Sequence record: PP712906.1 | Length of the DNA stretch: 64,000 bases | Direction: 5' to 3' (one strand) | Part shown: positions 1 through 64,000 of the stretch, one piece after another | How the letters are laid out: each line of letters begins with the position of its first letter | Numbering within the stretch: the stretch's first letter is position 1 | Made by a program: the position numbers and the translations under genes | The notes under the pieces: generated by a model | What the model saw: only the letters and a program-made list of their open reading frames with translations | What the model was told of the DNA's origin: nothing | The model's database searches: none

Positions 1-13
1 AAATTTGGTTTCA

Positions 14-1015
14 TCATAAGCCCCAGAGTTCTTTCCAATGTGTTTTAGCATCTTGTCGATACTTCTCAATGTCAAATTTTTGATATTTCTGTTCGATTGC
101 ATCATCAATGACGCGGATCAACGTATCATTGTTTATATCAGCACGAATCACTGGGAAAATAAAATCCCTTGTGTAAGGTGCGTCATGCTGAACAATACAA
201 GGTATGTACTGACATGCTTCTAATAACGCATATGGCATAATCTCGATTCTAGACATATGAAGCAAAACTTTACTTTTCATCATATGTGCTATGACTCGCT
301 CACGCCGCTGACAAGTTTCGACTATACAATCAACACCATTCGGGATTCTTATTGGTTCGGTTGTGAATAGACGAATTTTAAGACCGCTGTATGCAAGCGC
401 GTTTAGCATTTCGGGTATCTGCTTACGTTTGTATGCACCTGACACGATAATCACGTCAGACGCTTCAGCAGCGTCAATATCAGCTTGTGATATAGACGGA
501 AGCTCAAATGGTTCAAATGCAGTCACATGTTTGCCACCAATTACTTCTCGACCCCATTGTGCAATCCCGTTCGATTGAGCAATGTTAGTGACTAATGACG
601 TTGACATCATGTGTCGCCATTGAGGTAAGTTGTAAATTTGATGAATGTCCATGTATTCGCGATATGAATCTGGTACTATCAAGTCACCGAAATGATGTTG
701 GTTGTAACAACGGCGCTTCGCTTCGATACATGCGCGGAGTGCTTCATATGAATGCGTGTAGATAATCGCTTCGCTATCAATCGCGTTGATAACCATTGCG
801 TTTGCCTTGTAGTCTTTATAAGACCGTTTCGTTAAAATGAAGTCACACCCGAAATCCCATTTGCTCACGTGTGGACACGATTCGTCTCCGAGTACAATAA
901 CTTTGACATCACAGTTTAGTGATTGCATTAAACGAACGTGATCTTGAATGAATGTGTAAATACCGCCGCCAATTCCCAACATAAAGTCAGTTACTACGTA
1001 GCGAACTTTTTTCAT
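14..1015 (-). CDS. GT-B fold (GT4-like) glycosyltransferase
   Basis: N-terminal GIGGG loop; C-terminal 'VLLHMSRIEIMPYALLEACQYIPCIV' resembles the GT4 E-x7-E sugar-nucleotide motif. Confidence 0.7.
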   Translation of the reverse strand: MKKVRYVVTDFMLGIGGGIYTFIQDHVRLMQSLNCDVKVIVLGDESCPHVSKWDFGCDFILTKRSYKDYKANAMVINAIDSEAIIYTHSYEALRACIEAKRRCYNQHHFGDLIVPDSYREYMDIHQIYNLPQWRHMMSTSLVTNIAQSNGIAQWGREVIGGKHVTAFEPFELPSISQADIDAAEASDVIIVSGAYKRKQIPEMLNALAYSGLKIRLFTTEPIRIPNGVDCIVETCQRRERVIAHMMKSKVLLHMSRIEIMPYALLEACQYIPCIVQHDAPYTRDFIFPVIRADINNDTLIRVIDDAIEQKYQKFDIEKYRQDAKTHWKELWGL

Positions 1016-1023
1016 AAAAAGTG

Positions 1024-1052
1024 TTGACTCCTACTGTGTTTGTCTGTAGACT
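1024..1052 (+). promoter_or_regulatory. sigma70-type early promoter
   Basis: TTGACT-17 nt-TAGACT upstream of ORF 1085. Confidence 0.6.
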
Positions 1053-1084
1053 AATTGTATCTCAAGCAGACTGGGAATTAAACA

Positions 1085-1291
1085 ATGCGACTATTATCTC
1101 AAGACCTAGTTCGCTTACGTGTAGAAGAGCTACCGTTCGTGAATTTAAGTGTTGAAACGCAGATCAAAATATGCGATTATCTCAACACGCTCGACGATGA
1201 GACTATTTACTCGCTTGAGAAGCATACTGAGACACCGCAAGGTGCAAGAAAACTATTAAACTTTTTATTAAAGAAGATTGGAGACACATAA
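1085..1291 (+). CDS. hypothetical protein (68 aa)
   Basis: ORF after early promoter, abuts the next gene. Confidence 0.6.
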   Translation: MRLLSQDLVRLRVEELPFVNLSVETQIKICDYLNTLDDETIYSLEKHTETPQGARKLLNFLLKKIGDT

Positions 1292-1292
1292 T

Positions 1293-1769
1293 ATGGCATA
1301 TGAATCAGTTTTTAACGGTACAAACCGTTACAAAGTTCTACGTGAAGGTCGTGAATACATCAACAAAGTTGCACATCGTCATGGCGCAGTTGACAAAGGT
1401 ATTTACGTCACTATGGACTATCACGTGATTGATCGCATCATGGATCATTCGTTCCCTGCACGTGTATTTGAAATCATCGTTGGTCGATTGATCAAAAATC
1501 ACCAAGACGAGATTTTGAAAATCGCGAATATGCCAGCAGAAGAACGACCGAAGCACATCAATGTGTACGGCAACAAGCCAGATTCACCGTACATGGTTGG
1601 CATTACAATCAACAAAGCGCAAACAGGTAAAGTTTATGTGAACTTGAGAACGTGCTATAAAGAACGCAACAGCAAATACCGTCAACGCATCATCGAAGCA
1701 TACAAGATTCGTGTAAAATCTTCTTCAGAACTTGAAGGCGCAGAAAGTGAGGTTGATTCAGATCAATAA
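1293..1769 (+). CDS. hypothetical protein (158 aa)
   Basis: GGAGA RBS before ATG 1293; lies directly upstream of nrdA. Confidence 0.7.
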   Translation: MAYESVFNGTNRYKVLREGREYINKVAHRHGAVDKGIYVTMDYHVIDRIMDHSFPARVFEIIVGRLIKNHQDEILKIANMPAEERPKHINVYGNKPDSPYMVGITINKAQTGKVYVNLRTCYKERNSKYRQRIIEAYKIRVKSSSELEGAESEVDSDQ

Positions 1770-1798
1770 ATAGAAAACAATTAACAAACGAGGGAATT

Positions 1799-4027
1799 TT
1801 GATGCTTGTAGTGAAGTCTTCTGGCATTACAGAAGAATTTGAAGAAAGTAAATTGATGCGCGTACTTAGTGACGCATGTAAGAATACGACAATTGATCCA
1901 CATCAATTACTTGCCCGCGTGAAAGCTCAACTTAGCGACGGGATGACGAGCAAAGACATTCAAAAGGCAGCGATCAAAATCGCTGCCGATAGCATTTCAG
2001 TAGAAGAGCCAGATTATCAATACGTCGCGGCTCGACTGGCTATGTATGGTCTTCGCAAAGATGTATATGGTCAATTCGACCCTATTCCATTCAAACAACT
2101 CATTGAAAGAAACACTGCAATCGAAGTTTACGATTCCGAGATTCTTGAAAAATGGTCAGACTCAGAACTAGAATACCTGGAATCTCAAGTCAAGCATGAG
2201 CGCGACTTTGATTTTGCGTATGCAGGTGTAATGCAATTCAAAGAAAAATACTTGTGCAAAAACCGTGGTACTGGTGCGATTTACGAAACACCGCAATATG
2301 CTTACATGCTCATTGCTATGTGTTTGCACCAAGAAGAGAAATACGACCGATTAAAGCACGTTATTGACTTTTATAACGCTGTTTCAACTCAAAAACTTTC
2401 GCTACCTACACCGATTATGGCAGGCGTTCGTACCCCGACACGTCAATTTAGCTCGTGTGTGAAAATCGAATCTGGCGACTCGCTGCGTTCGATCAACAAG
2501 GTATCTGAAGCTATCGTTGATTACATTAGTAAACGTGCGGGTATTGGCGTAAACGGTGGTGCAATTCGAGCAGAGGGTTCGGTTGTACGTGCGGGTGAAA
2601 TTCGTCACACTGGCGTAATTCCTTTCTGGAAACACTTTCAGACTGCGGTTAAATCGTGTTCTCAAGGTGGTGTACGTGGCGGTGCTGCGACTCTGACTTA
2701 CCCGATCTGGCACTTAGAAGTAGAAAAGCTTCTTGTTCTGAAGAACAACAAAGGTGTTGAAGAGAACCGTATTCGTCATCTTGACTACAGCGTATCAATT
2801 AACCGATTGATGATGCAACGCCTGGTTAATAACGAGTACATCACGCTATTCAGCCCCGATGAGCGTCACGGTGCGCTTTACGGTGAGTATCACACAAACC
2901 CAGAAGAGTTTGAGCGTCTTTACCTAGAGCTTGAAGCTGATCCGAAAGTGCGCAAGAAACGCATCAAGGCAACTGAACTATTCAGTATCTTTGGTCAAGA
3001 GCGTTCAAGTACGGGTCGTATCTACCCGATCTTCGTAGATAACTTGAATGCACAGTCACCGTACATCGAAGCGATCAAGCAATCTAACTTGTGTATGGAA
3101 ATCGCGCTACCGACGTACCCGCTTGGTACTTCATATGAAGAAATCGCACTTTGTACGCTTGCTGCTTACAACTTAGGTGCAATCGAATCGCCGAGTGAAT
3201 TTGCTCGACTGGCGCCAATCGTTATTCGTGCGCTTGATAATCTACTAGATTACCAAGATTATCCAGTAGAAGCCGCTGAAAAAGCAAAATATCGTCGCGC
3301 ATTGGGTATCGGTATCACTAACTTTGCATATTTCTTGGCAAAGAACTTCGTCGGATACGACGCATCAGCTAAGTATCTCGTGCATGAATGGATGGAAGCA
3401 ATGTCTTACTACAACATTCAAGCATCAATGATGTTAGCAAAAGAGCGTGGCGCGAACAAATGGCATCGTAAGACGCGCTGGGCTAAAGGTCAGTTGCCAA
3501 TTGACTGGTACAATAAAAATGTTGATAAGCTTGTCAAGCCGAATTATAATCTAGACTGGGAAGCACTTCGCGCTGACGTAATTCGTTACGGTATGCGAAA
3601 TGACACCACTTCAGCTTTCATGCCATGTGAAAGTAGTTCTCAGATTAGCAACAGCACGAACGGTATTGAGCCACCACGTGGTCTAGTATCGACTAAGCAA
3701 TCAAAAGACGGCGTTTTCAACCAAGTTGTGCCTGAAGTTGACTTGCTGAAAGATGAATACGGACTTGCGTGGAAAGTTTGCGAAAAAGATAACTTTGGTT
3801 ATCTGACGCTAGTTGCAATCATGCAGAAGTTTGTTGATCAAAGCATTTCAGCGAACCAATATTACGATCCTTCTAAATTCCCAAATGGGAAGATTCCGAT
3901 GGAACGTATTTTTGAAGAACTAGCGTTCTGTAGCCATTACGGTATCAAGACTCTTTATTATTCTAACACTCGTGACGGTGCTGACGGCACTGAAGACGGG
4001 GAAGATTGTGATGGGTGCAAAGTCTGA
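1799..4027 (+). CDS. nrdA: class Ia ribonucleotide reductase alpha subunit
   Basis: N-terminal ATP cone, SSC, SNLCMEI active site, KTLYY, C-terminal CxxC. Confidence 0.98.
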   Translation: MMLVVKSSGITEEFEESKLMRVLSDACKNTTIDPHQLLARVKAQLSDGMTSKDIQKAAIKIAADSISVEEPDYQYVAARLAMYGLRKDVYGQFDPIPFKQLIERNTAIEVYDSEILEKWSDSELEYLESQVKHERDFDFAYAGVMQFKEKYLCKNRGTGAIYETPQYAYMLIAMCLHQEEKYDRLKHVIDFYNAVSTQKLSLPTPIMAGVRTPTRQFSSCVKIESGDSLRSINKVSEAIVDYISKRAGIGVNGGAIRAEGSVVRAGEIRHTGVIPFWKHFQTAVKSCSQGGVRGGAATLTYPIWHLEVEKLLVLKNNKGVEENRIRHLDYSVSINRLMMQRLVNNEYITLFSPDERHGALYGEYHTNPEEFERLYLELEADPKVRKKRIKATELFSIFGQERSSTGRIYPIFVDNLNAQSPYIEAIKQSNLCMEIALPTYPLGTSYEEIALCTLAAYNLGAIESPSEFARLAPIVIRALDNLLDYQDYPVEAAEKAKYRRALGIGITNFAYFLAKNFVGYDASAKYLVHEWMEAMSYYNIQASMMLAKERGANKWHRKTRWAKGQLPIDWYNKNVDKLVKPNYNLDWEALRADVIRYGMRNDTTSAFMPCESSSQISNSTNGIEPPRGLVSTKQSKDGVFNQVVPEVDLLKDEYGLAWKVCEKDNFGYLTLVAIMQKFVDQSISANQYYDPSKFPNGKIPMERIFEELAFCSHYGIKTLYYSNTRDGADGTEDGEDCDGCKV

Positions 4028-4038
4028 GGCATGTAAAA

Positions 4039-4046
4039 TATAAATA
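4039..4046 (+). promoter_or_regulatory. T4-type late promoter
   Basis: TATAAATA directly upstream of the mobE-like gene. Confidence 0.7.
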
Positions 4047-4066
4047 GTTCATATAAGGAGACTCGT

Positions 4067-4738
4067 ATGAACTATTTGAAAATTTACGAACAGCTTGTTG
4101 ATAAACGCAAAAATGAAATTCCATGTGGTTATAGTGAGGTTCATCATATAATCCCTCGCTGTATGGGTGGTAGTGATGACGAATCTAATTTGATTCGCCT
4201 GACTGCACGTGAGCATTTCATTGCTCATGTGTTGTTGAGTAAAGCTTACCCAGATAATATTCGGCTGAAACATGCTTCGATGATGATGCATGTTTCTCAT
4301 AACGATAAACGTTATAAATCTTCGCTGTATTATGAAATTGCGAAGAATGCTGTTTCTGAGAGCATGACAATCAACAACCCCATGCACAACAAGAGAAATA
4401 TATCTAAGATGGTTCACACAAAACGACAGCGCGGTCAATATTCAAAGTTCGGGAATTCTGAAGAACAACGAGCAAGAACAAGCGCCCGTATGAAAGAATC
4501 GAACCCAATGAGTGGAAAATCCCCGTGGGAACATAGCAGAGCGACCGAAAAAACTATAGAGCAATGGTCACGCGCCCCTCAATATTACGAGTGGTGGGTT
4601 GAAAATCAACGTTCGTACGCTGCTATGGCGTCTGCATTCGGTGAGAAGTTCAATAGCGTACATATCAACATGTATAAAAGATTCGTCAACGGGTGGAATC
4701 CCACTCAAGACATTAAATGGGTAGAATATTTTGTCTAA
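4067..4738 (+). mobile_element. mobE: free-standing HNH homing endonuclease (MobE-like)
   Basis: 'HHIIPRCMGGSDDESNLIRLTAREHFIAH' HNH motif; lies between nrdA and nrdB as T4 mobE does. Confidence 0.88.
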
Positions 4739-5855
4739 AACGATTTTCAATAAAAATAAGGTTGACCATCTTGGTCAACCTCTTTTCTTGGGCGAAGACC
4801 CAAACATTTCACGATTCGAAACGGTAAAACACGGCGTATTCGAACAGCTTACAGAAAAACAACTTTCATTCTTCTGGCGACCAGAAGAAGTCGATTTGAC
4901 TCTTGACTCTCAAGAATTTGATCGAATGCCCGAACACTGGAAACACGTGTTCACGCAAAATCTGAAGTATCAATCACTGCTAGACTCAGTGCAGGGTCGT
5001 GCGCCTAATATCGCGTTCTTGCCTATCTGTAGTGACAACTCGCTTGAAAACTGGATCACTACGTGGGACTTCAGTGAAACTATTCACAGTCGCTCTTACA
5101 CGCACATCATGCGTAACTTGTATTCAAACCCGAGTGCGGTGTTTGACGAAATTGTTCTTGACAAGTCAATCATGGCACGTGCTGAAGCAGTTACCGAGCA
5201 TTATGACAAGCTAATTGCCGAAACGCAAAAGCTAAATCAGCTCAAAACTATGAATCTAGATGAAGCTCACATTCTTATGCAAGAGAGTGCAGTGAAAGAA
5301 GCTCTTTATCTGTGTATGCACGCAGTAAATGCGCTTGAAGCTATTCGATTCTACGTTTCATTCGCGTGTACGTTCAACTTTGCCGAGCAAGGCATTATGG
5401 AAGGTAACGCTAAAGTAATGAAGCTGATTGCTCGTGATGAACAGCTTCACTTGAAAGGTACACAAGCGTTAATCAGCATCTGGCAGAACTACAAAGACGA
5501 TCCAGAAATGGCAGAAATTTCGCTTCGTCTTCAACCAGAAGCCGAAAAGATTTTCATGCAAGTCGTTGATCAAGAGAAAGAATGGGCACATTCTCTGTTC
5601 TCACAAGGTACAGTTCCAGGTCTAAACGCTCAAATTCTTTGTGAATATGTTGAATATCTTGCAGATAGTCGTATGCGTTCAGTTGGTTTGAATAGTCCGT
5701 ACCCTCGACGTAAACATCCACTTCCATGGATTCGTAAGTGGCTAAATAGTGATTCAGTACAAGTGGCAGCGCAAGAAGCTGAACTTAGTTCGTACCTTGT
5801 TGGTCAGATTGACTCGACAGTACGCCCTGAATTCCTAAAAACGTTAGAGGTGTAA
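4731..5855 (+). CDS. nrdB: ribonucleotide reductase beta subunit
   Basis: FWRPEEVD, ETIHSRSY, RDEQLH di-iron motifs; TTG start overlaps the mobE stop. Confidence 0.97.
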   Translation: MSKTIFNKNKVDHLGQPLFLGEDPNISRFETVKHGVFEQLTEKQLSFFWRPEEVDLTLDSQEFDRMPEHWKHVFTQNLKYQSLLDSVQGRAPNIAFLPICSDNSLENWITTWDFSETIHSRSYTHIMRNLYSNPSAVFDEIVLDKSIMARAEAVTEHYDKLIAETQKLNQLKTMNLDEAHILMQESAVKEALYLCMHAVNALEAIRFYVSFACTFNFAEQGIMEGNAKVMKLIARDEQLHLKGTQALISIWQNYKDDPEMAEISLRLQPEAEKIFMQVVDQEKEWAHSLFSQGTVPGLNAQILCEYVEYLADSRMRSVGLNSPYPRRKHPLPWIRKWLNSDSVQVAAQEAELSSYLVGQIDSTVRPEFLKTLEV

Positions 5856-5856
5856 T

Positions 5857-6156
5857 TTGGTAGAAATATTTGGTTGGGACGAAAGCGATTTTCGCTGCGT
5901 TCCTTGCTTGAAAGCAAAACGACTAGCTGAAACACGCGGCATGATCTTTGACTTCATCCCGCTTGCAAAAGAAAAGGTAACAGACGCACACAAACACAAT
6001 CGAGAAGAACTAGAAAGGCGAATGCATGAAATGGGTAAAGAGCTAAAGACTCTTCCTCAAGTGTTCTTCGACGGTGTTCATGTGGGTGGTTTTGACGACT
6101 TCAAGGCTAAGATACATTCCATTGAAGAAGCTCGTTGGGATGCACGCATCAAATAA
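5857..6156 (+). CDS. nrdC: glutaredoxin
   Basis: CVPC redox motif, TLPQVF..G..VGGFDD; TTG start with GAGGTG RBS. Confidence 0.92.
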   Translation: MVEIFGWDESDFRCVPCLKAKRLAETRGMIFDFIPLAKEKVTDAHKHNREELERRMHEMGKELKTLPQVFFDGVHVGGFDDFKAKIHSIEEARWDARIK

Positions 6157-6161
6157 TTAAA

Positions 6162-6199
6162 GAAAAGGGTTGACACATGTCAGCCCTTTTTTGTATGCT
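6162..6199 (+). promoter_or_regulatory. terminator-like hairpin overlapping an early promoter
   Basis: AAAAGGGTTGACA/TGTCAGCCCTTTT stem plus T-tract; TTGACA (6170) 18 nt TATGCT (6194). Confidence 0.6.
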
Positions 6200-6230
6200 T
6201 CGTTTGCTAAATCGACAAAGAGTGAGAAAT

Positions 6231-6803
6231 ATGAAAAAGCTAATGACACTGCTTCTAGCAGTTTGCGCGTTCAATGCATCTGCAAGCAATGTATGTCACG
6301 TCAAGTTCAACGGTCAAGAACTATCCGAGAAGCAATGGCACAATGTTCGTGCTGTGTTCATCAACGGTTGGTACAATGACTTGAGTTGGTCACTTGCTGC
6401 TATCGCTATTGTCGAATCTAGTGCTGGTGAGCAAATGATTAACAATCGAACGAAAGATTATGGTTTGATGCAAAACAACATCAAAACTGCGACTGCTCGA
6501 TTGAAACGTTGGGAGAAAGCAGGTCGAGACTTCGGTCCCTATGATCTCAACAATCCAGAAGATGTAAAAACAATATTGCTTACTGACCGTACGGTTTCCG
6601 TTCAGCTTGCCATTGAAGAGCTTGAATACTGGAAGAAGATACGCGGTAAAAACAACTGGCGTGAAATCTATGCGAGTTACAATGGGGGTTTTTACAAAGA
6701 TAAAACATGGGAAGCGCGTGCTGAAAAGTACTCTGACAAAATTGTAATGACTATGCGCAAACTAAAACCTTGCAAAGAGCAACTATTGAGAGGGTTATAC
6801 TAA
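6231..6803 (+). CDS. lytic transglycosylase (SLT)-like protein with signal peptide, T4 Vs.1-like
   Basis: Signal peptide ending ASA; IVES catalytic Glu, GLMQ and SYNGG motifs. Confidence 0.8.
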   Translation: MKKLMTLLLAVCAFNASASNVCHVKFNGQELSEKQWHNVRAVFINGWYNDLSWSLAAIAIVESSAGEQMINNRTKDYGLMQNNIKTATARLKRWEKAGRDFGPYDLNNPEDVKTILLTDRTVSVQLAIEELEYWKKIRGKNNWREIYASYNGGFYKDKTWEARAEKYSDKIVMTMRKLKPCKEQLLRGLY

Positions 6804-6988
6804 TGGGACAGATATTAATTTGGGCAACTGCATGGGCTATTGTGATGAACAATCAGTGGATGTTGAAAATCTTTTGCACGTTTGGCTGGCACACGTGGGA
6901 ATACACAAAGGGTAGTAAGCGTGTATGTAAGCATTGCCAGAAGCGTCAAAGCCTAATTCGTGTCGGTAATGACACTGAATGGAAATAA
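6803..6988 (+). CDS. small Cys/His protein (DUF1660-like)
   Basis: C..GWH.W...CKHC pattern; TAATG coupling. Confidence 0.55.
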   Translation: MGQILIWATAWAIVMNNQWMLKIFCTFGWHTWEYTKGSKRVCKHCQKRQSLIRVGNDTEWK

Positions 6989-7010
6989 ATTAAAAAAATG
7001 AAAAAAGTGG

Positions 7011-7038
7011 TTGCGTTGGTCTCAAAAATCATTAATAT
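7011..7038 (+). promoter_or_regulatory. early promoter with A-rich UP element
   Basis: A-tracts 6992-7006, TTGCGT-16 nt-TAATAT. Confidence 0.55.
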
Positions 7039-7086
7039 AGACGGTGTTGAAGAGAACAACGCAACTAACTAAAGAGAGAACATTAT

Positions 7087-8091
7087 ATGCAAGCTATCAT
7101 CACTAACGCACTTTACCGCAACACTGAAATCAACGGCACTTACACTCTAATCGAGAAAGTTTGGAATAGCTCAGACGCAGCACCAAAAAATGGTCGTATG
7201 AAAATCATGCTTGACGGCGCAGTACGTACTATTCGCGTTAACAAAGAAGACGTGCAATACGTTGATGAAGCTGACGCATCACAAACAGCAATCCCTGCAC
7301 TTGCACCAGTGATTGAAGCTGAAACTGAAGAGCAAATCGCACAACGCATCACTGAAGCGTTTGAAGCAATGGACATTTTCACAATCGGTGCTATCGCTGG
7401 TCACGTTAAATCACTAATTATCTCTGGTGCAGCAGGTGTTGGTAAGACGTTCACACTTGAGCGCGAACTAAACAAAGCTCAAGAACGCGGTGACATCAAC
7501 TTCAAGAAAGTTGCTGGTACATGTTCTGGTATCGGTCTGTTCACTAAGCTTTGGGAATGTCGCAACCCAGGTGATGTTCTTCTTCTAGATGACGTAGACG
7601 TTTTCAAAGACGAAGATCAGCTAAACCTTCTTAAAGCAGCACTAGACACTGGTGAAGAGCGTTGGGTTTCTTGGATGAAAGCAAGTTCTTACCTAGAAGA
7701 GCAAGGTATCGACCAAGAATTCTTGTTTGAAGGTACAGTAATCTTTATCTCAAACAAAGACTTCGACCGCGAACTTGATGCAAACACAAAGTTATCACCG
7801 CACTTCAGCGCACTGATTTCACGTAGCATCTACCTTGACCTTGGTGTTCACACTAAAGAAGAAATCATGGTTCGCATCAAGCAAGTTGTTACAGCAACTA
7901 CAATGCTCGAAGACCTTGGTCTAAACGGTGAGCAGATTGCTGAAATGCTAGTGTGGATTGAAAAGCACATGCTTGAACTGCGTACACTATCACTACGCAC
8001 ATGTTTACACATTGCAGACATGATGCTAACATCGCCTACTAAATGGGAAATGCTTGCGAAGATGACTATGCTATCTAAGAAGCGTAAATAA
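7087..8091 (+). CDS. P-loop AAA-type ATPase
   Basis: Walker A GAAGVGKT, Walker B LLLDD. Confidence 0.85.
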   Translation: MQAIITNALYRNTEINGTYTLIEKVWNSSDAAPKNGRMKIMLDGAVRTIRVNKEDVQYVDEADASQTAIPALAPVIEAETEEQIAQRITEAFEAMDIFTIGAIAGHVKSLIISGAAGVGKTFTLERELNKAQERGDINFKKVAGTCSGIGLFTKLWECRNPGDVLLLDDVDVFKDEDQLNLLKAALDTGEERWVSWMKASSYLEEQGIDQEFLFEGTVIFISNKDFDRELDANTKLSPHFSALISRSIYLDLGVHTKEEIMVRIKQVVTATTMLEDLGLNGEQIAEMLVWIEKHMLELRTLSLRTCLHIADMMLTSPTKWEMLAKMTMLSKKRK

Positions 8092-8100
8092 ACTCTTTGA

Positions 8101-8122
8101 GGGGCTGAAAAGCCCCGTTTTT
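8101..8122 (+). terminator. intrinsic terminator
   Basis: GGGGCT-GAAA-AGCCCC plus T-tract. Confidence 0.75.
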
Positions 8123-8136
8123 CATATGAGGGATAT

Positions 8137-9423
8137 ATGCAACGTACACTATCAAGTATCGTTAATGACGAAGCGTTAGAATACGCTATGTATACCATCG
8201 AGAACCGCGCACTGGCAAACGGGATTGATGGACTTAAACCTGTTCAGCGATTTGTTCTGTACAACGTGATTAAAGACGCTAGTACATCGTTTGACAAGGT
8301 CGCAGCGTTAGGTAGCTCAGTATCAAAGATTGGTTACAATCACGGTGAGACTTCGGCACAAGACGCTCTAGCACTAATGGCAGCAGAATGGCAGAACAAT
8401 GTCCCGATTGTACAAGGTCGCGGCAACTTCGGTTCTCGAATGGTTAAAGAGTCGGCTTCTGCTCGTTACGTTTATGCAAAACTGCATGACAATTTTGATC
8501 TGTACTTCAAAGACATTCACTTGTCGCCTGAACATAAAGATCTCGAACACGTACCGCCACAGTTTTATGTGCCTGTACTTCCGATGATTCTCATGAACGG
8601 TGTTCAAGGGATTGCGACGGGTTTCGCGTGTAACATTCTACCCCATGACCCTGAGTGGGTTAAGAAAGCTGTTCTTGAATATCTAGCGGGTAAAGAAATC
8701 AGCGAACCAGTTGTTAAGTTCCCTGAGTTTTACGGCAAGATTGAAAAGCTCGAACATAACAAATATGCTCAGATTGGTACAGTTGAAATTAGCGGTCTGA
8801 CTGCGGTTGTTACTGAAATCCCGACAGGATTCGATCACGCGAAATACATCATTGAACTTGACAAACTCGTTGAGAAAGGTAAAATCAGTAGCTACGTAGA
8901 CGAGACTAGCGAAACGTTTCAGTTTCGTGTGCGATTCAAACGTGGCGCGAAGATGACTGAAGAATCTGTAATCAAGACTCTGAAGCTGCAAAGCACATTC
9001 ACGCAGAACATCAACGTCATCGACGAGAACTATCAAATTCGTCATTTTGACGACGTGAGAGAACTTGTGAAGTGGTTTGTTGATTTTCGCATGTCGTTCT
9101 TACCTAAACGCATTCAAGACTCGACAGAGCGCACAGAGAAGCGTGCTTCTCTAGCAATTGCAAAAGTTGAGTTTATCAAACGTGTTGTTTCGGGTACAAT
9201 TATATTATTCGGTAAGAAGCGTGCTGAAGTAGCAGCAGAACTTAAAGCCGATGAAGCATTTTCTGAGCATGTTACAGAGCTTCTAAATATGTCGGTCGAC
9301 AAAATGACTGACGATGAGATTGCTCGTCTTGAGAAAGATGCCGCAGTAGCTCAGAAAGAACTTTCCTACTGGCAGAAAACAACTGCACAGAAAGAGTTTA
9401 TCAAAGACATCAAGGCAATATAA
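8137..9423 (+). CDS. 52: type II DNA topoisomerase medium subunit
   Basis: DGLKPVQR, YNHGETS, GRGNFGS and SARY catalytic Tyr motifs. Confidence 0.95.
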   Translation: MQRTLSSIVNDEALEYAMYTIENRALANGIDGLKPVQRFVLYNVIKDASTSFDKVAALGSSVSKIGYNHGETSAQDALALMAAEWQNNVPIVQGRGNFGSRMVKESASARYVYAKLHDNFDLYFKDIHLSPEHKDLEHVPPQFYVPVLPMILMNGVQGIATGFACNILPHDPEWVKKAVLEYLAGKEISEPVVKFPEFYGKIEKLEHNKYAQIGTVEISGLTAVVTEIPTGFDHAKYIIELDKLVEKGKISSYVDETSETFQFRVRFKRGAKMTEESVIKTLKLQSTFTQNINVIDENYQIRHFDDVRELVKWFVDFRMSFLPKRIQDSTERTEKRASLAIAKVEFIKRVVSGTIILFGKKRAEVAAELKADEAFSEHVTELLNMSVDKMTDDEIARLEKDAAVAQKELSYWQKTTAQKEFIKDIKAI

Positions 9424-9665
9424 TGAACATAATCGTCGAAAACGGCAACATTTTGCCGACTGATCAAGCGACGTTATTTGCTGACGAAGAAGTATTGAGA
9501 GTGCCTGGCACTTTCAATCTTACTGACTTGGTTTGTCATCTTGGTCTTTACAAATCAAAATCACAAGCCAGACAAGCGAATCGTGTCGGTGAAATCCCGA
9601 CTGGTTACACTGAATTCAAAGGCAATAAGAAAACGCCTTTGTACGTCTGGAATCCAACAGAGTAA
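9423..9665 (+). CDS. small protein with S4-like RNA-binding motif
   Basis: 'LTDLVCHLGLYKSKSQARQA' resembles the S4 domain core. Confidence 0.45.
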   Translation: MNIIVENGNILPTDQATLFADEEVLRVPGTFNLTDLVCHLGLYKSKSQARQANRVGEIPTGYTEFKGNKKTPLYVWNPTE

Positions 9666-9673
9666 GGTAAATT

Positions 9674-10555
9674 ATGCAGGTAAGATGGACAGAAATGTTT
9701 TACAGCATTCAAGGCGAAGGGAAATACACTGGTCAAGCTAGTTTATTCTTTCGCTTCTGGGGTTGTAACTTAGAATGTCACGGCTTCGGGCAAGAAGATC
9801 CGACGAATAAAGATACATGGGTATTAGACTTCAAAGACTACGACCCGAAAGCTAACAACGTGACTTCAGTCGAAGAACTGCCTGTATGGACTCGTGGATG
9901 TGACTCTTCTTACACGTGGGCTAAAAAGTATGCTCATCTTGCTTCAAAGTCTGAAGTTGCAGACGTATGCGAAGCAATGCTTGAGAAACTGCCTAATCGA
10001 GTTTGGGGAGATATTCATTGGGTAATTACAGGTGGTGAGCCGATGATGAATCAAGCTCAAATCATCGAAATGATGAATTACTTCATCAAAATTGACAATT
10101 ATCCAAAACATGTCACGATTGAAACTAATGGTACGCGAGAACTCAAGCCAGAATTTGCAGAGCGTTGGGCGCTAATTCAGTGGAATACGCATCGTAATGT
10201 TCACTTGAGTTTCAGCGTGTCGGCTAAGTTGTACAACGTAACGGGCGAAGTGCATGAAAAAGCAATCAAGCCAAAAGTTGTCAACAAGTATGCACGCATC
10301 GGAGAAGTCTGGCTCAAGCCAGTCGTCGTAGACAAGGAAGCGTGTTGGGACGAGCTTGATGCTGTGATCGCACAGTTCAAAGCAGAACGCAACTTACACA
10401 ACGTTCCAGTGTATATCATGCCATGTGGTGCTACTCAAGAAGAGCAAGAGCAAGATGGTTATATGGCGTCAATCGCAGGGAAAGCATTGGCGCGTGGTTA
10501 CAACGTTTCTGTACGAACACACGTATGGATTTGGGGTAACGCGGTGGGCACGTAA
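9674..10555 (+). CDS. queE: 7-carboxy-7-deazaguanine synthase (radical SAM)
   Basis: EMFYSIQGEG, RFWGCNLEC...CDSSYTW, ITGGEP, IETNGT. Confidence 0.93.
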   Translation: MQVRWTEMFYSIQGEGKYTGQASLFFRFWGCNLECHGFGQEDPTNKDTWVLDFKDYDPKANNVTSVEELPVWTRGCDSSYTWAKKYAHLASKSEVADVCEAMLEKLPNRVWGDIHWVITGGEPMMNQAQIIEMMNYFIKIDNYPKHVTIETNGTRELKPEFAERWALIQWNTHRNVHLSFSVSAKLYNVTGEVHEKAIKPKVVNKYARIGEVWLKPVVVDKEACWDELDAVIAQFKAERNLHNVPVYIMPCGATQEEQEQDGYMASIAGKALARGYNVSVRTHVWIWGNAVGT

Positions 10556-10566
10556 GTGCCCTTTTA
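10546..10566 (+). terminator. intrinsic terminator
   Basis: GGGCAC-GTAA-GTGCCC plus TTTT. Confidence 0.65.
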
Positions 10567-10590
10567 TTCCCTTTGAAGTGAGAAATTATT

Positions 10591-10845
10591 ATGATTCTAT
10601 TTGGTCACGTGGTTGGTACAATCGGTATGATTCTAATCTGTCTAGCATTCTGGATGGTGACGAGTGAAAAATATAAGCCTACCGATGATAAGTACTTGTG
10701 GACTAATATGTCGGGTGCTATACTGCTTACGATTAGCTTGCTAATCAACTTCAATCTCGGTAGCTTCATGATTGAGCTATTCTGGATTTACATTAGCGGC
10801 ACCGCGCTATACAAGAACTACAAATTGCGAAAAAACGCTAAATAG
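10591..10845 (+). CDS. small multi-TM membrane protein (CBU_0592-like)
   Basis: Three hydrophobic segments, Y...N..GA.LL..S pattern. Confidence 0.65.
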   Translation: MILFGHVVGTIGMILICLAFWMVTSEKYKPTDDKYLWTNMSGAILLTISLLINFNLGSFMIELFWIYISGTALYKNYKLRKNAK

Positions 10846-10848
10846 TAG

Positions 10849-10876
10849 TTGATAAGCTTGTCGATTCGTGTATAAT
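10849..10876 (+). promoter_or_regulatory. early promoter
   Basis: TTGATA-16 nt-TATAAT; -10 lies inside an 11-bp inverted repeat (10858-10893). Confidence 0.7.
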
Positions 10877-10910
10877 CAACTGCGAATCGACAAACAAACT
10901 GGAGAATCTA

Positions 10911-11069
10911 ATGTCTAAAAATAAAAAGCCAAGCAATAAGCCACAAAACTTCGTTGCAAAGCACATGAATACTTTCAATCATGCTTCAGTTGAAGAAGAT
11001 AGAAAGAAGAAATCAAAGCGTTTAACTAAGCGCAAAATGAAACACAAAGGGAAAGCCTATGATGAATGA
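10911..11069 (+). CDS. small basic protein (52 aa; not in ORF track)
   Basis: GGAGA RBS; MSKNKKPSNKPQNFVAKHMNTFNHASVEEDRKKK... Confidence 0.7.
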   Translation: MSKNKKPSNKPQNFVAKHMNTFNHASVEEDRKKKSKRLTKRKMKHKGKAYDE

Positions 11070-11358
11070 TGTTTTAGCTGGTATACCCATGCCGCCTCAG
11101 AAACCCAAGTTCATCCCAGAATCTGACGACCATCAATTCTTTCACGATTGTGCTGGGTTTGATTGGTTCTATCAATTCAGTGATGATCACAGCGTATATC
11201 TTCGCGGTGAACGTGAATTGTCTAAGCTAAAGTCGCGAATGACAAACGAACGCAGAAATAAAATCTATGAAGCGTGGTGTCAGTATATGTTCAGCGGTCC
11301 CAATTTCGGGCTAGAGCAACACCCTGAACCAAAGTGGGAAGATTTTAAAGATGCATAA
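11059..11358 (+). CDS. hypothetical protein
   Basis: ORF in a coupled early operon. Confidence 0.7.
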   Translation: MMNDVLAGIPMPPQKPKFIPESDDHQFFHDCAGFDWFYQFSDDHSVYLRGERELSKLKSRMTNERRNKIYEAWCQYMFSGPNFGLEQHPEPKWEDFKDA

Positions 11359-11620
11359 AGATGTACTCGGCAATGTAATCGAAATGAAAGATATTGTGTT
11401 TCGTCTTTCGAAAGAGAGATTATGCGTCGAACCGTGCATCGTAACCGGGTTTACACAGTACAAAGTGCTGTTAAATGATGGTCTTCAATGCGACCCAAAT
11501 CGTGTCGTCGTTGTGACCGAACAAATTCAAAATAACGGTATCGACTTGTGGTCAAACACACTCGAATTCAAATATCGTGAGTATATCATCAAAGGCTATA
11601 AACGCCTGCAAAATAAGTGA
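11351..11620 (+). CDS. hypothetical protein
   Basis: ORF in a coupled early operon. Confidence 0.7.
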   Translation: MHKDVLGNVIEMKDIVFRLSKERLCVEPCIVTGFTQYKVLLNDGLQCDPNRVVVVTEQIQNNGIDLWSNTLEFKYREYIIKGYKRLQNK

Positions 11621-11627
11621 GAAAAAC

Positions 11628-11900
11628 ATGACATTCTTTCAAAAACTAGTAGCAATCTTCACCAACACTCCTCGTCCAACAGAAGACATTCTTGAAGACA
11701 TGAATCAGAAAGCGAACGAACTTCGCGCACGTGCTCAATTTGACCAAGAACAAATTGAAGCAAACGAAGCTGAAGAGCGTCGCGCACGTGAAGAAGTCGA
11801 GCGTCGTGCGCAAGAACTGGCAGCGCGAAATGCAGTCCATGCGCAGTCTAAAGAGCGTGCAGAACGTGTTGCGAAGCGAGTTGAAGAATTCACTGCGTAA
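11628..11900 (+). CDS. coiled-coil hypothetical protein (90 aa)
   Basis: E/R/A-rich helix; followed by a hairpin and T-tract. Confidence 0.7.
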   Translation: MTFFQKLVAIFTNTPRPTEDILEDMNQKANELRARAQFDQEQIEANEAEERRAREEVERRAQELAARNAVHAQSKERAERVAKRVEEFTA

Positions 11901-11985
11901 TGTTCTAGAAACGTAACACAATCCCTAAAAAGCCTCGTTAATGTGCTCATTCAGTAACATTATCACGGGGCTTTTTTGTGTCTGT

Positions 11986-11993
11986 CATAAATA
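11986..11993 (+). promoter_or_regulatory. late promoter
   Basis: CATAAATA upstream of ORF 12015. Confidence 0.6.
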
Positions 11994-12014
11994 CAAATAA
12001 AATGTGAGGATGCA

Positions 12015-13133
12015 ATGAAAAATCTAAAATCTTTTATGGAAGAACTTCAATCATTGAACGAAGTCTTCATTCGTGGCGGTCGACCACGAAACGGGTCTAA
12101 GGTTCTTGCGAACGGCAAGAACATTTGGGTATGGAATAGCGATAGAGAGTTCGAACGCCTAGCGCCATTTATCAATCGCGAACTAGGAACCGACTTTGAA
12201 GAAGAGTACGATCTAGACTCGTGGTACGAAGAGGGCGCACAAGCGGTATACGCGACGATTGAAAACGGCAAGCTAGATATGCAAGGGCAATCATCTTATC
12301 GCCCGTCTGTAGCGTCTGACACGCTTCGCAAGACTATTAAAGCCCTGAACCTGAACGGCGTGACTCGTCGAACGCAATCATTTAACCCTGATTACGATGA
12401 AGTTGAGCACGATTTCGAGACCGACCGTCGAGAATTCAACAAGAAACTGTCTCAGAAGACGTTCTATCACGGTACATCGACTACGTTCATCGAATCAATG
12501 TTGAAATTTGGTCTGAAACCGAATCCGAATGAAACTCAATTCGATAATATTGAACATGCTGATAAAGTCTTTATTACAACAGAACTTGACAAAGCAATGT
12601 TCCACGCGACACACTCAGCGAACCGAAACAACTCGTTCCCTGTGATTATCGAGCTACGCATTCCAGACGAAAGCAAGCTTGTATCTGACTATGACGTTGT
12701 AATTGATGTTCTAGGCGCTAATTCAGAAGAAGCATCCGAGCTTGGGTATGCTGACATCTTCTATCAAATGCCACATTCGCGTGGTGACGGTACGAAGTAT
12801 CACAGAGACGACATCGAAAGTCGATTTGGTAAACGTCTAGGTGGATTGAGTACTCGCATCGGTATCTTCGGGTACAAAGGTCGAATCCCTGCAAGTCATT
12901 TCAATTTCATCTACGCTGACGGTGACGTAATCGAAGAGTCAATGCCAGAAATGTATTGGGAAATGGACGGCGAATTCGATATGGCAGAAATGCGTACTGA
13001 ATCAGTCAATCACCGTTCGTTCGACTACTGGGATCAATTCAAACCCACTAAATTCATTGCTCACTTCGAAGAACTTTGGGATGATCTCAAAGATGAATAC
13101 GAAGACGAGGAAGAAGACGAAGATTGGGACTAA
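12015..13133 (+). CDS. ADP-ribosyltransferase-fold protein with capsid-targeting-like N-terminus
   Basis: FYHGTS...GLKP...VFITT...VIIEL ART-like core; N-terminus MKNLKSFMEELQSLNE. Confidence 0.65.
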   Translation: MKNLKSFMEELQSLNEVFIRGGRPRNGSKVLANGKNIWVWNSDREFERLAPFINRELGTDFEEEYDLDSWYEEGAQAVYATIENGKLDMQGQSSYRPSVASDTLRKTIKALNLNGVTRRTQSFNPDYDEVEHDFETDRREFNKKLSQKTFYHGTSTTFIESMLKFGLKPNPNETQFDNIEHADKVFITTELDKAMFHATHSANRNNSFPVIIELRIPDESKLVSDYDVVIDVLGANSEEASELGYADIFYQMPHSRGDGTKYHRDDIESRFGKRLGGLSTRIGIFGYKGRIPASHFNFIYADGDVIEESMPEMYWEMDGEFDMAEMRTESVNHRSFDYWDQFKPTKFIAHFEELWDDLKDEYEDEEEDEDWD

Positions 13134-13175
13134 ATACTAGGGAGCAATAACGCTCCCTTTTTTTAGGACTGAATC

Positions 13176-13661
13176 ATGTATAAATGTAAACATTTCAAAA
13201 TCCAAGAGCTTGTAACTCCACAAATGCACGCTGCATGGGGTGAAAGATGTTGGTCACTTTTCGATGACCGTCTATTACGCACGCTAGACGCGCTCAGAGA
13301 ACGTTTCGGTCCCTGCACCATAAACGATTGGAGTTGGGGCGGATCGTTCAAATACAGCGGTTTCAGAGACGAAAACTTCTACGGATCGACACAAAAGTAC
13401 CTTGATAGCCGTTCTCAGCACAAATACGGTCGTGCAGCCGACTGCAAATTCAGAAATCACACCGCAGATCAAGTGCGTAAATACATCTTAGAGAACCCAG
13501 AAGAATTCCCTTATGTGAAATTCATTGAATGTAGCCCGCTTGCAAACGGAACATCTATGTCATGGGTTCACATCGACGTACGTAACAGCGAAGATGTTCA
13601 ATGTTGGTCTCCAAAAGAAGGCTTTATTGATGCTGACGAAGTAATCCGCAGAAAACTTTAG
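13176..13661 (+). CDS. peptidase M15 family endolysin
   Basis: SQHKYGRAAD and WVHID Zn-binding motifs. Confidence 0.88.
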   Translation: MYKCKHFKIQELVTPQMHAAWGERCWSLFDDRLLRTLDALRERFGPCTINDWSWGGSFKYSGFRDENFYGSTQKYLDSRSQHKYGRAADCKFRNHTADQVRKYILENPEEFPYVKFIECSPLANGTSMSWVHIDVRNSEDVQCWSPKEGFIDADEVIRRKL

Positions 13662-13725
13662 TTTATCTGCCGATACATTGCCGTTACTATAAATCTGTCA
13701 AACAACACAACAAAAGGTCTACTAC

Positions 13726-14433
13726 ATGGGCAAAAAGAAGAACTCTGAAGAACGCACACTACAACGCATTGAGTTACTGACCTTCAACCAAGAGCAATAC
13801 GCGGCTGCATTGCAGGAAGAAGTCGGTGAAGACGGCTCAGGTGCATTTGTATTTGCGATTGGTTCTGCGGGTACAGGTAAGACATGGCTTGCAACGACTC
13901 TAGGTGCAGACATGTACTCAGCTTTTGACTACACCGAATTCATCATCTTGAAACCTACGCTATCATGCGGTGAAGAACTCGGTTACTTACCCGGTACTCT
14001 TGAAGAAAAGATGGAACCTTGGATTCAAACAGTAACGCAGCCATTGAAAGACCGACTAGGCGCAGATAAATTCAAATGCGACTGGAACAAACGCATTCAC
14101 GCTGAACCCATTCAATTCGTTCGAGGCAAGACATTCGACAACTGTTTCATCGTCGTCGATGAAGCTCAGAACTTAACTAAAACTGAAATTCAGACCATCA
14201 TGACTCGTATCGGCGAGAATACGAAAATGGTTTTCTGTGGCGACTTGAAACAAGACGACCACAAGATGATCTATCGTACTGGTCAGAAAGAAATTAGTGG
14301 TCTAGCGTGGATGGTCAATGAAATTCGTAATCAGCAACGCTCAGGCATCGAGATTATTGAGTTCACAAACAAGGACGTAGTTCGTTCTGGTGCTTGTAAG
14401 CTTGCTCTTGACATCATCGACAAGGCTCAATAA
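13726..14433 (+). CDS. phoH: PhoH family ATPase
   Basis: GSAGTGKT, LGYLPG.LEEK..PW, RGKTF, DEAQN, GDLKQ. Confidence 0.95.
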   Translation: MGKKKNSEERTLQRIELLTFNQEQYAAALQEEVGEDGSGAFVFAIGSAGTGKTWLATTLGADMYSAFDYTEFIILKPTLSCGEELGYLPGTLEEKMEPWIQTVTQPLKDRLGADKFKCDWNKRIHAEPIQFVRGKTFDNCFIVVDEAQNLTKTEIQTIMTRIGENTKMVFCGDLKQDDHKMIYRTGQKEISGLAWMVNEIRNQQRSGIEIIEFTNKDVVRSGACKLALDIIDKAQ

Positions 14434-14741
14434 TGGGAAAAATGATTGTAAATCAGACTGTGAAAATCACTGATACAGGCAATTTCAATACACTAGTCAA
14501 GTACTGGTATGCAGTCGGCGGAACTAACGATTCGGTTGAGCTTCAATTAGAAGTCGGCGAAATCGTTAATATCAAGACGTTCCAAGACCCGACAGTGCCT
14601 GGTGGCGTGTATTCTCACATTACAAAAACTTCGAAACATTACACGAACGTACTCGGCGTTTTAATTCAAGACCGTAATTCACCGGATTACGACATGAAGA
14701 AAGACCGACATAGAATTCAGGTAACTTCGAAACTCAATTAA
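14433..14741 (+). CDS. hypothetical protein
   Basis: Coupled to phoH; terminator GCGCC-TTCG-GGCGC-T8 follows. Confidence 0.7.
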   Translation: MGKMIVNQTVKITDTGNFNTLVKYWYAVGGTNDSVELQLEVGEIVNIKTFQDPTVPGGVYSHITKTSKHYTNVLGVLIQDRNSPDYDMKKDRHRIQVTSKLN

Positions 14742-14815
14742 CAAAGCGCCTTCGGGCGCTTTTTTTGTTTAGAACTCCCTAAACTTACATTAAAATATCT
14801 AGACGGGAGGTGTCG

Positions 14816-15031
14816 ATGAAAGACAAGCAACAATTGAAAGTTCGATGTTCTATTCATATCGCAGAACAACTAATGCAGTTACCCGAATTTCGTGACATGT
14901 CGGTTACGAAAATCTTCCAAACACTATCTACAGATTATCTCAACAAGAGTGCGTTTCAGCACGTCGGGGCGATTAATGGAAAGAGCAGAAATCATCATTC
15001 CTACGAAAAGTGTAAGGAATGCGGGGTATGA
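14816..15031 (+). CDS. possible ribbon-helix-helix protein
   Basis: GGGAGG RBS; beta-strand 'QLKVRCS' followed by two helices. Confidence 0.45.
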   Translation: MKDKQQLKVRCSIHIAEQLMQLPEFRDMSVTKIFQTLSTDYLNKSAFQHVGAINGKSRNHHSYEKCKECGV

Positions 15032-15707
15032 GTTCGAAGTGATCGATACTAGCAAACTCGATCACTATCACGTGCGCTGTGTTACAAACACACTGTACGA
15101 CAATAGAATCAAAGGGTCAAAACTAGATGGTTTCAGAGCAGAAATTACGCTAATGGACGCGGAATCCCTAGTTTTTTTAAACTCGATGAATCTATATGCT
15201 AACTTCACTGAATCTAACAGAGCAAACAACGGCATGAAGCGTATCAAATCGGCAAGATACGACTATCATCATTATTATCAGCAACAAGAAGATTGGTTCA
15301 AATCAATATTACGTCAACACAAAATCAAAGTGAAATATCCAAACGGAGAGACTCGCGAGAAATTACCGATGTTCTACACGTGCGGGTTGCGACTTTCGAA
15401 CGTTCGACGTTCAGCGGATAAAGCATGTGCAATGCTCGTTCTAGATGAGAATCAAAAGCCGAAGCTGTATGCATTTGCAATAGGTAAACTTAGGTATGTT
15501 GTAGACGCTTATGACAAGACTGCTAACCTAAACTGTCCGGCGCAGATCGGGAAGAAGACGGTTGACGTTATTGAGTGTTTAGACTATAATGATGAAGACG
15601 ATTGGAATGATGAAAATGAACTCGAAGAAGTTCACAAAAAGATTGTTATTCCAGATGTATCCGATTTAGATAAAGTATTAATGTCGTTAGACGAAGAAGA
15701 GTTTTAA
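14976..15707 (+). CDS. hypothetical protein (243 aa, acidic C-terminus)
   Basis: Long ORF; start inferred at MERAE. Confidence 0.7.
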   Translation: MERAEIIIPTKSVRNAGYEFEVIDTSKLDHYHVRCVTNTLYDNRIKGSKLDGFRAEITLMDAESLVFLNSMNLYANFTESNRANNGMKRIKSARYDYHHYYQQQEDWFKSILRQHKIKVKYPNGETREKLPMFYTCGLRLSNVRRSADKACAMLVLDENQKPKLYAFAIGKLRYVVDAYDKTANLNCPAQIGKKTVDVIECLDYNDEDDWNDENELEEVHKKIVIPDVSDLDKVLMSLDEEEF

Positions 15708-15710
15708 TTT

Positions 15711-16010
15711 ATGAAAGAAGTATCAACAACAACTTACAAAAGCACTCCAGAACTGGCTCTTGATATTGCAGCATATGCATCACTGTTAGTCAAGTTGGGA
15801 TATGATGAGTGTGTCACAAATCAGAAACTCTTTGTTGAAATGTGCAATGAAGCAGGATTTAGAACTACAACGGGCAAAGAATTCACGCAGATGTCGTTTC
15901 GACAGATGTTTGCTCGTCTTCCGCAAGGAACTAAGCGCGAAGTTCGTGAATCGTTCTCGTGGGGTAATGTCCCGCAAGGTGAATCAATTTTAGAAAGCAT
16001 TTATGTTTAA
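15711..16010 (+). CDS. hypothetical protein, possibly DNA-binding
   Basis: 'CNEAGFRTTTGKEFTQMSFRQM' resembles a recombinase-type HTH segment. Confidence 0.55.
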   Translation: MKEVSTTTYKSTPELALDIAAYASLLVKLGYDECVTNQKLFVEMCNEAGFRTTTGKEFTQMSFRQMFARLPQGTKREVRESFSWGNVPQGESILESIYV

Positions 16011-16018
16011 GGTAAATT

Positions 16019-16315
16019 ATGAATTTTGGAAATGCACTTGAATCTTTAAAAGCCGGTCGAAAAATATCACGCGAAGGTTGGAATGGTAAGGGTATGTTTA
16101 TCGTTCTTATGCCAGCACTTTACTTGCCGCCTTTTAGCACGCAAGACACAATGCGAAAAGTCAATGATCGAACTGCAAAACACATCGGCGAAGATACGCC
16201 ACTAGACAGTCAACCGTATATTGCAATGTTCACGGCTGAACAGAAATGGCAACCGGGATGGGTAGCGTCTCAGGCTGATATTTTAGCTGAAGATTGGGTC
16301 GTTCACGACGAATAA
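16019..16315 (+). CDS. DUF2829 protein (Tad2-like signal sponge)
   Basis: MNFGNALESLKAG.K..R.GWNGKGMF and W.ASQADILAEDW family signature. Confidence 0.85.
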   Translation: MNFGNALESLKAGRKISREGWNGKGMFIVLMPALYLPPFSTQDTMRKVNDRTAKHIGEDTPLDSQPYIAMFTAEQKWQPGWVASQADILAEDWVVHDE

Positions 16316-16354
16316 AGAAAAGGGAGAGTACAACTGTTACTCTCCCTTTTTTTT
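16316..16354. terminator. bidirectional terminator
   Basis: AAGGGAGAGTA/TACTCTCCCTT stem flanked by A- and T-tracts between convergent genes. Confidence 0.8.
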
Positions 16355-16356
16355 GG

Positions 16357-16932
16357 TCACTGTACTTTCTTAGTTCGCTTGTCAATCTCGTGAACTTTAC
16401 TTTCAAGATTGTCAATACGAGTATTAAGCATTTCTCCATCTTTCCCCGTAAAGCGGTCAGTTGAATCAATGTTAATCAATGTCTCGACTCTGGCTAAATC
16501 AGTCTCAATCTTAGAGTAACGTGAATGGGTACTGTCTATCTTAGTAATAATGGCGTTCTGAGTGTTTTTAATACTCTCCACTGAGTTTACTAGATTTTTG
16601 TCGCCCAACTCTGACGCACTCCTCAATGCTCTTACTTCGCTCTCAAGACTACCATAGTTTACAAGCACTTGATCTTGCTTTTTAACGATAAGAGCTTGCG
16701 CTCCTTCTAAGCCAATCAGTTGTTGTGCCTGCGTTGCGTTTGTTAGTTTGATGTCAGTTATTTCTTGCATGATTTTAGCGTTTTGAGCAACTGCGGTTTT
16801 ACCTTGTTCTTGGACAACTTGTAATGCTTCTTGCATACTACCGTAGTTTGTCGCAACGCTCATTGAGGTGATAGCCAGAGGGATAAGAATAGTACCTATA
16901 ACAGCTAACAAAAATTGCGCCATTTTACTCAT
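16357..16932 (-). CDS. membrane-anchored coiled-coil protein (possible lysis protein)
   Basis: N-terminal TM helix and long coiled coil; TATAAATA late promoter at 16980-16987; follows the distal fibres where T4 has its holin. Confidence 0.55.
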   Translation of the reverse strand: MSKMAQFLLAVIGTILIPLAITSMSVATNYGSMQEALQVVQEQGKTAVAQNAKIMQEITDIKLTNATQAQQLIGLEGAQALIVKKQDQVLVNYGSLESEVRALRSASELGDKNLVNSVESIKNTQNAIITKIDSTHSRYSKIETDLARVETLINIDSTDRFTGKDGEMLNTRIDNLESKVHEIDKRTKKVQ

Positions 16933-16982
16933 AGTATTGGTTCCTATGTTGGTTTATCTTATTCTCTGACTGTCAGGTGTAT

Positions 16983-19900
16983 TTATAAACGAAGCAACTT
17001 CTTCCACCATGGGCGTTTAAGCTCTTGTACTTCGTTCTGAAGCGTGTCTACTTTTTCATTAAGCTCTTTAATAGCTTCAATCAAAAGACCGTTCATATTG
17101 CCGTACGCGACTGATAGAATACGATCTTCGTCGTCACTTTCCATCACTGCTTCTGGCAGTACTTTTTCCACTTCTTGCGCAATCACACCCGTTTCACGAA
17201 TATATTCGTCGGAATCGAATGAACTACGCTTGTCATATGTATACCCGTTTAATTCACCTACTTTATTGAGTGCATTGTCAATAAGCTTGATGTTTTTCTT
17301 CAAACGTCGGTCCGAGTACGCTGTCACGTTACCCGGCGCAGTGAAGTTACCAGTTGAATACTGGAATGACCATTGCTTAGTCGTTGAGCTATTCAGCGAC
17401 GAAACGATCTGAGCCGTATGCGCTCCTGAAGAACTCAAAATTGCACCGAATGAGTGCTGATAACGACCACCCGAGTGGTTAATATCACCTTTCATAAAAG
17501 CATGATATTCACTAGTACCCGAACTTGATTTGTAGTGATAAAATGGGGCTTGTGACGTGTAATGCGAAGCATACGAATAAGATGCCGCAGATCCGTAAGC
17601 CGTCATCCTACCCGTAGACAACAATGCACTTTGAACTGTTACATCAGTAAAGTCATTCCCATAGTTGACAATCAAGTTTGACGTTGTACCTACTAATGCT
17701 CGCTTATCACGAATCTTGAAATCTTGACCGCCATTTGAGCTAATCAAAGAAGACCCGAGATAGGTTGCTGTGGTAGCAGTCGTAGCCGATGTCGCCGTCG
17801 TAGCCGATGTCGCGTTGCCACTCAGAGAACCCACGAATGTCGGCGCTGTTACACTATGTGCAAACACCGCAGTTCCGTTTTCGTTCAATCTGAAATCATC
17901 AGATGCACTACCGTTGTATCTAAACGCCATGACGCCGTTTTGATGGTCAAGCTGCCAGTAGTTATCGCTGTACGTGCTGTCCATCAAGTTCAACTGAACG
18001 TTCGTGTGTCGAATCGTCAACTGTCCATTGATCGTATCCCCTGCTTTGCTAACCGCACCAATTTCAGCCAATGACCATGCAACGTTAGCAGATCCGTTTA
18101 CTGATTTGCCAGTGTTACCGATTGTCAATGTACGAGCAGTTGTCCATGTGTCGGCATTCGGGTGATAAATGTCGGTGAATACCTGAGCCCATGATTTCCA
18201 TATACCATTCTCTTGCGTTCGAACAAACCATTTATTCAAACGCCAGTCACTTGCCAGTTGAGTTTGCCACAAATCACTATATGATTGTGTCAAAACTGCA
18301 TGGTCTTGACCCGACGGCTTATTAGTAGCAGTTGACGTAGCATACATGAATGAATATCCGCTACCATCACCCGCTGTATCGAGGTTGCTCGTGCTAATGT
18401 CAGACAAATATGGCGTTAAGATTCTTCCAGTGAATGTATCCCCTGCAACATTTGCGAATCGAGCATTGGATTCAGCTTCAGTGTAGTAACGACCATCGTG
18501 AGTATGAGAGTCATTTGCCACGGTAACTGTCATTGTCGCATTTGAGCTACCGTCAAACGAAACTGCGCCACTCACATCGCCGTTTAGCGTCAGCGTACGA
18601 GCAGTTGTCCATTTGTCAGCATTTGGGTGATAACCGTCATGAAATACATTGTTGCTTCCGTATTTCAAAATCCCATCAACTGAAGACAATACCCCATCAA
18701 TACCCCAGAAATTCGAGTGATAGTTGCCGCTTGTATTGACAAACTCATGGTAAACTTCAACAGTATAGTTCGATGTGTGCCATGTCGAAACAGCAGGATC
18801 CCCATCTACATCAATGAAGAAATTTATTCTATTACTGCTTGCGCCTGATTGAGTAGTATTAACAACCGTCCATGCACCGTTGATATTAGTGAATGTCGCG
18901 CTAGATGCCGTGTCAGTAGTTCCAGTGCCCGTAATTACAGCTCGTACACGAATAGAGCCTTGCGTAATCGCAGCCCCATTTTGGTCTAACAACTTAGCAG
19001 GAGCATTGATGTTTACTGCATAGTCTCGGCGATACTTGTACATCCCTCCGTAGAAATCACCCGTGATCTCTTTAGCTGTCCATGTTACATTACTCGTACC
19101 ATCTACTGACTTACCAGTGTTACCGATTGTCAACGTCCTTGCAGTTGTCCATTTATCAGCATTCGGGTGATAAGCATCGTGAAACACACGTTGGTTTACT
19201 TTCGCGAAAATCTCACCTTCAACTTCAAGACCAGCAGGTGATGCAATTGAGCCATTATCACGAATGATCAATGCTTGACCGTTGCCACCAGCCGTGTTAA
19301 TATCACCGTCAGTGATCTCGTGAATCAACTCAAGGTTTTGACCAGCACTTGTAATCCAGTTGATGCCTGAATTGTTGTTTGCGTAATCAGTTTCATTGAA
19401 ACTCAAACGCCCGCCAGCTTTGCTAATTGCAACGTTACCAGTGAACGTATCGCCAGCCACGTTAGCAAAACGAGCATCAGATTCTGTTTCAGTGTAGTAA
19501 CGACCATCATGCGTGTGTGAATCGTTCGCTACAGTCGCTGTAACGGTCACAGTTGCGTTAGCCGACCCATCAATCGTCATAGACGCAGAACCGCTTACAT
19601 CGCCCGTTAGAGTCGTTGTGAGCGTGCGTGCAGTTGTCCACTTATCAGCATTTGGATGATAACCGTCGTGAAACACATTGTTATCTTTGTACTTGATCGC
19701 AGTTGTATTAACAACAAACCCACTTGCAGTCGCTGAACCGACTTGCAACGTACCATCAGTACGAACTAGAGACGAGCCGAAGTATACCCCAGTTGTAAAT
19801 GCGGCTTGGTCATTGATTCTCAACCATGAATCAAATCCGCGAAATGCAGTTTTCGCGTTGATGTCAATGTTCTCAATGCCGAAGTTTGCTGCCGTTGCAT

Positions 19901-20312
19901 CAATACGAAATCGAGTTGTCGCTGTATCATTTTCACGTAAACTAAAATTACCACCATCGTTGATCAGATACCAACGCTTTGTACCGTCATTATCTTGAAG
20001 CAACAGACGCGGAGAACCACCTCGAATCTCAATTTCATTCGCCGTATTTGTCAGTTTACCCGTCATCGTATCGCCGATCTTTTGAACGTAGCCACCGCCC
20101 GCAATCGGGGCAAATCGAGCATCAGATTCAGCTTTTGTAAATGCAGAAGTCGTCCCACCGTTACCTAGTTCGCCTGGCAGTGGTGTGTCGTGTTCTGTGT
20201 AAATTTTGTAGCCTTGGTAGCGGATAGTCTCGCCTTGCGGGTCAAAGCGAAGATTTCCTCCGTGCCAGACTATATTACCACCAATCGCGGTAGTTGATCT
20301 TAGTTCTGCCAT
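16983..20312 (-). CDS. long tail fibre distal subunit (gp36/37-like) with peptidase S74 chaperone, copy 1
   Basis: gp36-like N-terminus, KWTTARTLT repeats, SDRRLKKNI S74 cleavage motif; CATAAATA promoter at 20343-20350. Confidence 0.9.
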   Translation of the reverse strand: MAELRSTTAIGGNIVWHGGNLRFDPQGETIRYQGYKIYTEHDTPLPGELGNGGTTSAFTKAESDARFAPIAGGGYVQKIGDTMTGKLTNTANEIEIRGGSPRLLLQDNDGTKRWYLINDGGNFSLRENDTATTRFRIDATAANFGIENIDINAKTAFRGFDSWLRINDQAAFTTGVYFGSSLVRTDGTLQVGSATASGFVVNTTAIKYKDNNVFHDGYHPNADKWTTARTLTTTLTGDVSGSASMTIDGSANATVTVTATVANDSHTHDGRYYTETESDARFANVAGDTFTGNVAISKAGGRLSFNETDYANNNSGINWITSAGQNLELIHEITDGDINTAGGNGQALIIRDNGSIASPAGLEVEGEIFAKVNQRVFHDAYHPNADKWTTARTLTIGNTGKSVDGTSNVTWTAKEITGDFYGGMYKYRRDYAVNINAPAKLLDQNGAAITQGSIRVRAVITGTGTTDTASSATFTNINGAWTVVNTTQSGASSNRINFFIDVDGDPAVSTWHTSNYTVEVYHEFVNTSGNYHSNFWGIDGVLSSVDGILKYGSNNVFHDGYHPNADKWTTARTLTLNGDVSGAVSFDGSSNATMTVTVANDSHTHDGRYYTEAESNARFANVAGDTFTGRILTPYLSDISTSNLDTAGDGSGYSFMYATSTATNKPSGQDHAVLTQSYSDLWQTQLASDWRLNKWFVRTQENGIWKSWAQVFTDIYHPNADTWTTARTLTIGNTGKSVNGSANVAWSLAEIGAVSKAGDTINGQLTIRHTNVQLNLMDSTYSDNYWQLDHQNGVMAFRYNGSASDDFRLNENGTAVFAHSVTAPTFVGSLSGNATSATTATSATTATTATYLGSSLISSNGGQDFKIRDKRALVGTTSNLIVNYGNDFTDVTVQSALLSTGRMTAYGSAASYSYASHYTSQAPFYHYKSSSGTSEYHAFMKGDINHSGGRYQHSFGAILSSSGAHTAQIVSSLNSSTTKQWSFQYSTGNFTAPGNVTAYSDRRLKKNIKLIDNALNKVGELNGYTYDKRSSFDSDEYIRETGVIAQEVEKVLPEAVMESDDEDRILSVAYGNMNGLLIEAIKELNEKVDTLQNEVQELKRPWWKKLLRL

Positions 20313-23230
20313 GTTATTCTCTCATTGAGTACGTTTATCATGTATTTATGAAGATACAAAAAAAGCTCCCGAAGGAGCTTTTATTAACTTAGTAGTGCTT
20401 CTAGTCTAGCGATTCGTTCTTCAAGAGCTTCGCGTTTGCGCTTCTCTTCTTTGATACCCTCGATCAATAGACCAACCATATTTCCGTATGCAACTGCATA
20501 GTGACCATCAGCATCGCCACCGGATTCAACAACAGCTTCTGGTAGAACTTCAAGAACTTCTTGAGCAATTACACCAGTTTGTCGCGGACATTCAACGTCT
20601 GTACGGTCATATGTGTAACCATTCAGACGGTCAATCTTCTCAAGCGGATTTGTGATTCGCTCAACGTTAGTCTTGACTCGCGCATCCGAGTATGCTGTAA
20701 TATTACCAGCAGATTGAATGCTTTGATAGTAGTAGAAACCACTTGTCGCATCAGTTGAGTTATGAATCCATGATGTATTACGAGCTCCGAAATGCCATGT
20801 CTTCCCGTTGTCAGAACGAAAAAGCCAGCTACCTTCGTTTGCCGAGTTTTGCATATATCGTGTAGTATCGCCACCCAATGCAATGACGTTCTTAACCATC
20901 AGGTTACCGCCAGTCGTCAACGACATTGCCCCATCAGTCGCTGAGTCACCCTCATCACGCCACAAGAATCCACGATCCGTATCGTTGTTCATTGTGAACG
21001 TCATTGCGTAGTCATTCAACCAACCAAAGGATTGTGCGCTTGCCATGCCAATTGTATATGAACCACTAGACCACACTCGAATCTTATCATAAGAAGAAAC
21101 ACCAGTTGAGATCAATGTCCCATTGACTGTGAAGCTTCCATCAGAATGAGTATGATTGTGTGAATCATCCGCAACTGCAACAGATAATGTAACGTTTGCG
21201 CTACCGTCGATTGAAGCAGAACCACTCACATCGCCGTTCAGAGTCAGAGTACGAGCCGTAGTCCACTTATCTGCCAACGGGTGATAAGATGAGTTGTAGT
21301 TCGCACGCCATCCCGGTGAATATCCAGACCCATTATCAATGTATATGAATTCTTGTCTAGTTGTCGCACCAGAAGCAGTTGTCGGTGTAATAACTTTGAT
21401 TGTGCAGTTTGTTGTTGAAGTACCATGAACTTCAATCACAGAACCCGCAGTACCAAACACACCAAATCCAGTGTCTACCGTCACCTGAGCAGCATATGAC
21501 CAACTACCACGACATGTCCAATACCAAGTTGAGAACGCGCCTTGTGCAGACAGCAATGAAATAAATTCAGCAGTCGTTACTCGATTATTTGTCCCAAATG
21601 AAATTTGACCTGCACCGTTAGTGCCTGTAACCTCTTGAGGAGACCATGATACGTTCGCTGTACCGTTTACAGACTTGCCAGTTTTCCCGATTGTCAACGT
21701 ACGAGCAGTCGTCCACTTCGTCGCTTGTGTAGCTGAAGTCGCAGATGTCGCAGTCGTAGCGTTACCACTCAATTCCCCGATGAATGTCGGTGCTGTGATA
21801 TTGACAGTCGATGTAATTGAAGTACTATTAACCGAAAATTGTTTATTGTCAGCTAGTATACCACCGACGCCAAGAACAACCTCACCTGCCGTGTTTGAGT
21901 TGTGCAAATACACAGCAGTTCGGTTACCAATCAATCCAAATTTATCAACTTTAACCGTTTCAGATGCAGGAGCCGTATTGCCAGCAGAGTCAGTGATGAT
22001 CAATGATGAACTCATCGTATCACCAGTTTTCTGTACGTAGCCGCCGCCCGCAATAGGTGCGAATCTCGCGTCTGCTTCAGTCTCGGTGTAGTATCGACCA
22101 TCGTGCGTATGTGAGTCATTAGCAACCACAACAGACAAGGTAACGTTTGAGCTACCGTCGATTGAAGCAGAACCACTTACATCGCCGTTCAGAGTCAATG
22201 TTCTTGCAGTTGTCCACTTATCAGCCAATGGGTGATATTCATCATCAAAAATCTTCATCCACGCTGAACTAACACCAGACTCTCGACGCTTCCACCATAG
22301 ACGATTACTATTCTGACCCATAGCAAGAGTCATTGCATAACCGTTACCATTGTTGTGCTCAGTATGAACACCCCACATCCAACCAGTTTCTTCAGCAGGT
22401 TTACCCGTGATTGAGCTATTTACATCAATGAAACCGCTTCGTTGGTAATCATCAATGTCACCAGAAGATAGCTGCATCGAGCCGATTTTACCGCCAGATG
22501 TTCCACCAAAACCGTAAACCACGTTACTTGACTGAGCTTGTGTAGTAGGTACATTCAAGTAACCAGTCATCGTATCGCCAGTCGCGTTTACGAAACGAGC
22601 ATCAGATTCTGCTTCGGTGTAGTAACGACCATCGTGAGTATGAGAGTCGTCAGCAACTGTAACTGCGAGTGAAATATTCGAGCTACCATCAAACGAAACT
22701 GATCCACTAACATCACCAGATAACGTCAACGTTCTTGCAGTTGTCCACTTATCAGCTTCTGGGTGGTAGTCGGTGTGGTACATATAAACCCAGTCTTCCC
22801 ACACGTCTGAGTATCTCGTACGAAGTGCAATTGTACCTGAGTTGCCGCTTATACCATATGGGTAAGCAACTTGAGTCGCGTTAGTAGTCGAACCATATGT
22901 CATTGTCTGAGCATACCAGTAACCAGTAAACCCAGCAGGTCGATTTAGACCTTGTGATAACTTGTTGTAAAAGCCACCTCGATAAAGAGTATCCCAGTCA
23001 ACTGTGGTATCAACACCCGATAGAGTACGCCCCGTCGCGATATATTCAGGGTTACTTGCGCTCAGACCAACTTCAGCGTATGTTGTATGATTTGGAACAA
23101 CTGTATTGATAGTGACGTTTGAACTACCATCAATTGAAACTGAACCAGTTACTTCGCCTGATAGAGTAAGCGTTCTTGCAGTCGTCCATTTATCGGCATT
23201 TGGGTGATAGTTGTCTGCAAAAATTCGCTG
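18100..23230 (-). repeat. dispersed coding repeats in both tail fibres
   Basis: About 9 copies of (Y)HP.AD(K/T)WTTARTLT and 4 of DSHTHDGRYYTE.E.DARF, similar at DNA level. Confidence 0.9.
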
Positions 23231-23659
23231 CGTTGTGTTTAGATAACCAATACCGTTGATAACAACGTTGTTGTTTGATCTAGAACCGTACATTACAACC
23301 GATTCAGAATTCGATTCACGTCTGATAATCTGCCATTGATTTACATCGCCATCATAGTGATAACGAACCCCGTGATTTCCGTTGTCCTCAGTCAAGTATA
23401 GACTTGCATCGGTGCTTGCAGTACTGCTCAAGTGCAATTGCGCAGTCGATTTGGCGATTTGCAAATCGCCACTCATGACATCACCAGCACGTTTAACAAC
23501 AGACTCGGTTAAATCTGTATGCGGGTCTGGCTTGTCATTTTCTGTATAAAGTTTGTAGCCATTGTAAAGTACTGTTTCTCCTTGCGGATCGAAACGCAAA
23601 TTACCGCCATGCCAAACTATGTTACCGCCAATCGCGGTTGTTGAACGTAATTCTGCCAT
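20384..23659 (-). CDS. long tail fibre distal subunit (gp36/37-like) with peptidase S74 chaperone, copy 2
   Basis: Same 29-aa N-terminus as copy 1, SDARVKTNV motif; own late promoter (23698-23705) and terminator (20360-20383). Confidence 0.9.
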   Translation of the reverse strand: MAELRSTTAIGGNIVWHGGNLRFDPQGETVLYNGYKLYTENDKPDPHTDLTESVVKRAGDVMSGDLQIAKSTAQLHLSSTASTDASLYLTEDNGNHGVRYHYDGDVNQWQIIRRESNSESVVMYGSRSNNNVVINGIGYLNTTQRIFADNYHPNADKWTTARTLTLSGEVTGSVSIDGSSNVTINTVVPNHTTYAEVGLSASNPEYIATGRTLSGVDTTVDWDTLYRGGFYNKLSQGLNRPAGFTGYWYAQTMTYGSTTNATQVAYPYGISGNSGTIALRTRYSDVWEDWVYMYHTDYHPEADKWTTARTLTLSGDVSGSVSFDGSSNISLAVTVADDSHTHDGRYYTEAESDARFVNATGDTMTGYLNVPTTQAQSSNVVYGFGGTSGGKIGSMQLSSGDIDDYQRSGFIDVNSSITGKPAEETGWMWGVHTEHNNGNGYAMTLAMGQNSNRLWWKRRESGVSSAWMKIFDDEYHPLADKWTTARTLTLNGDVSGSASIDGSSNVTLSVVVANDSHTHDGRYYTETEADARFAPIAGGGYVQKTGDTMSSSLIITDSAGNTAPASETVKVDKFGLIGNRTAVYLHNSNTAGEVVLGVGGILADNKQFSVNSTSITSTVNITAPTFIGELSGNATTATSATSATQATKWTTARTLTIGKTGKSVNGTANVSWSPQEVTGTNGAGQISFGTNNRVTTAEFISLLSAQGAFSTWYWTCRGSWSYAAQVTVDTGFGVFGTAGSVIEVHGTSTTNCTIKVITPTTASGATTRQEFIYIDNGSGYSPGWRANYNSSYHPLADKWTTARTLTLNGDVSGSASIDGSANVTLSVAVADDSHNHTHSDGSFTVNGTLISTGVSSYDKIRVWSSGSYTIGMASAQSFGWLNDYAMTFTMNNDTDRGFLWRDEGDSATDGAMSLTTGGNLMVKNVIALGGDTTRYMQNSANEGSWLFRSDNGKTWHFGARNTSWIHNSTDATSGFYYYQSIQSAGNITAYSDARVKTNVERITNPLEKIDRLNGYTYDRTDVECPRQTGVIAQEVLEVLPEAVVESGGDADGHYAVAYGNMVGLLIEGIKEEKRKREALEERIARLEALLS

Positions 23660-23723
23660 TAGTTTCATTCCATTTATTGAAATTTTTCATATGACAGTAT
23701 TTATTATGCCGTAAAAAAGGGCG

Positions 23724-24254
23724 CTATTTGCGCCCCTTACGATTTGCCTTATTTGCTTTTCTTTTTGCTCTACGCAATTCTTTGCGTTTTGCGATTTTGT
23801 CTGCACGTCTAACTGCATCATAATCCGCAGCACACGACGCAGCAAACGCATCAGGCTTGAAAACGGGTTCTTGACCCACGTATCCCAAGATAGTGCCCTT
23901 AGCTTCGTTATACGCAACGTGTGAACGATGGGATGGGTCTGGGTTGATGTCAACGTGAACTTCAAACCCACGAGTACCACACATTGGCTTAACACGCAGA
24001 GCAGTTTCACCTGCTTTATAGACTTCATTCATCAAACGACTACGAATACCATCTTTACACGACATGTACGCTGGTTCAGTTTCGATAGATTTGAATACTT
24101 GAGCGCCTTTGCTACCCTCAAGGTGAATGATGATTACAGTAGCGTAACTAATCATATCACTCTTACGCTTGCTATCACACCCAACATAAATCGTACTGTT
24201 CGGATGACTGTTATTGATAGCTGTTTCAATTGCTTCCCAATCGAACATTTTCAC
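23724..24254 (-). CDS. RNase H-like YkuK family protein
   Basis: IYVGCDS, RL..EV, EVHVDIN motifs. Confidence 0.8.
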   Translation of the reverse strand: MKMFDWEAIETAINNSHPNSTIYVGCDSKRKSDMISYATVIIIHLEGSKGAQVFKSIETEPAYMSCKDGIRSRLMNEVYKAGETALRVKPMCGTRGFEVHVDINPDPSHRSHVAYNEAKGTILGYVGQEPVFKPDAFAASCAADYDAVRRADKIAKRKELRRAKRKANKANRKGRK

Positions 24255-24298
24255 CTCTGTACAAAAAAGGGCAGCACAATGCCGCCCTTATCACTTAT

Positions 24299-25735
24299 TT
24301 AAAAGCTGTAGCGTTCAACGCCTACAGTTTTCAGCATGATCTTGACTGGCTCAAGCTCACCACCCAACAGTGAAGTCAGGATAGATGGGCTACAACCCGA
24401 TACCAGTGCAGTACCCGCTTCGCCAGCTTTAACCGGAACGTTGCCAAGACGACCACGAATGTTCCAGAAGACTAGTTGTGGCATTTCATAGCCAGCACGT
24501 GCGTACATAGCTTTGATTGCGTCGAAGTTTGCACGTTCGCCACGACCGTACCAGCCACCACCAGTATTTGCTTGGTCGAATTCCATGTCGCTCATGATAA
24601 GCAACTTAGTCGGCATTTCTTCTTGTGAAAGATTTGCACGTTTCGCACGTTCTAACAGAACGTTGAAGCACTTACCGATGTTTGTGCTCATGTCTTCGCC
24701 TGATCGGTTCATGTTGTCAAGACGCTCTTTTAGTGAGCTACCGCGTAACTGGTGGAAGTGCGGATCGCTTGAGAAGGAAATGAACTGATCTTTGAAGATG
24801 CCTTCATTGCGTTCAGCAACATAGATGCCAAGAGACATTGCAACTTGCTTACAAGTCACACCTGAACGATCTGCACCTGCGTTGATTGGCGTGCTCATAG
24901 AGCCAGACACGTCAACAACTGGGATGATGCGCTCATCAGAGCCTTCCATGTAGTTCGGCAGGGCTTTCCATTGCTCGTTCGCTACAGACGCATTACCATG
25001 ACTAACGCTCTTAACGACATCATATGGGAACAAGGCACCAGCGTTGATCTTCGCTTCACCTTTTTGAAGCGACTCGATGTAGCTTGTGTAACGAGCAGAA
25101 GCATTACGACCGAATGCTTGTTGATAACGAGCCGACGCTACAGATGGCAACTTACCGAAGTCGATTGTATCCCATTCTTGCGCACACATCTTCTGTTCAA
25201 CAGTGTCAGACAAAAGTGCTAGAATCTTACGCCACTGCTTCGCAGTTACGCCAAGAGACTTGATTGTGCGCTTGAACACATGACCGTTTTTGCTGTTCTC
25301 GCGTGGGAACCACTTCGCAGCGAGACTGTTCTTGTCGTTTACAATCGCATTTGTCCACAGCGTGATCGCGTCTTTTTCAAGACGTGTACCGAAAGCAGAA
25401 ATCAAGTCGTCGAAACGACCTAGTTCTGGAATTTTCGACATTACAGCACGAGCTACGTCAGGCTGCTCATTACAAAGCTTAGTGAATAGAGTACGGAAAG
25501 TACCACGTTCACCCGCACCACCGCGAACATCACGAGACCACAAAAGAATACGTGTCGCTAGTTCTGGGTTTTCTGCAAACGCACGACCGAACAGTGTTTT
25601 AGACTGATCGTTACCACGCATAGCAGCAATACCGAAGAACAAGTTTAGACACTCGTTACCTGAAGTGCTGTGAGTAACTGCACCGTTTGCTGTACGTGAA
25701 TCGTTAGTGGTCATTGCGTTCATAAATGCTGACAT
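24299..25735 (-). CDS. DUF2828 family TROVE-like/vWA protein
   Basis: T.NGA..HSTSG..CL.LF N-terminus, helical region with RD.RGGAGER, MIDAS VVDVSGSM, ISFSS, MSDMEFD. Confidence 0.85.
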   Translation of the reverse strand: MSAFMNAMTTNDSRTANGAVTHSTSGNECLNLFFGIAAMRGNDQSKTLFGRAFAENPELATRILLWSRDVRGGAGERGTFRTLFTKLCNEQPDVARAVMSKIPELGRFDDLISAFGTRLEKDAITLWTNAIVNDKNSLAAKWFPRENSKNGHVFKRTIKSLGVTAKQWRKILALLSDTVEQKMCAQEWDTIDFGKLPSVASARYQQAFGRNASARYTSYIESLQKGEAKINAGALFPYDVVKSVSHGNASVANEQWKALPNYMEGSDERIIPVVDVSGSMSTPINAGADRSGVTCKQVAMSLGIYVAERNEGIFKDQFISFSSDPHFHQLRGSSLKERLDNMNRSGEDMSTNIGKCFNVLLERAKRANLSQEEMPTKLLIMSDMEFDQANTGGGWYGRGERANFDAIKAMYARAGYEMPQLVFWNIRGRLGNVPVKAGEAGTALVSGCSPSILTSLLGGELEPVKIMLKTVGVERYSF

Positions 25736-25770
25736 TGTTTATTCCTCATATTAAATTGCTGTAAAATGTC
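25729..25770 (-). promoter_or_regulatory. 5'-leader CAGCAA-motif hairpin occluding RBS and AUG (copy A)
   Basis: GACAUUUUA-CAGCAA-UUUAAUAUGAGGAAUAAAC-AAUGUC; the 3' strand contains the start codon. Confidence 0.75.
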
Positions 25771-25784
25771 GTTTTGATGTGATG

Positions 25785-25813
25785 ATTATACACGGATTTG
25801 AACCTGTGTAAAC
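25785..25813 (-). promoter_or_regulatory. T4-type early promoter
   Basis: GTTTAC-17 nt-TATAAT with upstream A-tract. Confidence 0.8.
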
Positions 25814-25827
25814 ACTTTTTTCAATTT

Positions 25828-26142
25828 TTATCGAAAATTCATTCGAGTTAGATTCGTACCGTTTTCGTGAATCTCAACTAGCACGCGACCGCCCGTTTCA
25901 TAAGACGTTCGGAGAGAACGATAACCATGCTCTTCGAAGAATGTACGAATAATAGTCGCACCACGCTTGTCTTTATCAGCAGCGTGAATGGGCACTTTTA
26001 CGATGATAGGGAAACTAGACCCTGACTCAACTGCGTGCATGAATTCTTTCTCACATTCGCTCGTGTAATGCTCGATAAGAATTCGTTTTTCTTCTGCTTC
26101 ACGAGCGTGAATTTGTTGTTTGAGTTCATTATGATTAATCAT
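25828..26142 (-). CDS. hypothetical protein
   Basis: Coupled ORF; resembles its upstream neighbour (FPI.V.V). Confidence 0.7.
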   Translation of the reverse strand: MINHNELKQQIHAREAEEKRILIEHYTSECEKEFMHAVESGSSFPIIVKVPIHAADKDKRGATIIRTFFEEHGYRSLRTSYETGGRVLVEIHENGTNLTRMNFR

Positions 26143-26474
26143 TGAAACCCCGCTTGTTTGTTTTCTCGAATTGTCAATTTGACAAAAGAATATGAGTAAT
26201 CTCTCATATCACGCGGATCGCCAGAGTAATGTCCGAACTGTGCGTCGAAGTTATGAAAACCCTCGCGTCGCATGACGCCTTTGATGAGAGACATCATTTC
26301 ATCACAACATTCATTGCGGTCAACATTCACCTGAATCGTGATTGGAAACTGAAACCCAGCAACGCCACCGATTTTACGTTCGATTGCTTTGCGCATTTCA
26401 ACTACGAAGAGTTCTTCACGAGTTGAGCGATTCTGTTTGACTTTTTGAATTAATGTATCGTATAAATTACCCAT
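26139..26474 (-). CDS. hypothetical protein
   Basis: Start at MGNLY; coupled ORF. Confidence 0.7.
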   Translation of the reverse strand: MGNLYDTLIQKVKQNRSTREELFVVEMRKAIERKIGGVAGFQFPITIQVNVDRNECCDEMMSLIKGVMRREGFHNFDAQFGHYSGDPRDMRDYSYSFVKLTIRENKQAGFQ

Positions 26475-26841
26475 CAATATATTCCTTAATCGGCTTAGAA
26501 AAGTGACGAATACAAGAACTGTCAAGTCGTTTACGACCATCACCATCTATATCAGGTAGTGTGTATTCGTCATTAAACGGCTGACCGCTTTCTTTCGCAA
26601 TCTCATAGGCATCGGCTCGATTGAAGTATTCACCACAATAGTTGATAAACCCTTGACCGCGATCCCCGAGTTCGTTTCGATGTTCATATGTACAACCTAG
26701 TTCTTTCAATAACTTAAAGACTGATTGCATGTTTCGACCGAAATGGCAGCTATCAGCAACAACAATGTCGCGCACTTCACCGTTCGGTAGTGTTACTCGA
26801 ATTGCATTAGCAGCAGACGATATTACATTGACGTGCGACAT
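26467..26841 (-). CDS. conserved phage hypothetical protein
   Basis: QGF...G.YFNR.DAY.IA..SGQ pattern. Confidence 0.7.
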   Translation of the reverse strand: MSHVNVISSAANAIRVTLPNGEVRDIVVADSCHFGRNMQSVFKLLKELGCTYEHRNELGDRGQGFINYCGEYFNRADAYEIAKESGQPFNDEYTLPDIDGDGRKRLDSSCIRHFSKPIKEYIDG

Positions 26842-27182
26842 GTATCGTACCTCATAAAAATTGAACCAACGCGCTTATACTGACCAGAGTGAGAAAGCAA
26901 CAGAGCCATTTTACTATGGCCAACGGGATTGCTTGTCACTAGAACAACAGTGCGCGGAAAATTACGATGATCAATCGCATGAGAGAGAATATCATACCCC
27001 TCTCTACCAACATCATCACCTAGGTCATTGTCCATGAATAGCGTGATGTCAGTTAGATTTGTGTGCTTGACAAAATTCATACCGTCTTCGAATGTACGAA
27101 GAACTAGCTTTTCATCGTCGCGTACATAATCTGACGTGTATTTGTCAATACTGCGAAGATCATCAATCATAACGTAGTACAT
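26823..27182 (-). CDS. cyclic-phosphate-processing receiver-like domain protein
   Basis: IDDLR, MDNDLG...GYD, TSNPVG motifs. Confidence 0.7.
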   Translation of the reverse strand: MYYVMIDDLRSIDKYTSDYVRDDEKLVLRTFEDGMNFVKHTNLTDITLFMDNDLGDDVGREGYDILSHAIDHRNFPRTVVLVTSNPVGHSKMALLLSHSGQYKRVGSIFMRYDTCRTSM

Positions 27183-27244
27183 AATATTTCTCTTTCGATA
27201 GTGTTGATAAATACATCATACAGGTTCAACAAACGGAAGTCAAC

Positions 27245-27616
27245 ATGAACGACGAAAAAATTATTTCTTTTGATGAATATCTAAATGAAGGGTGGTTTGA
27301 AAGGCAATGGGCTAGATATAAGGCAGGTGAAGATGCACGCAGCATAAAGAAACTAGCTAAGATGCATACCAAGCTTCTGCACATCGAACAGAAAGCAAAG
27401 CAAAACAAATACCGATACGAAGCCGTACGGTTCAACTACGAACACATCAAAATGAATGTGCTCGATGCCAAGAAGCTAATTAACAAGCTGCGATACAAGA
27501 AAGGGATTAGTCAAGAGCTAGTTCAGGCAATGGATAAACTAGACATTGAACTTGATAGACTCAACGACTTTGCCGTTGAGGGATTGCATGAGCTAATGAT
27601 TCAACATAAGCTATAA
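27245..27616 (+). CDS. putative internal head protein
   Basis: GATAAATA late promoter at 27206; N-terminus ISFDEYLNE resembles a T4 capsid-targeting sequence. Confidence 0.6.
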   Translation: MNDEKIISFDEYLNEGWFERQWARYKAGEDARSIKKLAKMHTKLLHIEQKAKQNKYRYEAVRFNYEHIKMNVLDAKKLINKLRYKKGISQELVQAMDKLDIELDRLNDFAVEGLHELMIQHKL

Positions 27617-27647
27617 AAGAAAAGCCCCGTTTTTGGGGCTTTTTTGT
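27617..27647. terminator. bidirectional terminator
   Basis: AAAAGCCCC-GTTTTT-GGGGCTTTTT. Confidence 0.75.
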
Positions 27648-27860
27648 TTAATGTGAGTGGCGTAACTTCTTTTCGATCATTCGATCTACAATCGTGGAGT
27701 ACATAAGATGCTCTTTGTAGTATTTCTCATCAACTCGGTTGCACTGGAATTGTCGAAAATCTTTGCGTAAGCGGGCAATGAATTTATTAAGTGCTTTGCG
27801 CACTTTGCAAACTTCAGACAGTTCCATGCTTTTTAGTGTATCTTCAGAAAGTATTTCCAT
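27648..27860 (-). CDS. hypothetical protein
   Basis: GAGGTG RBS. Confidence 0.65.
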   Translation of the reverse strand: MEILSEDTLKSMELSEVCKVRKALNKFIARLRKDFRQFQCNRVDEKYYKEHLMYSTIVDRMIEKKLRHSH

Positions 27861-27888
27861 GATTGTTCACCTCTTAGTTAATAGAATA

Positions 27889-27934
27889 CGGGAGACACGG
27901 GAATCGAACCCATTGCCTTGACCACATATCTCCC
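27889..27934 (-). ncRNA. 46-nt tRNA-like mini RNA (acceptor and T arm, no anticodon arm)
   Basis: GGGAGAU/GUCUCCC acceptor, AUGGG-UUCGAUU-CCCGU T arm, UGGUCAAGGC D-loop-like linker; no encoded CCA. Confidence 0.6.
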
Positions 27935-27958
27935 ACTGAGAGTTACGCCAATCTGATT

Positions 27959-28183
27959 TTAATGTGCTAGACTCATCAAACGGCGCATACGTTCGCGTTC
28001 TGAAAGCTCATCCAAATTATCTACTTTCACCTCTTTGACTTCTTCTTTCGGCTCTTCTGTCTCATCTGTTTTACGAGCACCGGGACCGATGTTTTTCCAA
28101 AGTGGACTATTGCGCCAGTTGTCGTTGAAACCATTGCCTAGACCACGCCCTTCGCGTGCGTGCGATTTGTTATGAATGCTCAT
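27959..28183 (-). CDS. hypothetical protein
   Basis: Coupled to the upstream gene. Confidence 0.65.
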   Translation of the reverse strand: MSIHNKSHAREGRGLGNGFNDNWRNSPLWKNIGPGARKTDETEEPKEEVKEVKVDNLDELSERERMRRLMSLAH

Positions 28184-28386
28184 TATTCGTTTGATTTCTT
28201 TGTTACTTGTCTTGCAATACCTACAGCAGCAGCACCAGCAGCTACTTTAGCACCTGTCTTTGCCGCTTTACCGGCTTTCTTTGCACCAGACTTGACACGA
28301 TCTTTGATAGAACGTTTCTTTTTCTTATCTTCTGGTCGAGATTCTTCAATTTCTGACATGAATTTGTCAAAGGTCTTTTCACTCAT
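28183..28386 (-). CDS. Lys/Ala-rich basic protein, putative internal head protein
   Basis: N-terminus MSEKTFDKFMSEIEE; ACTAAATA late-like promoter at 28417-28424. Confidence 0.6.
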   Translation of the reverse strand: MSEKTFDKFMSEIEESRPEDKKKKRSIKDRVKSGAKKAGKAAKTGAKVAAGAAAVGIARQVTKKSNE

Positions 28387-28423
28387 GACTTATCTCCAGT
28401 TAGTTGAGTTCATTTGTATTTAG

Positions 28424-28657
28424 TCATGAAAAATCGAACTTTCGGGTTAATTGCACATCAAATTTGCGCTCGAAACGACAACGCTCAGTACCGTAAAGCA
28501 CATCATCGAGCGTAAAGCGTTTACGTTTTTGTGTGTGTAGGTTCATATAACGCTCTAGAGCAGCTTCTGAGTCGAATTCAATACGTTCACAACGTCTTTG
28601 TTCGGATGTCTGAGAATAATCGCTTACAACGCGATACAGAAACAATCCGCGTATCAC
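28424..28657 (-). CDS. hypothetical protein
   Basis: GTG-start ORF. Confidence 0.55.
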   Translation of the reverse strand: MIRGLFLYRVVSDYSQTSEQRRCERIEFDSEAALERYMNLHTQKRKRFTLDDVLYGTERCRFERKFDVQLTRKFDFS

Positions 28658-28664
28658 AACTGCA

Positions 28665-28802
28665 TTAAGAGAATTTGAAGTTTTTTACAGTAACGCCGTC
28701 AATATCACCGAATTCACTCATGGTAAAGATGATCTCTGAGTCTGGCATTTCAGCGACGCGCTTCATTTTAGCTATTGATGTTCGTTTATTAGATTTGTAC
28801 AT
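28665..28802 (-). CDS. small hypothetical protein (45 aa; not in ORF track)
   Basis: GAGGTG RBS; MYKSNKRTSIAKMKRVAEMPDSEIIF... Confidence 0.55.
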   Translation of the reverse strand: MYKSNKRTSIAKMKRVAEMPDSEIIFTMSEFGDIDGVTVKNFKFS

Positions 28803-28888
28803 TTTATCACCTCATAACGACTGTACACGATTTATCAGACACCATAAACAAAAAAACCTGCTCAAGGCAGGTTTAGATGTGCAATACA

Positions 28889-29136
28889 CAGACATTCGAG
28901 AATTGTTTTATCGTCTTTCCTTAAATCTCAATTGACTATCTCGATGTTTCTCATCAAGAGAATACCCATGATTCGGCATGAGACCTATTTCGTTTAACAG
29001 TACGAGCACCGTCTTAATGGTCATTTCCTACCACGAGAATGCGACAGGCTCACGTCATCACTGAGAAAGCAGCTAGTGCGCCTCATTACTATTAAAGTTT
29101 GCTTCTTTGATTAGTAATAGTTGCTGTACAATGTCT
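28889..29136 (-). ncRNA. CAGCAA-motif RNA, large form (copy B)
   Basis: 5' AGACAUU-GUA-CAGCAA pairs with 3' AAUGUCU-G; starts 11 nt after tRNA-Ser CCA; paralogous to copy D. Confidence 0.7.
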
Positions 29137-29147
29137 TATTGCGAATT

Positions 29148-29236
29148 TGGCGGAGATACTGGGAATCGAACCCAGAGAACGCTATTAACGTCCGACACCT
29201 TAGCAGGGTGCTGTCATACCTTTAGACCATATCTCC
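29148..29236 (-). tRNA. tRNA-Ser(GCU)
   Basis: GGAGAUA/UAUCUCC, loop CUGCUAA, long variable arm, CCA. Confidence 0.95.
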
Positions 29237-29241
29237 GTAGA

Positions 29242-29421
29242 TCATTTCTTACCACGCTCTGCTTTGCTAATCTCGACAGCAGCGATTTGCGCGTTGGCTT
29301 CTTTCTCAGTGTCATGAGTACCAAGTACTCGACCTTTAGATGAAAGAGCAACCCATTTGTCGCCACGCTTCTCGACTTTCTCAACAAGCTTGTGATATTC
29401 ATCAAACGTTTTAAGTTTCAT
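29242..29421 (-). CDS. 59-aa putative internal head protein (not in ORF track)
   Basis: MKLKTFDEYHKLVEKVEKRGDKW...; TATAAATA at 29447-29454 and GAGGGA RBS. Confidence 0.75.
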   Translation of the reverse strand: MKLKTFDEYHKLVEKVEKRGDKWVALSSKGRVLGTHDTEKEANAQIAAVEISKAERGKK

Positions 29422-29471
29422 TTGTCATCCCTCAGTTAGTTTATTGTATTTATAACTGAACGACTTTTAAA

Positions 29472-29531
29472 CAGTGGCATGCTGCTCTCATGCTCAGACA
29501 CATATTTGCTCTTATTGCTGGCGTGTGCCAC
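29472..29531 (-). ncRNA. CAGCAA-motif RNA (copy C)
   Basis: GUGGCA-CACGC-CAGCAA ... UGCCAC-UG; spacing is 11 nt rather than 9. Confidence 0.55.
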
Positions 29532-29676
29532 GCGCTTCGCAGATCCCTTTTGATAATTTAACGACCAGCGGGACTCTTAGCAGGTCTACACATAGCCTTT
29601 CAGCTATATCTTCTTTTAAGACCATAGTGTCGTACGGTCTATTCACTCTCTTTCGATTCGCGTTGCTAAGTGAATT

Positions 29677-29753
29677 TGGTGCCCAACCCGAGATTCGAAC
29701 TCGGAACTTCTAGTGTTTGAAACTAGCGACTCTGCCAATTGGCCTAGTTGGGC
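29677..29753 (-). tRNA. tRNA-Leu(CAA), short variable arm
   Basis: GCCCAAC/GUUGGGC, loop UUCAAAC, CCA. Confidence 0.92.
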
Positions 29754-29870
29754 TTGAATAAGCTGCCGCAACTCTTTAATCCCTAACGCCTGTCAGCTTT
29801 CGCTCGGCTGAGACCGTTTTTTCAACGGCGGTAGTCTAGCTTCGTGTAGAACGCGGCTTATGCTAGAGTT

Positions 29871-29947
29871 TGGTACGCACGGGCGGATTCGAACCGCCAT
29901 CCCTGAGATTTTAAGCCTCATGCCTCTGCCAATTGGACCACGTGCGC
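29871..29947 (-). tRNA. tRNA-Leu(UAA), short variable arm
   Basis: GCGCACG/CGUGCGU, loop CUUAAAA, CCA. Confidence 0.92.
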
Positions 29948-29949
29948 AG

Positions 29950-30023
29950 TGGAGCCCGAACAGAGAATCGAACTCTGACCGCGGGATTTGCAATCCCTCA
30001 TACTTCCATTATACGATTCGGGC
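29950..30023 (-). tRNA. tRNA-Cys(GCA)
   Basis: GCCCGAA/UUCGGGC, loop UUGCAAA, U73, CCA. Confidence 0.94.
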
Positions 30024-30031
30024 AATTTGTT

Positions 30032-30125
30032 AGTGCATTGCATGGACTACTGGCGATCTTAATGGGTATCTCAAGCATTCAGAATTCCCATGCGCTACTA
30101 CAATGCTTTTTTCGCTAAATGCACT
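30032..30125 (-). ncRNA. structured spacer, possible divergent motif copy
   Basis: AGUGCAUU/AAUGCACU terminal stem followed by UAGCGAA instead of CAGCAA. Confidence 0.4.
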
Positions 30126-30126
30126 T

Positions 30127-30203
30127 TGGGGTGACAGACGGGGATCGAACCCGCATCTTCCGGAATCACAACCCGGGGGTATTTCCACTTCACCCACTGC
30201 CAC
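30127..30203 (-). tRNA. tRNA-His(GUG)
   Basis: GUGGCAG/CUGUCAC, loop UUGUGAU, C73, CCA; encoded -1 base is U. Confidence 0.94.
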
Positions 30204-30257
30204 ACCAAAGTACACTTTGGGATGTTTACGACATCAAACGAATGCGCTCCCTGTGCA

Positions 30258-30497
30258 TTAATCAGATTTCTTTAAGTAGATACTATCAGGCGATAGCTCT
30301 CTTGTAAACATATTTTTGAAATAAATTTCGATGTCATCAGAAGTTGTTGAAGACTCAATTTCAAGAGCACGTTCTAAAATCTTACCGCGTTTATAACCAG
30401 CGCGCCAACAGTCAAACATAAGCCTGTCCATGCGTTTCAGTTTTTCAATTTGGTTTTGATTTACGTATTCGTGAGTTTCAAGTAATACAGGCGTCAT
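30258..30497 (-). CDS. hypothetical protein
   Basis: ORF between tRNAs. Confidence 0.6.
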   Translation of the reverse strand: MTPVLLETHEYVNQNQIEKLKRMDRLMFDCWRAGYKRGKILERALEIESSTTSDDIEIYFKNMFTRELSPDSIYLKKSD

Positions 30498-30520
30498 AAT
30501 TTATTTCTCATCATAAAGAA

Positions 30521-30594
30521 TGGTAGTCCCTAGTGGAATCGAGCCACTTCTTTCTCTGTGTAAAAGAGACGTACTGCCATTATACTAAGGGACC
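30521..30594 (-). tRNA. tRNA-Val(UAC)
   Basis: GGUCCCU/AGGGACU, loop UUUACAC, T-loop begins with C, CCA. Confidence 0.92.
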
Positions 30595-30599
30595 AAAAT

Positions 30600-30673
30600 T
30601 GGAGCGGGTACACGGACTCGAACCGAGACGAACGACTTGGAAGGACGTCATGCTACCATTACATCATACCCGC
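30600..30673 (-). tRNA. tRNA-Gly(UCC)
   Basis: GCGGGUA/UACCCGC, loop CUUCCAA, U73, CCA. Confidence 0.94.
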
Positions 30674-30860
30674 ATTGTTAATCTGAAGCGTCGAACAAAT
30701 CACGTATTGCACGCAGATTCGTAAGCTCTACAGTAAGTGTTCTTATAAAGAACGGGTTGGTCTCTTTCGCGAGACGATTTTCAACACAGCGAATCTTATC
30801 GCGTATGTTGCCCTTGCTTAGTGTAAAGTAGTCATGCTTCTTATCCTCTTTGCTTGAATT

Positions 30861-30936
30861 TGGTGGAGACACCGATACTCGAAATCGGATCTAATGGCTT
30901 ATGAGACCATTGCTCTACCACTTGAGCTACATCTCC
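30861..30936 (-). tRNA. tRNA(CAU), probably elongator Met
   Basis: GGAGAUG/UGUCUCC, loop CUCAUAA, CCA. Confidence 0.88.
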
Positions 30937-30957
30937 AAAAGTAGTAATTAACTCATT

Positions 30958-31160
30958 TAATCGCACACGGGCTGACACCATATATTCATGGTCTGAGCGA
31001 GGAACCACATAGTGGGTACTATTACCTCATCTTAGTTTTGATTGTTTTACATGACGATAACTAGAAACGTTCATAATAATGCCACGCGATACTTCCTGTA
31101 TCACGGCTAACTGAGTTAGCATATCGTGCCTTTCGGCTGTAGTGTCGTTTCCGACGAATT
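30958..31160 (-). ncRNA. hairpin-rich non-coding spacer
   Basis: At least five hairpins, including GUCG-GAAA-CGAC, GCC-GAAA-GGC and CGUGAUAC/GUAUCGCG; no convincing ORF. Confidence 0.5.
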
Positions 31161-31165
31161 AAGTA

Positions 31166-31380
31166 CAGACAATACCGAAGTGTTTTTTCGTCTTTGACAT
31201 GAATCGGAGTTGACTATCTTGTTGCTTCTCAACAAGCAAATATCGTCTGCTTCAGCGACGCGCCTATCTGACTATTTCTAGGCAGAGAGAATCTTTCCTT
31301 TCAAGCTGCGCCGAAGCCACTGCCCAGGTGAAGATCATTACCATTTTTAAGTAATTTTAATTTGTTGCTGTATATTGTCT
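31166..31380 (-). ncRNA. CAGCAA-motif RNA, large form (copy D)
   Basis: AGACAAU-AUA-CAGCAA ... AUUGUCU-G; shares internal blocks with copy B. Confidence 0.7.
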
Positions 31381-31441
31381 CTCAAACCATGCTCGTGATA
31401 TGCCGAAGCAAGTATCATTCTTCGCATGATAGAGCTTAATT

Positions 31442-31517
31442 TGGCACGCCGTATGAGATTCGAACTCATAACCCCATCCTTAGAAGGGACGTGCTCTTCC
31501 AATTGAGCTAACAGCGC
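31442..31517 (-). tRNA. tRNA-Arg(UCU)
   Basis: GCGCUGU/ACGGCGU, loop CUUCUAA, CCA. Confidence 0.93.
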
Positions 31518-31594
31518 ATTGAAAAGAATTCGATCCATGAGCTATTGCGTAGAAGATGGTAGTAAAGAGACTCTACACTCATGTGATCGAAATT

Positions 31595-31669
31595 TGGTGG
31601 ACACGCAGGGAGTCGAACCCTATCTTCCTCATTGCAAGTGAGGCGCTTTCCCAATTAAGCTAACGGCCC
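31595..31669 (-). tRNA. tRNA-Ala(UGC), imperfect acceptor stem
   Basis: Loop CUUGCAA, G3:U70, CCA; lower acceptor needs a bulge to pair. Confidence 0.85.
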
Positions 31670-31676
31670 ATAATTA

Positions 31677-31886
31677 TTACAACTGTGTGATTGAAATATG
31701 ATCCCAGCCGTATAGACCTTCAAGCTCTTCAATCGGCTCACCAACAATATCAGAAATATATTCAGCAACTTTTGCTTCAATTTCTTCATCAGATAGTTTT
31801 TCATCAACAGAAAAAGCATCTTCGTTATTGTTGCCACCGAAATAGCCACCAATGTCATATTCACACCATATTGAAATATAATTCAT
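31677..31886 (-). CDS. acidic hypothetical protein (69 aa)
   Basis: Start MNYISIW with GAGAA RBS. Confidence 0.65.
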   Translation of the reverse strand: MNYISIWCEYDIGGYFGGNNNEDAFSVDEKLSDEEIEAKVAEYISDIVGEPIEELEGLYGWDHISITQL

Positions 31887-31911
31887 GTTATTCTCACAGT
31901 TGTTTAGAAAG

Positions 31912-31985
31912 TGGTGCCCCTGCTCAGAATCGAACTGAGATCGGATGCTTACAAGGCATCTGCTTGACCTTCCAGCTACAGAGGC
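31912..31985 (-). tRNA. tRNA-Thr(UGU)
   Basis: GCCUCUG/CAGGGGC, loop CUUGUAA, CCA. Confidence 0.93.
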
Positions 31986-31989
31986 GGTA

Positions 31990-32106
31990 CTGAGTGTTAT
32001 TACTTGCGTCGTCCAGACCAGTGATACCAACACTGAAAGGGAATCGAACCCTAAACATTTCTTTTCATCAGAAGAATATTAGTAAATTGTTTGCTGAAAA
32101 CACTCT
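31990..32106 (-). ncRNA. CAGCAA-motif RNA with permuted tRNA-like domain (copy E, YrlA-like)
   Basis: GAGUGUU-UU-CAGCAA ... AGGG-UUCGAUU-CCCU, UCAGUG/CACUGG closed hairpin, UGGA, AACACUC-AG. Confidence 0.75.
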
Positions 32107-32114
32107 ATGGTATT

Positions 32115-32188
32115 TGGCTGGGGATAACAGATTCGAACTGATACCAACGCATTCAAAGTACGTTATGCTGCCTTTACACCAATCCCCA
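32115..32188 (-). tRNA. tRNA-Gln(UUG)
   Basis: UGGGGAU/AUCCCCA, loop CUUUGAA, CCA. Confidence 0.94.
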
Positions 32189-32207
32189 ATTGTTCTTAAA
32201 TTATCTT

Positions 32208-32283
32208 TGGCGGAACCGACGGGTTTCGAACCCGCTACCTTCTCCGTGACAGGGAGACATGCAACCTTTTACACCTCGGCTCC
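32208..32283 (-). tRNA. tRNA-Asp(GUC)
   Basis: GGAGCCG/CGGUUCC, loop CUGUCAC, G73, CCA. Confidence 0.95.
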
Positions 32284-32354
32284 CCAAAGACAACTTAAAA
32301 GTAGTTGCTTTGTTTTTTTCAAGTCCACACTTAACGGTAGTGACTCTCCGAATT

Positions 32355-32430
32355 TGGCGCTTCATGTTGGACTCGAACCAACGACTCTCTGATTAACAGT
32401 CAGACACTCTACCAACTGAGTTAATGAAGC
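32355..32430 (-). tRNA. tRNA-Asn(GUU) copy 1
   Basis: GCUUCAU/AUGAAGC, loop CUGUUAA, CCA. Confidence 0.95.
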
Positions 32431-32431
32431 G

Positions 32432-32506
32432 TGGCGGGCGTGGAGAATTTCGAAATCTCGACTTGCAAGTTAACAGCTTGCTACTCTGCCTCTGAGTTAC
32501 ACACCC
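32432..32506 (-). tRNA. tRNA-Asn(GUU) copy 2
   Basis: GGGUGUG/CACGCCC, loop CUGUUAA, U:U at the base of the T loop, CCA. Confidence 0.9.
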
Positions 32507-32517
32507 TTGAATTTAAA

Positions 32518-32576
32518 CAGTAATCCTTTTTGCTTTTTCCAAATAAAAGTTTTGTATTGTTTGCTGTAAGATTACT
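32518..32576 (-). ncRNA. CAGCAA-motif RNA, minimal form (copy F)
   Basis: AGUAAUCU-UA-CAGCAA ... GGAUUACU-G; starts 5 nt after tRNA-Trp CCA. Confidence 0.72.
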
Positions 32577-32581
32577 TAAAC

Positions 32582-32655
32582 TGGCAGGGGCATAGAGATT
32601 CGAACTCTAACGAACGGGTTTGGAATCCGTCATGCTGCCTTTACATCATGCCCCT
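32582..32655 (-). tRNA. tRNA-Trp(CCA)
   Basis: AGGGGCA/UGCCCCU, loop UUCCAAA, G73, CCA. Confidence 0.92.
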
Positions 32656-32661
32656 AAAATT

Positions 32662-32735
32662 TGGTAGTCCCTAAGAGAATCGAACTCTTACCAAGCGATT
32701 ATCGGTCGCACGCTCTACCGTTGAGCTAAGGGACT
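32662..32735 (-). tRNA. tRNA-Ile(GAU)
   Basis: AGUCCCU/AGGGACU, loop CCGAUAA, CCA. Confidence 0.92.
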
Positions 32736-32798
32736 AAAGTGTGCGCATTTCAGCGCACTGTTAATCGGTTAAGTGACTAAACTTCCCGGTTAACTAAT

Positions 32799-32897
32799 TG
32801 GCGGAAGACTAGGGATTCGAACCCTAACATCACCTCCCGGTGACCGACGGTTTTCAAGACCGTTGCCGCTACCCAGAATCTTTCGGCTAAGCCTTCC
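32799..32897 (-). tRNA. tRNA-Ser(UGA), enlarged D loop
   Basis: GGAAGGC/GUCUUCC, loop CUUGAAA, long variable arm, 15-nt D loop, CCA. Confidence 0.9.
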
Positions 32898-32903
32898 TTT
32901 GTT

Positions 32904-32978
32904 TGGAAGCGAGTGCCAGAATCGAACTGACCTAGACTAGCTTATGAGACTAGTGAGTTCCCAGTACTCTTACTCGCA
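32904..32978 (-). tRNA. tRNA(CAU), initiator-like
   Basis: U1:U72 mismatch, loop CUCAUAA, CCA; lacks the three G-C pairs in the anticodon stem. Confidence 0.8.
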
Positions 32979-32979
32979 A

Positions 32980-33165
32980 TTATTTCGTATATTGAATCAG
33001 ACATGTATCTGATTGATAGATGAAAGTCCCTTCTGCCTTCTCGTCAACCTTAACGATGCAGCCGTTTGTACTCTTTTCAGCACGAGTTGATAGATCCGTT
33101 ACTGAAATGCCTGAACTACAAGCTGACAAACTTACTGCTAATACAAGTGCAAATAATGCTTTCAT
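32980..33165 (-). CDS. small lipoprotein
   Basis: Lipobox LSA-C after hydrophobic leader; GAAGG RBS. Confidence 0.75.
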   Translation of the reverse strand: MKALFALVLAVSLSACSSGISVTDLSTRAEKSTNGCIVKVDEKAEGTFIYQSDTCLIQYTK

Positions 33166-33186
33166 ATTACCTTCTCTTAAAAATTA

Positions 33187-33268
33187 CAGCTTGCGTTCTT
33201 TGGTCTATCAAGCGAATTCTGAATCAGACTTCGCACTACAGAGTAAGTTAAATTGCAGTATGCAAGCT
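33187..33268 (-). ncRNA. motif RNA (copy G, CUGCAA variant)
   Basis: AGCUUGC-AUA-CUGCAA ... GCAAGCU-G; starts 5 nt after tRNA-Tyr CCA. Confidence 0.68.
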
Positions 33269-33273
33269 AAAAT

Positions 33274-33360
33274 TGGTGGTTCGCCTAGGACTCGAACCTA
33301 GAAGCCCGTTAAGGGCGGGGGATTTACAATCCCTTGGCTTACCAATTAGCCTAACGAACC
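33274..33360 (-). tRNA. tRNA-Tyr(GUA)
   Basis: GGUUCGU/GCGAACC, loop UUGUAAA, long variable arm, CCA. Confidence 0.94.
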
Positions 33361-33717
33361 GATGTCTAATATACCAGCGTGTACTTCTCTATGACAATTT
33401 GCACAAAGCATCACACACTTGTCTAATTCGATTTTAGCGTTTTTAAAGCTAGACATTCGACCTTTATTTATCTCAAAGTCTTTACTATCAGGATCTTTGT
33501 GATGAAATTCCAGTGCGCTTATGCATCTATCGTAACCACAAGACTGACATTTTCCGCCCATGTACTCGACACAATCTGCTTTAAATTTTGCTCTATGTTC
33601 ATACACCTTAGCGTTACAGCAAGTTTTACAACTGCCTTCAATTCCGCTTTTAGTGTCGCTTCTTTTGTAATACTCAGTCAATGGCTTCATCGACTTGCAA
33701 GTAAAACATTCTTTCAT
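33346..33717 (-). mobile_element. free-standing HNH endonuclease
   Basis: Zn-binding CxxC pairs, LEFHH.D, KC..LCANCHREVH; 3' end overlaps tRNA-Tyr. Confidence 0.85.
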
Positions 33718-33784
33718 AACGTATCCTTTATTTATCAAGTGCTGTATCTCTACAGCGAAAGGTGCTACGCTATCAATTTAAAAA

Positions 33785-33859
33785 TGGTTCTCCCGACGAG
33801 ATTCGAACTCGCGCACTTCACCTTGAAAGGGTGATGACCTACCGTTAGTCCACGGGAGA
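33785..33859 (-). tRNA. tRNA-Glu(UUC)
   Basis: UCUCCCG/CGGGAGA, loop CUUUCAA, CCA. Confidence 0.93.
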
Positions 33860-34015
33860 ATTAAAAAGTATTTGTTAGCAAACTAGCAAGTTATCTGAGA
33901 TAATCATTTAACGAGCTCAGCTAGTAGGCTAACAGATACTCTTTCGAGTATTCATATCTAGTTTCTCACTTATTGCTTCAAAGTGACAGCTTATCTAGTT
34001 GCCTACGCTTAAATA

Positions 34016-34092
34016 TGGTACGCCGCCCTGGACTCGAACCAGACACCTGAGAGTTAAAAGCTCCCTGCTCTTCCATGATGAGCTACCGACGC
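34016..34092 (-). tRNA. tRNA-Lys(UUU) copy 1
   Basis: Loop CUUUUAA, G7:G66 mismatch, CCA. Confidence 0.9.
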
Positions 34093-34103
34093 ATTATAAA
34101 ATC

Positions 34104-34178
34104 TGGTGGGTCGCATGAGATTCGAACTCACACCGGTCTGGTTAAAAGCCAGATGTACTACCGTTATACGAACGACCC
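34104..34178 (-). tRNA. tRNA-Lys(UUU) copy 2
   Basis: GGGUCGU/GCGACCC, loop CUUUUAA, CCA. Confidence 0.94.
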
Positions 34179-34184
34179 AGAATG

Positions 34185-34259
34185 TGGTGCACCCCCTCGG
34201 AATCGAACCGAGCACTGCGGGACTTCAATCCGCCGCTTTTCCTGATAAGCTAAGGGTGC
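34185..34259 (-). tRNA. tRNA-Phe(GAA)
   Basis: GCACCCU/GGGGUGC, loop UUGAAGU, CCA. Confidence 0.9.
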
Positions 34260-34260
34260 A

Positions 34261-34337
34261 TGGTACGCATGAAGAGATTCGAACTCTTATCATTCGGCTT
34301 CTAAGACCGACGCCTCTGCCAATTGGGCTACATGCGC
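34261..34337 (-). tRNA. tRNA-Leu(UAG), short variable arm
   Basis: GCGCAUG/CAUGCGU, loop CUUAGAA, CCA. Confidence 0.92.
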
Positions 34338-34555
34338 ATTAAATTTTGTAAACTTCTTTTCTTCATTGTACATGATGTTTATATCGTTGTAAACATCTTT
34401 TTGAAATATTTTGAAGAACTTAACGTTTTCATTTCTATGTGTTAATATTAACACTCGCTCAAGACATCTTAAACACTAATTTGTGAAAAAGTTCGTTAAA
34501 TTCTATCATCACGACAGTACTTAACGAGATACGGTCCTAAGCGTATCATATCAAT

Positions 34556-34681
34556 TCAGAATGGTGAGACTTGAACTCACTTCGAGTAATAGCGTAAACT
34601 AACAGTTGTTGCCAGAGGCTATCAATTATTCTCTACCGAGTATGTTGCAACTCTGCATTTCCCCATTTCTAGGCATTCTGA
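34556..34681 (-). ncRNA. 126-nt tRNA-like element with expanded core
   Basis: UCAGAAUG/CAUUCUGA terminal stem and GUGAG-UUCAAGU-CUCAC T arm; no CCA and no clear anticodon arm. Confidence 0.5.
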
Positions 34682-34685
34682 AATA

Positions 34686-34761
34686 TGGCACCCCACAGAA
34701 GATTCGAACTTCTAACCTGCGCCTTCGTAGGACGCTGCTCTTCCAATTGAGCTAGTAGGGC
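34686..34761 (-). tRNA. tRNA-Arg(ACG)
   Basis: GCCCUAC/GUGGGGU, loop CUACGAA, CCA. Confidence 0.93.
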
Positions 34762-34768
34762 ATTAAAC

Positions 34769-34845
34769 TGGTCCGTGACAAGCGATTCGAACGCTTAACT
34801 TCTCCGCCCCAAACGGAGTACTCTACCAGATTGAGCTAGTCACGG
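34769..34845 (-). tRNA. tRNA-Pro(UGG) copy 1
   Basis: CCGUGAC/GUCACGG, loop UUUGGGG, CCA. Confidence 0.94.
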
Positions 34846-34854
34846 ATTTTAAAT

Positions 34855-41135: not shown

Positions 41136-43105
41136 TAGTTCACGTTACCTCTTGTAGACGGGATCTTAGCTTCACCACTTGTAGTCAATGGACGAGTGAA
41201 GTTGGTTGTATTTTGCACTGAGCTTACAGCGTTGTTGACGAAGTTCGTCCCAACTTCTTTTGTTTGCTGTGCTGCTCTGTATGCTGCTTCACGCGCTGCT
41301 ACAGCTTCTAAGATTACTGAACGCTTAATCTCTTGGAATGGCTTAATCAACCCCTCTTCAATCATGCGTTGTCTCTCAGCCGCAACGATAGCGTCTTCTT
41401 GCATTTGCTTCTTCTCAACTTCAGCCGCTAGGAACTTGTCTAACGATTCGGTTGAACTTGCTAATGACTCGACTGGTCGTTTGATTGCATCGGCAGCGTT
41501 CTTAGCACCGTCTATAACCGCTTGTGCTGTATTCTTAGCACCGTCTACGATCATATCCCCTGCTTTCCCTAGATAGTCAGTTTGATAGCGTGCATTGAGT
41601 CTGTCCTTGACTTCAGCCTTGCTTGCGTCAATACGCGCTCGGTTGCCTTCGATGTCTGCGCCAGCAATGAACTTCTCCATGCCTTCCGACTTCAGAAAAT
41701 CAGGTAGTGCATTTAATGCATTCACGACGAACTCTTTAACGTTTAACATTAGGTCATCTATTGCTAACATAAGAAGTCTGAATGAGTCAGGAATTGATAG
41801 CCAACTTGCAATGATCTTGTTAACCGCATTGACATACATTTGAAACGCACTTCTAACGAAAGAAGTTACTTTCTCGAAGCCAGATACGATTCCCTCAACT
41901 GCGCCTTCTGGTACAGCGTCTTTGATGTTTTCGCCTACGATTCCAAACCATTCACCAATCCCTCGAACCATATCCGTGAACCAGTTCGAGATTATACTGA
42001 ATAGCATTGCTCGTTTTTCGGGGTCGCTAAAAATGTTCTTCAACGCGCCGAAGATTCTGTCTAGCTCTTCTTCGAAGATTTTGTAAATACCATAACCTGC
42101 AACCATTGCAACTAGAGCCGCTGGGTTTAGCATTATCGCAACCATTCTACCTAGACCCAAGAACAATTGACGAACAACCGTCCACATCCACCCTTTTATG
42201 GTGCCGCTCATATCAGTAGCAAGTGCTTGAACGATATTACCCGTTCCTTTACTGAACTTACCGAATCCTAGAAGAATGTTAGATGCGATTTTCCCGAGTG
42301 TTCCGAATTTTGTTGCAGTCGAAGCAGCCATTGCCATTGATGTACTAAATGTCACCAATTGACCACCTAACATAACCAACCCAACACCGACAAGTCTGAA
42401 TAATTTAGCAATCCAGCCTAGTTTTTCACCAGCAAGGTGATTCGCGATACGTCGCAGATCACTAGCTTGATTGCGCTGAACTTTCATATTCTCTTTGTAG
42501 CGTAGTTGTTCAGTCTTACGATTGCGAGTTTCGGTAACTACTTGATACGCGAAAATCTTCTTGTACAATGCGCTTATAAAGCCCACAGTCAACGGAGCGT
42601 TGTTACCCGCACCGTTCTGTAGGAAACTGTTTAAATCGTCGGCAGCCGTCTTCTGAAGCCCTATAACGCGCTTCATGTCGTTGACTCTAAAGATCAGACG
42701 TTCAAACCAACGATTAAAGCCCTCCTGCATACGTGCGAACTGCATTTTTGCAGTTAAGCGCATTTCTTGAATGCCACGATCAATGCGAGACAAATGTCCT
42801 TTAAAGTCAAGAGTAGTCTTGATAATATCCGTTAGTGATATAATCGAAGCACGAACTTTATTGGAAGTTTGCTCAAAGTTTTCGATAACGCGCTGAAACA
42901 GATTCTTTTGCTGCGCCACCGCCTTTTCGTTTGTTTTAAACACCGACTGCATAGTTTCGAGCATAGACGTGGTCGTAATATCAATGTTGTTGATATGACG
43001 AGCGACACGCTGCATCGTATACACTTCAGGTCGGTCTTCTTGTTGGAGAATGATATGATCTAATCTTCCGATTATCTCATTCATTTTCTTGTCGTCAGCC
43101 GCCAT
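41135..43105 (-). CDS. probable tape measure / baseplate hub protein (gp29-like)
   Basis: 656-aa helical protein with hydrophobic middle, located after gp26 and gp51. Confidence 0.6.
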   Translation of the reverse strand: MAADDKKMNEIIGRLDHIILQQEDRPEVYTMQRVARHINNIDITTTSMLETMQSVFKTNEKAVAQQKNLFQRVIENFEQTSNKVRASIISLTDIIKTTLDFKGHLSRIDRGIQEMRLTAKMQFARMQEGFNRWFERLIFRVNDMKRVIGLQKTAADDLNSFLQNGAGNNAPLTVGFISALYKKIFAYQVVTETRNRKTEQLRYKENMKVQRNQASDLRRIANHLAGEKLGWIAKLFRLVGVGLVMLGGQLVTFSTSMAMAASTATKFGTLGKIASNILLGFGKFSKGTGNIVQALATDMSGTIKGWMWTVVRQLFLGLGRMVAIMLNPAALVAMVAGYGIYKIFEEELDRIFGALKNIFSDPEKRAMLFSIISNWFTDMVRGIGEWFGIVGENIKDAVPEGAVEGIVSGFEKVTSFVRSAFQMYVNAVNKIIASWLSIPDSFRLLMLAIDDLMLNVKEFVVNALNALPDFLKSEGMEKFIAGADIEGNRARIDASKAEVKDRLNARYQTDYLGKAGDMIVDGAKNTAQAVIDGAKNAADAIKRPVESLASSTESLDKFLAAEVEKKQMQEDAIVAAERQRMIEEGLIKPFQEIKRSVILEAVAAREAAYRAAQQTKEVGTNFVNNAVSSVQNTTNFTRPLTTSGEAKIPSTRGNVN

Positions 43106-43272
43106 TATTGTTGTTCCTTATTCTTTTCTTGAATGTAATGTATAAGCTGTGCGGCATAGATTTCACGCTCGAATAGAACCATCGTTTCTAAGTCGTGAAG
43201 AGAAAAATTGCCATGAGTGATCATGGCAAAGTTTTCCTTGTAATACTCTTCGAGTGAGTATCTACCGAGCAT
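43105..43272 (-). CDS. 51: baseplate hub assembly catalyst (55 aa; not in ORF track)
   Basis: MLGRYSLEEYYKENFAMITHGNFSLHDLETMVLFEREIY...; TAATG coupling on both sides. Confidence 0.75.
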   Translation of the reverse strand: MLGRYSLEEYYKENFAMITHGNFSLHDLETMVLFEREIYAAQLIHYIQEKNKEQQ

Positions 43273-44120
43273 TATACGAAAAAATCTTCGATGCCTCTTA
43301 GCGTAACTTTCTCGTGATTACCACACTTAGGACATTTCACGTCAACGTATGTCGTGATTCGTGGAACTGAATCGACGAATGTCTGAACTTTTTTGAATGC
43401 TGCCGTATCAAGTTCGCCCATGATGTTCACAAGCTGCCCTTGCTCTTCAAGTTCTTCTTTGGTGTAAACGGTATCACCGACATGAACTTCTTTGATTGAT
43501 TCAACCGCAATATTGAACAGACCTTGTGGTGTATTCGGGTCGTTGTTCTCATACACTCGAATTGTCGGGTGTTGGAGTTTGATGACAACTTTTGGGTTGA
43601 CTCTAACTGTATCTTCACCTGTAAATTCAGGCACGAATGCAGCTTTCAAGTCGATGTTGGTTCTGATACGTTCACCGCATAAGTGCTTCTCAGGTGCAAA
43701 CACTGCTTCAATCGCTTCTTCGTTTGATTGATTCATAATCTCGGCAAAAATATCATCAGCAGATTTAGCCAGTTCAGCCTCTTCTTCTTCAGAAAGCTTT
43801 TGAAGTTCTTCTTCTGACTTCGGAGCACAGCAGTTGTATTCTGCTTGAATGTTAGTCACACCGTTACTGTTCATATACATGTGCAGGAACAGATACTCAG
43901 AGTCACCGACCGTCAGGTCATCCATTTTGATGTCAGATACAATGCAGTTTTCAAGACACTGTTCGATTGCGTCAATCTTCTCATCAGATTCATTTGCGAT
44001 AAGCAATGCTTTATGCTCTTTTGCAAGCATTGCACGCAGTTTAATTTCTTCACCAGTTGATGGTAGTTTTACAGTATATTGTGGCGCAGCAAGTACGCTA
44101 ATATCAAATGCTTTAGTCAT
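43272..44120 (-). CDS. 26: baseplate hub subunit
   Basis: P.Y...LPSTG..I..R, D...L.V.D.EYLFL, C-terminal CPKC and I.DFF. Confidence 0.85.
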   Translation of the reverse strand: MTKAFDISVLAAPQYTVKLPSTGEEIKLRAMLAKEHKALLIANESDEKIDAIEQCLENCIVSDIKMDDLTVGDSEYLFLHMYMNSNGVTNIQAEYNCCAPKSEEELQKLSEEEEAELAKSADDIFAEIMNQSNEEAIEAVFAPEKHLCGERIRTNIDLKAAFVPEFTGEDTVRVNPKVVIKLQHPTIRVYENNDPNTPQGLFNIAVESIKEVHVGDTVYTKEELEEQGQLVNIMGELDTAAFKKVQTFVDSVPRITTYVDVKCPKCGNHEKVTLRGIEDFFV

Positions 44121-44131
44121 GATGTTTTACC

Positions 44132-44878
44132 TTAGAATAGACCTGAAATGGCTTCAGCGCCTGTATTGAAAAAGCTGTTATATGTTTTCTCGAAGTTTTG
44201 AGTAATACCCAGTTTATCCGAGATTGTGCTTGATAGATCTTCAGTCATGTATGTTGCGCTTTCGTAAACAAACTCGACTTCGAATTCAGCCACGGCGTTG
44301 TTATTCTCGTATCCTAACTGAACCCCACCTACTCGAATCGGATACGCATTCTTCAAGCTAGTCATTGTAACCATTTCTGCGTTACGATTGTATGTGTAAA
44401 TCTCAATTGTTCGAGCATAGTTCGAGAAGAAACCGACTTGAGCAGAGTCATTTGAATAAATCTGCTTAAACCAACCAAGTAACATTTTACGTTCTGGGTG
44501 TGTTGGTGACAGATACAATGACATGGTCACTGTTTCGTCGGTTTTCGCTTTTACTACGTGATGTGGCTTACGTCGAGTTTTATCTACGTCAGTTTCGTAT
44601 GACGACCCTGGGATATTAACTGATTTCACCATCATTCCGATGTTTCGTTCGAACTCAAACCCTGAGCCGAAAAGAGAAGCAGTTGACGCAAGGGCATCTT
44701 GTACCCCTACGCCTTTGATGTCTGAAAAGTCAGCATTCAAAAATGACTCGCCTGTATTCATCAACTGCTTTGCTGTATCTTGTAGCGATGCAAATCGCAC
44801 CGCATACAAGTTTTGTCTGGCTAAGTCGTTCTTTGTAATTTGAGATAAGAACTTCTTAACATCTATTCCGATTGCCAT
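44132..44878 (-). CDS. 54: baseplate tail tube initiator
   Basis: DLAR.N.Y.V, VNIPG, L.NAYP..V tube-fold motifs. Confidence 0.75.
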   Translation of the reverse strand: MAIGIDVKKFLSQITKNDLARQNLYAVRFASLQDTAKQLMNTGESFLNADFSDIKGVGVQDALASTASLFGSGFEFERNIGMMVKSVNIPGSSYETDVDKTRRKPHHVVKAKTDETVTMSLYLSPTHPERKMLLGWFKQIYSNDSAQVGFFSNYARTIEIYTYNRNAEMVTMTSLKNAYPIRVGGVQLGYENNNAVAEFEVEFVYESATYMTEDLSSTISDKLGITQNFEKTYNSFFNTGAEAISGLF

Positions 44879-44881
44879 TCG

Positions 44882-45478
44882 TTATCTCCTTCTATAACGA
44901 TCATCGTAAGCACGAACAGCAGAAATGTTGCGACCATTTTTAGCAACGAATTGTTGCAATGGCATGTGAATAACGTTGTACCAGTCATGTGGCTTGACTT
45001 CTTCAAGCGACCCTTTAATTCGCTTGAGAATGTATAATTTCACCATATGTTTACTGAACTTGATGTTTTTCACTCGACCCCAATCGATCATTAATCGTGT
45101 GGAGTTGCTCACTGTTTTCGTGTTAGCATATCTAAGTAATGTGGTTAAAAATTTCTCGCGATCTTTGGGTGGGATGTAATGCAAGTTCAAGCCTAGCATA
45201 TAGCCTTTTTGTTGCCCCAAGCAGATGATGCACGGAAATTTATCCCAGTATGGTAACTGGTGTTTAGTTTTTGCGTCGTACGCGAAAACATACATGTTGC
45301 CTTTGTGAGGAACTTGCACTTTTCGACTACGAATTGCATCATGAACGCGCTTTTTGAACCACGCCAGTGATTTGCGCTGATTCTTTGCAATTGGAGTACG
45401 ACCAAGCTCGTGTGTTTGAGCCTTGAAGCTATCAAGAAGACTTTCTTTTTTCTTCTTTGCTCTTTCTGGTCTAGCCAT
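44882..45478 (-). CDS. 2: DNA end protector
   Basis: G.MY.F.YDAKTK..LPYWD.FP, GLNLHY.PP. Confidence 0.93.
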   Translation of the reverse strand: MARPERAKKKKESLLDSFKAQTHELGRTPIAKNQRKSLAWFKKRVHDAIRSRKVQVPHKGNMYVFAYDAKTKHQLPYWDKFPCIICLGQQKGYMLGLNLHYIPPKDREKFLTTLLRYANTKTVSNSTRLMIDWGRVKNIKFSKHMVKLYILKRIKGSLEEVKPHDWYNVIHMPLQQFVAKNGRNISAVRAYDDRYRRR

Positions 45479-45933
45479 TACACTCTCAGTCCTATTAGTT
45501 TACGAAGTCCGACTTCAGTCAAGACTTTGAATTGCCATCCTTTCTGCTTTGCGAATTTAATCGCAGCAGCCCACTTATCTTGGTTTACTTGATACGTATA
45601 TATCTCTTTCAGTAAACGCTTCTTAGCCTTTTCAGTAAGTCTCTGTGGTTTCTCGGGTGGCAATGTTTCTTTGTTGGGTTTGATCTCGAATATGAATTCT
45701 CGACCGTCACTGAACTTCACGTAAAAGTCCATGAAATATCTACGTTTTTTCCCACCGTCAGCAGAACTAACATAAGGGATAACGATTTCTTCAGAGTTCC
45801 AGCGAACTACATGCGGGTTGTTGTCACACCAGCGCATGAAAGACAATTCCCATGAGCTTCTGTACTCAATTTTCTGATAGTTGCCTTTGTATTTCGATTT
45901 GTTTGTTGGAACGTATTTGCCAGAATATGCCAT
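45478..45933 (-). CDS. 4: head completion nuclease
   Basis: MAYSGKY.P.N..KY.G, YRSSWE, W.SEE..IPY, RYFMDF, EIKP. Confidence 0.95.
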   Translation of the reverse strand: MAYSGKYVPTNKSKYKGNYQKIEYRSSWELSFMRWCDNNPHVVRWNSEEIVIPYVSSADGGKKRRYFMDFYVKFSDGREFIFEIKPNKETLPPEKPQRLTEKAKKRLLKEIYTYQVNQDKWAAAIKFAKQKGWQFKVLTEVGLRKLIGLRV

Positions 45934-45951
45934 AAAACGCCTCCTTTCATT

Positions 45952-45973
45952 TATTTAGTATCGAGTCTAAATA
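45952..45973. promoter_or_regulatory. divergent late promoters
   Basis: ACTAAATA (-) at 45952-45959 and TCTAAATA (+) at 45966-45973. Confidence 0.55.
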
Positions 45974-45999
45974 CAGATATATTTTAAAGGAGATCTAAC

Positions 46000-47139
46000 A
46001 TGGGATTTTTAAGTTACGTCGGTCTTAGCGGAAAACAAAGTGATACTCTTGATCGTGTACTGTCTTTTGATGGAGGCGTTGAAAGTAGTACAACTGAGAT
46101 TACCCAAGACACAGATCAGGGCAGAGTTAGCACGTCTAATATAGTTGCACTGACATATCCGCCCAATCTTGGCGCGAGATCTGGACACTCGAACTTTTTT
46201 ATTTTTCGAGCGTATGACTTGGCTAGCACAACAAAGCAACATTACACTGACATGCGGCAGTCATTCACAGCATCATCGAAAGAATCTAAGCAGGCGTCTG
46301 AAATTCCTAGTGAGTTGATGGCGACTATGGCTCTTTACGCGCCAAACTTAGTTGAAGAAGTTTCGCATGAATATGACAAAACACCGACTTCAGTTTTGAA
46401 TGACTTCTTAGCCGCTGCCGCTACAGCAGCCGGTGCAGATACTGTTTCTCAGGGTGTAGAAGCGGGTAAGAAAGCCGTATCAACCGCAGCCGGTGCTACG
46501 TTAGCACAGATCAAGCGTTCGTTCATTCAATCAAATGCTGCCGGTCAGCTTGAGAAGAACAGCAGCGTAGTTACGGATAACGTTACTGTAACTGCGTACA
46601 AAGGGACCGCTCAACGTCAGCAAACATTGATGTATCAATTTCACCCGAAATCACTAGATGAACTGAAGATCGTCGGTGAGGTCATCAAAACATTCTATCG
46701 ACTTTCTCTACCAGTGAAAGGTCAGATTAGTTCTGATTTGCTAGATACTGGTAATGCTGCATTGGGTTCAGGGTTTTCAAATGGCTTTGCGAAGTATGCA
46801 ACGCTATTGAAGACGCCGCCAGTGTGGATGATTGAAGAAGTTTCAGATGTTGACGCGACACGACACACCCCGAGATTCGTTTTCGGACCCGCGGGTATCA
46901 CGTCGGTGAAATTAAACAGAACACCAGATCAGTATTGGCGCACATTTCGCGGTACAGCAGGCGACCCAGCAGGTATTGAACTTGAAGTAACATTCACTGA
47001 GCTTATCCCTATGGATCGTGCAATGTACGAGCGAGATCAAGCAAGTAGCATTCGTGGTTACGACAACGGTACCACTACTGCAAGTGGTAACAGTAATGAT
47101 TCTGGTTCATTCTTTGGTGATATTGGGAGTTTATTCTAA
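46000..47139 (+). CDS. 48: baseplate tail tube cap
   Basis: R.Q.L.YQF.PKS..E, P.V, FGPA.ITSV...TPD, IELE.TF.E. Confidence 0.8.
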   Translation: MGFLSYVGLSGKQSDTLDRVLSFDGGVESSTTEITQDTDQGRVSTSNIVALTYPPNLGARSGHSNFFIFRAYDLASTTKQHYTDMRQSFTASSKESKQASEIPSELMATMALYAPNLVEEVSHEYDKTPTSVLNDFLAAAATAAGADTVSQGVEAGKKAVSTAAGATLAQIKRSFIQSNAAGQLEKNSSVVTDNVTVTAYKGTAQRQQTLMYQFHPKSLDELKIVGEVIKTFYRLSLPVKGQISSDLLDTGNAALGSGFSNGFAKYATLLKTPPVWMIEEVSDVDATRHTPRFVFGPAGITSVKLNRTPDQYWRTFRGTAGDPAGIELEVTFTELIPMDRAMYERDQASSIRGYDNGTTTASGNSNDSGSFFGDIGSLF

Positions 47140-47717
47140 TGATTTTCGCGATATTTGACAAGACTGAATATCTTGGTGTTGAGACTGCGAATATTTTCAA
47201 GAATTTGAATTATTATCATAAGCAGATCATCCCATCATTCACGACTATTCAGTACAAAATCAGGGGCGACTATCGCCCCGAACAGATTGCATATGAACTG
47301 TATGGCGATACGTCGTTATACTGGTTGATTATGCTTCTAAACGAACGAGTTGACCCTTTTTATGATTGGGTTCAGCCCAACGAATCAGTTTCTGAGAACG
47401 CTATTTATCGTTATCAGTTTATTGGCGGCAACGAGCAAGTTCATCATCACGTAGATGAGCAAGGTCGATGGTGGTATGACGTGGTCGAAGACCCAGAAAA
47501 TCCTCGAAATTGGTACAATAAATTCGATTGGGAAAACAACGCGCCTGAAGAAGGGCAGGAAGATTATCGTGAGCTTCTATATCACGGCGTGATGATCCCT
47601 GTTTCCGTTGACGAATATGAATTCAACCGAAACGAAGAAAATCGCGTAATCAATGTACTATCGAGGGATGATGTTAGTACTTACATTAGCACATTCATGA
47701 AATTAGCAGGGGTATAA
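47139..47717 (+). CDS. 53: baseplate wedge subunit
   Basis: RPEQIAYELYG...LYW.I.L.N...DP.YDW, NE..R.I..L. Confidence 0.9.
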   Translation: MIFAIFDKTEYLGVETANIFKNLNYYHKQIIPSFTTIQYKIRGDYRPEQIAYELYGDTSLYWLIMLLNERVDPFYDWVQPNESVSENAIYRYQFIGGNEQVHHHVDEQGRWWYDVVEDPENPRNWYNKFDWENNAPEEGQEDYRELLYHGVMIPVSVDEYEFNRNEENRVINVLSRDDVSTYISTFMKLAGV

Positions 47718-47718
47718 C

Positions 47719-48990
47719 ATGTTTGAAATGCGCTCCGCTAACCCAATTGAGAACTTTGTGGTTAGCAAGATTCACATACGCGGTCTTGATTTTGCAGCGT
47801 CGGTGGAGAATGAAATCACACACATGGAAATTTATGAATCGCTTAACGGGTTGGTTTCTGGCATGTTCATGTTCAAGGATTCGGTTGGCGTCGTTGACAC
47901 AATTCGAATGACTGGATTTGAAGCAATTGACGTTGAATTTGCGTCGTATGTCGGGGAGCAAGCAAACCGAGTCTATCAAAAATCATTTCGTGCAACGGGT
48001 ATTTCTAGAATGCCCGCACGTACTGGTGGATTTGAGACTGTATTGGTGCGTTTCACAAATAACTTACTGACTCTTAACGATTACGTTAAAAGACCTTATG
48101 TGTTCAAGAAGACTAGTATTTCGAATATCATAAAAGCTATTTTGGATAATCTAGGCGATGAGAAGCCAAAATATGAAATTGAAACGTCGTTATATCAACG
48201 CGATTTTGTGACTAAGATCGGTAAACCGTACGACATCATCCAAAGCATCGTCGATCATGCTAGTACCGACGTGAATAATAGTTGTAAATTCATGTTTTAT
48301 GAAGATCGCGACTCAGTTAAATTCGCATCACTCGGGTCAATTCGTGACAAAGAATACGAATACATCATCCGTAAGGGTGCTGATACCGGCGATGGTAAAT
48401 GGACATCAGGTAACACGAATACAATCACAGCATTACGAGTTGTGGTGAAAGAACAATCTAATATGCACGAGATTTCTAGTGGTTTATTCGGTTCTAGAAC
48501 ATATTCTCATAGTTTAATTCGCAAGAAATTGACTACAAAAGATGTTCGTCGAAATGATTATATCGCGCAAGTTGGTATTTTGAATGACCGCGCTCATATG
48601 TACACGAATGAACTTGAGTTTGCAAGTGAAGTTCCTGAAACTGAACAGCCATTGAACAGTATTCAGCTACTACCAAACGATGGTTTTTACGAGCATGACA
48701 ACAAACATCCACTAGGGTCTATTCACGGCGTATCTCTTATGGAAGAGACGTATTTGAAAGCTAAACAGATCATCGTTGAAATACCCGGGAACACTAACAT
48801 CACGGTTGGTGACGTTGTATTTCTTGATTATCACGCGGTGACGGGTGAGAATCATTCTAGTTTAGACGCATCGGGTCGTTGGATTGTTCATGAGTTGAAG
48901 CACCGTGTTGAACCCAACTCATTTATAACCACTCTTGAATTGTCTAGTGATTCATCGGTTAATATCGCAATTGCGGGGAGCAAGAAATAA
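47719..48990 (+). CDS. 27: baseplate hub subunit
   Basis: IYES..G..SG...F.D, F.FYED, I.G......GD.V, G.W.V..L.H. Confidence 0.75.
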   Translation: MFEMRSANPIENFVVSKIHIRGLDFAASVENEITHMEIYESLNGLVSGMFMFKDSVGVVDTIRMTGFEAIDVEFASYVGEQANRVYQKSFRATGISRMPARTGGFETVLVRFTNNLLTLNDYVKRPYVFKKTSISNIIKAILDNLGDEKPKYEIETSLYQRDFVTKIGKPYDIIQSIVDHASTDVNNSCKFMFYEDRDSVKFASLGSIRDKEYEYIIRKGADTGDGKWTSGNTNTITALRVVVKEQSNMHEISSGLFGSRTYSHSLIRKKLTTKDVRRNDYIAQVGILNDRAHMYTNELEFASEVPETEQPLNSIQLLPNDGFYEHDNKHPLGSIHGVSLMEETYLKAKQIIVEIPGNTNITVGDVVFLDYHAVTGENHSSLDASGRWIVHELKHRVEPNSFITTLELSSDSSVNIAIAGSKK

Positions 48991-50255
48991 TGTTTATGGG
49001 ATTAGATGGGTTTGAGTGGTGGACTGGCGTTGTCGAAGATCGAACAACCGACCCACTCAAACTTGGTAGAATTAAAGTTCGAATGATTGGTCTGCACCCA
49101 GATAAGAAAAGTTCAGAACAAGGTATTCGAACTGAAGAACTGCTTTGGGTTCATCCCATGCAGTCTCTTGATAATGCAGCAATGAACGGAATCGGGAATG
49201 CTCCTATAGGCGTCGTTGAGGGAACGTGGGTTTTTGGTTTCTTCAGAGACAAGTTGCGTCAAGATGCAGTCGCCATGGGTGTATTGCCCGGGATTCCCGA
49301 AGATTTGCCGAACGGTAGCGTTGGGTTTAATGACCCGAATGAGAAATATCCGTTAGCAGATAAGCTTAATGAGCCAGATACAAACCGTCTAGCTCGTAAT
49401 GACGTTGACCCTGACGTATATGACGAAAGTCAATCCCAGACTGCGTTTGATAACGGCGAAGCGCCTTATGTATATCGACCGCACCCGATCATTGCAAGTA
49501 AACGAGCGGCTGAAGAGAAAGAAATCCCGCTTGCTGGTTACAATGCAGAGGGTCCGAAGTACGATGAGAAAGTTACTCCGTATGCAGCACAGTACCCATA
49601 CAATCATGTTCGTGAATCGGAATCAGGTCACATTCATGAGATTGATGACACAGAGGGGGCGGAGCGTCTTCATACGTATCATAGAACTGGGACGTTTGAA
49701 GAAATTCACCCAGATGGTAGCCGAGTTACAAAGATTGTAGGTGATGATTTTGAGATTGTTCATAAAAATCAAAACGTGTACATCAAAGGTAATTTGAATA
49801 TCACAGTTGTGGGTGACGCGACTTTTTATTGTCAGCAAAACGTTACTCAACAGATTGACGGTGATTTGAAACAACATGTCAAGGGTAATGTAGATCAGCA
49901 TGTAGAAATGAACGTAACTCAGACAGTTGACCAAGATGTGACTCAAGTCGTTCATCAGAACGTTACACAAACCGTCGATATGAATGTCACTCAGACAGTG
50001 CATCAGAACGTTACACAGACGGTTGACGGGAATGTTAGTCAAACTGTGGGCGGTAACGTTCAAAGTAACGTCACGGGCGATTACACGCAGAATATCAGCG
50101 GTAATTACACAATCACAGTGGGCGGTTCTATGTCTGAAAGTGTTAGTTCATCGTATACCCGTTCAGCAGCATCAATCAGTGATGATGGTGGTGGCGCAAC
50201 TTTGAATTTAGCAGGTTCAGCAGCATTGGACGGCACAACAGTAAGTCTAGGTTAA
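48990..50255 (+). CDS. 5: baseplate hub spike without lysozyme domain
   Basis: OB fold W..GVVEDR.DPLKLGR.KVR, YPYNHV.ESESGH, 8-aa VxxNxxxx beta-helix repeats. Confidence 0.92.
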   Translation: MFMGLDGFEWWTGVVEDRTTDPLKLGRIKVRMIGLHPDKKSSEQGIRTEELLWVHPMQSLDNAAMNGIGNAPIGVVEGTWVFGFFRDKLRQDAVAMGVLPGIPEDLPNGSVGFNDPNEKYPLADKLNEPDTNRLARNDVDPDVYDESQSQTAFDNGEAPYVYRPHPIIASKRAAEEKEIPLAGYNAEGPKYDEKVTPYAAQYPYNHVRESESGHIHEIDDTEGAERLHTYHRTGTFEEIHPDGSRVTKIVGDDFEIVHKNQNVYIKGNLNITVVGDATFYCQQNVTQQIDGDLKQHVKGNVDQHVEMNVTQTVDQDVTQVVHQNVTQTVDMNVTQTVHQNVTQTVDGNVSQTVGGNVQSNVTGDYTQNISGNYTITVGGSMSESVSSSYTRSAASISDDGGGATLNLAGSAALDGTTVSLG

Positions 50256-50259
50256 TTGA

Positions 50260-50745
50260 ATGGCTAGTATTACACCAACAACATTGCCAATCATTGCAGA
50301 GGGTGAGAACGTCGATGTGACGTTCTCCGCTGTTATGGATGAAGGCGAAACATTAGTTGACATAAACATCACGAATTTTATACCAAATACGGGTATCACG
50401 ATTGTGGGTGCTCGTTATTACGGTCAATATCAGGATTCGTTTGATTTGGGACCAAGTGGCTTGAAGTATCGCGACACGCGAGACAACAGCTATCATGAAG
50501 TGAGTAAGTTCAGTGATTTACCCGCGAACCCCGCTCATGGTCACGTGTATCGCTTTGAAGCGCCTAGTCCGCTGTCAACTGATTACACATACGAAGTCAC
50601 AGTCAATTACGAGTATGAAGATCCACTTGTGCCTGGTGTTATCGAAGAGCGTCAGCTAATCGAAACATTCAGTCAGATCGTAAAGGGTAAATGGGATAAT
50701 TGGGCACAACAACTTAGGGATTATATAGCAGCGGGAGGTAATTAA
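50260..50745 (+). CDS. gp5.1-like baseplate-associated protein
   Basis: Position between gp5 and the PAAR gene. Confidence 0.6.
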   Translation: MASITPTTLPIIAEGENVDVTFSAVMDEGETLVDINITNFIPNTGITIVGARYYGQYQDSFDLGPSGLKYRDTRDNSYHEVSKFSDLPANPAHGHVYRFEAPSPLSTDYTYEVTVNYEYEDPLVPGVIEERQLIETFSQIVKGKWDNWAQQLRDYIAAGGN

Positions 50746-51041
50746 TGCCAGCTTTAGCAGGTGCAGACGAACCGACTACTGGTCACGGAACATATCCACC
50801 GACAGTAGTAACAGGGGGTAGTGGGAGAGTTACAGTACAAGGCAAACCTGCGTTATCGAAAGATAACATGGTTCATGTTACTCATTGTAACACAGTTCCG
50901 AATCATGATTGTCACGCCGGTAGTGCAGCAACGTTTAGTCCGAAAGTGTTTATTGAGGGGAGTAATGCAATCCGTATCGGCGACACATTGACGTGCGGCG
51001 ATACGGTAGCAGGTGGTGCAGGGAAGGTTACTAGTTCGTAG
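50745..51041 (+). CDS. 5.4: PAAR spike tip
   Basis: TGHG.YPPT, H.THC, CH, IGD.L.CGD. Confidence 0.9.
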   Translation: MPALAGADEPTTGHGTYPPTVVTGGSGRVTVQGKPALSKDNMVHVTHCNTVPNHDCHAGSAATFSPKVFIEGSNAIRIGDTLTCGDTVAGGAGKVTSS

Positions 51042-51390
51042 CGTTGTGCGATTTGATTCGCTCTTCACTATTCAGAGTCGTAACGTCAACTTCTTCAGCT
51101 TTGAATGATTTATCGACCATTTTTGGTGCTTCGACAGTCGTCATTGGATCGACTTTGTATTTTGCAGTGTCGTTTACGACTTCGGTCGCTGTAGGGCGTG
51201 TGATTGGTGATGTGAACACTTTAAACGCACCAGCAGCAAGTGTCAGAACTAGAGCTACTGCAATGATTTTGCCGTAAGGTAGTTTCAAATCAAACTTGAA
51301 GATCTTTGACAAGATGAACGCAACAAGCAAGATTAGCAGTAATGAAACGAATACGCCAACGACTGGTGCGAGAACTAATAAAAATTCCAT
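51031..51390 (-). CDS. membrane protein (2 TM)
   Basis: Two hydrophobic helices; downstream of the SPFH gene. Confidence 0.7.
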   Translation of the reverse strand: MEFLLVLAPVVGVFVSLLLILLVAFILSKIFKFDLKLPYGKIIAVALVLTLAAGAFKVFTSPITRPTATEVVNDTAKYKVDPMTTVEAPKMVDKSFKAEEVDVTTLNSEERIKSHNATN

Positions 51391-51444
51391 TGTATTTTCC
51401 TATTTCGTGTGAAACAAAGGGGCGGCATTGCCGCCCCGTTTTGA

Positions 51445-52320
51445 TTATTTAATCGGAGTTTGCACTGCGATTTTGTCAAGCATTTCGGTAGGTACGAATA
51501 CCTTGTTGTTTGATTTCGCAAGCTCACGTAGAGTTTTTTGCTCTTCTAGGAAGCGTACGTTGTTGTTCATCAGCTTGTCAGCAACCAGTTTCTTGGTTTC
51601 TGCTTCGTACAGTTCGATTTCGCGTTGACGTTTTGAAACTTCTTCACGAGTCGCAATCTGTAGCAGGTCAAGTTTACGTTGTGCTTTTACAGTATCTTCT
51701 TGCTGACGACGTTCAGCCGATGCTTCTTGTGCAGCAGTAATCGTTTTAGGGTAAACTACGTCAGTAACACCTACGACTTTAAGAATGAATGGCGTATCTT
51801 TCAGTTCTTGATTAAGACGCTGTTTCACGAACTGGTTAAGCTTTTCGCGGTTAGATGCGACTTCCGAAATGCTGTATTCAGCAATGATTGACGGAATAAT
51901 CGTGTTCAGTTTAGCTCGTGCATAACGAACGAACACATCTTGCTGTGAAATCACACCTAATTGATCAGTCTGCGATTTGAACGGCACCTTCGCAAAAACG
52001 AAGTTGTATTTCGCAGGATCGACCGCCATGGTCATTTCAACGTCGTACTTCAGCATTAGTTCGTCTTTCGGCATGAAAGTGTCAAACTTCATTTCGTAGA
52101 AGCTGTCAGATACATCAAGCAGTACTAGACGATCTGGGTAGCGCCATGCCCAATCAAGACGGAACTTAGATGGTTGACGTGGTTCTTGTGTCAAGTCGAA
52201 TCCGTCTTTAGTCTGAATCTTACCAACGAAGCCGGTTGGGATTTCAGCAGGAGTACCACAGCCAGTTAGTGCGAAGCCCAGTGCTGCTACTGAAAGAAGT
52301 TTAGCGATATTTTTAAACAT
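51445..52320 (-). CDS. SPFH/band 7 domain lipoprotein
   Basis: Lipobox LTG-C, IP.GFVG, VVYPKTI..A, C-terminal coiled coil. Confidence 0.85.
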   Translation of the reverse strand: MFKNIAKLLSVAALGFALTGCGTPAEIPTGFVGKIQTKDGFDLTQEPRQPSKFRLDWAWRYPDRLVLLDVSDSFYEMKFDTFMPKDELMLKYDVEMTMAVDPAKYNFVFAKVPFKSQTDQLGVISQQDVFVRYARAKLNTIIPSIIAEYSISEVASNREKLNQFVKQRLNQELKDTPFILKVVGVTDVVYPKTITAAQEASAERRQQEDTVKAQRKLDLLQIATREEVSKRQREIELYEAETKKLVADKLMNNNVRFLEEQKTLRELAKSNNKVFVPTEMLDKIAVQTPIK

Positions 52321-52352
52321 GTTTTGCTCTCTTAGTTAAGTTGACGATGTGA

Positions 52353-52466
52353 ATGATACGTTGTGTAGTTCAGCATGTCAAGTTGTTTTTCACAAATTTC
52401 TCATTTTGTTTGTGCGCTTCGTTGCGCTGAGGAGTACATAGTAGGCAAAACAAATACCCCTGTCAA
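52353..52466 (-). promoter_or_regulatory. tandem early promoters for the SPFH operon
   Basis: TTGACA-17-TACTAT (52466-52438) and TTGACA-17-TATCAT (52381-52353). Confidence 0.75.
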
Positions 52467-52474
52467 CACTTTTC

Positions 52475-52482
52475 TATAAATA
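52475..52482 (+). promoter_or_regulatory. late promoter
   Basis: TATAAATA upstream of gp25. Confidence 0.75.
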
Positions 52483-52505
52483 AATTTAAAATTCGGAGAA
52501 AATCT

Positions 52506-52925
52506 ATGGCAATTGCAGAGTTGAACACTCTAAAGCCAGGGAGTTACTACTTCAGTGACATCCCAGCAAATTTCGGCAAGAGTGTTGTAAACAATGACTT
52601 GAGCGCATCATATGACTTGAAAGCAATACAAGAATCAATCATCGGAATCGTGAGTACAAAGAAAGGCGAGCGACCTTTCAATCCCGAATTCGGATGTGAC
52701 ATCAGCAATCAGCTATTTGAAAATATTTCGCCTGCAAGTGCGTTTGCAATCAAATACAGTATTGAGAACGCGATTTCTAAATGGGAACCGCGTGTGGTGA
52801 TTCAAAAGATTGAAGTTCTACCGCTTTATGACAAGAACACATACGAAATTGTGGTTCAGTATCATCTACGCACCAACTTTGATCGACTGTTTGCGCTTAA
52901 AACAAGACTTGTGAATCGTCTTTAA
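52506..52925 (+). CDS. 25: baseplate wedge subunit
   Basis: AI..SI.GI.ST.KGERPF.P.FG, I..WEPRV. Confidence 0.93.
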   Translation: MAIAELNTLKPGSYYFSDIPANFGKSVVNNDLSASYDLKAIQESIIGIVSTKKGERPFNPEFGCDISNQLFENISPASAFAIKYSIENAISKWEPRVVIQKIEVLPLYDKNTYEIVVQYHLRTNFDRLFALKTRLVNRL

Positions 52926-53009
52926 TGAACAGCCCGCCATTGTGCGGGCTTTTTTGTGCATTAAATATAAGAAACGAAATTTACATAATTTTACCAACAG
53001 GGGAATAAC

Positions 53010-54968
53010 ATGACAACTAACTCGAATTTGCCTGTTAGTTCTGGCTCGTTTGAGACAATCAAACAAGACCTTATTCAATATCTGAAAGGTCAAGACGAGT
53101 TCAAGGATTACGACTTTAAAGGTAGTCGCCTGAACGTACTAACAGATTTGCTTGCATACAACACAATGTATCTTCAGCACTACTCGAATGCAGCACTATT
53201 CGAGGGATTTATTCGCACTGCACAGAAACACAGCAGTGTGGTTCAGCACGCTCAAGATATGGGTTATGCTCCAAGCTCTTTGTCGGCAGCAACACATACT
53301 ATCGGTATCAAAGCGTATCACGCTGAAAACCCAGTTGAGATCACATTAGGTACAGGTACTCGATTCAGCGCAGATGTTGATGGTGTTGATTACTACAGCT
53401 ACATCGTATGGGAACCTCATATTCTAATCGGTGCGAAACAAGACCCGCTTGATCCTGCGAGTCCCTTAGTGTATCAAGACCAGATTGATTTGGTTCAAGG
53501 AACACTAGGTCGCTATGAAACGATTTTCAGTGAAAGTGAGTCGATTACGATCAAAGACCCGGATTTAGACAGAAATTATGTTCGTGTGTTCGTAGATAAT
53601 GCAGAATGGACTAACTGGACTGACAAATCAATCGTGAACGTAACTGGTGGCTCGAATGTATTCTATCTTCGCGAAACAGTAGACGGGTACACTGAGGTTT
53701 ACTTCGGCGAGGGTGTTCTGACTGATTTTACCGAGAACGCAGGTGCATACAATCCCGGTTATATCGGTGGTTTGCGACCAATTGAAGGTCAGCGCATTCG
53801 TGTTCAATACGTGAAAACATCGGGACCGCTTGCGAACGGTTCACAACGTTTCACATGGGCAGATGACATCCCGAATTTCCAATTGGATGACAAGAACATC
53901 GACGACAATCCGAATAACGATGAGAACTTCGTGGGATCTATCGGCGGTGGCTATGCTGAAGGCACAGAACGTATTAGAGAACTCGCACCGATTTTCCGCG
54001 AGTCGCAACGTCGATGCGTGACTAAACTTGACTATGAAACGTTCGTTTCTCAGAAGTTCGGTAATATCGTTCAGGCTGTTCAAGCGTTCGGTAGCTCAGA
54101 TAAGCCGGGATATGTGTTCATTTCGATTAAGCCGAAAAGCGGATTGACTCTGCCTCAAGTCGCTCGTAACGACATCGAAGAATATCTGAAAGAATTCAAT
54201 ATTGTAACAGTAACACCTAAAGTTGTTGACCCTGATTACTTGTACATCAAGCACAATCTGAGAATCAACTACCGTACCGGTTCATTGGCTGAGGGTGCTG
54301 ACTATCTGAAAGCTCAGATCATCAATGCGATTTCAGATTACTACTACAACGAAGTTGAGATTTTCAACGCATCGTTTCACGTGTCAAAGATGTTGAGCTA
54401 CGTAGATGACGCACACCCGTCTATTCTAGGTTCACGCTGTGACATCAGCTTGATTCGCGAGTTGACCAACTTTGCACAAACTCCTATGAGTGGCTACAGT
54501 TTCTTGAACCCAATTACACCAGCAACTGTGAAGTCCGAAGACATCACGTTTACCCCGGGTAATTACAAAGTTCAAATGAGAACAACTGAAGCTCGTACTG
54601 CACCGACACAAGAAGATATTGGTACAATTTTATTGGGTCCATTTGCAGCAGGTGACATCACAGCGCCAGTTGACCCAGAGACTGGCTTGCCAACTGGCGC
54701 ATACACAGACAACGACTTTGATCGCGAAGTAATTGGCGGTCGCAGTCTATATTACCGTGTGGGTACAATTAACTACGCATCGGGCATGATGGATTATGAC
54801 TTCATCAACTTGGGTATCAACTCATCAGATTGGGATGTTACTGGCAACCTGATCGTGTCAGCAACGCCAACACGTGTGAATATATACACAGACGACGGTA
54901 GCTTGATTGTATACGAGAACGAGCTGCGTCCTCAATACACAGACATCGTCCTAGAGGGTATTTCTTAA
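53010..54968 (+). CDS. 6: baseplate wedge subunit
   Basis: FKDYDF.GSRLNVL.DLLAYNT.Y, Q.R.VT..DY, PG.V.I. Confidence 0.95.
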   Translation: MTTNSNLPVSSGSFETIKQDLIQYLKGQDEFKDYDFKGSRLNVLTDLLAYNTMYLQHYSNAALFEGFIRTAQKHSSVVQHAQDMGYAPSSLSAATHTIGIKAYHAENPVEITLGTGTRFSADVDGVDYYSYIVWEPHILIGAKQDPLDPASPLVYQDQIDLVQGTLGRYETIFSESESITIKDPDLDRNYVRVFVDNAEWTNWTDKSIVNVTGGSNVFYLRETVDGYTEVYFGEGVLTDFTENAGAYNPGYIGGLRPIEGQRIRVQYVKTSGPLANGSQRFTWADDIPNFQLDDKNIDDNPNNDENFVGSIGGGYAEGTERIRELAPIFRESQRRCVTKLDYETFVSQKFGNIVQAVQAFGSSDKPGYVFISIKPKSGLTLPQVARNDIEEYLKEFNIVTVTPKVVDPDYLYIKHNLRINYRTGSLAEGADYLKAQIINAISDYYYNEVEIFNASFHVSKMLSYVDDAHPSILGSRCDISLIRELTNFAQTPMSGYSFLNPITPATVKSEDITFTPGNYKVQMRTTEARTAPTQEDIGTILLGPFAAGDITAPVDPETGLPTGAYTDNDFDREVIGGRSLYYRVGTINYASGMMDYDFINLGINSSDWDVTGNLIVSATPTRVNIYTDDGSLIVYENELRPQYTDIVLEGIS

Positions 54969-57900
54969 TGGCAAATGTATTACAGGCACCGCCAATTATG
55001 GAAGTGTCGATTAACAAATTGACACGAAACTATGCTGAACTTTCGTGGACAACCGTGGGTGAGAATTTCCGTTATGAAATTCACGTGCGCTCGGCGGTCA
55101 GTGCTGAACTGCTTTTAACGCAGCCTTTCGCGCCGTTATACCCAAACCCGTTCACGGCTGAAACACGTCTGTTTACAAACATTAATGAATCAGTGCGCTA
55201 CTATCAGTGGCGCATTCGTTCAGTTTATCAAGGATTTAATCCAAGTGAATGGATTCAGTCAGACATCGGTTACACGTCTGAAACAAACGATTACGATATT
55301 GTTACGCAAGACGAATTCACTCCTGCTAGTTCGTTCATTGAAGCGCGTCTTAACAACGACAACGATCAGTATCTTAACAGCCGTAACCAGTTGCAAGCAA
55401 CCTTAGTAAGACCAGGGTTTGAATTTGACCCAAATATGTTCAATGCTGATTCAGCCGCGTATTGGTTCGTTACTAACCCGGGATTCAGCGCAAATTACGG
55501 GAAAGTTCCGTCAGTTTGTCAGAGCAACAGTCGAGTGATCCCGTCGGTGATCGACGATGTGATATATGCATTCGAGCGTTGGCAGCAAGTTTGTAAAGTA
55601 TCAAACGACGGCGGTAAAACATGGCAGACATACAAGGCAACCAACTCGCGTCTAGGTAGCCCTGTGTACGACTGTATCTGTAAGCAGTCTAACACGTTTA
55701 GTTATCTTCTAGGGTACGATTACCTTATTCAGGGCGTTTCGTCTACTGACATTGATTACTCGCACGATAACGGACTGGAATACTCACACGCTTCGGTTGA
55801 TCTTACGTTCGATAAACTAGACTTTGACTTGGGTTTTGGTTTTGATGTTGAGCGTTTCAAAGATCTTGCTATTTTACCACCACAAGTGCGTCATAAAGCA
55901 GATGCGTTCGGGGTTGATGATGTAATGACCGTTGTAACATACGGAAACACATACGTATGGCACAACAATAGAATCCCACGTATTTTCGACAACGTTCAAT
56001 CTGACCTATACGGTGAACGTATTTTCGAAACAGTAGGTGAGCTTGATAATGAGCCGGTCTATTTCGAAGCTCGTATTGTTCAGAACGATATTAGTCGCCC
56101 AGATTTCGACGAAAATACTGCCGATGTTTGCGTGAAAAAGATTCAGTACTTTGATGATCCTGAGCAAGGTCTTGATTATCAAGATGGTCACATGTATGCG
56201 CTGGTTATAGGTGAGTGGGAGCATGATAGTAACGGCAAACGAATCGGAACTTCTGATCCAAATGAGATTCGCGGTGTATATCGTCTGAATCGTACTGCGA
56301 TTATGAATGGTGACATCGTTGTGGGCTACTCAGGTCTATCTTGGGAGCGTGTATACGGGAACATTGCTGAAGAGCGTTTGCTGCTAAACGAACGTTCGGT
56401 TATTTCTCGCGATAACACTCATCTAATAGTTGGGCATGACTTGACAAAGAACTATGGTGAAGAAGGCAACCCTGCTTATGATAATCGTCAAGAATCTAGC
56501 GGCGCGCCTGGCAACTATCACTCAACTCCCGGTAGCAATTACGGCACAGTCGATGACCCGTACCTAGTTGCAGACAACGATGAAGTTGACGAAGCAGTTC
56601 GCATGTTTACTAAGCCGTTCTTTACGACTTATGTTAAGCCGATGACTCAGATTATCGCAACGAAAGACGGGAATACATGGGATTATAAGCCACAAGATTA
56701 CTACGGTTCAGCGCACTTTAACTGGATGCAGCGTGCAGAAACGCGAGATTGGAAATCGTGGGCAAACGAAATCATGTACTACAAGAAAGAGTCTATCTTC
56801 CGTCATGATTTTGCTGATCTTGATGATGTTCGTTGGAAAGAAACGTTCAACGAAGGCGAATACACATTTGAAGCACCGAACTTATCTATTTTCGGTTTCA
56901 ATGGGTATGCGGCAGGTGCAATCATTCACTCAAAGAATGATAACAAAGTGATTGGTTACTACAAGTTCCCTTATCGCGTTGACATCACCGCACCGATTCG
57001 TTGGTCGCGAGAGCGTCGTGTGATAACTGCTAGTCTGTCAAATTACACACCTGTAATCATCGAGCCGCCAGCAGAAGATCCAACGACTATGCTCGATCCT
57101 ACGTTGACGCCACTGATTTACAAAATGATGCCAGAAAACTACTTAGATGCAGACGGATTTTACAAGCAATTCGCGAAGCACTACTTGGATTTCATCAGTA
57201 AAGGCGACGGAACAGCGTATAATAACGTGTACAACTTGCTGAACAGCAAAAACCCGTTAGATGACCATTACACTGAATACTTGCACAAGCTTGTATACGA
57301 ACGAAATCGTATTCTTGAGCCTGAGAAACGCGACGCAGTTGTTAAGTTCTTCTTAGCACGCAGAGCAGACTTTTACAGCACGAAGGGTATTTTGGACTCG
57401 TACAAGTTTCTGTTCAAGTTACTGTACAACGAAGATGTTGAAGTTGAGATTGAATCGCTTAACACATTTGAGTATGCAATTGTGGTAAATTCAAATGATG
57501 TAACAGATGATATTGTCGGTCGACGTATCTACTCAGGTACAGGCAATGCGGATGTTACGTATATCGCTAGACATTACATTGAGGGTAAACGTTACTGGAA
57601 ATTGACGTTGAACAACTTAATCGGTGAATTGAACATCGGTGATGTGCTGTCAATCGACGGTCTTGATTTTACCGCTACTGCGATTACTCGCGTACAAGGT
57701 GAACGAATCGACTACGACTCAAACGAGTTCTTAGATCGAAGCAAGTCATACTACGTGATGAAATTGCGTTCTGAAATGCAATTGAGTCAGTACAAAGATG
57801 ATGTAATTCGATTTGTGCATCCAATTGGATTTGGGTTTTTGGGTATTACGCTACTAACTGTACTGATCAATCATGGTATCTCAGTAGAGCACCATGAAAC

Positions 57901-58465
57901 AATCGTTGATTCGTATCGTTTGATTAGATACGACAATGGTATCGGTCTAAACTTCACAGAAGAAACGTCATTACTTGACATGTATGAAGAGCGTGTTTAC
58001 AACTCGTTCGGTGAGCTTCAAGTGAAGCCGCATCCGTTAGCTCTTGAAAATCCGTTAGACCATGTGATTCATGATCGTATTCTGAACACGCAAGGCGTGA
58101 CAATCACAGAATACAACGACTACTGGCGTAATGATCGCGTAATCGCCCTTGACGAATCGGTTGCGATTGATGAGCAACGATATATAGAGACAGATACGGG
58201 TGATATTAACGACATTTGGGGTGGGAAACAGCGCGTGCTTAACCCGAATTACAACCCAACTGCGAAAATTCAACCAGCAGACGCGAACAACTCAGAGCAA
58301 TGGGGAATGACGCCGTACGAACGTGCGCCTGCATTCATGTTTGACTGGTCGACAGGGGCAACGAGTATTTCAGATATGTACGAGGATACTGACTACAGAC
58401 TGAAAGACAACGTAGGTAACCCATACGACCCAGAAACGCCGACTCAAAAACAAATAGGTGAATAA
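54968..58465 (+). CDS. 7: baseplate wedge initiator
   Basis: FY.TKG..DSYKFLFKLLYN, FVHP.GF; synteny. Confidence 0.88.
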   Translation: MANVLQAPPIMEVSINKLTRNYAELSWTTVGENFRYEIHVRSAVSAELLLTQPFAPLYPNPFTAETRLFTNINESVRYYQWRIRSVYQGFNPSEWIQSDIGYTSETNDYDIVTQDEFTPASSFIEARLNNDNDQYLNSRNQLQATLVRPGFEFDPNMFNADSAAYWFVTNPGFSANYGKVPSVCQSNSRVIPSVIDDVIYAFERWQQVCKVSNDGGKTWQTYKATNSRLGSPVYDCICKQSNTFSYLLGYDYLIQGVSSTDIDYSHDNGLEYSHASVDLTFDKLDFDLGFGFDVERFKDLAILPPQVRHKADAFGVDDVMTVVTYGNTYVWHNNRIPRIFDNVQSDLYGERIFETVGELDNEPVYFEARIVQNDISRPDFDENTADVCVKKIQYFDDPEQGLDYQDGHMYALVIGEWEHDSNGKRIGTSDPNEIRGVYRLNRTAIMNGDIVVGYSGLSWERVYGNIAEERLLLNERSVISRDNTHLIVGHDLTKNYGEEGNPAYDNRQESSGAPGNYHSTPGSNYGTVDDPYLVADNDEVDEAVRMFTKPFFTTYVKPMTQIIATKDGNTWDYKPQDYYGSAHFNWMQRAETRDWKSWANEIMYYKKESIFRHDFADLDDVRWKETFNEGEYTFEAPNLSIFGFNGYAAGAIIHSKNDNKVIGYYKFPYRVDITAPIRWSRERRVITASLSNYTPVIIEPPAEDPTTMLDPTLTPLIYKMMPENYLDADGFYKQFAKHYLDFISKGDGTAYNNVYNLLNSKNPLDDHYTEYLHKLVYERNRILEPEKRDAVVKFFLARRADFYSTKGILDSYKFLFKLLYNEDVEVEIESLNTFEYAIVVNSNDVTDDIVGRRIYSGTGNADVTYIARHYIEGKRYWKLTLNNLIGELNIGDVLSIDGLDFTATAITRVQGERIDYDSNEFLDRSKSYYVMKLRSEMQLSQYKDDVIRFVHPIGFGFLGITLLTVLINHGISVEHHETIVDSYRLIRYDNGIGLNFTEETSLLDMYEERVYNSFGELQVKPHPLALENPLDHVIHDRILNTQGVTITEYNDYWRNDRVIALDESVAIDEQRYIETDTGDINDIWGGKQRVLNPNYNPTAKIQPADANNSEQWGMTPYERAPAFMFDWSTGATSISDMYEDTDYRLKDNVGNPYDPETPTQKQIGE

Positions 58466-59489
58466 AGTGGCAAAAATTTACAGATCAACAATCACAACAG
58501 AATATCGAGTTAACAACTTGATGAACTTCTACGAAAACGTAGGTGATGAAGACGACAAGAACACAATTTACCTTATGTTCGGTCGTAATGAGCCTTGGTC
58601 AGACCGCGAAGATGAAATAAACTTCGCGCCACCTTACCCGAACGACAGCCCAGACGGAAAAGCCGACGTTTGGGCGCGTGCGCTCGGTCTGATCAAGATT
58701 CCAAAAGCACAGCTTCGCCCTGTTCTTCCTCGTAAGGACTGGGGCGACCCTGATTTGAATAACTCGCTTCGATTCACATTCGGTGATATTGTAACAGTTA
58801 ACACTATGCCGATCAATAGTCACCCAAGTGCATTGAACGGCTACATGGTTTATCGTTGCATAGACATCCCAGAAACAGACCCGAATAACACAAACATTCG
58901 CGGTACGTGTTCGATTGCGACAGTAACGAACAAAAATGACTGTGTAGCAGTCGGCGGGGAATGGAATGCACCATCATCACCAGGTAACCAAGAAAACATC
59001 CCACACGGCACAGGGAATGCTATCGAAACAGGTGATGGGTACGTATGGGAATATCTTTACACTATTCCACCGAGTGAAGTTCTTACGAACGTAACTCAAG
59101 AATACATCGTTTGCCCGTTCCCTGAAGACATTATCGCTGATCGTGTTGCATGGGGTCTAGGTCAGAACATCGTTTTCAATGAAAACTACGATGAGACGAT
59201 TTACAGTGTAGGCGCAGTGCAGTTGCGATTTCGAGCTAAACTAGCAGGTGCAGACTTCATTCACTTGTTTGGTCCCGGTAATCAGGGCTATCGCCAGATT
59301 TCGCTAGTTCAAAACCCGTTGCTGGTTCGAGAAGAAGGCGCAACGTCGGATACGAAAGCGACTGAAACACGTTATGACCCACACGAGATTCAAGCAGGGA
59401 CTGGTCAGATAATTTACATGGAAAATCGCCAGCCGATTCGTAAAACACTTGACCAAGTAGAAGAGTTCAACTTGATCTACAACTTCTAA
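58458..59489 (+). CDS. 8: baseplate wedge subunit
   Basis: PPYP.D, WGD, GDGY.WEYLYTI, G.RQI.L...P, IYMENR.PI. Confidence 0.93.
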   Translation: MNKVAKIYRSTITTEYRVNNLMNFYENVGDEDDKNTIYLMFGRNEPWSDREDEINFAPPYPNDSPDGKADVWARALGLIKIPKAQLRPVLPRKDWGDPDLNNSLRFTFGDIVTVNTMPINSHPSALNGYMVYRCIDIPETDPNNTNIRGTCSIATVTNKNDCVAVGGEWNAPSSPGNQENIPHGTGNAIETGDGYVWEYLYTIPPSEVLTNVTQEYIVCPFPEDIIADRVAWGLGQNIVFNENYDETIYSVGAVQLRFRAKLAGADFIHLFGPGNQGYRQISLVQNPLLVREEGATSDTKATETRYDPHEIQAGTGQIIYMENRQPIRKTLDQVEEFNLIYNF

Positions 59490-59544
59490 TAAATAAAGTA
59501 AACAACTCATTAGGCGCGTGTTCGCGCCTTTCTTGGAGATTAAG

Positions 59545-60501
59545 ATGGGACGACAAAGATTAGAAACTGGTACTGCGGGTTCGGTTGGTACTGGTGATAC
59601 AATTCACAACGGTGGTAATAAGCTGCGTGACAACTCTGACGAGTTCTACCACATTAACGCAGACTTTGAACTAACTGAAGCAGGTGAAAACTATATCCCT
59701 GCTTACAATGACACGTCGCCACGCCCTTTTGCAGGTGGCTATTGGCAGAGAATTCCGCCAAGCTCAACTGCGGGTGGTTCAGGTGGACCGAACAACACTA
59801 ACTTGCTAACATCAATCATTACTGGTGGCAAGTATGACATTGACACGTCAGCACTAGGCGGCGGGGCATCAATGACATTAAACTTGCCGAAAATCGGTAC
59901 AACAGCGGGCATGGCGAAGCGCGGTGAGAGAATTGAATTTCAAAACACGACTGCGACTCTAGACACAAACCCGATTGTTATCTCACCATCAGCAGGTGAT
60001 GCAATTGTTGGTGCGACTGAACTCAACGGCACACAAATCGTTCGTAACAATTACTGCCACATAATCTGTACAGTAATTGATGATGGTACTGGTCTAGCAG
60101 GCACACCTCAGTGGGGTATTAAAATCATCCCAATTTTAGGTGACTTCGGTGCGCCAGTTAACGACACGATTTACACAATCCCAGAGACAGTGACAGTCAC
60201 AATGCCGCTATTTGATACTTTATCGTATGCAGCGTGTAAGTTGATGGTTTACGCAGAAAACAGCGACCCAGCTCAGGGTGGTGCGGTTACTCGTCGTATG
60301 TCATCAGAATTGTTGCTGCTAAATAATGTAACAGACGTTTATATTGATGAATACTCAGTAATCAATACAGACAAAGATTTCGGTAACTTGGTTCTAATTG
60401 AACCGCGAGTTGATAACGGAACAATCGTTCTCGATATTACATCAAATGACGATAACGTGTCAATTTCAATCAAATCTATCGAAACAATCAGACTATCGTA
60501 A
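59545..60501 (+). CDS. 9: baseplate wedge tail fibre connector
   Basis: TGD....GG.K...N..E.Y N-terminus; synteny; AATAAATA late-like promoter at 59488. Confidence 0.8.
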   Translation: MGRQRLETGTAGSVGTGDTIHNGGNKLRDNSDEFYHINADFELTEAGENYIPAYNDTSPRPFAGGYWQRIPPSSTAGGSGGPNNTNLLTSIITGGKYDIDTSALGGGASMTLNLPKIGTTAGMAKRGERIEFQNTTATLDTNPIVISPSAGDAIVGATELNGTQIVRNNYCHIICTVIDDGTGLAGTPQWGIKIIPILGDFGAPVNDTIYTIPETVTVTMPLFDTLSYAACKLMVYAENSDPAQGGAVTRRMSSELLLLNNVTDVYIDEYSVINTDKDFGNLVLIEPRVDNGTIVLDITSNDDNVSISIKSIETIRLS

Positions 60502-60510
60502 GGGACAATA

Positions 60511-62757
60511 ATGAAACAGACGATCAACGTCGGGCAAATTGTTGATGACGGTACTGGTGATTACCTACGACAAGGTGGCATTAAGACCCGTGACAATTTC
60601 GACGAAATATACAGTCACTTAGGCGACGGTAGCAGACTCTATGCTGCCGGTGCTTGGCGCAATTGGAAATTTGCTTCTACATATCTAAACGGTGATACAT
60701 CGTACAACCCTGCTAACGCTGAACTGTATTTCGACGAGAACGGCGATGGTCAGGGTCCTGAACTACATACGAATTTCGGCGAGTCATGGACAGTCGATAC
60801 GTCGCTTGGTGCAGTCGATGTATATCTCCCAAGTGGTGTTGAAGAAGCCGACTATGGTAAAGCGATTCGCGTGCGTGATGTTAAAGGTACGTGGGACAAA
60901 CAACTTGTAACAATATACCCAGATTCGAAAGACTCAATCAAACGTGTTGCGGGTTCAACTCAGAACGAACTAGGTTCAGGTGCCGAATTCAGCAACGCAT
61001 ATCAAGATCTTGAACTAGTGTTTACGCCACCCCGTCACTGGGAATATGTTGCTCAGAAATACGTAAACGGGTTGACATTTGGCGATGTTCCGAGTGTATT
61101 ACGTCGCGCAATTATTGCACGTCAAGATCAACGTGATTTCAACATGTCACTTGAATTGAATGGTGGCGTGTACAACCAAGCCGCGGTTGAAGTATACCGT
61201 CGCGGTAACTTGCTGTACTTCGGAAACGACCTGAATGACTTCAGTGACTACGGATCAGTTCCGCTTCACACAGTCGATCCATGGGTTGCTAATAACCCTG
61301 AAACGTATTACGTAGGTGACTTAGTTCGCGGTGACGTGGTTACAGGTCGGGATGACCGAGTATGGCAGTGTATTGTTGAACACAACAGCATCGGTACGTG
61401 GGAAGAGAACAACTGGGCGGAATTTGCAGATTTTCCTGATTATCAACCACATGCAGGTTCAACTGCATATTCAGTAGGTGATGTGGTTACTCAAGTTGTA
61501 GGCGGTTTTGTTCAAACATTTGAATGCTTGATTTCACACACATCAGCGGCGGGTACAACTGACTTAACTACTGATAATCGCTGGAAGCAATTGACAAATG
61601 ACGACTTAGCACCACTTGATGGGCGTACAATTCGTCTTCGATTGCCTGCAAATGAGGCAGACCCGGTCGCAATGGTCACTTATTTGAGTGACGTATCAAG
61701 CTTCCGTAGTAGCTATGTTCTGAAGTCAATCAAAGTGATTGATGAAAATAACTATGGTGTTCAAGAATCACCGGGCGCGGTTGTTAAAAAAGATTTCGTA
61801 CCGGGAATGGAAGTTACACTATCAGATTTTGGTCTGCCTGAATATACTCAATTCAATACAGAAACGCTTGAAGTTCTACTTAACGGTACTCAGTTGACAA
61901 AATCAAACACTGCGGGGAATGGTGACAGCCAGAACGGCGGTGATTATGATTATGACTACATTCAAGATGCTGAAGGGCGCTGGAATACAATCGTATTTGC
62001 AGAAGCATTGGCTGATAGTGATGTGATCACAGTCAGATGGTACGATAACGTAATCGGAACTCTTTTGACATGGGATGAAGGCGATGACAACTTGCAAGAG
62101 CGTACACGTGAGATTTTCGTTTCTCGTGACGACTGGGCAGACGTTCGTCGATTCAACAAGATCATTTACACTGATCCACAAAACCCGTCTGCGGCTGTTA
62201 CTGAAGTTCTACCAGACCCAGAGACATTTGCACCAGGCGGAACGCTAGTTTCGTTATTTGAAAGTATATTCCCGATTGGCTCAGTGTATACGAATGCAAA
62301 CAACCCGAACAACCCCGCCGATTACATGGGATTTGGTACTTGGGTTCGCTATGCGCCAGGTCGTACAATCGTGGGATGGAACCCAAATGATGATGGAAAA
62401 TTCCATCGAAACAATAACAACGAAAACATTGTTCAAGCAGGTGGTACAGGCGGCTCGATTGGTGTGACTCTTACTAAAGAGAACATCCCTGAGCTAATAA
62501 GTACAACAAACCCTGACTACAACAGTGCTGGTGAACGCGACATCGGAAATGTCAACGAGCAATATAGCTTAGTTGCGCGTTCAGCAACATCGGGTGGTGA
62601 CATTAACTTGAACGGCTGTCTTGGTGACCCAGAGAACACAGTTCCTCTAGCTTACTACAAAGAAGAGCCAATCAAAGTCAACCACGGTCAAATCGCACAA
62701 GCAGTTGACGTAACTCAGCCATACATCACTGCATACACTTGGTTAAGGACTGCATAA
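60511..62757 (+). CDS. 10: baseplate wedge subunit / tail pin with inserted CBM5/12-like modules
   Basis: MKQ.IN.G..VDDGTGDYLR.GG.K, IFPIGSVY, QPYIT.Y.W.R; insert at 61279-61587. Confidence 0.92.
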   Translation: MKQTINVGQIVDDGTGDYLRQGGIKTRDNFDEIYSHLGDGSRLYAAGAWRNWKFASTYLNGDTSYNPANAELYFDENGDGQGPELHTNFGESWTVDTSLGAVDVYLPSGVEEADYGKAIRVRDVKGTWDKQLVTIYPDSKDSIKRVAGSTQNELGSGAEFSNAYQDLELVFTPPRHWEYVAQKYVNGLTFGDVPSVLRRAIIARQDQRDFNMSLELNGGVYNQAAVEVYRRGNLLYFGNDLNDFSDYGSVPLHTVDPWVANNPETYYVGDLVRGDVVTGRDDRVWQCIVEHNSIGTWEENNWAEFADFPDYQPHAGSTAYSVGDVVTQVVGGFVQTFECLISHTSAAGTTDLTTDNRWKQLTNDDLAPLDGRTIRLRLPANEADPVAMVTYLSDVSSFRSSYVLKSIKVIDENNYGVQESPGAVVKKDFVPGMEVTLSDFGLPEYTQFNTETLEVLLNGTQLTKSNTAGNGDSQNGGDYDYDYIQDAEGRWNTIVFAEALADSDVITVRWYDNVIGTLLTWDEGDDNLQERTREIFVSRDDWADVRRFNKIIYTDPQNPSAAVTEVLPDPETFAPGGTLVSLFESIFPIGSVYTNANNPNNPADYMGFGTWVRYAPGRTIVGWNPNDDGKFHRNNNNENIVQAGGTGGSIGVTLTKENIPELISTTNPDYNSAGERDIGNVNEQYSLVARSATSGGDINLNGCLGDPENTVPLAYYKEEPIKVNHGQIAQAVDVTQPYITAYTWLRTA

Positions 62758-63443
62758 TGACAACTAAAGCAAGACATGCGTCACGAGTGTGGAGCAATGA
62801 CTCGCGCATGAAGATTTTCGATCAAACAGCAATTGACGACTCGGGTTTATTCCCGGGTGGTCGCTTCAATTTCCGCGGTGCGGTATTAGGCGATTCAACA
62901 ATTGACGAAATTCAAGAAGGCGCGTGGGATCCGAACGTTCAAGCTGCAATTATGCAGCTTGCAATGGCAGCAATTTTGCCAGTCGGTACTATTATCTCGT
63001 CAACAGACGCAACGAACCCGTTTAACACGAACCAGTTCAACGAAACAATTACATTCACTGGGACTTCGGCAGTTGATAACATCAGCTTATATGGCGTTTC
63101 AGTGCAGTTGACTGTGGGCGATTCAGATAATGACATTGCAGAAAAAGTTTTCACGGCTCTGCACGCATCGAATCTGTTTGACACCGTTCCGACAGACCAC
63201 GTCGCGCCGTCAAACACGTTTCTATTGAAGCACCGCAGTTCTAGACCGCATAATCCTGCGTACTCAACGACGTTTGAAGACATTTTAGACCCAGAAGGTA
63301 GTCCAACTGGGATTCAAGCTAAAAGCGTCGTCACGGGTTCGTCAGACGGTCAGAAGAGCTTAGGTTACGGGGAATGGGAATTGTATCACACTGATACAAC
63401 AACATTCACTGATACTGTATATTACTACAGAAGGATTGCATAA
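62757..63443 (+). CDS. 11: baseplate wedge subunit / short fibre connector
   Basis: ILP.GT motif, G.W..YH; synteny. Confidence 0.8.
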   Translation: MTTKARHASRVWSNDSRMKIFDQTAIDDSGLFPGGRFNFRGAVLGDSTIDEIQEGAWDPNVQAAIMQLAMAAILPVGTIISSTDATNPFNTNQFNETITFTGTSAVDNISLYGVSVQLTVGDSDNDIAEKVFTALHASNLFDTVPTDHVAPSNTFLLKHRSSRPHNPAYSTTFEDILDPEGSPTGIQAKSVVTGSSDGQKSLGYGEWELYHTDTTTFTDTVYYYRRIA

Positions 63444-64000
63444 TGTCAGGAACAAACATATTCACGCACGCGAGTGACGAGGCAAAATATGTTTACCTGC
63501 AACCGTTCACTTCTCCCGGTTCAGCTTTTGAAGCGGGAGGAGATGTTCAGAGTATTTTGGAGCAAATTGATCCAAGCGCATTGCTACCACTGCCGCCGTT
63601 ACCTTATGCAACTTCGACTGAGAACGGTGCAGTTGAGTACTCGACTCAAGCAGAAGCTAATGCACTTGATGATTTATTGACTGTTCTTACACCCGAAACA
63701 TTAGACGGTGTTGATCAGTTTGTATCACCAGCAACCGATACTCAGCTAGGTAACTTACTTGAATTACGTTCAAGTGATTTGACTCGAACATATGCATCAT
63801 CAGATGCCAGTCGTTTGCTTTCATATCGTCGTCTTGAAGAAATGATGACGACTAGAAATGCACTTGCAGATGACACAACCAATGATTCTCAGGGGTTTGC
63901 TCAGTTTGCAACTCTAGCTGAATCATTAGCATACAACCCATCACGCATAATCTCGCCTATGCGAACTTGGAACTTGATTAAAAAAGAAATTCCAAACCCA
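63443..64000 (+). CDS. 12: short tail fibre (truncated by the window end)
   Basis: MSGTNIFTHASDEAKYV...AT.TENG.V...TQ.E..., TP.TL repeats resemble the T4 gp12 N-terminus. Confidence 0.8.
   Translation, partial: MSGTNIFTHASDEAKYVYLQPFTSPGSAFEAGGDVQSILEQIDPSALLPLPPLPYATSTENGAVEYSTQAEANALDDLLTVLTPETLDGVDQFVSPATDTQLGNLLELRSSDLTRTYASSDASRLLSYRRLEEMMTTRNALADDTTNDSQGFAQFATLAESLAYNPSRIISPMRTWNLIKKEIPNP

What the first reader, a model, noticed from the sequence alone, without database searches (positions are those of the whole stretch)
25729..25813. The same RNA motif hides the RBS and AUG of the DUF2828 gene: probable translational autoregulation
Seen in sequence: the early promoter GTTTAC-17-TATAAT gives a short leader, GACAUUUUA-CAGCAA-UUUAAUAUGAGGAAUAAAC-AAUGUC. 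The 5' GACAUU pairs with AAUGUC, which contains the start codon, the GAGGA RBS is enclosed, and the G-to-CAGCAA spacing is the same 9 nt as in the array copies. Inference: free protein binds its own leader and represses translation, so protein level is titrated against the RNA copies. This is the strongest single link between the protein and the motif.
Basis: partly seen in the sequence, partly recalled or inferred. Interest (0 to 1): 0.87.

Follow-up and report, generated by a model that had tools for sequence, protein, structure and literature searches.

The report
Small-RNA mimic in Ro-like gene leader
The mRNA leader of a phage Ro60-like RNA-binding protein carries a miniature copy of the small RNAs that accompany this protein family across phages, wrapped around its own ribosome-binding site and start codon, which most likely lets the protein shut off its own synthesis when it outnumbers those RNAs.

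Summary
The window is a KVP40-like Vibrio phage. On the minus strand, GTTTAC-17-TATAAT (25813..25785) precedes GACAUU-UUACAGCAA-19 nt holding the Shine-Dalgarno (SD) GAGGA-AAUGUC (25770..25731). The last hexamer contains the AUG of the DUF2828/DUF7788 gene.

A covariance model built only from distant phages ranks this leader second in the window (21.4 bits, E 0.003). The best hit is a free 60-nt RNA in the tRNA array. Three longer units share the same 5' signature.

The leader unit is kept in 13 of 15 lineages, down to 58% protein identity. Its stem is always paired, with compensatory changes. In three lineages the 3' half has moved onto the SD.

The protein models as a Ro60 fold. Its homologues in Escherichia, Campylobacter, Listeria, Staphylococcus and Mycobacterium phages sit next to arrays of the same RNA module. 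I found no description of this partnership in Rfam or the papers searched. The module's best Rfam match, below threshold, is the Dictyostelium Class I RNA.

Autoregulation by mimicry is the best reading (about 0.5). Neither binding nor repression was tested, and the RNA alone folds weakly with the SD unpaired.

The parts
25785..25813 (-). Promoter of the Ro-like gene: -35 GTTTAC (25813..25808), 17-nt spacer, -10 TATAAT (25790..25785). The predicted start of transcription is near 25778, about 8 nt before the leader unit.
   Evidence: Sequence. It is the best sigma-70-like site in 23500..29300, 11 of 12, and the only exact GTTTAC-N17-TATAAT in the window. Both hexamers are conserved in relatives. 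Calling it 'early' rests on resemblance to the T4 early-promoter consensus, which is my own knowledge and was not tested.
25731..25770 (-). Leader unit, a miniature copy of the phage's small-RNA module. It consists of 5' half-stem GACAUU (25770..25765), single-stranded UUACAGCAA (25764..25756), a 19-nt loop with SD GAGGA (25747..25743), and 3' half-stem AAUGUC (25736..25731) containing the AUG (25735..25733).
   Evidence: R1 scores it 21.4 bits, E 0.0033, a full-length model match and second best in the window. It is kept in 13 of 15 related lineages, with 100% of stem cells paired and 2 of 6 pairs changed on both sides. The fold is -3.5 kcal/mol, z about -0.6 to -0.9.
24299..25735 (-). Gene for a 478-aa Ro60-like protein (DUF2828 helical repeats plus a DUF7788 vWA domain with a MIDAS metal-binding site). 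It corresponds to KVP40.0300, annotated 'RNA-binding protein'.
   Evidence: Pfam DUF7788 1.2e-45 and DUF2828 9.3e-30. PHROG 850. The AlphaFold model has pLDDT 83.4 and pTM 0.85. The top 8 Foldseek PDB hits are all Ro60, at full length, E 5e-8 to 2e-6, TM 0.52-0.62. D275, S277, S279, T351 and D383 are invariant.
23724..24254 (-). Downstream neighbour, an RNaseH_like (PF04308, YkuK/DUF458) protein. It is a possible nuclease partner of the system. A terminator-like hairpin lies at 24289..24267 between the two genes.
   Evidence: Pfam 5.9e-17. The same gene follows the Ro-like gene in relatives. Terminator scan. A functional link is only an inference.
32516..32575 (-). Free unit U1, 60 nt, between tRNA-Trp and tRNA-Asn: GUAAUC-UUACAGCAA-loop-GAUUAC-UGUU.
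   Evidence: R1 38.8 bits, E 4e-8. Rfam RF01414 (Dictyostelium Class I RNA) 31.8 bits at full length, below its gathering score of 41.5.
31992..32105 (-). Free unit U2, about 114 nt: GAGUGUU-UUCAGCAA ... AACACUC, with an insert that contains a T-arm-like GGGUUCGAUUCCC.
   Evidence: R1 17.1 bits on the 5' part. The terminal stem is in the minimum-free-energy (MFE) and centroid folds.
31167..31380 (-). Free unit U3, about 214 nt: AGACAAUAU-ACAGCAA ... structured insert ... GUAUUGUCU-GUA, after tRNA-Arg.
   Evidence: R1 13.8 bits on the 5' part. A 9-bp terminal stem is in the MFE and centroid folds.
28890..29136 (-). Free unit U4, about 247 nt, the last element of the tRNA array: AGACAUU-GUACAGCAA ... 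AAUGUCU-GUG. Its stem has the same sequence as the leader stem. A terminator follows at 28874..28854.
   Evidence: The box differs from the leader box by 1 mismatch. The terminal stem is in the MFE and centroid folds. Terminator scan. The stretch holding tRNA-Ser and U4 (28850..29240) is 93-99% identical in KVP40/ValKK3-group phages and 79% in nt-1.

Best explanation
The window encodes a Ro60-like ring protein (DUF2828/DUF7788) and at least four partner small RNAs embedded in the tRNA array. [quoted passage not shown] The 5' UTR of the protein's own mRNA carries a minimal copy of that signature. Its loop holds the SD and its 3' half-stem holds the AUG.

Proposed mechanism: the leader hairpin alone is too weak to block ribosomes, so the gene is translated from its early-type promoter at first. 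When the protein exceeds its free RNA partners, it binds the leader copy. This clamps the stem, occupies the region a 30S subunit needs, and represses its own translation. The protein level is thereby titrated against the RNA copies.

Shown here:
- the motif in the leader is the same as in the free RNAs;
- the leader is conserved, with compensatory stem changes;
- the protein has a Ro60 fold;
- protein gene and RNA module occur together across distant phages.

Inferred:
- the protein binds the module;
- binding to the leader represses translation.
For: 1. Same motif. R1, built from 35 units of distant phages and none from KVP40-like phages, scores the leader 21.4 bits, E 0.0033. That is second in the window after free unit U1 at 38.8 bits. 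It also finds the leaders of ValKK3 (26.4), nt-1 (20.3), K575 (19.3), 1.081.O (18.4) and a 62%-identity relative (30.1 bits, E 5e-6).

2. Selection on pairing with the translation start region. The unit is present in 13 of 15 lineages down to 58% protein identity.
- Ten lineages have GACAUU/AAUGUC.
- One has GACAUA/UAUGUC, a compensatory change.
- Three have GAAAUU paired with GAUUUC or AAUUUC, with the 3' half moved onto the end of the SD just before the AUG.
- All stem cells are paired, against 23-49% when the partner is slid, and 2 of 6 pairs changed on both sides.
- A C-to-A change in the 5' half cannot be compensated in the G of the AUG. In those lineages the partner has moved instead.

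3. Protein and RNA belong together.
- Arrays of the module lie directly beside the gene on its strand in Escherichia phage EC6, Campylobacter phage PC14, Listeria phage LMSP-25, Mycobacterium phage Kingsolomon and Staphylococcus phage 6ec.
- The same holds in most of 80 IMG/VR viral-metagenome loci.
- All 59 R1 hits in 54 loci are on the gene strand, including 24 sequences not used to build the model.
- Stems covary between lineages.

4. The protein is an RNA-binding ring. The top 8 Foldseek hits are all Ro60 structures, and the MIDAS residues are invariant.

5. In five other lineages a full unit ends only 0-29 nt before the SD or AUG (L065, L088, L010, L090, L081). A bound protein there would also crowd the start site.

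6. The leader loop is 19 nt, shorter than in any of the 35 free units in alignment A3, which have 27 nt or more. That fits a mimic rather than a full RNA gene.
Against: - No binding or expression data exist for any member of this family.
- The SD is unpaired, and the stem is no more stable than in shuffled sequence. Repression therefore depends entirely on the assumed protein binding.
- Two related lineages (P0011 and P0014) and most distant phages lack a leader unit, so the device is clade-specific and dispensable.
- Within the GACAUU group neither half varies, so most of the comparative signal comes from four lineages.
- The alignment used for counting was trimmed at stems I had already identified, which favours pairing.
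- In D479 the leader stem sequence differs from those of its free units. The identical U4 and leader stems in this window may therefore only reflect common descent.
Confidence: 0.5

Rival explanations
1. Processing or decay signal. The nuclease that trims the free units out of the tRNA-array precursor, whether a host enzyme or the neighbouring RNaseH_like protein, also recognises the leader copy. Cutting at its 3' edge, just after AUGUC, would separate the start codon from the reading frame. The leader would then time the decay of the mRNA with or without the Ro-like protein.
For: The free units are embedded between tRNAs and must be excised. Canonical units end in C-UG(U/A/G), and the three relocated leader versions end in C-UGA or C-AGA just before the AUG. 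An RNaseH_like gene is the conserved downstream neighbour.
Against: No processing sites are known. The leader tail in this window (C-AGC) is not the commonest tail. Placing the SD in the loop and the AUG in the stem is what a translational operator needs, not what a cleavage site needs.
Confidence: 0.15
2. Positive or neutral cis role. The leader copy is a fifth working partner RNA that stays attached to the mRNA. It would recruit newly made protein for assembly in cis, or protect the 5' end of the mRNA, without repressing translation.
For: In many relatives the units are co-oriented with the gene and directly abut it upstream or downstream. Being on one transcript with the mRNA is therefore the ancestral state of these RNAs.
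Against: This does not explain why the 3' half-stem always overlaps the AUG or the SD, nor why it moved onto the SD when the AUG pairing was lost. The unit starts about 8 nt from the predicted 5' end, so it is not a 5'-terminal protective hairpin.
Confidence: 0.15
3. Target of a different regulator. The conserved box is a DNA operator at about +8 to +23, or the site of another phage translational repressor of the T4 RegA kind, and its likeness to the small RNAs is irrelevant.
For: T4-like phages have general translational repressors that act at start regions (my own knowledge). The promoter spacer just upstream holds a separate palindrome that varies between relatives while staying palindromic.
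Against: A model that never saw this clade recognises the box together with its closing stem. The compensatory and relocated pairings point to an RNA structure, not a DNA site.
Confidence: 0.1
4. Vestige. The leader unit is the decayed remnant of an RNA gene that once lay upstream of the protein gene, as in Campylobacter and Listeria phages, and has no present function.
For: Its loop is shorter than in any of the 35 free units aligned. Two lineages have lost it. Upstream arrays exist in other phages.
Against: The box is the best-conserved part of the intergenic region across lineages whose proteins are only 58-77% identical, while its flanks vary. Pairing is maintained by compensatory change.
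Confidence: 0.05

Closest known systems
Ro60 (Rsr, TROVE) with Y RNAs / YrlA, including the Thermus phage phiLo Ro60 with Yrl1 and Yrl2 (PMC4201824, PMC12135203)
   Same: The protein has a ring of helical repeats capped by a vWA domain with a MIDAS site (Foldseek top 8 hits). Partner RNA genes lie next to the protein gene. The RNA ends are joined by a terminal stem. Some units carry tRNA-like modules and give sub-threshold YrlA hits of 38-39 bits in relatives. Mycobacteriophage members are already annotated 'Ro-like RNA binding protein'.
   Different: There is no TROVE Pfam match and no sequence match to any solved Ro60. Identity in the structural alignments is 12-17%. The RNA signature is a short stem followed by single-stranded UUACAGCAA. 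It is not the bulged helix or CGAA motif described for Y RNAs. No unit reaches the YrlA gathering score. I found no report of a Ro60 regulating its own mRNA through a Y-RNA mimic in the papers I searched and read.
Dictyostelium Class I RNAs (Rfam RF01414; Kjellin et al. 2021, PMC7919456)
   Same: Both have an invariant 5' G, a 6-bp stem joining the ends, the motif (C)CUUACAGCAA directly after the 5' half-stem, an A/U-rich variable loop, a 3' C-UGU tail and a length of about 55-60 nt. RF01414 is the best Rfam match of U1 (31.8 bits) and of two Staphylococcus phage units (22.4 bits each). The two model consensus sequences are nearly superimposable.
   Different: All scores are below the gathering score of 41.5, and the leader itself gives no RF01414 hit. 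Class I RNAs are reported as restricted to dictyostelids. Their one demonstrated direct binder is an RRM protein. I found eukaryotic DUF2828 proteins in fungi, plants, Naegleria and others, but none from Dictyostelium. Homology is therefore unproven.
Autogenous translational repression by molecular mimicry (E. coli thrS operator, ribosomal proteins such as S8 and L1, T4 gp32 and RegA, MS2 coat protein); my own knowledge
   Same: An RNA-binding protein's own mRNA carries, at the ribosome-binding site, a reduced copy of the protein's main RNA ligand. Free ligand competes with the mRNA for the protein.
   Different: Neither binding nor repression has been shown here. The regulator would be a Ro60-like ring rather than a synthetase, ribosomal protein or coat protein.

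Membership tests
Ro60 / TROVE protein family | Ring of HEAT-like helical repeats closed by a C-terminal vWA domain with a MIDAS motif | tested here: met
   AlphaFold model with pLDDT 83.4 and pTM 0.85. The Foldseek top 8 are 9kop, 9l5y, 1yvp, 1yvr, 2i91 and 9nep at full length, with TM 0.52-0.62; all other hits cover only the vWA part. The DxSxS...T...D residues are invariant.
Ro60 / TROVE protein family | Sequence membership: Pfam TROVE match or a match to solved Ro60 sequences | tested here: not met
   Pfam finds only DUF2828 and DUF7788 at E <= 0.01. phmmer against PDB sequences finds no Ro60 at E <= 10.
Ro60 / TROVE protein family | Binds adjacent non-coding partner RNAs | not testable with these tools
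   Only co-location is shown.
Y RNA / YrlA (RF02553) | Reaches the Rfam gathering score of 69 bits | tested here: not met
   The only YrlA match in the window is 21 bits, over tRNA-Lys. Long units in relatives reach 37.9-39.1 bits.
Y RNA / YrlA (RF02553) | Terminal stem formed by the 5' and 3' ends, plus a tRNA-like domain | tested here: inconclusive
   Terminal stems are present in U1-U4. U2 has a T-arm-like GGGUUCGAUUCCC. U1 and the leader have no tRNA-like part.
Dictyostelium Class I RNA (RF01414) | Reaches the Rfam gathering score of 41.5 bits | tested here: not met
   U1 scores 31.8 bits. The leader has no hit at E <= 10. Staphylococcus phage units score 22.4 bits.
Dictyostelium Class I RNA (RF01414) | 5' G, 6-bp end-joining stem, and the 11-nt motif with invariant U3, C6, C9, A10 and A11 next to the 5' half-stem (PMC7919456) | tested here: met
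   The leader reads G-ACAUU-UUACAGCAA, 9 of 11 motif positions including all five invariant ones. U1 matches 10 of 11.
Dictyostelium Class I RNA (RF01414) | Dictyostelid origin, with the DUSE promoter element about 60 nt upstream | tested here: not met
   The source is a Vibrio phage. The units lie in a tRNA array or behind a sigma-70-type promoter.
Autogenous translational operator (ligand mimicry) | The leader element resembles the RNA class associated with the protein and overlaps the SD or AUG | tested here: met
   R1 E 0.0033. The SD is in the loop and the AUG in the 3' half-stem. This overlap is kept or re-created in 13 lineages.
Autogenous translational operator (ligand mimicry) | The protein binds its leader, and binding lowers translation | not testable with these tools
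   This needs binding assays, toeprinting and reporter fusions.

The most novel reading that the evidence does not exclude
The stem-plus-UUACAGCAA RNAs and DUF2828 proteins form a widespread, undescribed Ro-like ribonucleoprotein family of phages. The protein family alone has more than 10,000 cluster representatives at 50% identity. The orphan Class I RNAs of Dictyostelium would be the eukaryotic counterpart of these RNAs. That reading predicts that a Ro-like or DUF2828-type protein is their missing core partner. One candidate is the uncharacterised pull-down protein DDB_G0281243. The KVP40 leader would then be the first case of a Ro-type protein controlling its own synthesis through a partner-RNA mimic.
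Probability: 0.15. Interest if true: 0.9.

Novelty: new variant of a known kind. Interest (0 to 1): 0.78.

Why it matters
Ro60 with its Y RNAs is a classic RNA-surveillance particle, yet its regulation and its phage versions are poorly understood. This work gives a large phage protein family, annotated only as 'RNA-binding protein' or 'Ro-like', a concrete and recognisable RNA partner. It also provides a covariance model to find that partner, and a simple testable circuit in which partner RNAs titrate the protein off its own mRNA.

The resemblance to Dictyostelium Class I RNAs matters for a second reason. Those RNAs are abundant and needed for normal development, but their mechanism is unknown. 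The resemblance offers a new and directly testable idea about what they bind.

Tried and rejected
- Thermodynamics. The leader hairpin and the long units are no more stable than shuffled sequence, so folding energy gives no support.
- Rfam at gathering thresholds finds only tRNAs in the window. The leader matches no Rfam family, even in a small relaxed search.
- RegB-type cleavage is unlikely because the SD has no GGAG. This rests on my own knowledge of RegB specificity.
- A short upstream ORF starting at the AUG inside the loop (AUGAGG) is rejected because that AUG is not conserved.
- Leader stem tracking the free-RNA stem. This holds for U4 here, but not in phage D479, so I dropped it as an argument.
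- Dictyostelium link.
  - I could not read the pull-down paper.
  - Its supplements and the library give no domain information for DDB_G0281243.
  - Length-filtered homologue searches and a profile search recovered fungal, plant, Naegleria, mite and aphelid DUF2828 proteins, but no dictyostelid one.
  - That sampling was small, so the result is inconclusive.
- Literature searches for DUF2828, the motif sequence, and Ro60 together with Class I RNAs found nothing relevant.
- The highly transcribed non-coding region reported in Listeria phage CKA15 (PMC12282133), judged by position in the related LMSP-25, probably corresponds to a ROOL RNA rather than to the CAGCAA units. I therefore do not use it as expression evidence for the units.
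Full report
WHAT IS THERE

The window is 100% identical over the queried 1.9-kb stretch (24299..26200) to Vibrio phage TCU-VP03-AIR1 and 98.5% identical to KVP40, a T4-like Schizotequatrovirus. The finding lies on the minus strand. The ORF 24299..25735 encodes a 478-aa protein with Pfam DUF2828 and DUF7788. It corresponds to KVP40.0300, annotated 'RNA-binding protein'.

- GTTTAC (25813..25808), 17 nt, TATAAT (25790..25785);
- about 14 nt of spacer;
- GACAUU (25770..25765);
- UUACAGCAA (25764..25756);
- a 19-nt loop with GAGGA (25747..25743);
- AAUGUC (25736..25731), which contains the start codon.

The promoter is the best sigma-70-like site in the region, the only exact match to that pattern in the window, and conserved in relatives. 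A 28-tRNA array lies 3.4-11 kb upstream on the same strand.

IS IT MORE THAN CHANCE?

Thermodynamics does not help. The hairpin is worth -3.5 kcal/mol, with z between -0.6 and -0.9 against shuffles, and the Shine-Dalgarno (SD) sequence is in the unpaired loop.

The motif evidence is strong. I first found that the box recurs after tRNA genes. One copy, 32575..32516, is a compact 60-nt stem-loop.

I then built covariance model R1 from 35 short units taken only from distant phages, with none from KVP40-like genomes. R1 was scanned over the whole window with filters off.
- Best hit: 32516..32575, 38.8 bits, E 4e-8.
- Second hit: the leader, 25727..25770, 21.4 bits, E 0.0033.
- Next: the 5' parts of three longer units at 32105, 31379 and 29133.

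Folding shows that these long units close through terminal stems at 32105/31992, 31380/31167 and 29136/28890. The last has the same stem sequence as the leader and is followed by a terminator. A simple pattern count gives 4 matches in the window, against a mean of 0.51 in shuffles.

THE PROTEIN AND THE RNA MODULE BELONG TOGETHER

The protein family is very large. More than 7,000 hits appeared among the candidates scored in one search. A profile search found 10,336 cluster representatives at 50% identity. The annotated phage collection holds 711 records, spanning Escherichia, Salmonella, Campylobacter, Listeria, Staphylococcus, Mycobacterium and other hosts. Mycobacteriophage annotators call it 'Ro-like RNA binding protein'.

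In five distant phages that I inspected, arrays of the module (half-stem, 3 nt, CAGCAA, loop, complementary half-stem) lie directly beside the gene on its strand.
- Escherichia phage EC6: four copies, downstream among tRNAs.
- Campylobacter phage PC14: two copies, upstream.
- Listeria phage LMSP-25: three copies, upstream.
- Mycobacterium phage Kingsolomon: three copies, downstream.
- Staphylococcus phage 6ec: three copies, downstream.

Aeromonas phage Aeh1 had none within 3 kb.

Among 80 IMG/VR viral-metagenome loci with homologues of 41-54% identity, most have one or two units just after the stop codon or just before the start.

R1 found 59 matches at E <= 1 in 54 loci. All are on the gene strand, including 24 that were not used to build the model.

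Stem sequences differ between lineages while staying complementary. The units in that alignment were chosen for having a perfect stem, so the percentage paired is circular. The variety of stem sequences at the same genomic position is not.

No Rfam family covers these units. Some long ones give sub-threshold YrlA hits.

WHAT THE PROTEIN IS

An AlphaFold model built from a 36-sequence alignment has pLDDT 83.4 and pTM 0.85. Its eight best PDB matches are all Ro60 structures: Xenopus Ro60, the Thermus phage phiLo Ro60, and a Ro60/pre-5S rRNA complex. They align over the full length, with E 5e-8 to 2e-6 and TM 0.52-0.62. Every other match covers only the vWA domain. The MIDAS residues are invariant.

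At sequence level there is no TROVE match and no match to solved Ro60 proteins.

The protein is therefore a distant Ro60-like ring protein, and the units are Y-RNA analogues with a different recognition signature. Phage Ro60 proteins with Y-like RNAs are known (PMC4201824, PMC12135203). Those are canonical TROVE proteins, with RNAs defined by a bulged stem and a CGAA motif.

THE LEADER ACROSS RELATIVES

I collected the region upstream of the gene in 15 lineages of this clade, from 99% down to 56% protein identity. Thirteen keep a unit in the leader whose loop encloses the SD.
- Ten have GACAUU paired with AAUGUC, so the AUG is in the stem.
- One has GACAUA paired with UAUGUC, a compensatory U:A to A:U change.
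- Three (phage D479 and two metagenomic relatives) have GAAAUU paired with GAUUUC or AAUUUC. This partner lies on the end of the SD, 2-5 nt before the AUG.

The third group is informative. The G of the AUG cannot change, so a C-to-A change in the 5' half can only be accommodated by a new partner. A new partner is what is found.

In all 13, the isolated unit folds with exactly this stem as its minimum-free-energy structure, at -1.2 to -4.8 kcal/mol. Counted on an alignment, all stem cells pair, against 23-49% when the partner is slid. Two of six pairs have changes on both sides. I trimmed that alignment at the stems, which favours pairing.

Two lineages have lost the unit. In phage CZ01 a GIY-YIG homing endonuclease gene has replaced the upstream region. 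The new 5' end still has CUUACAGCAA abutting an AUG, but no closing stem.

Outside this clade no unit overlaps the start codon. In five lineages, however, a full unit ends 0-29 nt before the SD or AUG.

HOW IT MOST LIKELY WORKS

The simplest reading joins three tested facts:
- the protein family travels with this RNA module;
- the leader is a minimal copy of the module;
- its pairing with the start region is under selection.

Two untested steps complete it: the protein binds the module, and binding at the leader blocks initiation. This is the familiar logic of autogenous control by ligand mimicry, as in thrS, ribosomal proteins and T4 gp32 (my own knowledge). The free RNAs would act as competitors.

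The weak stem and the exposed SD fit a switch that is open by default and closed only by the protein. I put this at about 0.5.

Rivals:
- a processing or decay signal shared with the free units (0.15);
- a non-repressive cis role such as assembly on the mRNA or stabilisation (0.15);
- a site for a different regulator (0.1);
- a functionless vestige (0.05).

The relocation of the 3' half-stem onto the SD argues most strongly against the last three.

COMPARISON WITH KNOWN SYSTEMS

It works like a Ro60/Y-RNA particle, but it fails sequence membership for TROVE and for YrlA.

The RNA module closely resembles Dictyostelium Class I RNAs. These have an invariant 5' G, a 6-bp end-joining stem, the 11-nt motif CCUUACAGCAA next to the 5' half-stem, a variable loop, a CUGU tail and a length of 42-65 nt (PMC7919456). 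RF01414 is the best Rfam match for U1 (31.8 bits at full length) and for two Staphylococcus phage units (22.4 bits each). All are below the gathering score of 41.5, and the leader gives no hit.

Class I RNAs were reported as unique to dictyostelids. A pull-down recovered four proteins, including the uncharacterised DDB_G0281243 (bioRxiv 10.1101/2020.04.05.026054). I could not determine whether that protein, or any dictyostelid protein, has DUF2828. I did find eukaryotic members in fungi, plants, Naegleria, a mite and an aphelid. The likeness is therefore a lead, not a membership.

NOVELTY

I found no paper or Rfam family describing the DUF2828 partnership with the CAGCAA RNA, or a Ro-type protein with a partner-RNA mimic in its own leader. 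A 2025 study of a Listeria phage speculated that abundant non-coding transcripts near its Rsr-like gene might be Y RNAs (PMC12282133).

I class the finding as a new variant of a known kind: a Ro-like particle with a new RNA signature, plus an apparent autoregulatory mimic.

Noticed in passing
window 25789..25810 (promoter spacer of the Ro-like gene): The 17-nt spacer between -35 and -10 is an inverted repeat (ACACAGG..CCGUGU). On the + strand it reads as a terminator-like hairpin followed by a T run. Relatives have different spacer sequences that are again palindromic: nt-1 ACGGGTTTAAACCCGT, 1.081.O CATGATAATTCATG, and K575 CGCTT..AAGCG. The promoter region of the homologous gene in Escherichia phage EC6 also holds an 8-bp inverted repeat (L009, about 2935..2967). 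Its function is unknown.
   Followed up: partly
window 38210..38340 (-): A tRNA-like gene (acceptor stem GGUCGAGUG..CACUCGACC, with D-arm and T-arm sequences) has an insert of roughly 60 nt in the anticodon region that contains CAGCAA. ARAGORN did not call it and Rfam tRNA did not reach its gathering score. R1 gives only 10 bits.
   Followed up: no
window 35558..35670 (-) and 31598..31669 (-): Rfam calls two further tRNAs that ARAGORN missed. One spans 113 nt (49.8 bits) and may contain an insert. The other scores 44.9 bits.
   Followed up: no
window 29470..29533 (-): A possible fifth unit: GUGGCA-CACGC-CAGCAA ... UGCCAC-UGUUU. It has 5 nt instead of 3 between the half-stem and CAGCAA. R1 did not report it.
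   Followed up: no
L011 1470..2021 (Listeria phage LMSP-25): A ROOL RNA (88.5 bits, just below the gathering score of 99.1) lies about 1 kb upstream of the Ro-like gene, next to tRNAs and the three CAGCAA units. Judged by position, the most highly transcribed non-coding region reported for the related phage CKA15 (26,236-26,727; PMC12282133) probably corresponds to this ROOL RNA.
   Followed up: partly
L007 363..1000 (Vibrio phage CZ01): A GIY-YIG homing endonuclease gene sits directly upstream of the Ro-like gene and has replaced the usual promoter and leader. The rewritten 5' end (ATGGAGCTTACAGCAATGACAAGT) keeps CUUACAGCAA abutting an AUG but has no closing stem. This is a natural leader variant that could be compared with its close relative nt-1.
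   Followed up: partly
window 23724..24254 (-) and relatives L097, L098, L104: An RNaseH_like (PF04308, YkuK/DUF458) gene follows the Ro-like gene, directly or within a few short ORFs, throughout this clade. It may be a nuclease partner, in the way PNPase partners Ro60.
   Followed up: no
window 28850..29240 (tRNA-Ser plus U4): This stretch, which holds tRNA-Ser and the long unit U4, is 93.7% identical between this phage and ValKK3. That is higher than the 88% for the stretch holding the Ro-like gene and its upstream neighbour. Part of the difference may simply reflect the conserved tRNA.
   Followed up: partly
proteins P0241-P0341, P0448, P0477, P0357, P0401: DUF2828/DUF7788 proteins of 600-900 aa occur in fungi (many Trichoderma species, Histoplasma), plants (Striga, Ipomoea, Papaver), Naegleria gruberi, the mite Oppia nitens and an aphelid. 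One fungal entry is named after mimivirus L728. I did not check whether any of these has a CAGCAA-type RNA partner.
   Followed up: no

Follow-up and report, generated by a model that had tools for sequence, protein, structure and literature searches.

Two large RNAs encoded in the tRNA operon of a KVP40-like Vibrio phage, referred to here as B and D, are probably counterparts of the Y RNAs: we put at roughly 60% the probability that they are paralogous non-coding RNAs of a family widespread in phages, whose partner is a divergent, DUF2828/DUF7788 homolog of Ro60. Ro60 and its Y RNAs are known from animals, bacteria and a few phages. The DNA that we analyzed, called the window throughout, is a stretch of 64,000 nucleotides from sequence record PP712906.1, in which five copies of the family motif and one further copy in the leader of the Ro60-like gene were found (Table 1).

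Table 1. Features of the window (R1, covariance model of the small form of the RNA family; R2, covariance model of the B/D 3' domain)
Feature	Position	Strand	Basis or score
Ro60-like protein gene, 478 aa, DUF2828 + DUF7788	24299..25735	(-)	Pfam E 1e-45 and 9e-30
Leader mini copy in the mRNA of the Ro60-like gene, GACAUU-UUACAGCAA-uuuaauauGAGGAauaaac-AAUGUC	25737..25772	(-)	
Sigma-70-like promoter match, TTTACA-16-TATAAT	25785..25812	(-)	11/12 matches; consensus match only
Terminator-like hairpin and T run, 14 nt past the end of B	28854..28874	(-)	
RNA B, large motif RNA	28888..29137	(-)	sequence, motif scan, orthologs
B, AAG start	29137-29135	(-)	
B, P1 5' strand GACAUU	29135-29130	(-)	
B, UACAGCAA	29128-29121	(-)	
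B, P1 3' strand AAUGUC	28896-28891	(-)	
B, CUGU tail	28891-28888	(-)	
B, shared 3' domain	28888..29012	(-)	alignment and pair counts; R2 118 bits
B, hairpin Pa (loop CCGAAU)	28965-28982	(-)	
B, hairpin Pb	28940-28958	(-)	
B, AUAGUCAA	28932-28939	(-)	
B, helix Pc, enclosing a loop that contains AAAGACGAUAAAACA	28926-28930 with 28897-28901	(-)	
tRNA cluster, 28 genes, also holding B, D and the small copies on one shared strand	29148..36840	(-)	
Degenerate small copy, GUGGCA-cacgCCAGCAA...UGCCAC-UGU	29471..29531	(-)	R1 20.9 bits, E 7e-4, local search
RNA D, large motif RNA	31165..31381	(-)	sequence, motif scan, orthologs
D, P1 5' strand GACAAUA	31379-31373	(-)	
D, UACAGCAA	31372-31365	(-)	
D, P1 3' strand UAUUGUC	31174-31168	(-)	
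D, CUGU tail	31168-31165	(-)	
D, shared 3' domain	31165..31289	(-)	alignment and pair counts; R2 138 bits
D, hairpin Pa (loop GCUGAAGCA)	31244-31260	(-)	
D, hairpin Pb	31218-31236	(-)	
D, AUAGUCAA	31210-31217	(-)	
D, helix Pc, enclosing a loop that contains AAAGACGAAAAAACA	31204-31207 with 31175-31178	(-)	
Small motif RNA, 59 nt, GUAAUC-UUACAGCAA...GAUUAC-UGU	32517..32575	(-)	R1 52.1 bits
Mid-size motif RNA, 82 nt, variant motif UACUGCAA	33186..33267	(-)	R1 29.6 bits

Two paralogous RNAs and their shared 3' domain

B and D are built alike, with a 5' stem that opens on G and leads into UACAGCAA, a 3' strand of that stem (P1) running into CUGU, and a 3' domain of about 115 nt. Measured from this G to the final U they are 248 nt (B; whole element AAG...CUGU, 29137-28888) and 215 nt (D) long, and the first-pass annotation had placed both correctly to within 1-2 nt. 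The G closes the stem with the C of CUGU (G29135-C28891 in B, G31379-C31168 in D), leaving UGU behind it in each RNA. In D orthologs P1 covaries, reading GAUAAU/AUUAUC in phage 1.081.O and GGCAAU/AUUGCC in F86. Only 11 nt separate tRNA-Ser from B, the last element of the operon, and the hairpin and T run downstream are predicted to close the operon as an intrinsic terminator. The positions of both RNAs are syntenic across related phages. Homing endonuclease genes are dispersed through the tRNA clusters of such phages.

Comparing the two RNAs by blastn yielded a domain core of 78 nt at 75.6% identity (E 7.7e-9), and their local alignment scored 59, against 17.7 +/- 2.3 (maximum 36) for 1000 shuffles; the similarity is beyond chance. 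Every shared element listed by the first-pass annotation was recovered: an AUUAC/GUAAU hairpin (P2) after CAGCAA, a hairpin reading CUUGAUG-AGAAA-CAUCGAG in B and CUUGUUG-AGAAG-CAACAAG in D, with a compensatory swap of A-U to U-A and AUAGUCAA following it, and a block AAAGACGA.AAAACA.UUC. The central regions do not align with each other, again as described. The shared part in fact extends further, taking in AUAGG with a hairpin that has a GCYGAA loop, as well as a further helix, GAGA/UCUC in B and CCG/CGG in D, whose pairing turns the A-rich block into a closed loop.

Across ten related phages, 93.2% of the cells in Pa, Pb and Pc taken together were paired, compared with 27-43% when partners were shifted, and double changes occurred at 11/15 of their pairs, with compensatory changes present in all three helices. 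The covariation score of the domain helices was 0.62 (controls at most 0.125), a signal much of which separates a few lineages (B from D, and D480/F86/1.081.O), so that the number of independent events is modest. Two unpaired stretches, AUAGUCAA and AAAGACGAwAAAACA, are invariant. All D orthologs retain the P2 fold while differing in its sequence, and P2 covaries among them; in B the AUUAC/GUAAU hairpin occurs in the KVP40/ValKK3 subgroup only. The stability of the single-sequence folds is unremarkable (z of -1.2 for B and -0.9 for D).

B, D and the shared domain are kept together in KVP40, ValKK3, VH7D, nt-1, CZ01, VS2 and phi-Grn1, as they are in D480 and F86, which are more distant and likewise carry two copies each; in 1.081.O the domain is carried by D alone, and the B-like RNA lacks it. 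The first-pass annotation had proposed a distinct large subclass with a second module, and had named absence of the blocks from related phages as one finding that would speak against this. The retention of the domain across KVP40-type relatives, D480 and F86, combined with the compensatory changes, supports a subclass with a second conserved, structured module.

Neither RNA is annotated in the window's GenBank record, and the same holds for B orthologs in 32 phage records (0/32 annotated) and for D orthologs in 50 (0/50 annotated as RNA). In some of the latter records a 'hypothetical protein' CDS overlaps RNA D. Such gaps in annotation, together with the homing endonuclease genes scattered in these clusters, could suggest that B and D are non-functional leftovers (a duplicated spacer, a decayed mobile element or unrecognized small protein genes). 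We consider this hardly credible, given compensatory base changes in four or five helices, retention of the RNAs in phages with no more than 70-82% identity between their Ro60-like proteins, and no ORF of at least 40 aa inside B or D.

Could the domain instead be a self-contained catalytic RNA? Its several helices form a conserved fold that includes invariant unpaired nucleotides, and it lies in a polycistronic transcript that needs cutting. Against this reading, Rfam scans at gathering scores and, over positions 27800-37000, at E up to 10 returned nothing in B or D, whether ribozymes, GOLLD and ROOL (for which a comparison had been proposed) or any other family, and searches with R2 confined the domain to the KVP40 lineage. 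Host RNases process tRNA operons, for which ribozymes are not needed. We therefore regard a ribozyme as very unlikely.

RNAs of 170-262 nt also lie 3' of DUF2828 genes in uncultured viruses, and the AAGACG...AAAA block of B and D had raised the suspicion of a common origin. R2 detected none of these metagenomic RNAs (best hit 15 bits, E about 5), and we thus take them to be a separate large subclass; little beyond P1 was recovered from them by RNAalifold on a MAFFT alignment.

Motif RNAs travel with a Ro60-like gene

We defined the wider family by a P1 that a G-C pair closes, xUACAGCAA after its 5' strand, YGU after its 3' strand and location on the strand of the DUF2828 gene. B and D carry all of these features. 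Inserts of 200 nt are too long for R1 to bridge, so that the 5' halves of B and D score low (16.6 and 17.1 bits). Of the 111 matches that R1 produced in 1.4 Mb, 110 share the strand of the DUF2828 gene, as do 29/30 in contigs from genome assemblies. At E <= 0.01 it matched 57/80 unrelated viral loci, in most cases immediately 3' of the gene, and further matches adjoin the gene in phages of Listeria, Campylobacter, E. coli and mycobacteria. Across 28 small members, 83% of P1 positions were paired, versus 35-48% with shifted partners, and the G-C closing pair was present in 28/28. The motif is not strictly invariant, being replaced by UACUGCAA in F86 and by UACCGCAA and UUUCAGCAA in 1.081.O. The window's mid-size copy begins 6 nt after tRNA-Tyr and is kept in VH7D, nt-1 and KVP40.

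The partner gene encodes a protein whose Pfam domains are DUF2828 and DUF7788, and not TROVE (PF05731). Its architecture consists of a TROVE-like helical ring and, after it, a vWA domain bearing a DxSxS (MIDAS) motif, in which D275/S277/S279 (DVSGS) are invariant. For the AF2 model, the best PDB matches were Ro60/TROVE proteins over the full length (TM 0.53-0.55, E 1e-6); the top 8 Foldseek matches were all Ro60/TROVE, across about 510-580 columns (TM 0.50-0.55), led by phiRo60 of Thermus phage phiLo. The predicted fold agrees with that of Ro60, at an identity between the DUF2828 branch and Ro60 of about 13-15% in structural alignment, and mycobacteriophage homologs already carry the annotation 'Ro-like'. 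DUF2828 occurs in 710 cultured phage genomes, including Felixounaviruses and the Listeria and Staphylococcus biocontrol phages. Outside the KVP40 lineage, no protein-coding neighbor (RNase H-like PF04308, cREC or small ORFs) was found to travel with it.

B and D lie 3.2 kb and 5.4 kb upstream of the Ro60-like gene on the same strand, and in KVP40-type phages generally the RNAs are 3-6 kb away from the gene, not adjacent to it. The leader mini copy is positioned directly on the ribosome-binding site of the gene, whose start codon falls within the hairpin's 3' strand. Equivalent leader hairpins were found in at least 8 lineages (nt-1, VH7D, 1.081.O, F86, L033, L049, L052 and L067). Judged by its consensus match, the upstream promoter would start the mRNA a few bases ahead of the leader hairpin.

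These placements bear on the reading of B and D as cis-acting processing or stability elements of the tRNA operon, which would dock RNases or protect 3' ends with no dedicated protein partner. Such a role would suit their location inside the operon, with B last before the terminator and 11 nt after a tRNA, and their syntenic positions in related phages. The P1/UACAGCAA module, however, adjoins the DUF2828 gene in settings free of nearby tRNAs (mycobacteriophage Faith1 and many viral contigs) and sits on the leader of the gene itself, which ties the module to the protein rather than to tRNAs and makes a purely cis-acting role unlikely.

Likeness to known RNA systems

One close parallel is with the Y RNAs and their bacterial form YrlA (RF02553). 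There too, RNAs are encoded with a Ro60-type protein on one strand, as several paralogs per genome, and their paired 5' and 3' ends form a terminal stem, the presumed protein handle, followed by a second, variable module. Two relatives of B and D (L034:11911-12035 and 12392-12542) even bear the T-arm, acceptor-hairpin and D-arm insert of YrlA, matching RF02553 at 38 and 34.8 bits. The phage handle differs in being a short perfect stem with single-stranded UACAGCAA and CUGU and not a bulged helix: the conserved Ro-binding bulged-helix sequence does not occur in B or D, whose UACAGCAA and CUGU are unlike the YrlA consensus ends. A tRNA-like domain is likewise absent from both (cmscan, E up to 10).

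In phage phiLo, phiRo60 binds two phage Y-like RNAs, Yrl1 and Yrl2, and host PNPase; PNPase is bound by the RNAs as well, which had been picked out for their 'CGAA' bulge and stem-bulge-stem shape (PMC12135203). This system (PDB 9L5Y, 9KOP) shares with the window a phage Ro60 and two paralogous partner RNAs beside its gene, whereas the ACAGCAA motif is not reported for its RNAs, in which nothing corresponds to the B/D 3' domain. For the DUF2828 branch, no partner RNA with an ACAGCAA motif is described in Rfam 15 or in the literature that we searched, and queries for DUF2828, for the motif string and for Dictyostelium with TROVE returned nothing relevant.

The small form of the family resembles another group, the Class I RNAs of Dictyostelium (RF01414). 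It shares with them an AAG start, a short terminal stem that covaries and is closed by pairing of an invariant 5' G with the C of the CUGU tail, an A-rich variable loop and a motif placed directly after the 5' strand, for which the Rfam consensus is CCUUACAGCAA. Five independent phage RNAs match this Rfam family (Dicty_Class_I_RNA) across the full model length at 27-32 bits, the window's small copy at 32517..32575 with 31.8 bits and other phage copies with 27-31 bits, scores that lie under the Rfam gathering score of 41.5. B and D retain the start, motif, stem and tail, agreeing with the 11-nt motif at 8/11 positions each (uuGUACAGCAA and auAUACAGCAA; 10/11 in the small copy). They differ in being 4-5 times longer (248 and 215 nt, compared with 42-65 nt), in giving no RF01414 match, in the absence of the DUSE promoter about 60 nt upstream and in residing in a phage tRNA operon, not a dictyostelid genome. 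Class I RNAs were previously reported as unique to Dictyostelia, and their sole known direct binder is the RRM protein Rnp1A. Tentatively, and at clearly less than even odds, they and the phage P1/UUACAGCAA/CUGU RNAs may be of one kind, either as true relatives or as ligands of related proteins. DUF2828 proteins are also found in mimivirus-like sequences, pointing to a possible passage between phages and amoebae.

ROOL and GOLLD are likewise large, structured, unannotated RNAs within phage tRNA clusters, but B and D are half their size or less, are defined by the P1/UACAGCAA handle and match neither in sequence or structure. As a positive control, the ROOL model recovered a ROOL-like RNA in a Listeria phage locus (L092) at 88.5 bits (gathering score 99.1; E 1.5e-16). 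Listeria phage LMSP-25 has such an RNA about 1 kb away from its DUF2828 gene and from two motif RNAs. The tRNA cluster of T4 also yields stable non-tRNA RNAs, 'species 1 and 2' (rnaC and rnaD), which are co-transcribed with the tRNA operon and processed from it. They can be likened to B and D by description only, and we know of no Ro60-like gene in T4.

A model for Ro60-like ribonucleoproteins in phages

From the sequences, structures, paralogy, gene-RNA linkage and predicted Ro60-like fold, we infer protein binding, RNA processing and a function of the second module as follows. B and D are probably cut from the transcript of the phage tRNA operon. P1 with its invariant G-C pair, the single-stranded UACAGCAA and the 3' CUGU would form the handle that the protein recognizes. 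The same handle, repeated in miniature over the ribosome-binding site and start codon of the gene, may allow the protein to repress its own translation. The 3' domain of about 115 nt, with its three covarying hairpins, came to both RNAs through a duplication. Y RNAs are built of two modules, and by that analogy the 'second binding site' proposed in the first-pass annotation is plausible: the domain would most likely be a docking site that brings a factor or substrate to the Ro60-like ring, such as a host exoribonuclease (for example PNPase), an RNA-repair enzyme or damaged RNA, and the differing central regions could give each paralog its own specificity.

A related possibility is that the RNAs are mainly decoys or sponges, titrating some factor of the host, for instance a defence nuclease or RNA-binding protein, with the Ro60-like protein merely stabilizing them. 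Multiple copies per genome would serve such a role, and a sponge function has been proposed for the look-alike Class I RNAs of Dictyostelium (PMC7919456). A homolog, the Ro60-like gp130 of Bas63, encoded beside tRNAs, counters the Ppl defence system (bioRxiv 10.1101/2024.10.10.617714), which fits this role and, like phiRo60, is a precedent for the Y RNA-like reading too. As the principal role of these RNAs we find titration rather unlikely, although it overlaps with the Y RNA-like reading of B and D and does not exclude it.

If B and D are Y RNA counterparts, the very common DUF2828 branch gains a partner RNA with a simple, searchable signature and a likely autoregulatory leader, and this signature offers a concrete handle on how phage Ro60-like ribonucleoproteins work. 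B and D would exemplify the extension of a common scaffold by a lineage-specific structured module. The puzzle of the Dictyostelium Class I RNAs, in turn, becomes a testable hypothesis: should the proposed kinship be true, these RNAs would not be unique to Dictyostelia, the function long sought for them would be to partner a TROVE/vWA protein in the manner of Y RNAs, and B and D would be evidence that their scaffold is able to bear large add-on modules.

A conserved 3' domain in two tRNA-cluster RNAs

The region carrying B and D, the two large motif RNAs, matches Vibrio phage TCU-VP03-AIR1 at 100% identity and the T4-type Schizotequatrovirus KVP40 at 97.6%, and holds 28 tRNA genes at 29148-36840, every one on the minus strand. 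B and D fall in spacers between these genes and share their strand, with no RNA annotation in any GenBank record carrying either and no ORF of at least 40 aa found inside them (Table). In minus-strand reading, B runs from AAG-ACAUU-G-UACAGCAA to AAUGU-CUGU and D from GAG-ACAAUA-UACAGCAA to UAUUGU-CUGU. The first-pass annotation had listed blocks shared by the two and had placed both correctly to within 1-2 nt; its observation was confirmed, as all listed blocks were found and the 3' parts show 75.6% identity across a 78-nt alignment (E 7.7e-9; local score 59 vs 17.7 +/- 2.3 in shuffles). The middles of B and D fail to align, in keeping with its remark that the central regions differ.

We gathered orthologs from KVP40, VH7D, ValKK3, phi-Grn1, VS2, nt-1 and CZ01, and from the more distant D480, F86 and 1.081.O, whose Ro60-like protein shares about 70-82% identity with that of the window. 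The final 125 nt of 20 B/D-type sequences aligned cleanly and three helices could be drawn: Pa, a hairpin with a GCYGAA-type loop and AUAGG in front; Pb, the hairpin already listed in the first pass, followed by an invariant AUAGUCAA; and Pc, which is GAGA/UCUC in B (GUGA/UCAC in B of D480) and CCG/CGG, GCG/CGU or GCG/CGC in D, and which makes the invariant AUUyAwG..AAAGACGAwAAAACA a large hairpin loop beside the 3' strand of the terminal stem, P1. In this alignment 93.2% of cells were paired, compared with 27-43% when partners were slid by 1-3 columns. Changes on both sides occurred in 11 of 15 domain pairs, and the covariation score of 0.62 (vs <=0.125) was reached by 0 of 500 shuffles, with the number of independent events limited because many double changes separate a few lineages. 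P1 also covaries across the orthologs (GACAAUA/UAUUGUC, GAUAAU/AUUAUC, GGCAAU/AUUGCC), and the 5' hairpin after CAGCAA is present, with varying sequences, in all D orthologs and, among B, only in the KVP40/ValKK3 subgroup. The single-sequence folding energies of B and D are unremarkable (z -1.2 and -0.9). The shared 3' domain is a conserved structure.

R2, a covariance model of this domain, detected exactly two copies each in D480, F86 and the window; 1.081.O had a single copy and 75 other loci had none. The module thus arose through duplication inside the KVP40 phage lineage. The earlier interpretation, a large subclass with a second binding site or catalytic module, is partly supported: the distinct subclass and its second module stand, and either role proposed for that module is putative.

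Features in the window and in fetched loci encoding homologs of the Ro60-like protein (L numbers)
Feature	Position	Strand	Length	Remarks
B	29137-28888	-		11 nt 3' of tRNA-Ser(GCU); 14 nt 5' of terminator-like hairpin
D	31381-31165	-		flanked by tRNA-Arg(UCU) and tRNA-Met
Small motif RNA	32575-32517	-	59 nt	between tRNA genes
Mid-size motif RNA	33267-33186	-	82 nt	carries UACUGCAA; between tRNA genes
Degenerate motif RNA	29531-29471	-	61 nt	CCAGCAA; between tRNA genes
Weak sixth candidate	32068-32109	-		possible small member; 15 bits
Mini motif copy	25772-25737	-	36 nt	GACAUU-UUACAGCAA...AAUGUC
Strong promoter-like site	25785-25812			just upstream of mini copy
Ro60-like ORF	24299-25735	-		Pfam DUF2828 + DUF7788
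RNase H-like gene (PF04308)	23724-24254	-		directly downstream of Ro60-like gene; conserved only within KVP40 lineage
cREC (cyclic-phosphate-processing receiver) gene	26823-27182	-		upstream of Ro60-like gene; conserved only within KVP40 lineage
tRNA-like match	35558-35670	-	113 nt	unusually long; KVP40 labels such elements tRNA pseudogenes
tRNA-Ser	32803-32897	-		also tRNA-Sec-like at sub-threshold score
Terminator-like hairpin	27618-27645	both		strong, bidirectional; between convergent small ORFs
Tail-fibre ORF	20384-23668	-	1094 aa	four internal repeats HPxADKWTTARTLTLxGxVxGSxSxDGSxNV
Different large motif RNA	L008:11509-11744			also about 23 other viral loci, e.g. L004:11504-11756, L019:11492-11721
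AAGAACCUUUCUGGAGGGGAAAGCAAAAACUCGCC insert type	L033:149-280; L038:3133-3232; L049:1265-1373; L052:8964-9058		95-132 nt	insert between motif and 3' strand
tRNA-like insert RNAs	L034:11911-12035; L034:12392-12542			in array with small motif RNAs and true tRNAs
ROOL-like RNA	L092:3470-4021			88.5 bits, E 1.5e-16, just below gathering score
drum RNA	L092:983-1081			above gathering score
Phage tmRNA genes	L041:15748-16165; L034:8605-9054			88 and 75 bits; within a few kb of DUF2828 gene and RNAs

A motif RNA family tied to a Ro60-like protein

Within the window TTGCTGTA is over-represented (9 sites observed vs 2.5 expected), and further motif RNAs lie in the tRNA cluster. For the AlphaFold model of the Ro60-like ORF (pLDDT 74.6), the top eight PDB matches are all Ro60/TROVE structures, aligned over the full length, and vWA domains come next; the KVP40 ortholog is an 'RNA-binding protein' in RefSeq, and mycobacteriophage homologs are annotated 'Ro-like'.

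We retrieved 80 viral contigs that code for proteins sharing 46-55% identity with this ORF's product. In about 20, the stop codon is immediately followed, on the gene's strand, by two ACAGCAA motifs, marking a roughly 60-nt RNA and then a 170-262-nt RNA. An alignment of 28 small members has P1 83% paired (35-48% slid), double changes in 6 of 8 P1 pairs and an invariant G-C closing pair. R1, the covariance model built from it, gave 111 matches at E <= 1 in 1.4 Mb, 110 of them on the DUF2828 gene's strand, and at E <= 0.01 it matched 57 of the 80 loci, many outside the seed alignment. Matches adjoin the gene in Listeria phage LMSP-25 (two copies), Campylobacter phage PC14, E. coli Felixounavirus garuso (two copies, within its tRNA cluster) and mycobacteriophage Faith1; in contigs of bacterial and archaeal genome assemblies 29 of 30 are on the gene's strand, often as arrays immediately upstream. 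The terminal motif is part of a much larger RNA family tied to one protein. Beyond the KVP40 lineage, none of the window's neighbouring protein genes has been conserved alongside DUF2828, and, given this strand and locus linkage, RNA and protein are the conserved pair.

Related phages also encode a 2H/LigT-type 'RNA ligase' beyond the tRNA cluster. In LMSP-25 (L092) the ROOL-like and drum RNAs lie in a tRNA cluster, about 1 kb upstream of two tandem motif RNAs and the DUF2828 gene, with RtcB-like and RNA ligase genes downstream.

On the Ro60-like ORF, both the Shine-Dalgarno sequence and the start codon fall within the mini motif copy. At least seven other lineages have a similar mini hairpin directly 5' of or overlapping the DUF2828 ribosome-binding site, with examples in nt-1, VH7D, 1.081.O, F86 and four distant contigs. 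Autogenous translational control is established for T4 gp32, RegA and ribosomal proteins, and by this precedent the hairpin is likely an autoregulatory site for the RNA-binding protein.

Exchangeable modules and relation to known RNAs

The uncultured-virus large RNA (170-262 nt), which comes right after the small RNA 3' of the DUF2828 gene, carries a conserved core of its own along with a covarying UUCU-GCCG-AGAA hairpin and finishes at a terminator; R2 did not detect it. In two L034 RNAs the stretch between motif and 3' strand holds a T arm, a closed acceptor hairpin and a D arm, and both RNAs match Rfam YrlA (38 and 34.8 bits; E about 1e-6 to 1e-5, local). The second module is missing from the small form; elsewhere it can be tRNA-like, the B/D domain, the metagenomic large domain or a fifth type (L033, L038, L049, L052). 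Because two members carry a tRNA-like part and match YrlA, we assign the family a Y-RNA modular build, a putative terminal protein handle with an exchangeable second module. B and D themselves were rejected as YrlA, since their handle is unlike YrlA ends and they lack a tRNA-like part.

RF01414 (Dictyostelium Class I) is the sole Rfam family approached: aligned to the model from end to end, the small copy in the window reaches 31.8 bits and four further phage RNAs reach 27-31 bits, in every case short of the Rfam threshold. Class I RNAs have an AAG start, an invariant 5' G pairing with the C of a 3' CUGU, a short covarying stem, a variable loop and an 11-nt motif beside the 5' strand, most conserved at positions 6, 9, 10 and 11 (PMC7919456). 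The phage family has every one of these features, the same conserved motif positions included; however, the scores are sub-threshold and an RRM protein is the one direct binder known for Class I, so we keep the resemblance as a lead rather than membership.

A model for B and D

B and D add new, unannotated members to a Y-RNA-like family for which we found no description in Rfam or the literature searched. Host tRNA-processing nucleases would free them from the tRNA operon transcript. Linkage and the leader mimic suggest that the RNAs would be bound by the Ro60-like protein through P1/UACAGCAA/CUGU. By analogy with Y RNA effector modules, the 3' domain, with its invariant unpaired AUAGUCAA and A-rich loop, may recruit a further partner or substrate, and the divergent central regions may set B and D apart. 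Four rival readings compete with this model: that the RNAs are catalytic, that they serve in cis-processing alone, that they act as decoys, or that they have no function.

The general principle of Ro60 with partner RNAs in phages is already known. Likely Y RNAs have been reported near Ro60 genes in >250 species of bacteria and phages (PMC4201824), the phiLo Ro60 partners are two phage Y-like RNAs and host PNPase (PMC12135203), and the Ro60-like gp130 of Bas63, encoded immediately upstream of phage tRNAs, counters the Ppl defence system (bioRxiv 10.1101/2024.10.10.617714). This literature offers a precedent for Ro60 RNPs of phages, with hints as to what they do.

What the first reader, a model, noticed from the sequence alone, without database searches (positions are those of the whole stretch)
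31990..32106. Motif copy E has the circularly permuted tRNA domain typical of YrlA-type Y RNAs
Seen in sequence: the order is 5' stem strand and CAGCAA, a T arm (AGGG-UUCGAUU-CCCU), a hairpin-closed acceptor-like stem (UCAGUG-UUGGUAU-CACUGG), a D-loop-like UGGA segment, then the 3' stem strand. Established: bacterial YrlA RNAs have this permuted order, with the Ro-binding stem at the anticodon-stem position. The element fills almost the whole gap between tRNA-Gln and tRNA-Thr. The D arm pairing is weak.
Basis: partly seen in the sequence, partly recalled or inferred. Interest (0 to 1): 0.85.

Follow-up and report, generated by a model that had tools for sequence, protein, structure and literature searches.

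The report
Phage Y-RNA-like tRNA mimic, new partner
A conserved 114-base RNA between two tRNA genes of a KVP40-like Vibrio phage has the rearranged-tRNA build of bacterial YrlA Y RNAs. Its likely protein-binding handle is a different motif that, across many phages, sits next to a divergent Ro60-like gene (DUF2828), pointing to an undescribed Ro/Y-RNA-type particle.

Summary

**Structure.** Twelve orthologues from at least three phage lineages keep the fold. 96% of pair cells are paired, against 44-62% in slid controls. Seven pairs show compensatory changes.

**YrlA membership fails.** There is no Rfam hit even at E<=10, no GNCGAA motif, and no Pfam TROVE protein.

**A Ro60-like gene is nearby.** On the same strand, 6.3 kb downstream, lies a DUF2828/DUF7788 protein. 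Its model matches only Ro60 rings over full length (2nvo, 1yvr, 9l5y; E about 2e-6).

**The handle tracks that gene.**
- In 54 of 79 unrelated phage contigs, this gene is flanked on its own strand by small RNAs with copy E's handle: a 6-8 bp stem, a 1-3 nt spacer (2 in most), then [AU]C[AUC]GCAA.
- The same motif also forms a hairpin over the gene's own start codon.
- 21 handle-bearing RNAs in 19 contigs carry T arms; several also show an acceptor-like hairpin and a D arm. Rfam's YrlA model scores three of them at 35-42 bits.

**Verdict.** Copy E is a reduced, YrlA-like tRNA mimic of a new Y-RNA-like family, probably bound by the phage's Ro60-like protein. Binding and function are inferred. 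High interest.

The parts
31992..32105 (-). Copy E, the whole RNA element from closing stem to closing stem (114 nt), inside the 129-nt Gln-Thr spacer 31986-32114
   Evidence: model R2 scores 12 orthologues at 102-158 bits
32099..32105 (-). P1a 5' strand, GAGUGUU
   Evidence: Pairs with 31992-31998. All 7 pairs are kept in 10 distinct sequences. They are invariant except one U-A/U-G change.
31992..31998 (-). P1a 3' strand, AACACUC
32086..32098 (-). Asymmetric bulge UUCAGCAAACAAU carrying the conserved motif UCAGCAA (32091-32097). The motif reads ACAGCAA in F86 and 6E35.1a. Proposed protein-binding handle.
   Evidence: CAGCAA is invariant in 12 orthologues. The same stem + 2 nt + [AU]C[AUC]GCAA handle sits next to the Ro60-like gene in 54 of 79 other phage loci.
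32081..32085 (-). P1b 5' strand, UUACU. It pairs with AGUAA at 32000-32004.
   Evidence: Two pairs change on both sides in F86 and 6E35.1a (UUUA/UAAA).
32000..32004 (-). P1b 3' strand, AGUAA
32059..32076 (-). Variable-arm-like hairpin UUCUU-CUGAUGAA-AAGAA
   Evidence: The stem is invariant and the loop varies. There is no covariation, so the pairing is untested.
32037..32053 (-). T arm (U)AGGG-UUCGAUU-CCCU(U), with G53-C61 and a canonical T loop
   Evidence: Pair 50:64 occurs as A-U, G-U, G-C, C-G and U-A. Pair 52:62 occurs as G-C and A-U.
32019..32035 (-). Hairpin CAGUG-UUGGUAU-CACUG. I read it as the D-arm equivalent.
   Evidence: Three of 5 pairs change on both sides. The GG and the following UA are invariant and the other loop positions nearly so, giving YYGGUAK. 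See the comparison with relatives.
32008..32018 (-).
   Evidence: 3 bp, invariant except one U-A/U-G change. Weak and untested.
32115..32188 (-). tRNA-Gln(UUG), immediately upstream. Its 3' processing would free the 5' end of the element.
31912..31985 (-). tRNA-Thr(UGU), immediately downstream. RNase P cleavage at its 5' end would free the 3' end of the element.
24299..25735 (-). Ro60-like protein gene, 478 aa, orthologue of KVP40.0300. Pfam DUF2828 + DUF7788; PHROG 850 'RNA-binding protein'.
   Evidence: Pfam and PHROG hits. AF2 model with pLDDT 75.7. The Foldseek PDB top 5 are all Ro60, at E 2e-6 to 7e-6 and TM 0.47-0.59 over full length. In BFVD, TROVE and Ro-like phage proteins score E 1e-6 to 1e-4.
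25730..25771 (-). Leader hairpin of the Ro60-like gene: GACAUU-UU-ACAGCAA-...GAGGAAU...-AAUGUC. It encloses the ribosome-binding site, and the start codon lies in its 3' strand.
   Evidence: The same hairpin occurs in VH7D and 6E35.1a, and in the leaders of 5 distant loci.
32519..32576 (-). Short 58-nt sister RNA (AGUAAUC-UU-ACAGCAA...GAUUACU) between tRNA-Trp and tRNA-Asn
   Evidence: Model R1 was built only from RNAs next to the Ro60-like gene of uncultured phages. It scores this RNA at 39.3 bits, E 5e-8. Rfam Dicty_Class_I_RNA gives 31.8 bits.
33188..33268 (-). Further handle-bearing element, AGCUUGC-AU-ACUGCAA...GCAAGCU (81 nt)
   Evidence: Weak by model R1 (E 1.1).
31285..31383 (-). Further handle-bearing element, GAGAGA-CAAUAU-ACAGCAA...UCUCUC
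   Evidence: Weak by model R1 (E 2.1).

Best explanation
Copy E is a phage non-coding RNA of the Y-RNA type with two modules.

**Biogenesis (inferred).** It is transcribed within the polycistronic tRNA precursor on the minus strand. Normal tRNA processing cuts it out: 3' maturation of tRNA-Gln lies 9 nt upstream, and RNase P cleavage of tRNA-Thr lies 6 nt downstream.

**Module 1: the handle.** This is the base-paired 5'/3' end (P1a), a bulge carrying UCAGCAA, and a second short helix (P1b). I propose that the phage's own Ro60-like ring protein binds it. That protein is the DUF2828/DUF7788 product of 24299-25735, on the same strand. The proposal is an inference from genomic association.

**Module 2: the tRNA mimic.** This is a reduced, circularly permuted tRNA mimic: a variable-arm-like hairpin, a canonical T arm, and a hairpin with a D-loop-like GG loop. 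It probably forms a tRNA elbow (inferred). The fold itself is shown by covariation.

**Function (inferred by analogy).** As in Ro60-Y RNA-PNPase particles, the tRNA-like module would either recruit a tRNA-recognising host or phage enzyme to the ring, or stabilise the RNA. The RNA would thereby tether or gate the Ro60-like protein during infection.

**Feedback (inferred).** The same handle forms a hairpin over the ribosome-binding site and start codon of the Ro60-like mRNA. This suggests the protein represses its own translation, and that the small RNAs compete for it.
For: **1. Fold.**
- 96.3% of pair cells are paired, against 44-62% in slid controls.
- Seven pairs show compensatory change, located in P1b, the T arm and the following hairpin.
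- The T loop is canonical, UUCGAUU, with an invariant G53-C61.

**2. Ro60-like protein.**
- The Foldseek PDB top 5 hits are all Ro60 over full length: 2nvo, 1yvr, 9l5y and 2i91, at E 2e-6 to 7e-6.
- The next hits are vWA domains only, at E>=0.03.
- In BFVD, TROVE and 'Ro-like RNA binding protein' of phages score E 1e-6 to 1e-4.
- Pfam vWA_Ro60 gives weak hits in 3 of 27 homologues.

**3. Handle and gene go together.**
- In 79 IMG/VR loci encoding homologues, 54 have a stem + [AU]C[AUC]GCAA element next to the gene on its strand. That is 67 elements, against 7 on the opposite strand.
- Over whole loci the counts are 176 against 79, with about 57 in shuffles.
- For the exact ACAGCAA motif, density is 0.61 per kb near the gene against 0.030 per kb elsewhere.
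- Stems covary: UGGUUCC, AGGUUUC, AGGCUUC, AGGAUGC and others.
- A model built from those RNAs alone finds window 32519-32576 at E 5e-8.

**4. Leader hairpins.** Hairpins carrying the motif lie over the start codon in the window, VH7D, 6E35.1a and 5 distant loci.

**5. tRNA-like relatives.**
- 21 distinct handle-bearing RNAs carry T arms, and several also have an acceptor hairpin and a D arm. They occur in 19 of 80 loci, all on the gene strand.
- Three of them lie directly upstream of the gene.
- Rfam YrlA scores three of them at 34.8-41.9 bits, E 1e-6 to 1e-5.

**6. Transcription context.** No promoter or terminator consensus separates copy E from its flanking tRNAs.

**7. Precedent.** D. radiodurans Yrn1 and Yrn2 are made in one precursor with tRNA-Asp. 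Phage Ro60 proteins with adjacent Y-like RNAs are known (PMC4201824; PMC12135203).
Against: - There is no binding, expression or modification data.
- The Ro60 similarity is structural only. The AF2 model has pLDDT 75.7 and the TM-scores are 0.47-0.59. Sequence searches give E about 1 to PDB TROVE chains.
- In this phage the gene is 6.3 kb from copy E rather than adjacent.
- Copy E's own handle matches model R1 only at 9.9 bits, E 4.6. In the window it starts with U rather than A.
- P1a, the V hairpin and the mini-hairpin never vary, so they are untested.
- Single-sequence folding energy is unremarkable.
- The 79 loci are phylogenetically related, so the counts are not independent events.
- The effector of the tRNA-like module is unknown.
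Confidence: 0.6

Rival explanations
1. Copy E is a stable by-product or scaffold of the tRNA operon. It would be comparable to the T4 species 1 and 2 RNAs: tRNA-like pieces that help, or merely survive, RNase P/RNase E processing. It would have no dedicated protein partner, and the CAGCAA motif would be a processing signal.
For: It sits between two tRNAs with no promoter or terminator of its own. T4 also carries stable RNAs with a T arm in its tRNA cluster. Several handle-bearing elements in the window lie in inter-tRNA gaps.
Against: The handle is also found right beside the Ro60-like gene. In the window, VH7D, 6E35.1a and 5 distant loci, it lies in that gene's translation-start hairpin, where no tRNA processing is involved. 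T4 rnaC and rnaD are not hit by either model.
Confidence: 0.17
2. Copy E is a tRNA-elbow decoy that acts independently of the Ro60-like protein. It would titrate or redirect a tRNA-recognising factor, such as RNase P, TruB/TrmA, the CCA-adding enzyme, or a host tRNA-directed defence nuclease.
For: The T arm is canonical and a conserved GG loop is present. The element lies within a cluster of 30 tRNA genes (28 called by each of ARAGORN and Rfam, 26 in common). YrlA is a substrate of TruB and DusA (PMC4201824).
Against: It has no anticodon arm and no free acceptor end, which are the usual targets of tRNA nucleases. This idea does not explain the conserved handle shared with RNAs that lack any tRNA-like part.
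Confidence: 0.12
3. Copy E is a canonical YrlA (Rfam RF02553) that binds a true TROVE-domain Ro60 of the host or the phage.
For: It has the permuted V-T-(AS)-D order and a closing stem.
Against: There is no RF02553 hit at E<=10 and no GNCGAAN0-1G motif. Neither the 478-aa gene nor its 26 aligned homologues hit Pfam TROVE, and no other ORF of 100 aa or more within 4 kb of the element exceeds 186 aa, far short of Ro60's 460-530 aa.
Confidence: 0.04
4. Copy E is a decaying tRNA pseudogene or duplication remnant without function.
For: It has a T arm and D-loop-like sequence in a tRNA cluster. KVP40 annotators already list several 'pseudo-tRNAs'.
Against: The Gln-element-Thr unit and the fold are kept, with compensatory changes, across lineages whose whole region is only 69-78% identical. 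Homologous architectures occur in unrelated phages.
Confidence: 0.03

Closest known systems
YrlA, the Y RNA-like A of Salmonella, M. smegmatis and mycobacteriophages (Rfam RF02553; Chen et al. 2014, PMC4201824)
   Same: - The 5'/3' ends pair into a stem that carries a conserved single-stranded motif on the 5' side.
- The effector module is a circularly permuted tRNA mimic in the order V, T, (AS), D.
- It is encoded on the same strand as a ring-shaped Ro60-type protein.
- It can be made in one precursor with tRNAs.
- Fuller relatives of copy E score 35-42 bits with the YrlA model.
   Different: - The motif is [AU]C[AUC]GCAA rather than GNCGAAN0-1G.
- The candidate partner is DUF2828/DUF7788, not Pfam TROVE.
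- Copy E itself gets no RF02553 hit.
- One of the AS/D hairpins is missing or reduced to 3 bp.
- The gene is 6.3 kb away, not within 4 kb.
Thermus phage phiLo Ro60 with Yrl1 and Yrl2 (PMC12135203; PDB 9L5Y, 9KOP)
   Same: - A phage-encoded Ro60-type ring with phage-encoded small RNAs of stem-bulge-stem design near the gene.
- 9l5y is among the best structural matches of the window protein.
   Different: - The phiLo protein is a recognised TROVE protein.
- Its RNAs carry the CGAA motif and were not described as tRNA-like.
- Binding and PNPase recruitment were shown experimentally there and are only inferred here.
Dictyostelium Class I RNAs (Rfam RF01414; PMC7919456)
   Same: - They are about 60-nt RNAs with a 6-bp 5'/3' stem, followed directly by a conserved, unpaired 11-nt motif.
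- By my recollection the motif is CCUUACAGCAA. The paper (PMC7919456) gives only 5 of its 11 positions, and these agree.
- Many phage short RNAs read ...UUCCUUACAGCAA.
- Window 32519-32576 scores 31.8 bits and L052 11844-11900 scores 30.8 bits with RF01414.
   Different: - Both scores are below the gathering score of 41.5.
- Class I RNAs are reported as restricted to dictyostelids and bind the RRM protein Rnp1A/CIBP.
- No link to a DUF2828 protein is known, and I could not test one.
- Copy E itself is twice as long and carries a tRNA-like insert.
Phage T4 species 1 and species 2 stable RNAs (rnaC, rnaD)
   Same: They are small stable RNAs of unknown function embedded in a T4-type phage tRNA cluster. 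Species 1 ends in a T arm plus acceptor-like strand.
   Different: There is no sequence or model similarity: R1 and R2 give no hit at E<=5. The order is not permuted and there is no CAGCAA handle.

Membership tests
YrlA (Rfam RF02553) | Scores at or above the Rfam gathering threshold (69 bits) with the covariance model | tested here: not met
   No hit on 31980-32120 even at E<=10 or in the 9-kb scan. Fuller relatives in other phages reach 34.8-41.9 bits.
YrlA (Rfam RF02553) | GNCGAAN0-1G motif near the 5' end, the presumed Rsr/Ro60 contact | tested here: not met
   The 5' side reads GAGUGUUUUCAGCAAACAAU. No GNCGAA occurs anywhere outside the T loop.
YrlA (Rfam RF02553) | Conserved T stem-loop resembling the tRNA T arm | tested here: met
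   AGGG-UUCGAUU-CCCU with an invariant G53-C61. Two pairs covary.
YrlA (Rfam RF02553) | Separate acceptor-like (AS) stem-loop between T and D, plus a nearly invariant tRNA-like D arm | tested here: inconclusive
   One well-supported hairpin (5 bp, 3 covarying pairs, loop UUGGUAU) is followed by a 3-bp invariant mini-hairpin. Which is AS and which is D is unresolved. Relatives exist both with AS+D and with D only.
YrlA (Rfam RF02553) | V stem-loop upstream of the T arm | tested here: inconclusive
   UUCUU/AAGAA is present in all 12 orthologues and the loop varies, but the stem shows no covariation.
YrlA (Rfam RF02553) | Encoded within about 4 kb of a TROVE-domain Ro60 orthologue on the same strand | tested here: not met
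   The nearest candidate, 24299-25735, is on the same strand but 6.3 kb away. It hits DUF2828/DUF7788, not TROVE. It is Ro60-like only by predicted structure.
YrlA (Rfam RF02553) | Bound by Ro60/Rsr, and carries pseudouridine-55 and dihydrouridine made by TruB and DusA | not testable with these tools
   Needs RIP or EMSA, and CMC or alkaline primer extension.
Phage 'GCAA-handle' RNAs next to DUF2828 Ro60-like genes (family defined here) | 6-8 bp stem joining the 5' and 3' ends, a 1-3 nt spacer, then unpaired [AU]C[AUC]GCAA on the 5' side | tested here: met
   (A)GAGUGU(U)-UU-UCAGCAA ... (A)ACACUC. The motif is ACAGCAA in F86 and 6E35.1a.
Phage 'GCAA-handle' RNAs next to DUF2828 Ro60-like genes (family defined here) | Significant score with model R1, built from 27 short RNAs of uncultured phages | tested here: inconclusive
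   Copy E's 5' part scores 9.9 bits, E 4.6. The 55-position model cannot span its 90-nt insert. The sister RNA 32519-32576 scores 39.3 bits, E 5e-8.
Phage 'GCAA-handle' RNAs next to DUF2828 Ro60-like genes (family defined here) | Genome encodes a DUF2828/DUF7788 protein on the same strand | tested here: met
   Synteny is kept in KVP40 and 6E35.1a.
tRNA (Rfam RF00005) | Cloverleaf with free acceptor ends and an anticodon arm, detected by ARAGORN or Rfam | tested here: not met
   Neither tool calls it. It has no anticodon arm.
Dictyostelium Class I RNA (Rfam RF01414) | About 60 nt, a 6-bp terminal stem, the 11-nt motif, and a score >= 41.5 bits | tested here: not met
   No RF01414 hit on copy E. 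The neighbouring 58-nt RNA reaches 31.8 bits.
T4 species 1/2 RNAs | Sequence or structure similarity to T4 rnaC or rnaD | tested here: not met
   R1 and R2 give no hit in the T4 tRNA region at E<=5.

The most novel reading that the evidence does not exclude
DUF2828/DUF7788 proteins are a second, unrecognised branch of the Ro60 family. They are present in thousands of marine phages, in giant viruses and in eukaryotes. This branch has its own class of Y-RNA-like partners, defined by a terminal stem plus the (CCUU)ACAGCAA motif. Copy E is the YrlA-equivalent of that class: handle plus permuted tRNA mimic. The long-unexplained Dictyostelium Class I RNAs would be the eukaryotic members of the same RNA class, implying that they work through a DUF2828 ring protein.
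Probability: 0.25. Interest if true: 0.95.

Novelty: new variant of a known kind. Interest (0 to 1): 0.85.

Why it matters
Ro60-Y RNA particles are an RNA quality-control system conserved from bacteria to humans. Only TROVE-domain Ro60 and CGAA-type Y RNAs are known.

If the inference holds, four things follow:
- A very abundant phage protein family of unknown function gets a function and an RNA ligand. The family has more than 7000 clusters in the search, and PHROG 850 lists it only as 'RNA-binding protein'.
- Several unexplained gaps in the large tRNA clusters of KVP40-like and marine T4-like phages turn out to encode partner RNAs, with a simple search rule for finding them.
- tRNA mimicry in Y RNAs would prove to be a recurrent design, kept even when both the protein-binding motif and the protein family differ.
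- There is a concrete, testable lead for the partner of Dictyostelium Class I RNAs, whose mechanism has been open since 2004.

It would also add a likely autoregulatory leader, a small and tractable model for how the ring protein recognises RNA.

Tried and rejected
- **Rfam on copy E.** YrlA, tRNA and all other families were scanned three ways. Nothing meaningful was found. The only YrlA 'hits' in the window lie over pairs of adjacent real tRNAs.
- **Single-sequence thermodynamics.** Not informative, z = 0.08.
- **IMG/VR pattern scan.** The scan looked for the T loop plus GG loop at fixed spacing. It returned only KVP40 and VH7D plus four chance matches inside coding sequence. Copy E proper is therefore confined to KVP40-like, nt-1-like and oyster-Vibrio phages.
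- **T4 rnaC/rnaD homology.** Rejected.
- **Sequence-only link of the protein to Ro60.** PDB phmmer and hmmsearch give only designed armadillo repeats, and TROVE at E = 1. Pfam TROVE is not hit. The link rests on predicted structure.
- **A conserved protein neighbour of the Ro60-like gene.** I tested the RNaseH_like PF04308 gene, the cREC gene and the small ORFs as possible effectors. None is conserved outside close relatives.
- **The CAGCAA/ACGCA long-range G-C pairs proposed by RNAalifold.** Dropped in favour of P1b, which covaries.
- **A third covariance model to decide AS versus D for copy E's hairpin.** Not built, because the MAFFT alignment of the full-architecture relatives mis-registers the AS helices and would bias the answer.
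- **Literature.** No paper in the library links DUF2828 to RNA. Burroughs and Aravind 2016 and the 2020 Ro60 review could not be read.
Full report
**Where we are.** The window is a KVP40-like Vibrio phage (Straboviridae, Schizotequatrovirus). It is 100% identical over 1.6 kb to phage TCU-VP03-AIR1 and 89% identical to KVP40. The finding lies on the minus strand inside a cluster of 30 tRNA genes spanning 29148-36840 (28 called by each tool, 26 in common). More exactly, it lies in the 129-nt gap between tRNA-Gln (32115-32188) and tRNA-Thr (31912-31985).

**The observation.** Read 5' to 3' on the minus strand, the gap contains these features:
- GAGUGUU, then UU and CAGCAA
- AGGG-UUCGAUU-CCCU
- CAGUG-UUGGUAU-CACUG
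- GUC-UGGAC-GAC
- AACACUC, which pairs with the first heptamer

The minimum free energy of the single sequence is no better than that of shuffles (z = 0.08), so the sequence alone proves nothing.

**Comparative test of the fold.** The Gln-element-Thr unit is present in 49 Vibrio phage records. I took 12 of them, 10 distinct. They include KVP40, nt-1 (genus Mylasvirus), VS1, and the oyster-Vibrio phages F86 and 6E35.1a, whose whole region is only 69-78% identical to the window.

RNAalifold recovers five elements: the closing stem, the extra hairpin, the T arm, the next hairpin and the 3-bp mini-hairpin. I added a second helix, P1b (UUACU/AGUAA). I then built a covariance model (R2), realigned the orthologues and counted pairs:
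- 96.3% of cells pair, against 44-62% when 3' partners are slid by 1-3 columns.
- Seven pairs change on both sides: two in P1b, two in the T arm and three in the hairpin after it. The slid controls give 0-2.
- The closing stem, the V-like hairpin and the mini-hairpin never vary, so they are neither supported nor contradicted.

The T loop is canonical (UUCGAUU, UUCGACU or UUCGAAU) with an invariant G53-C61. This is a conserved, structured RNA and not a decayed tRNA.

**Is it a YrlA?** By the family's own criteria (PMC4201824), no.
- Rfam RF02553 gives no match even at E<=10 in a 141-nt search.
- There is no GNCGAAN0-1G motif.
- No Pfam TROVE protein is nearby.

The topology, however, is exactly the YrlA one: a terminal stem with a conserved 5'-side motif, then V, T and further hairpins.

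**The decisive lead: a Ro60-like gene.** KVP40's annotation lists a 478-aa 'RNA-binding protein' (KVP40.0300) on the same strand, just beyond the tRNA cluster. The window's orthologue is 24299-25735, which is 6.3 kb downstream of copy E.

It hits Pfam DUF2828 and DUF7788 and PHROG 850. Sequence searches barely touch Ro60. An AlphaFold model from 27 homologues (pLDDT 75.7, pTM 0.71) gives a clearer answer:
- Against the PDB, the best five matches are all Ro60: D. radiodurans Rsr 2nvo, Xenopus Ro 1yvr and 2i91, and Thermus phage phiLo Ro60 9l5y. All are over full length, at E 2e-6 to 7e-6 and TM 0.47-0.59.
- Every later match covers only the vWA domain, at E>=0.03.
- Against viral models, DUF2828/DUF7788 proteins of phages and giant viruses come first. 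TROVE and 'Ro-like RNA binding' proteins of phages follow at E 1e-6 to 1e-4.

I conclude that the phage encodes a divergent Ro60-type ring: a helical-repeat domain plus a vWA domain with a DVSGSM MIDAS motif.

**The handle travels with that gene.** The protein has more than 7000 homologue clusters, mostly on large marine phage contigs. I fetched 80 IMG/VR loci around homologues.
- In 27 loci, a stem + ACAGCAA element follows the stop codon within 700 nt; where it directly abuts the gene it begins 20-30 nt after the stop, and in other loci about 285-665 nt after. It is usually a short RNA of about 57 nt (for example UGGUUCC-UU-ACAGCAA...GGAACCA), followed by a longer one of 125-180 nt.
- In 6 loci, a short hairpin with the same motif lies over the gene's own start.
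- Density is 0.61 per kb there against 0.030 per kb elsewhere.
- Other loci use close variants: UGCAGCAA, ACUGCAA, UCUGCAA and ACCGCAA.
- With the motif [AU]C[AUC]GCAA, 54 of 79 loci have such an element beside the gene on its strand. That is 67 elements, against 7 on the opposite strand. Over whole loci the counts are 176 against 79, with about 57 in shuffled sequence.
- The stems covary freely while the motif is invariant.
- No protein-coding neighbour is conserved outside close relatives. Nothing in Rfam 15 covers these RNAs.

**Tying this back to the window.** I built a model (R1) from 27 of those uncultured-phage RNAs only. It finds window 32519-32576 (minus strand, between tRNA-Trp and tRNA-Asn) at 39.3 bits, E 5e-8.

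Five of its next six hits are other handle-bearing sites on the same strand: 29081-29136, 33188-33268, 31332-31380, the leader of the Ro60-like gene at 25730-25771, and the 5' part of copy E. Each is individually insignificant.

The leader reads GACAUU-UU-ACAGCAA-UUUAAUAUGAGGAAUAAACA-AUGUC. The ribosome-binding site sits in the loop and the AUG in the 3' strand, downstream of a TTTACA/TATAAT promoter. VH7D and 6E35.1a have the same leader.

Copy E fits the handle rule: (A)GAGUGU(U), UU, UCAGCAA. The motif is ACAGCAA in F86 and 6E35.1a.

**tRNA-like relatives of copy E.**
- Model R2 picks up weaker matches in the marine loci: L086 at E 0.002, L066 at E 0.007 and L056 at E 0.09.
- A direct search for handle plus T arm finds 21 distinct RNAs in 19 of the 80 loci. 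All are on the strand of the Ro60-like gene. Three lie immediately upstream of it: L056, L080 and L086.
- Laid side by side, they share the handle, an A-rich linker and a T arm.
- After the T arm, some have a closed 4-7 bp acceptor-like hairpin followed by a textbook D arm, for example UAGCUCAGUUGGUAGAGCA in L052 and L048. Others have the D arm alone (L080, L086).
- Rfam's YrlA model recognises the T-AS-D core of three of them: 38.0, 34.8 and 41.9 bits, at E 1e-6 to 1e-5. All are below the gathering score of 69.

Copy E is therefore a reduced member of a family whose fuller members are plainly YrlA-like in their effector module.

- Favouring my D-arm reading: the hairpin loop matches the D-loop core (YYGGUA), and in F86 it reads AGUUGGUAG. 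The acceptor-less relatives go from T arm to D arm to AGGUC, and copy E has CACUG-GUC.

I favour the D-arm reading but could not settle it.

**Mechanism, with the status of each step.**
- *Shown:* the conserved fold; the canonical T arm; the shared handle; the genomic coupling of handle and Ro60-like gene; the leader hairpin.
- *Inferred:* release by tRNA processing, since no promoter or terminator consensus lies between the flanking tRNAs; binding of the handle by the DUF2828 ring; elbow formation; recruitment of a tRNA-recognising factor or protection from nucleases, as proposed for YrlA and Ro60-Y RNA-PNPase; translational autoregulation.

**Rivals.**
- A processing by-product like the T4 species 1 and 2 RNAs. 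There is no homology.
- A protein-independent tRNA decoy.
- A true YrlA.
- A pseudogene.

**Comparison and novelty.** Phage Ro60 with adjacent Y-like RNAs is known for mycobacteriophages, CcrColossus, Bacillus phage G and Thermus phiLo. All of these have TROVE proteins and the CGAA motif. Three things are new here: the protein family, the RNA motif, and their wide spread.

The motif and layout of the short RNAs coincide with Dictyostelium Class I RNAs, which are about 60 nt with a 6-bp stem and an adjacent 11-nt motif (PMC7919456). Rfam RF01414 scores two of the phage RNAs at about 31 bits. Whether that reflects a shared DUF2828 partner could not be tested here.

I rate this a new variant of a known kind, of high interest.

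Noticed in passing
window 32519-32576 (-): A 58-nt RNA, AGUAAUC-UU-ACAGCAA...GAUUACU, between tRNA-Trp and tRNA-Asn. It is a clear member of the short RNA class found next to Ro60-like genes of uncultured phages (R1 39.3 bits, E 5e-8). It resembles Dictyostelium Class I RNA (RF01414, 31.8 bits). The KVP40 orthologue is L019 16666-16723. The 6E35.1a orthologue uses UCUGCAA.
   Followed up: yes
window 25730-25771 (-): The leader of the Ro60-like gene folds into a hairpin carrying ACAGCAA that encloses the ribosome-binding site and start codon, downstream of a TTTACA-16-TATAAT promoter. It is a likely autoregulatory site. It is conserved in VH7D and 6E35.1a, and analogous hairpins occur in L044, L051, L067, L070 and L086.
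   Followed up: partly
window 33188-33268 (-), 31285-31383 (-), 29081-29136 (-): Three more handle-bearing elements in gaps of the tRNA cluster: AGCUUGC-AU-ACUGCAA...GCAAGCU; GAGAGA-CAAUAU-ACAGCAA...UCUCUC; and an ACAGCAA after the last tRNA-Ser whose closing stem I could not find. Each is weak by model R1 (E 0.85-2.1).
   Followed up: partly
L052 11835-12600 (IMGVR_UViG_3300042559_001610): An uncultured phage carries, in a row on one strand and about 6 kb past its Ro60-like gene: a Class-I-like 57-nt RNA, three handle-bearing YrlA-like permuted tRNA mimics with canonical D arms, and ordinary tRNAs interleaved. It is the clearest full version of the family.
   Followed up: partly
window 35558-35670 (-): A tRNA that Rfam scores at 49.8 bits over 113 nt but ARAGORN does not call. 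It carries an insertion of about 40 nt after the D arm/anticodon region. KVP40 annotates the orthologue as 'tRNA-Pseudo-3'. It may be an intron-containing or interrupted tRNA.
   Followed up: no
window 34555-34682 (-): A tRNA-like RNA in normal, non-permuted order: a 9-bp acceptor-like stem UUCAGAAUG/CAUUCUGAA, an insert of about 80 nt, then the T arm GUGAG-UUCAAGU-CUCAC directly before the 3' strand. It is reminiscent of T4 species 1 RNA. It is not called by any tool.
   Followed up: no
window 36211-36450 (-): A structured region of about 240 nt (MFE -76 kcal/mol) whose ends pair (GCCGCU/AGCGGC). It ends in a T arm plus GCCA, with a second T-arm-like hairpin inside. Rfam gives only a faint beta-tmRNA hit (14.8 bits). 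It may be a tmRNA-like or large tRNA-like RNA.
   Followed up: no
window 33346-33738 (-): A small ORF (130 aa) with a weak HNH endonuclease match (E 0.0036, below the Pfam cutoff), sitting between tRNA-Tyr and tRNA-Glu. It is a likely homing endonuclease inside the tRNA cluster. The nt-1 and PVA8 records annotate HNH genes in the same region.
   Followed up: no
window 23724-24254 (-) and 26823-27182 (-): The genes flanking the Ro60-like gene region include an RNaseH_like protein (PF04308, E 6e-17) immediately downstream, and a cREC 'cyclic-phosphate processing receiver' domain protein (PF20274, E 1e-14) 1.1 kb upstream. Both have RNA-repair or RNA-processing associations. Neither is conserved next to the gene in distant phages.
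   Followed up: partly
window 31598-31669 (-): Rfam calls a tRNA (44.9 bits) with anticodon UGC (Ala) that ARAGORN misses. KVP40 lists the orthologue as a pseudo-tRNA, while 6E35.1a annotates tRNA-Ala at the syntenic place.
   Followed up: no
L047, L057 about 9440-9540 (+): In these loci the long RNA after the Ro60-like gene uses the variant ACUGCAA and contains a T-arm-like hairpin, GAUAGG-UUCAAAC-CCUGUC. This suggests tRNA-like modules arose or persist in several branches of the family.
   Followed up: no
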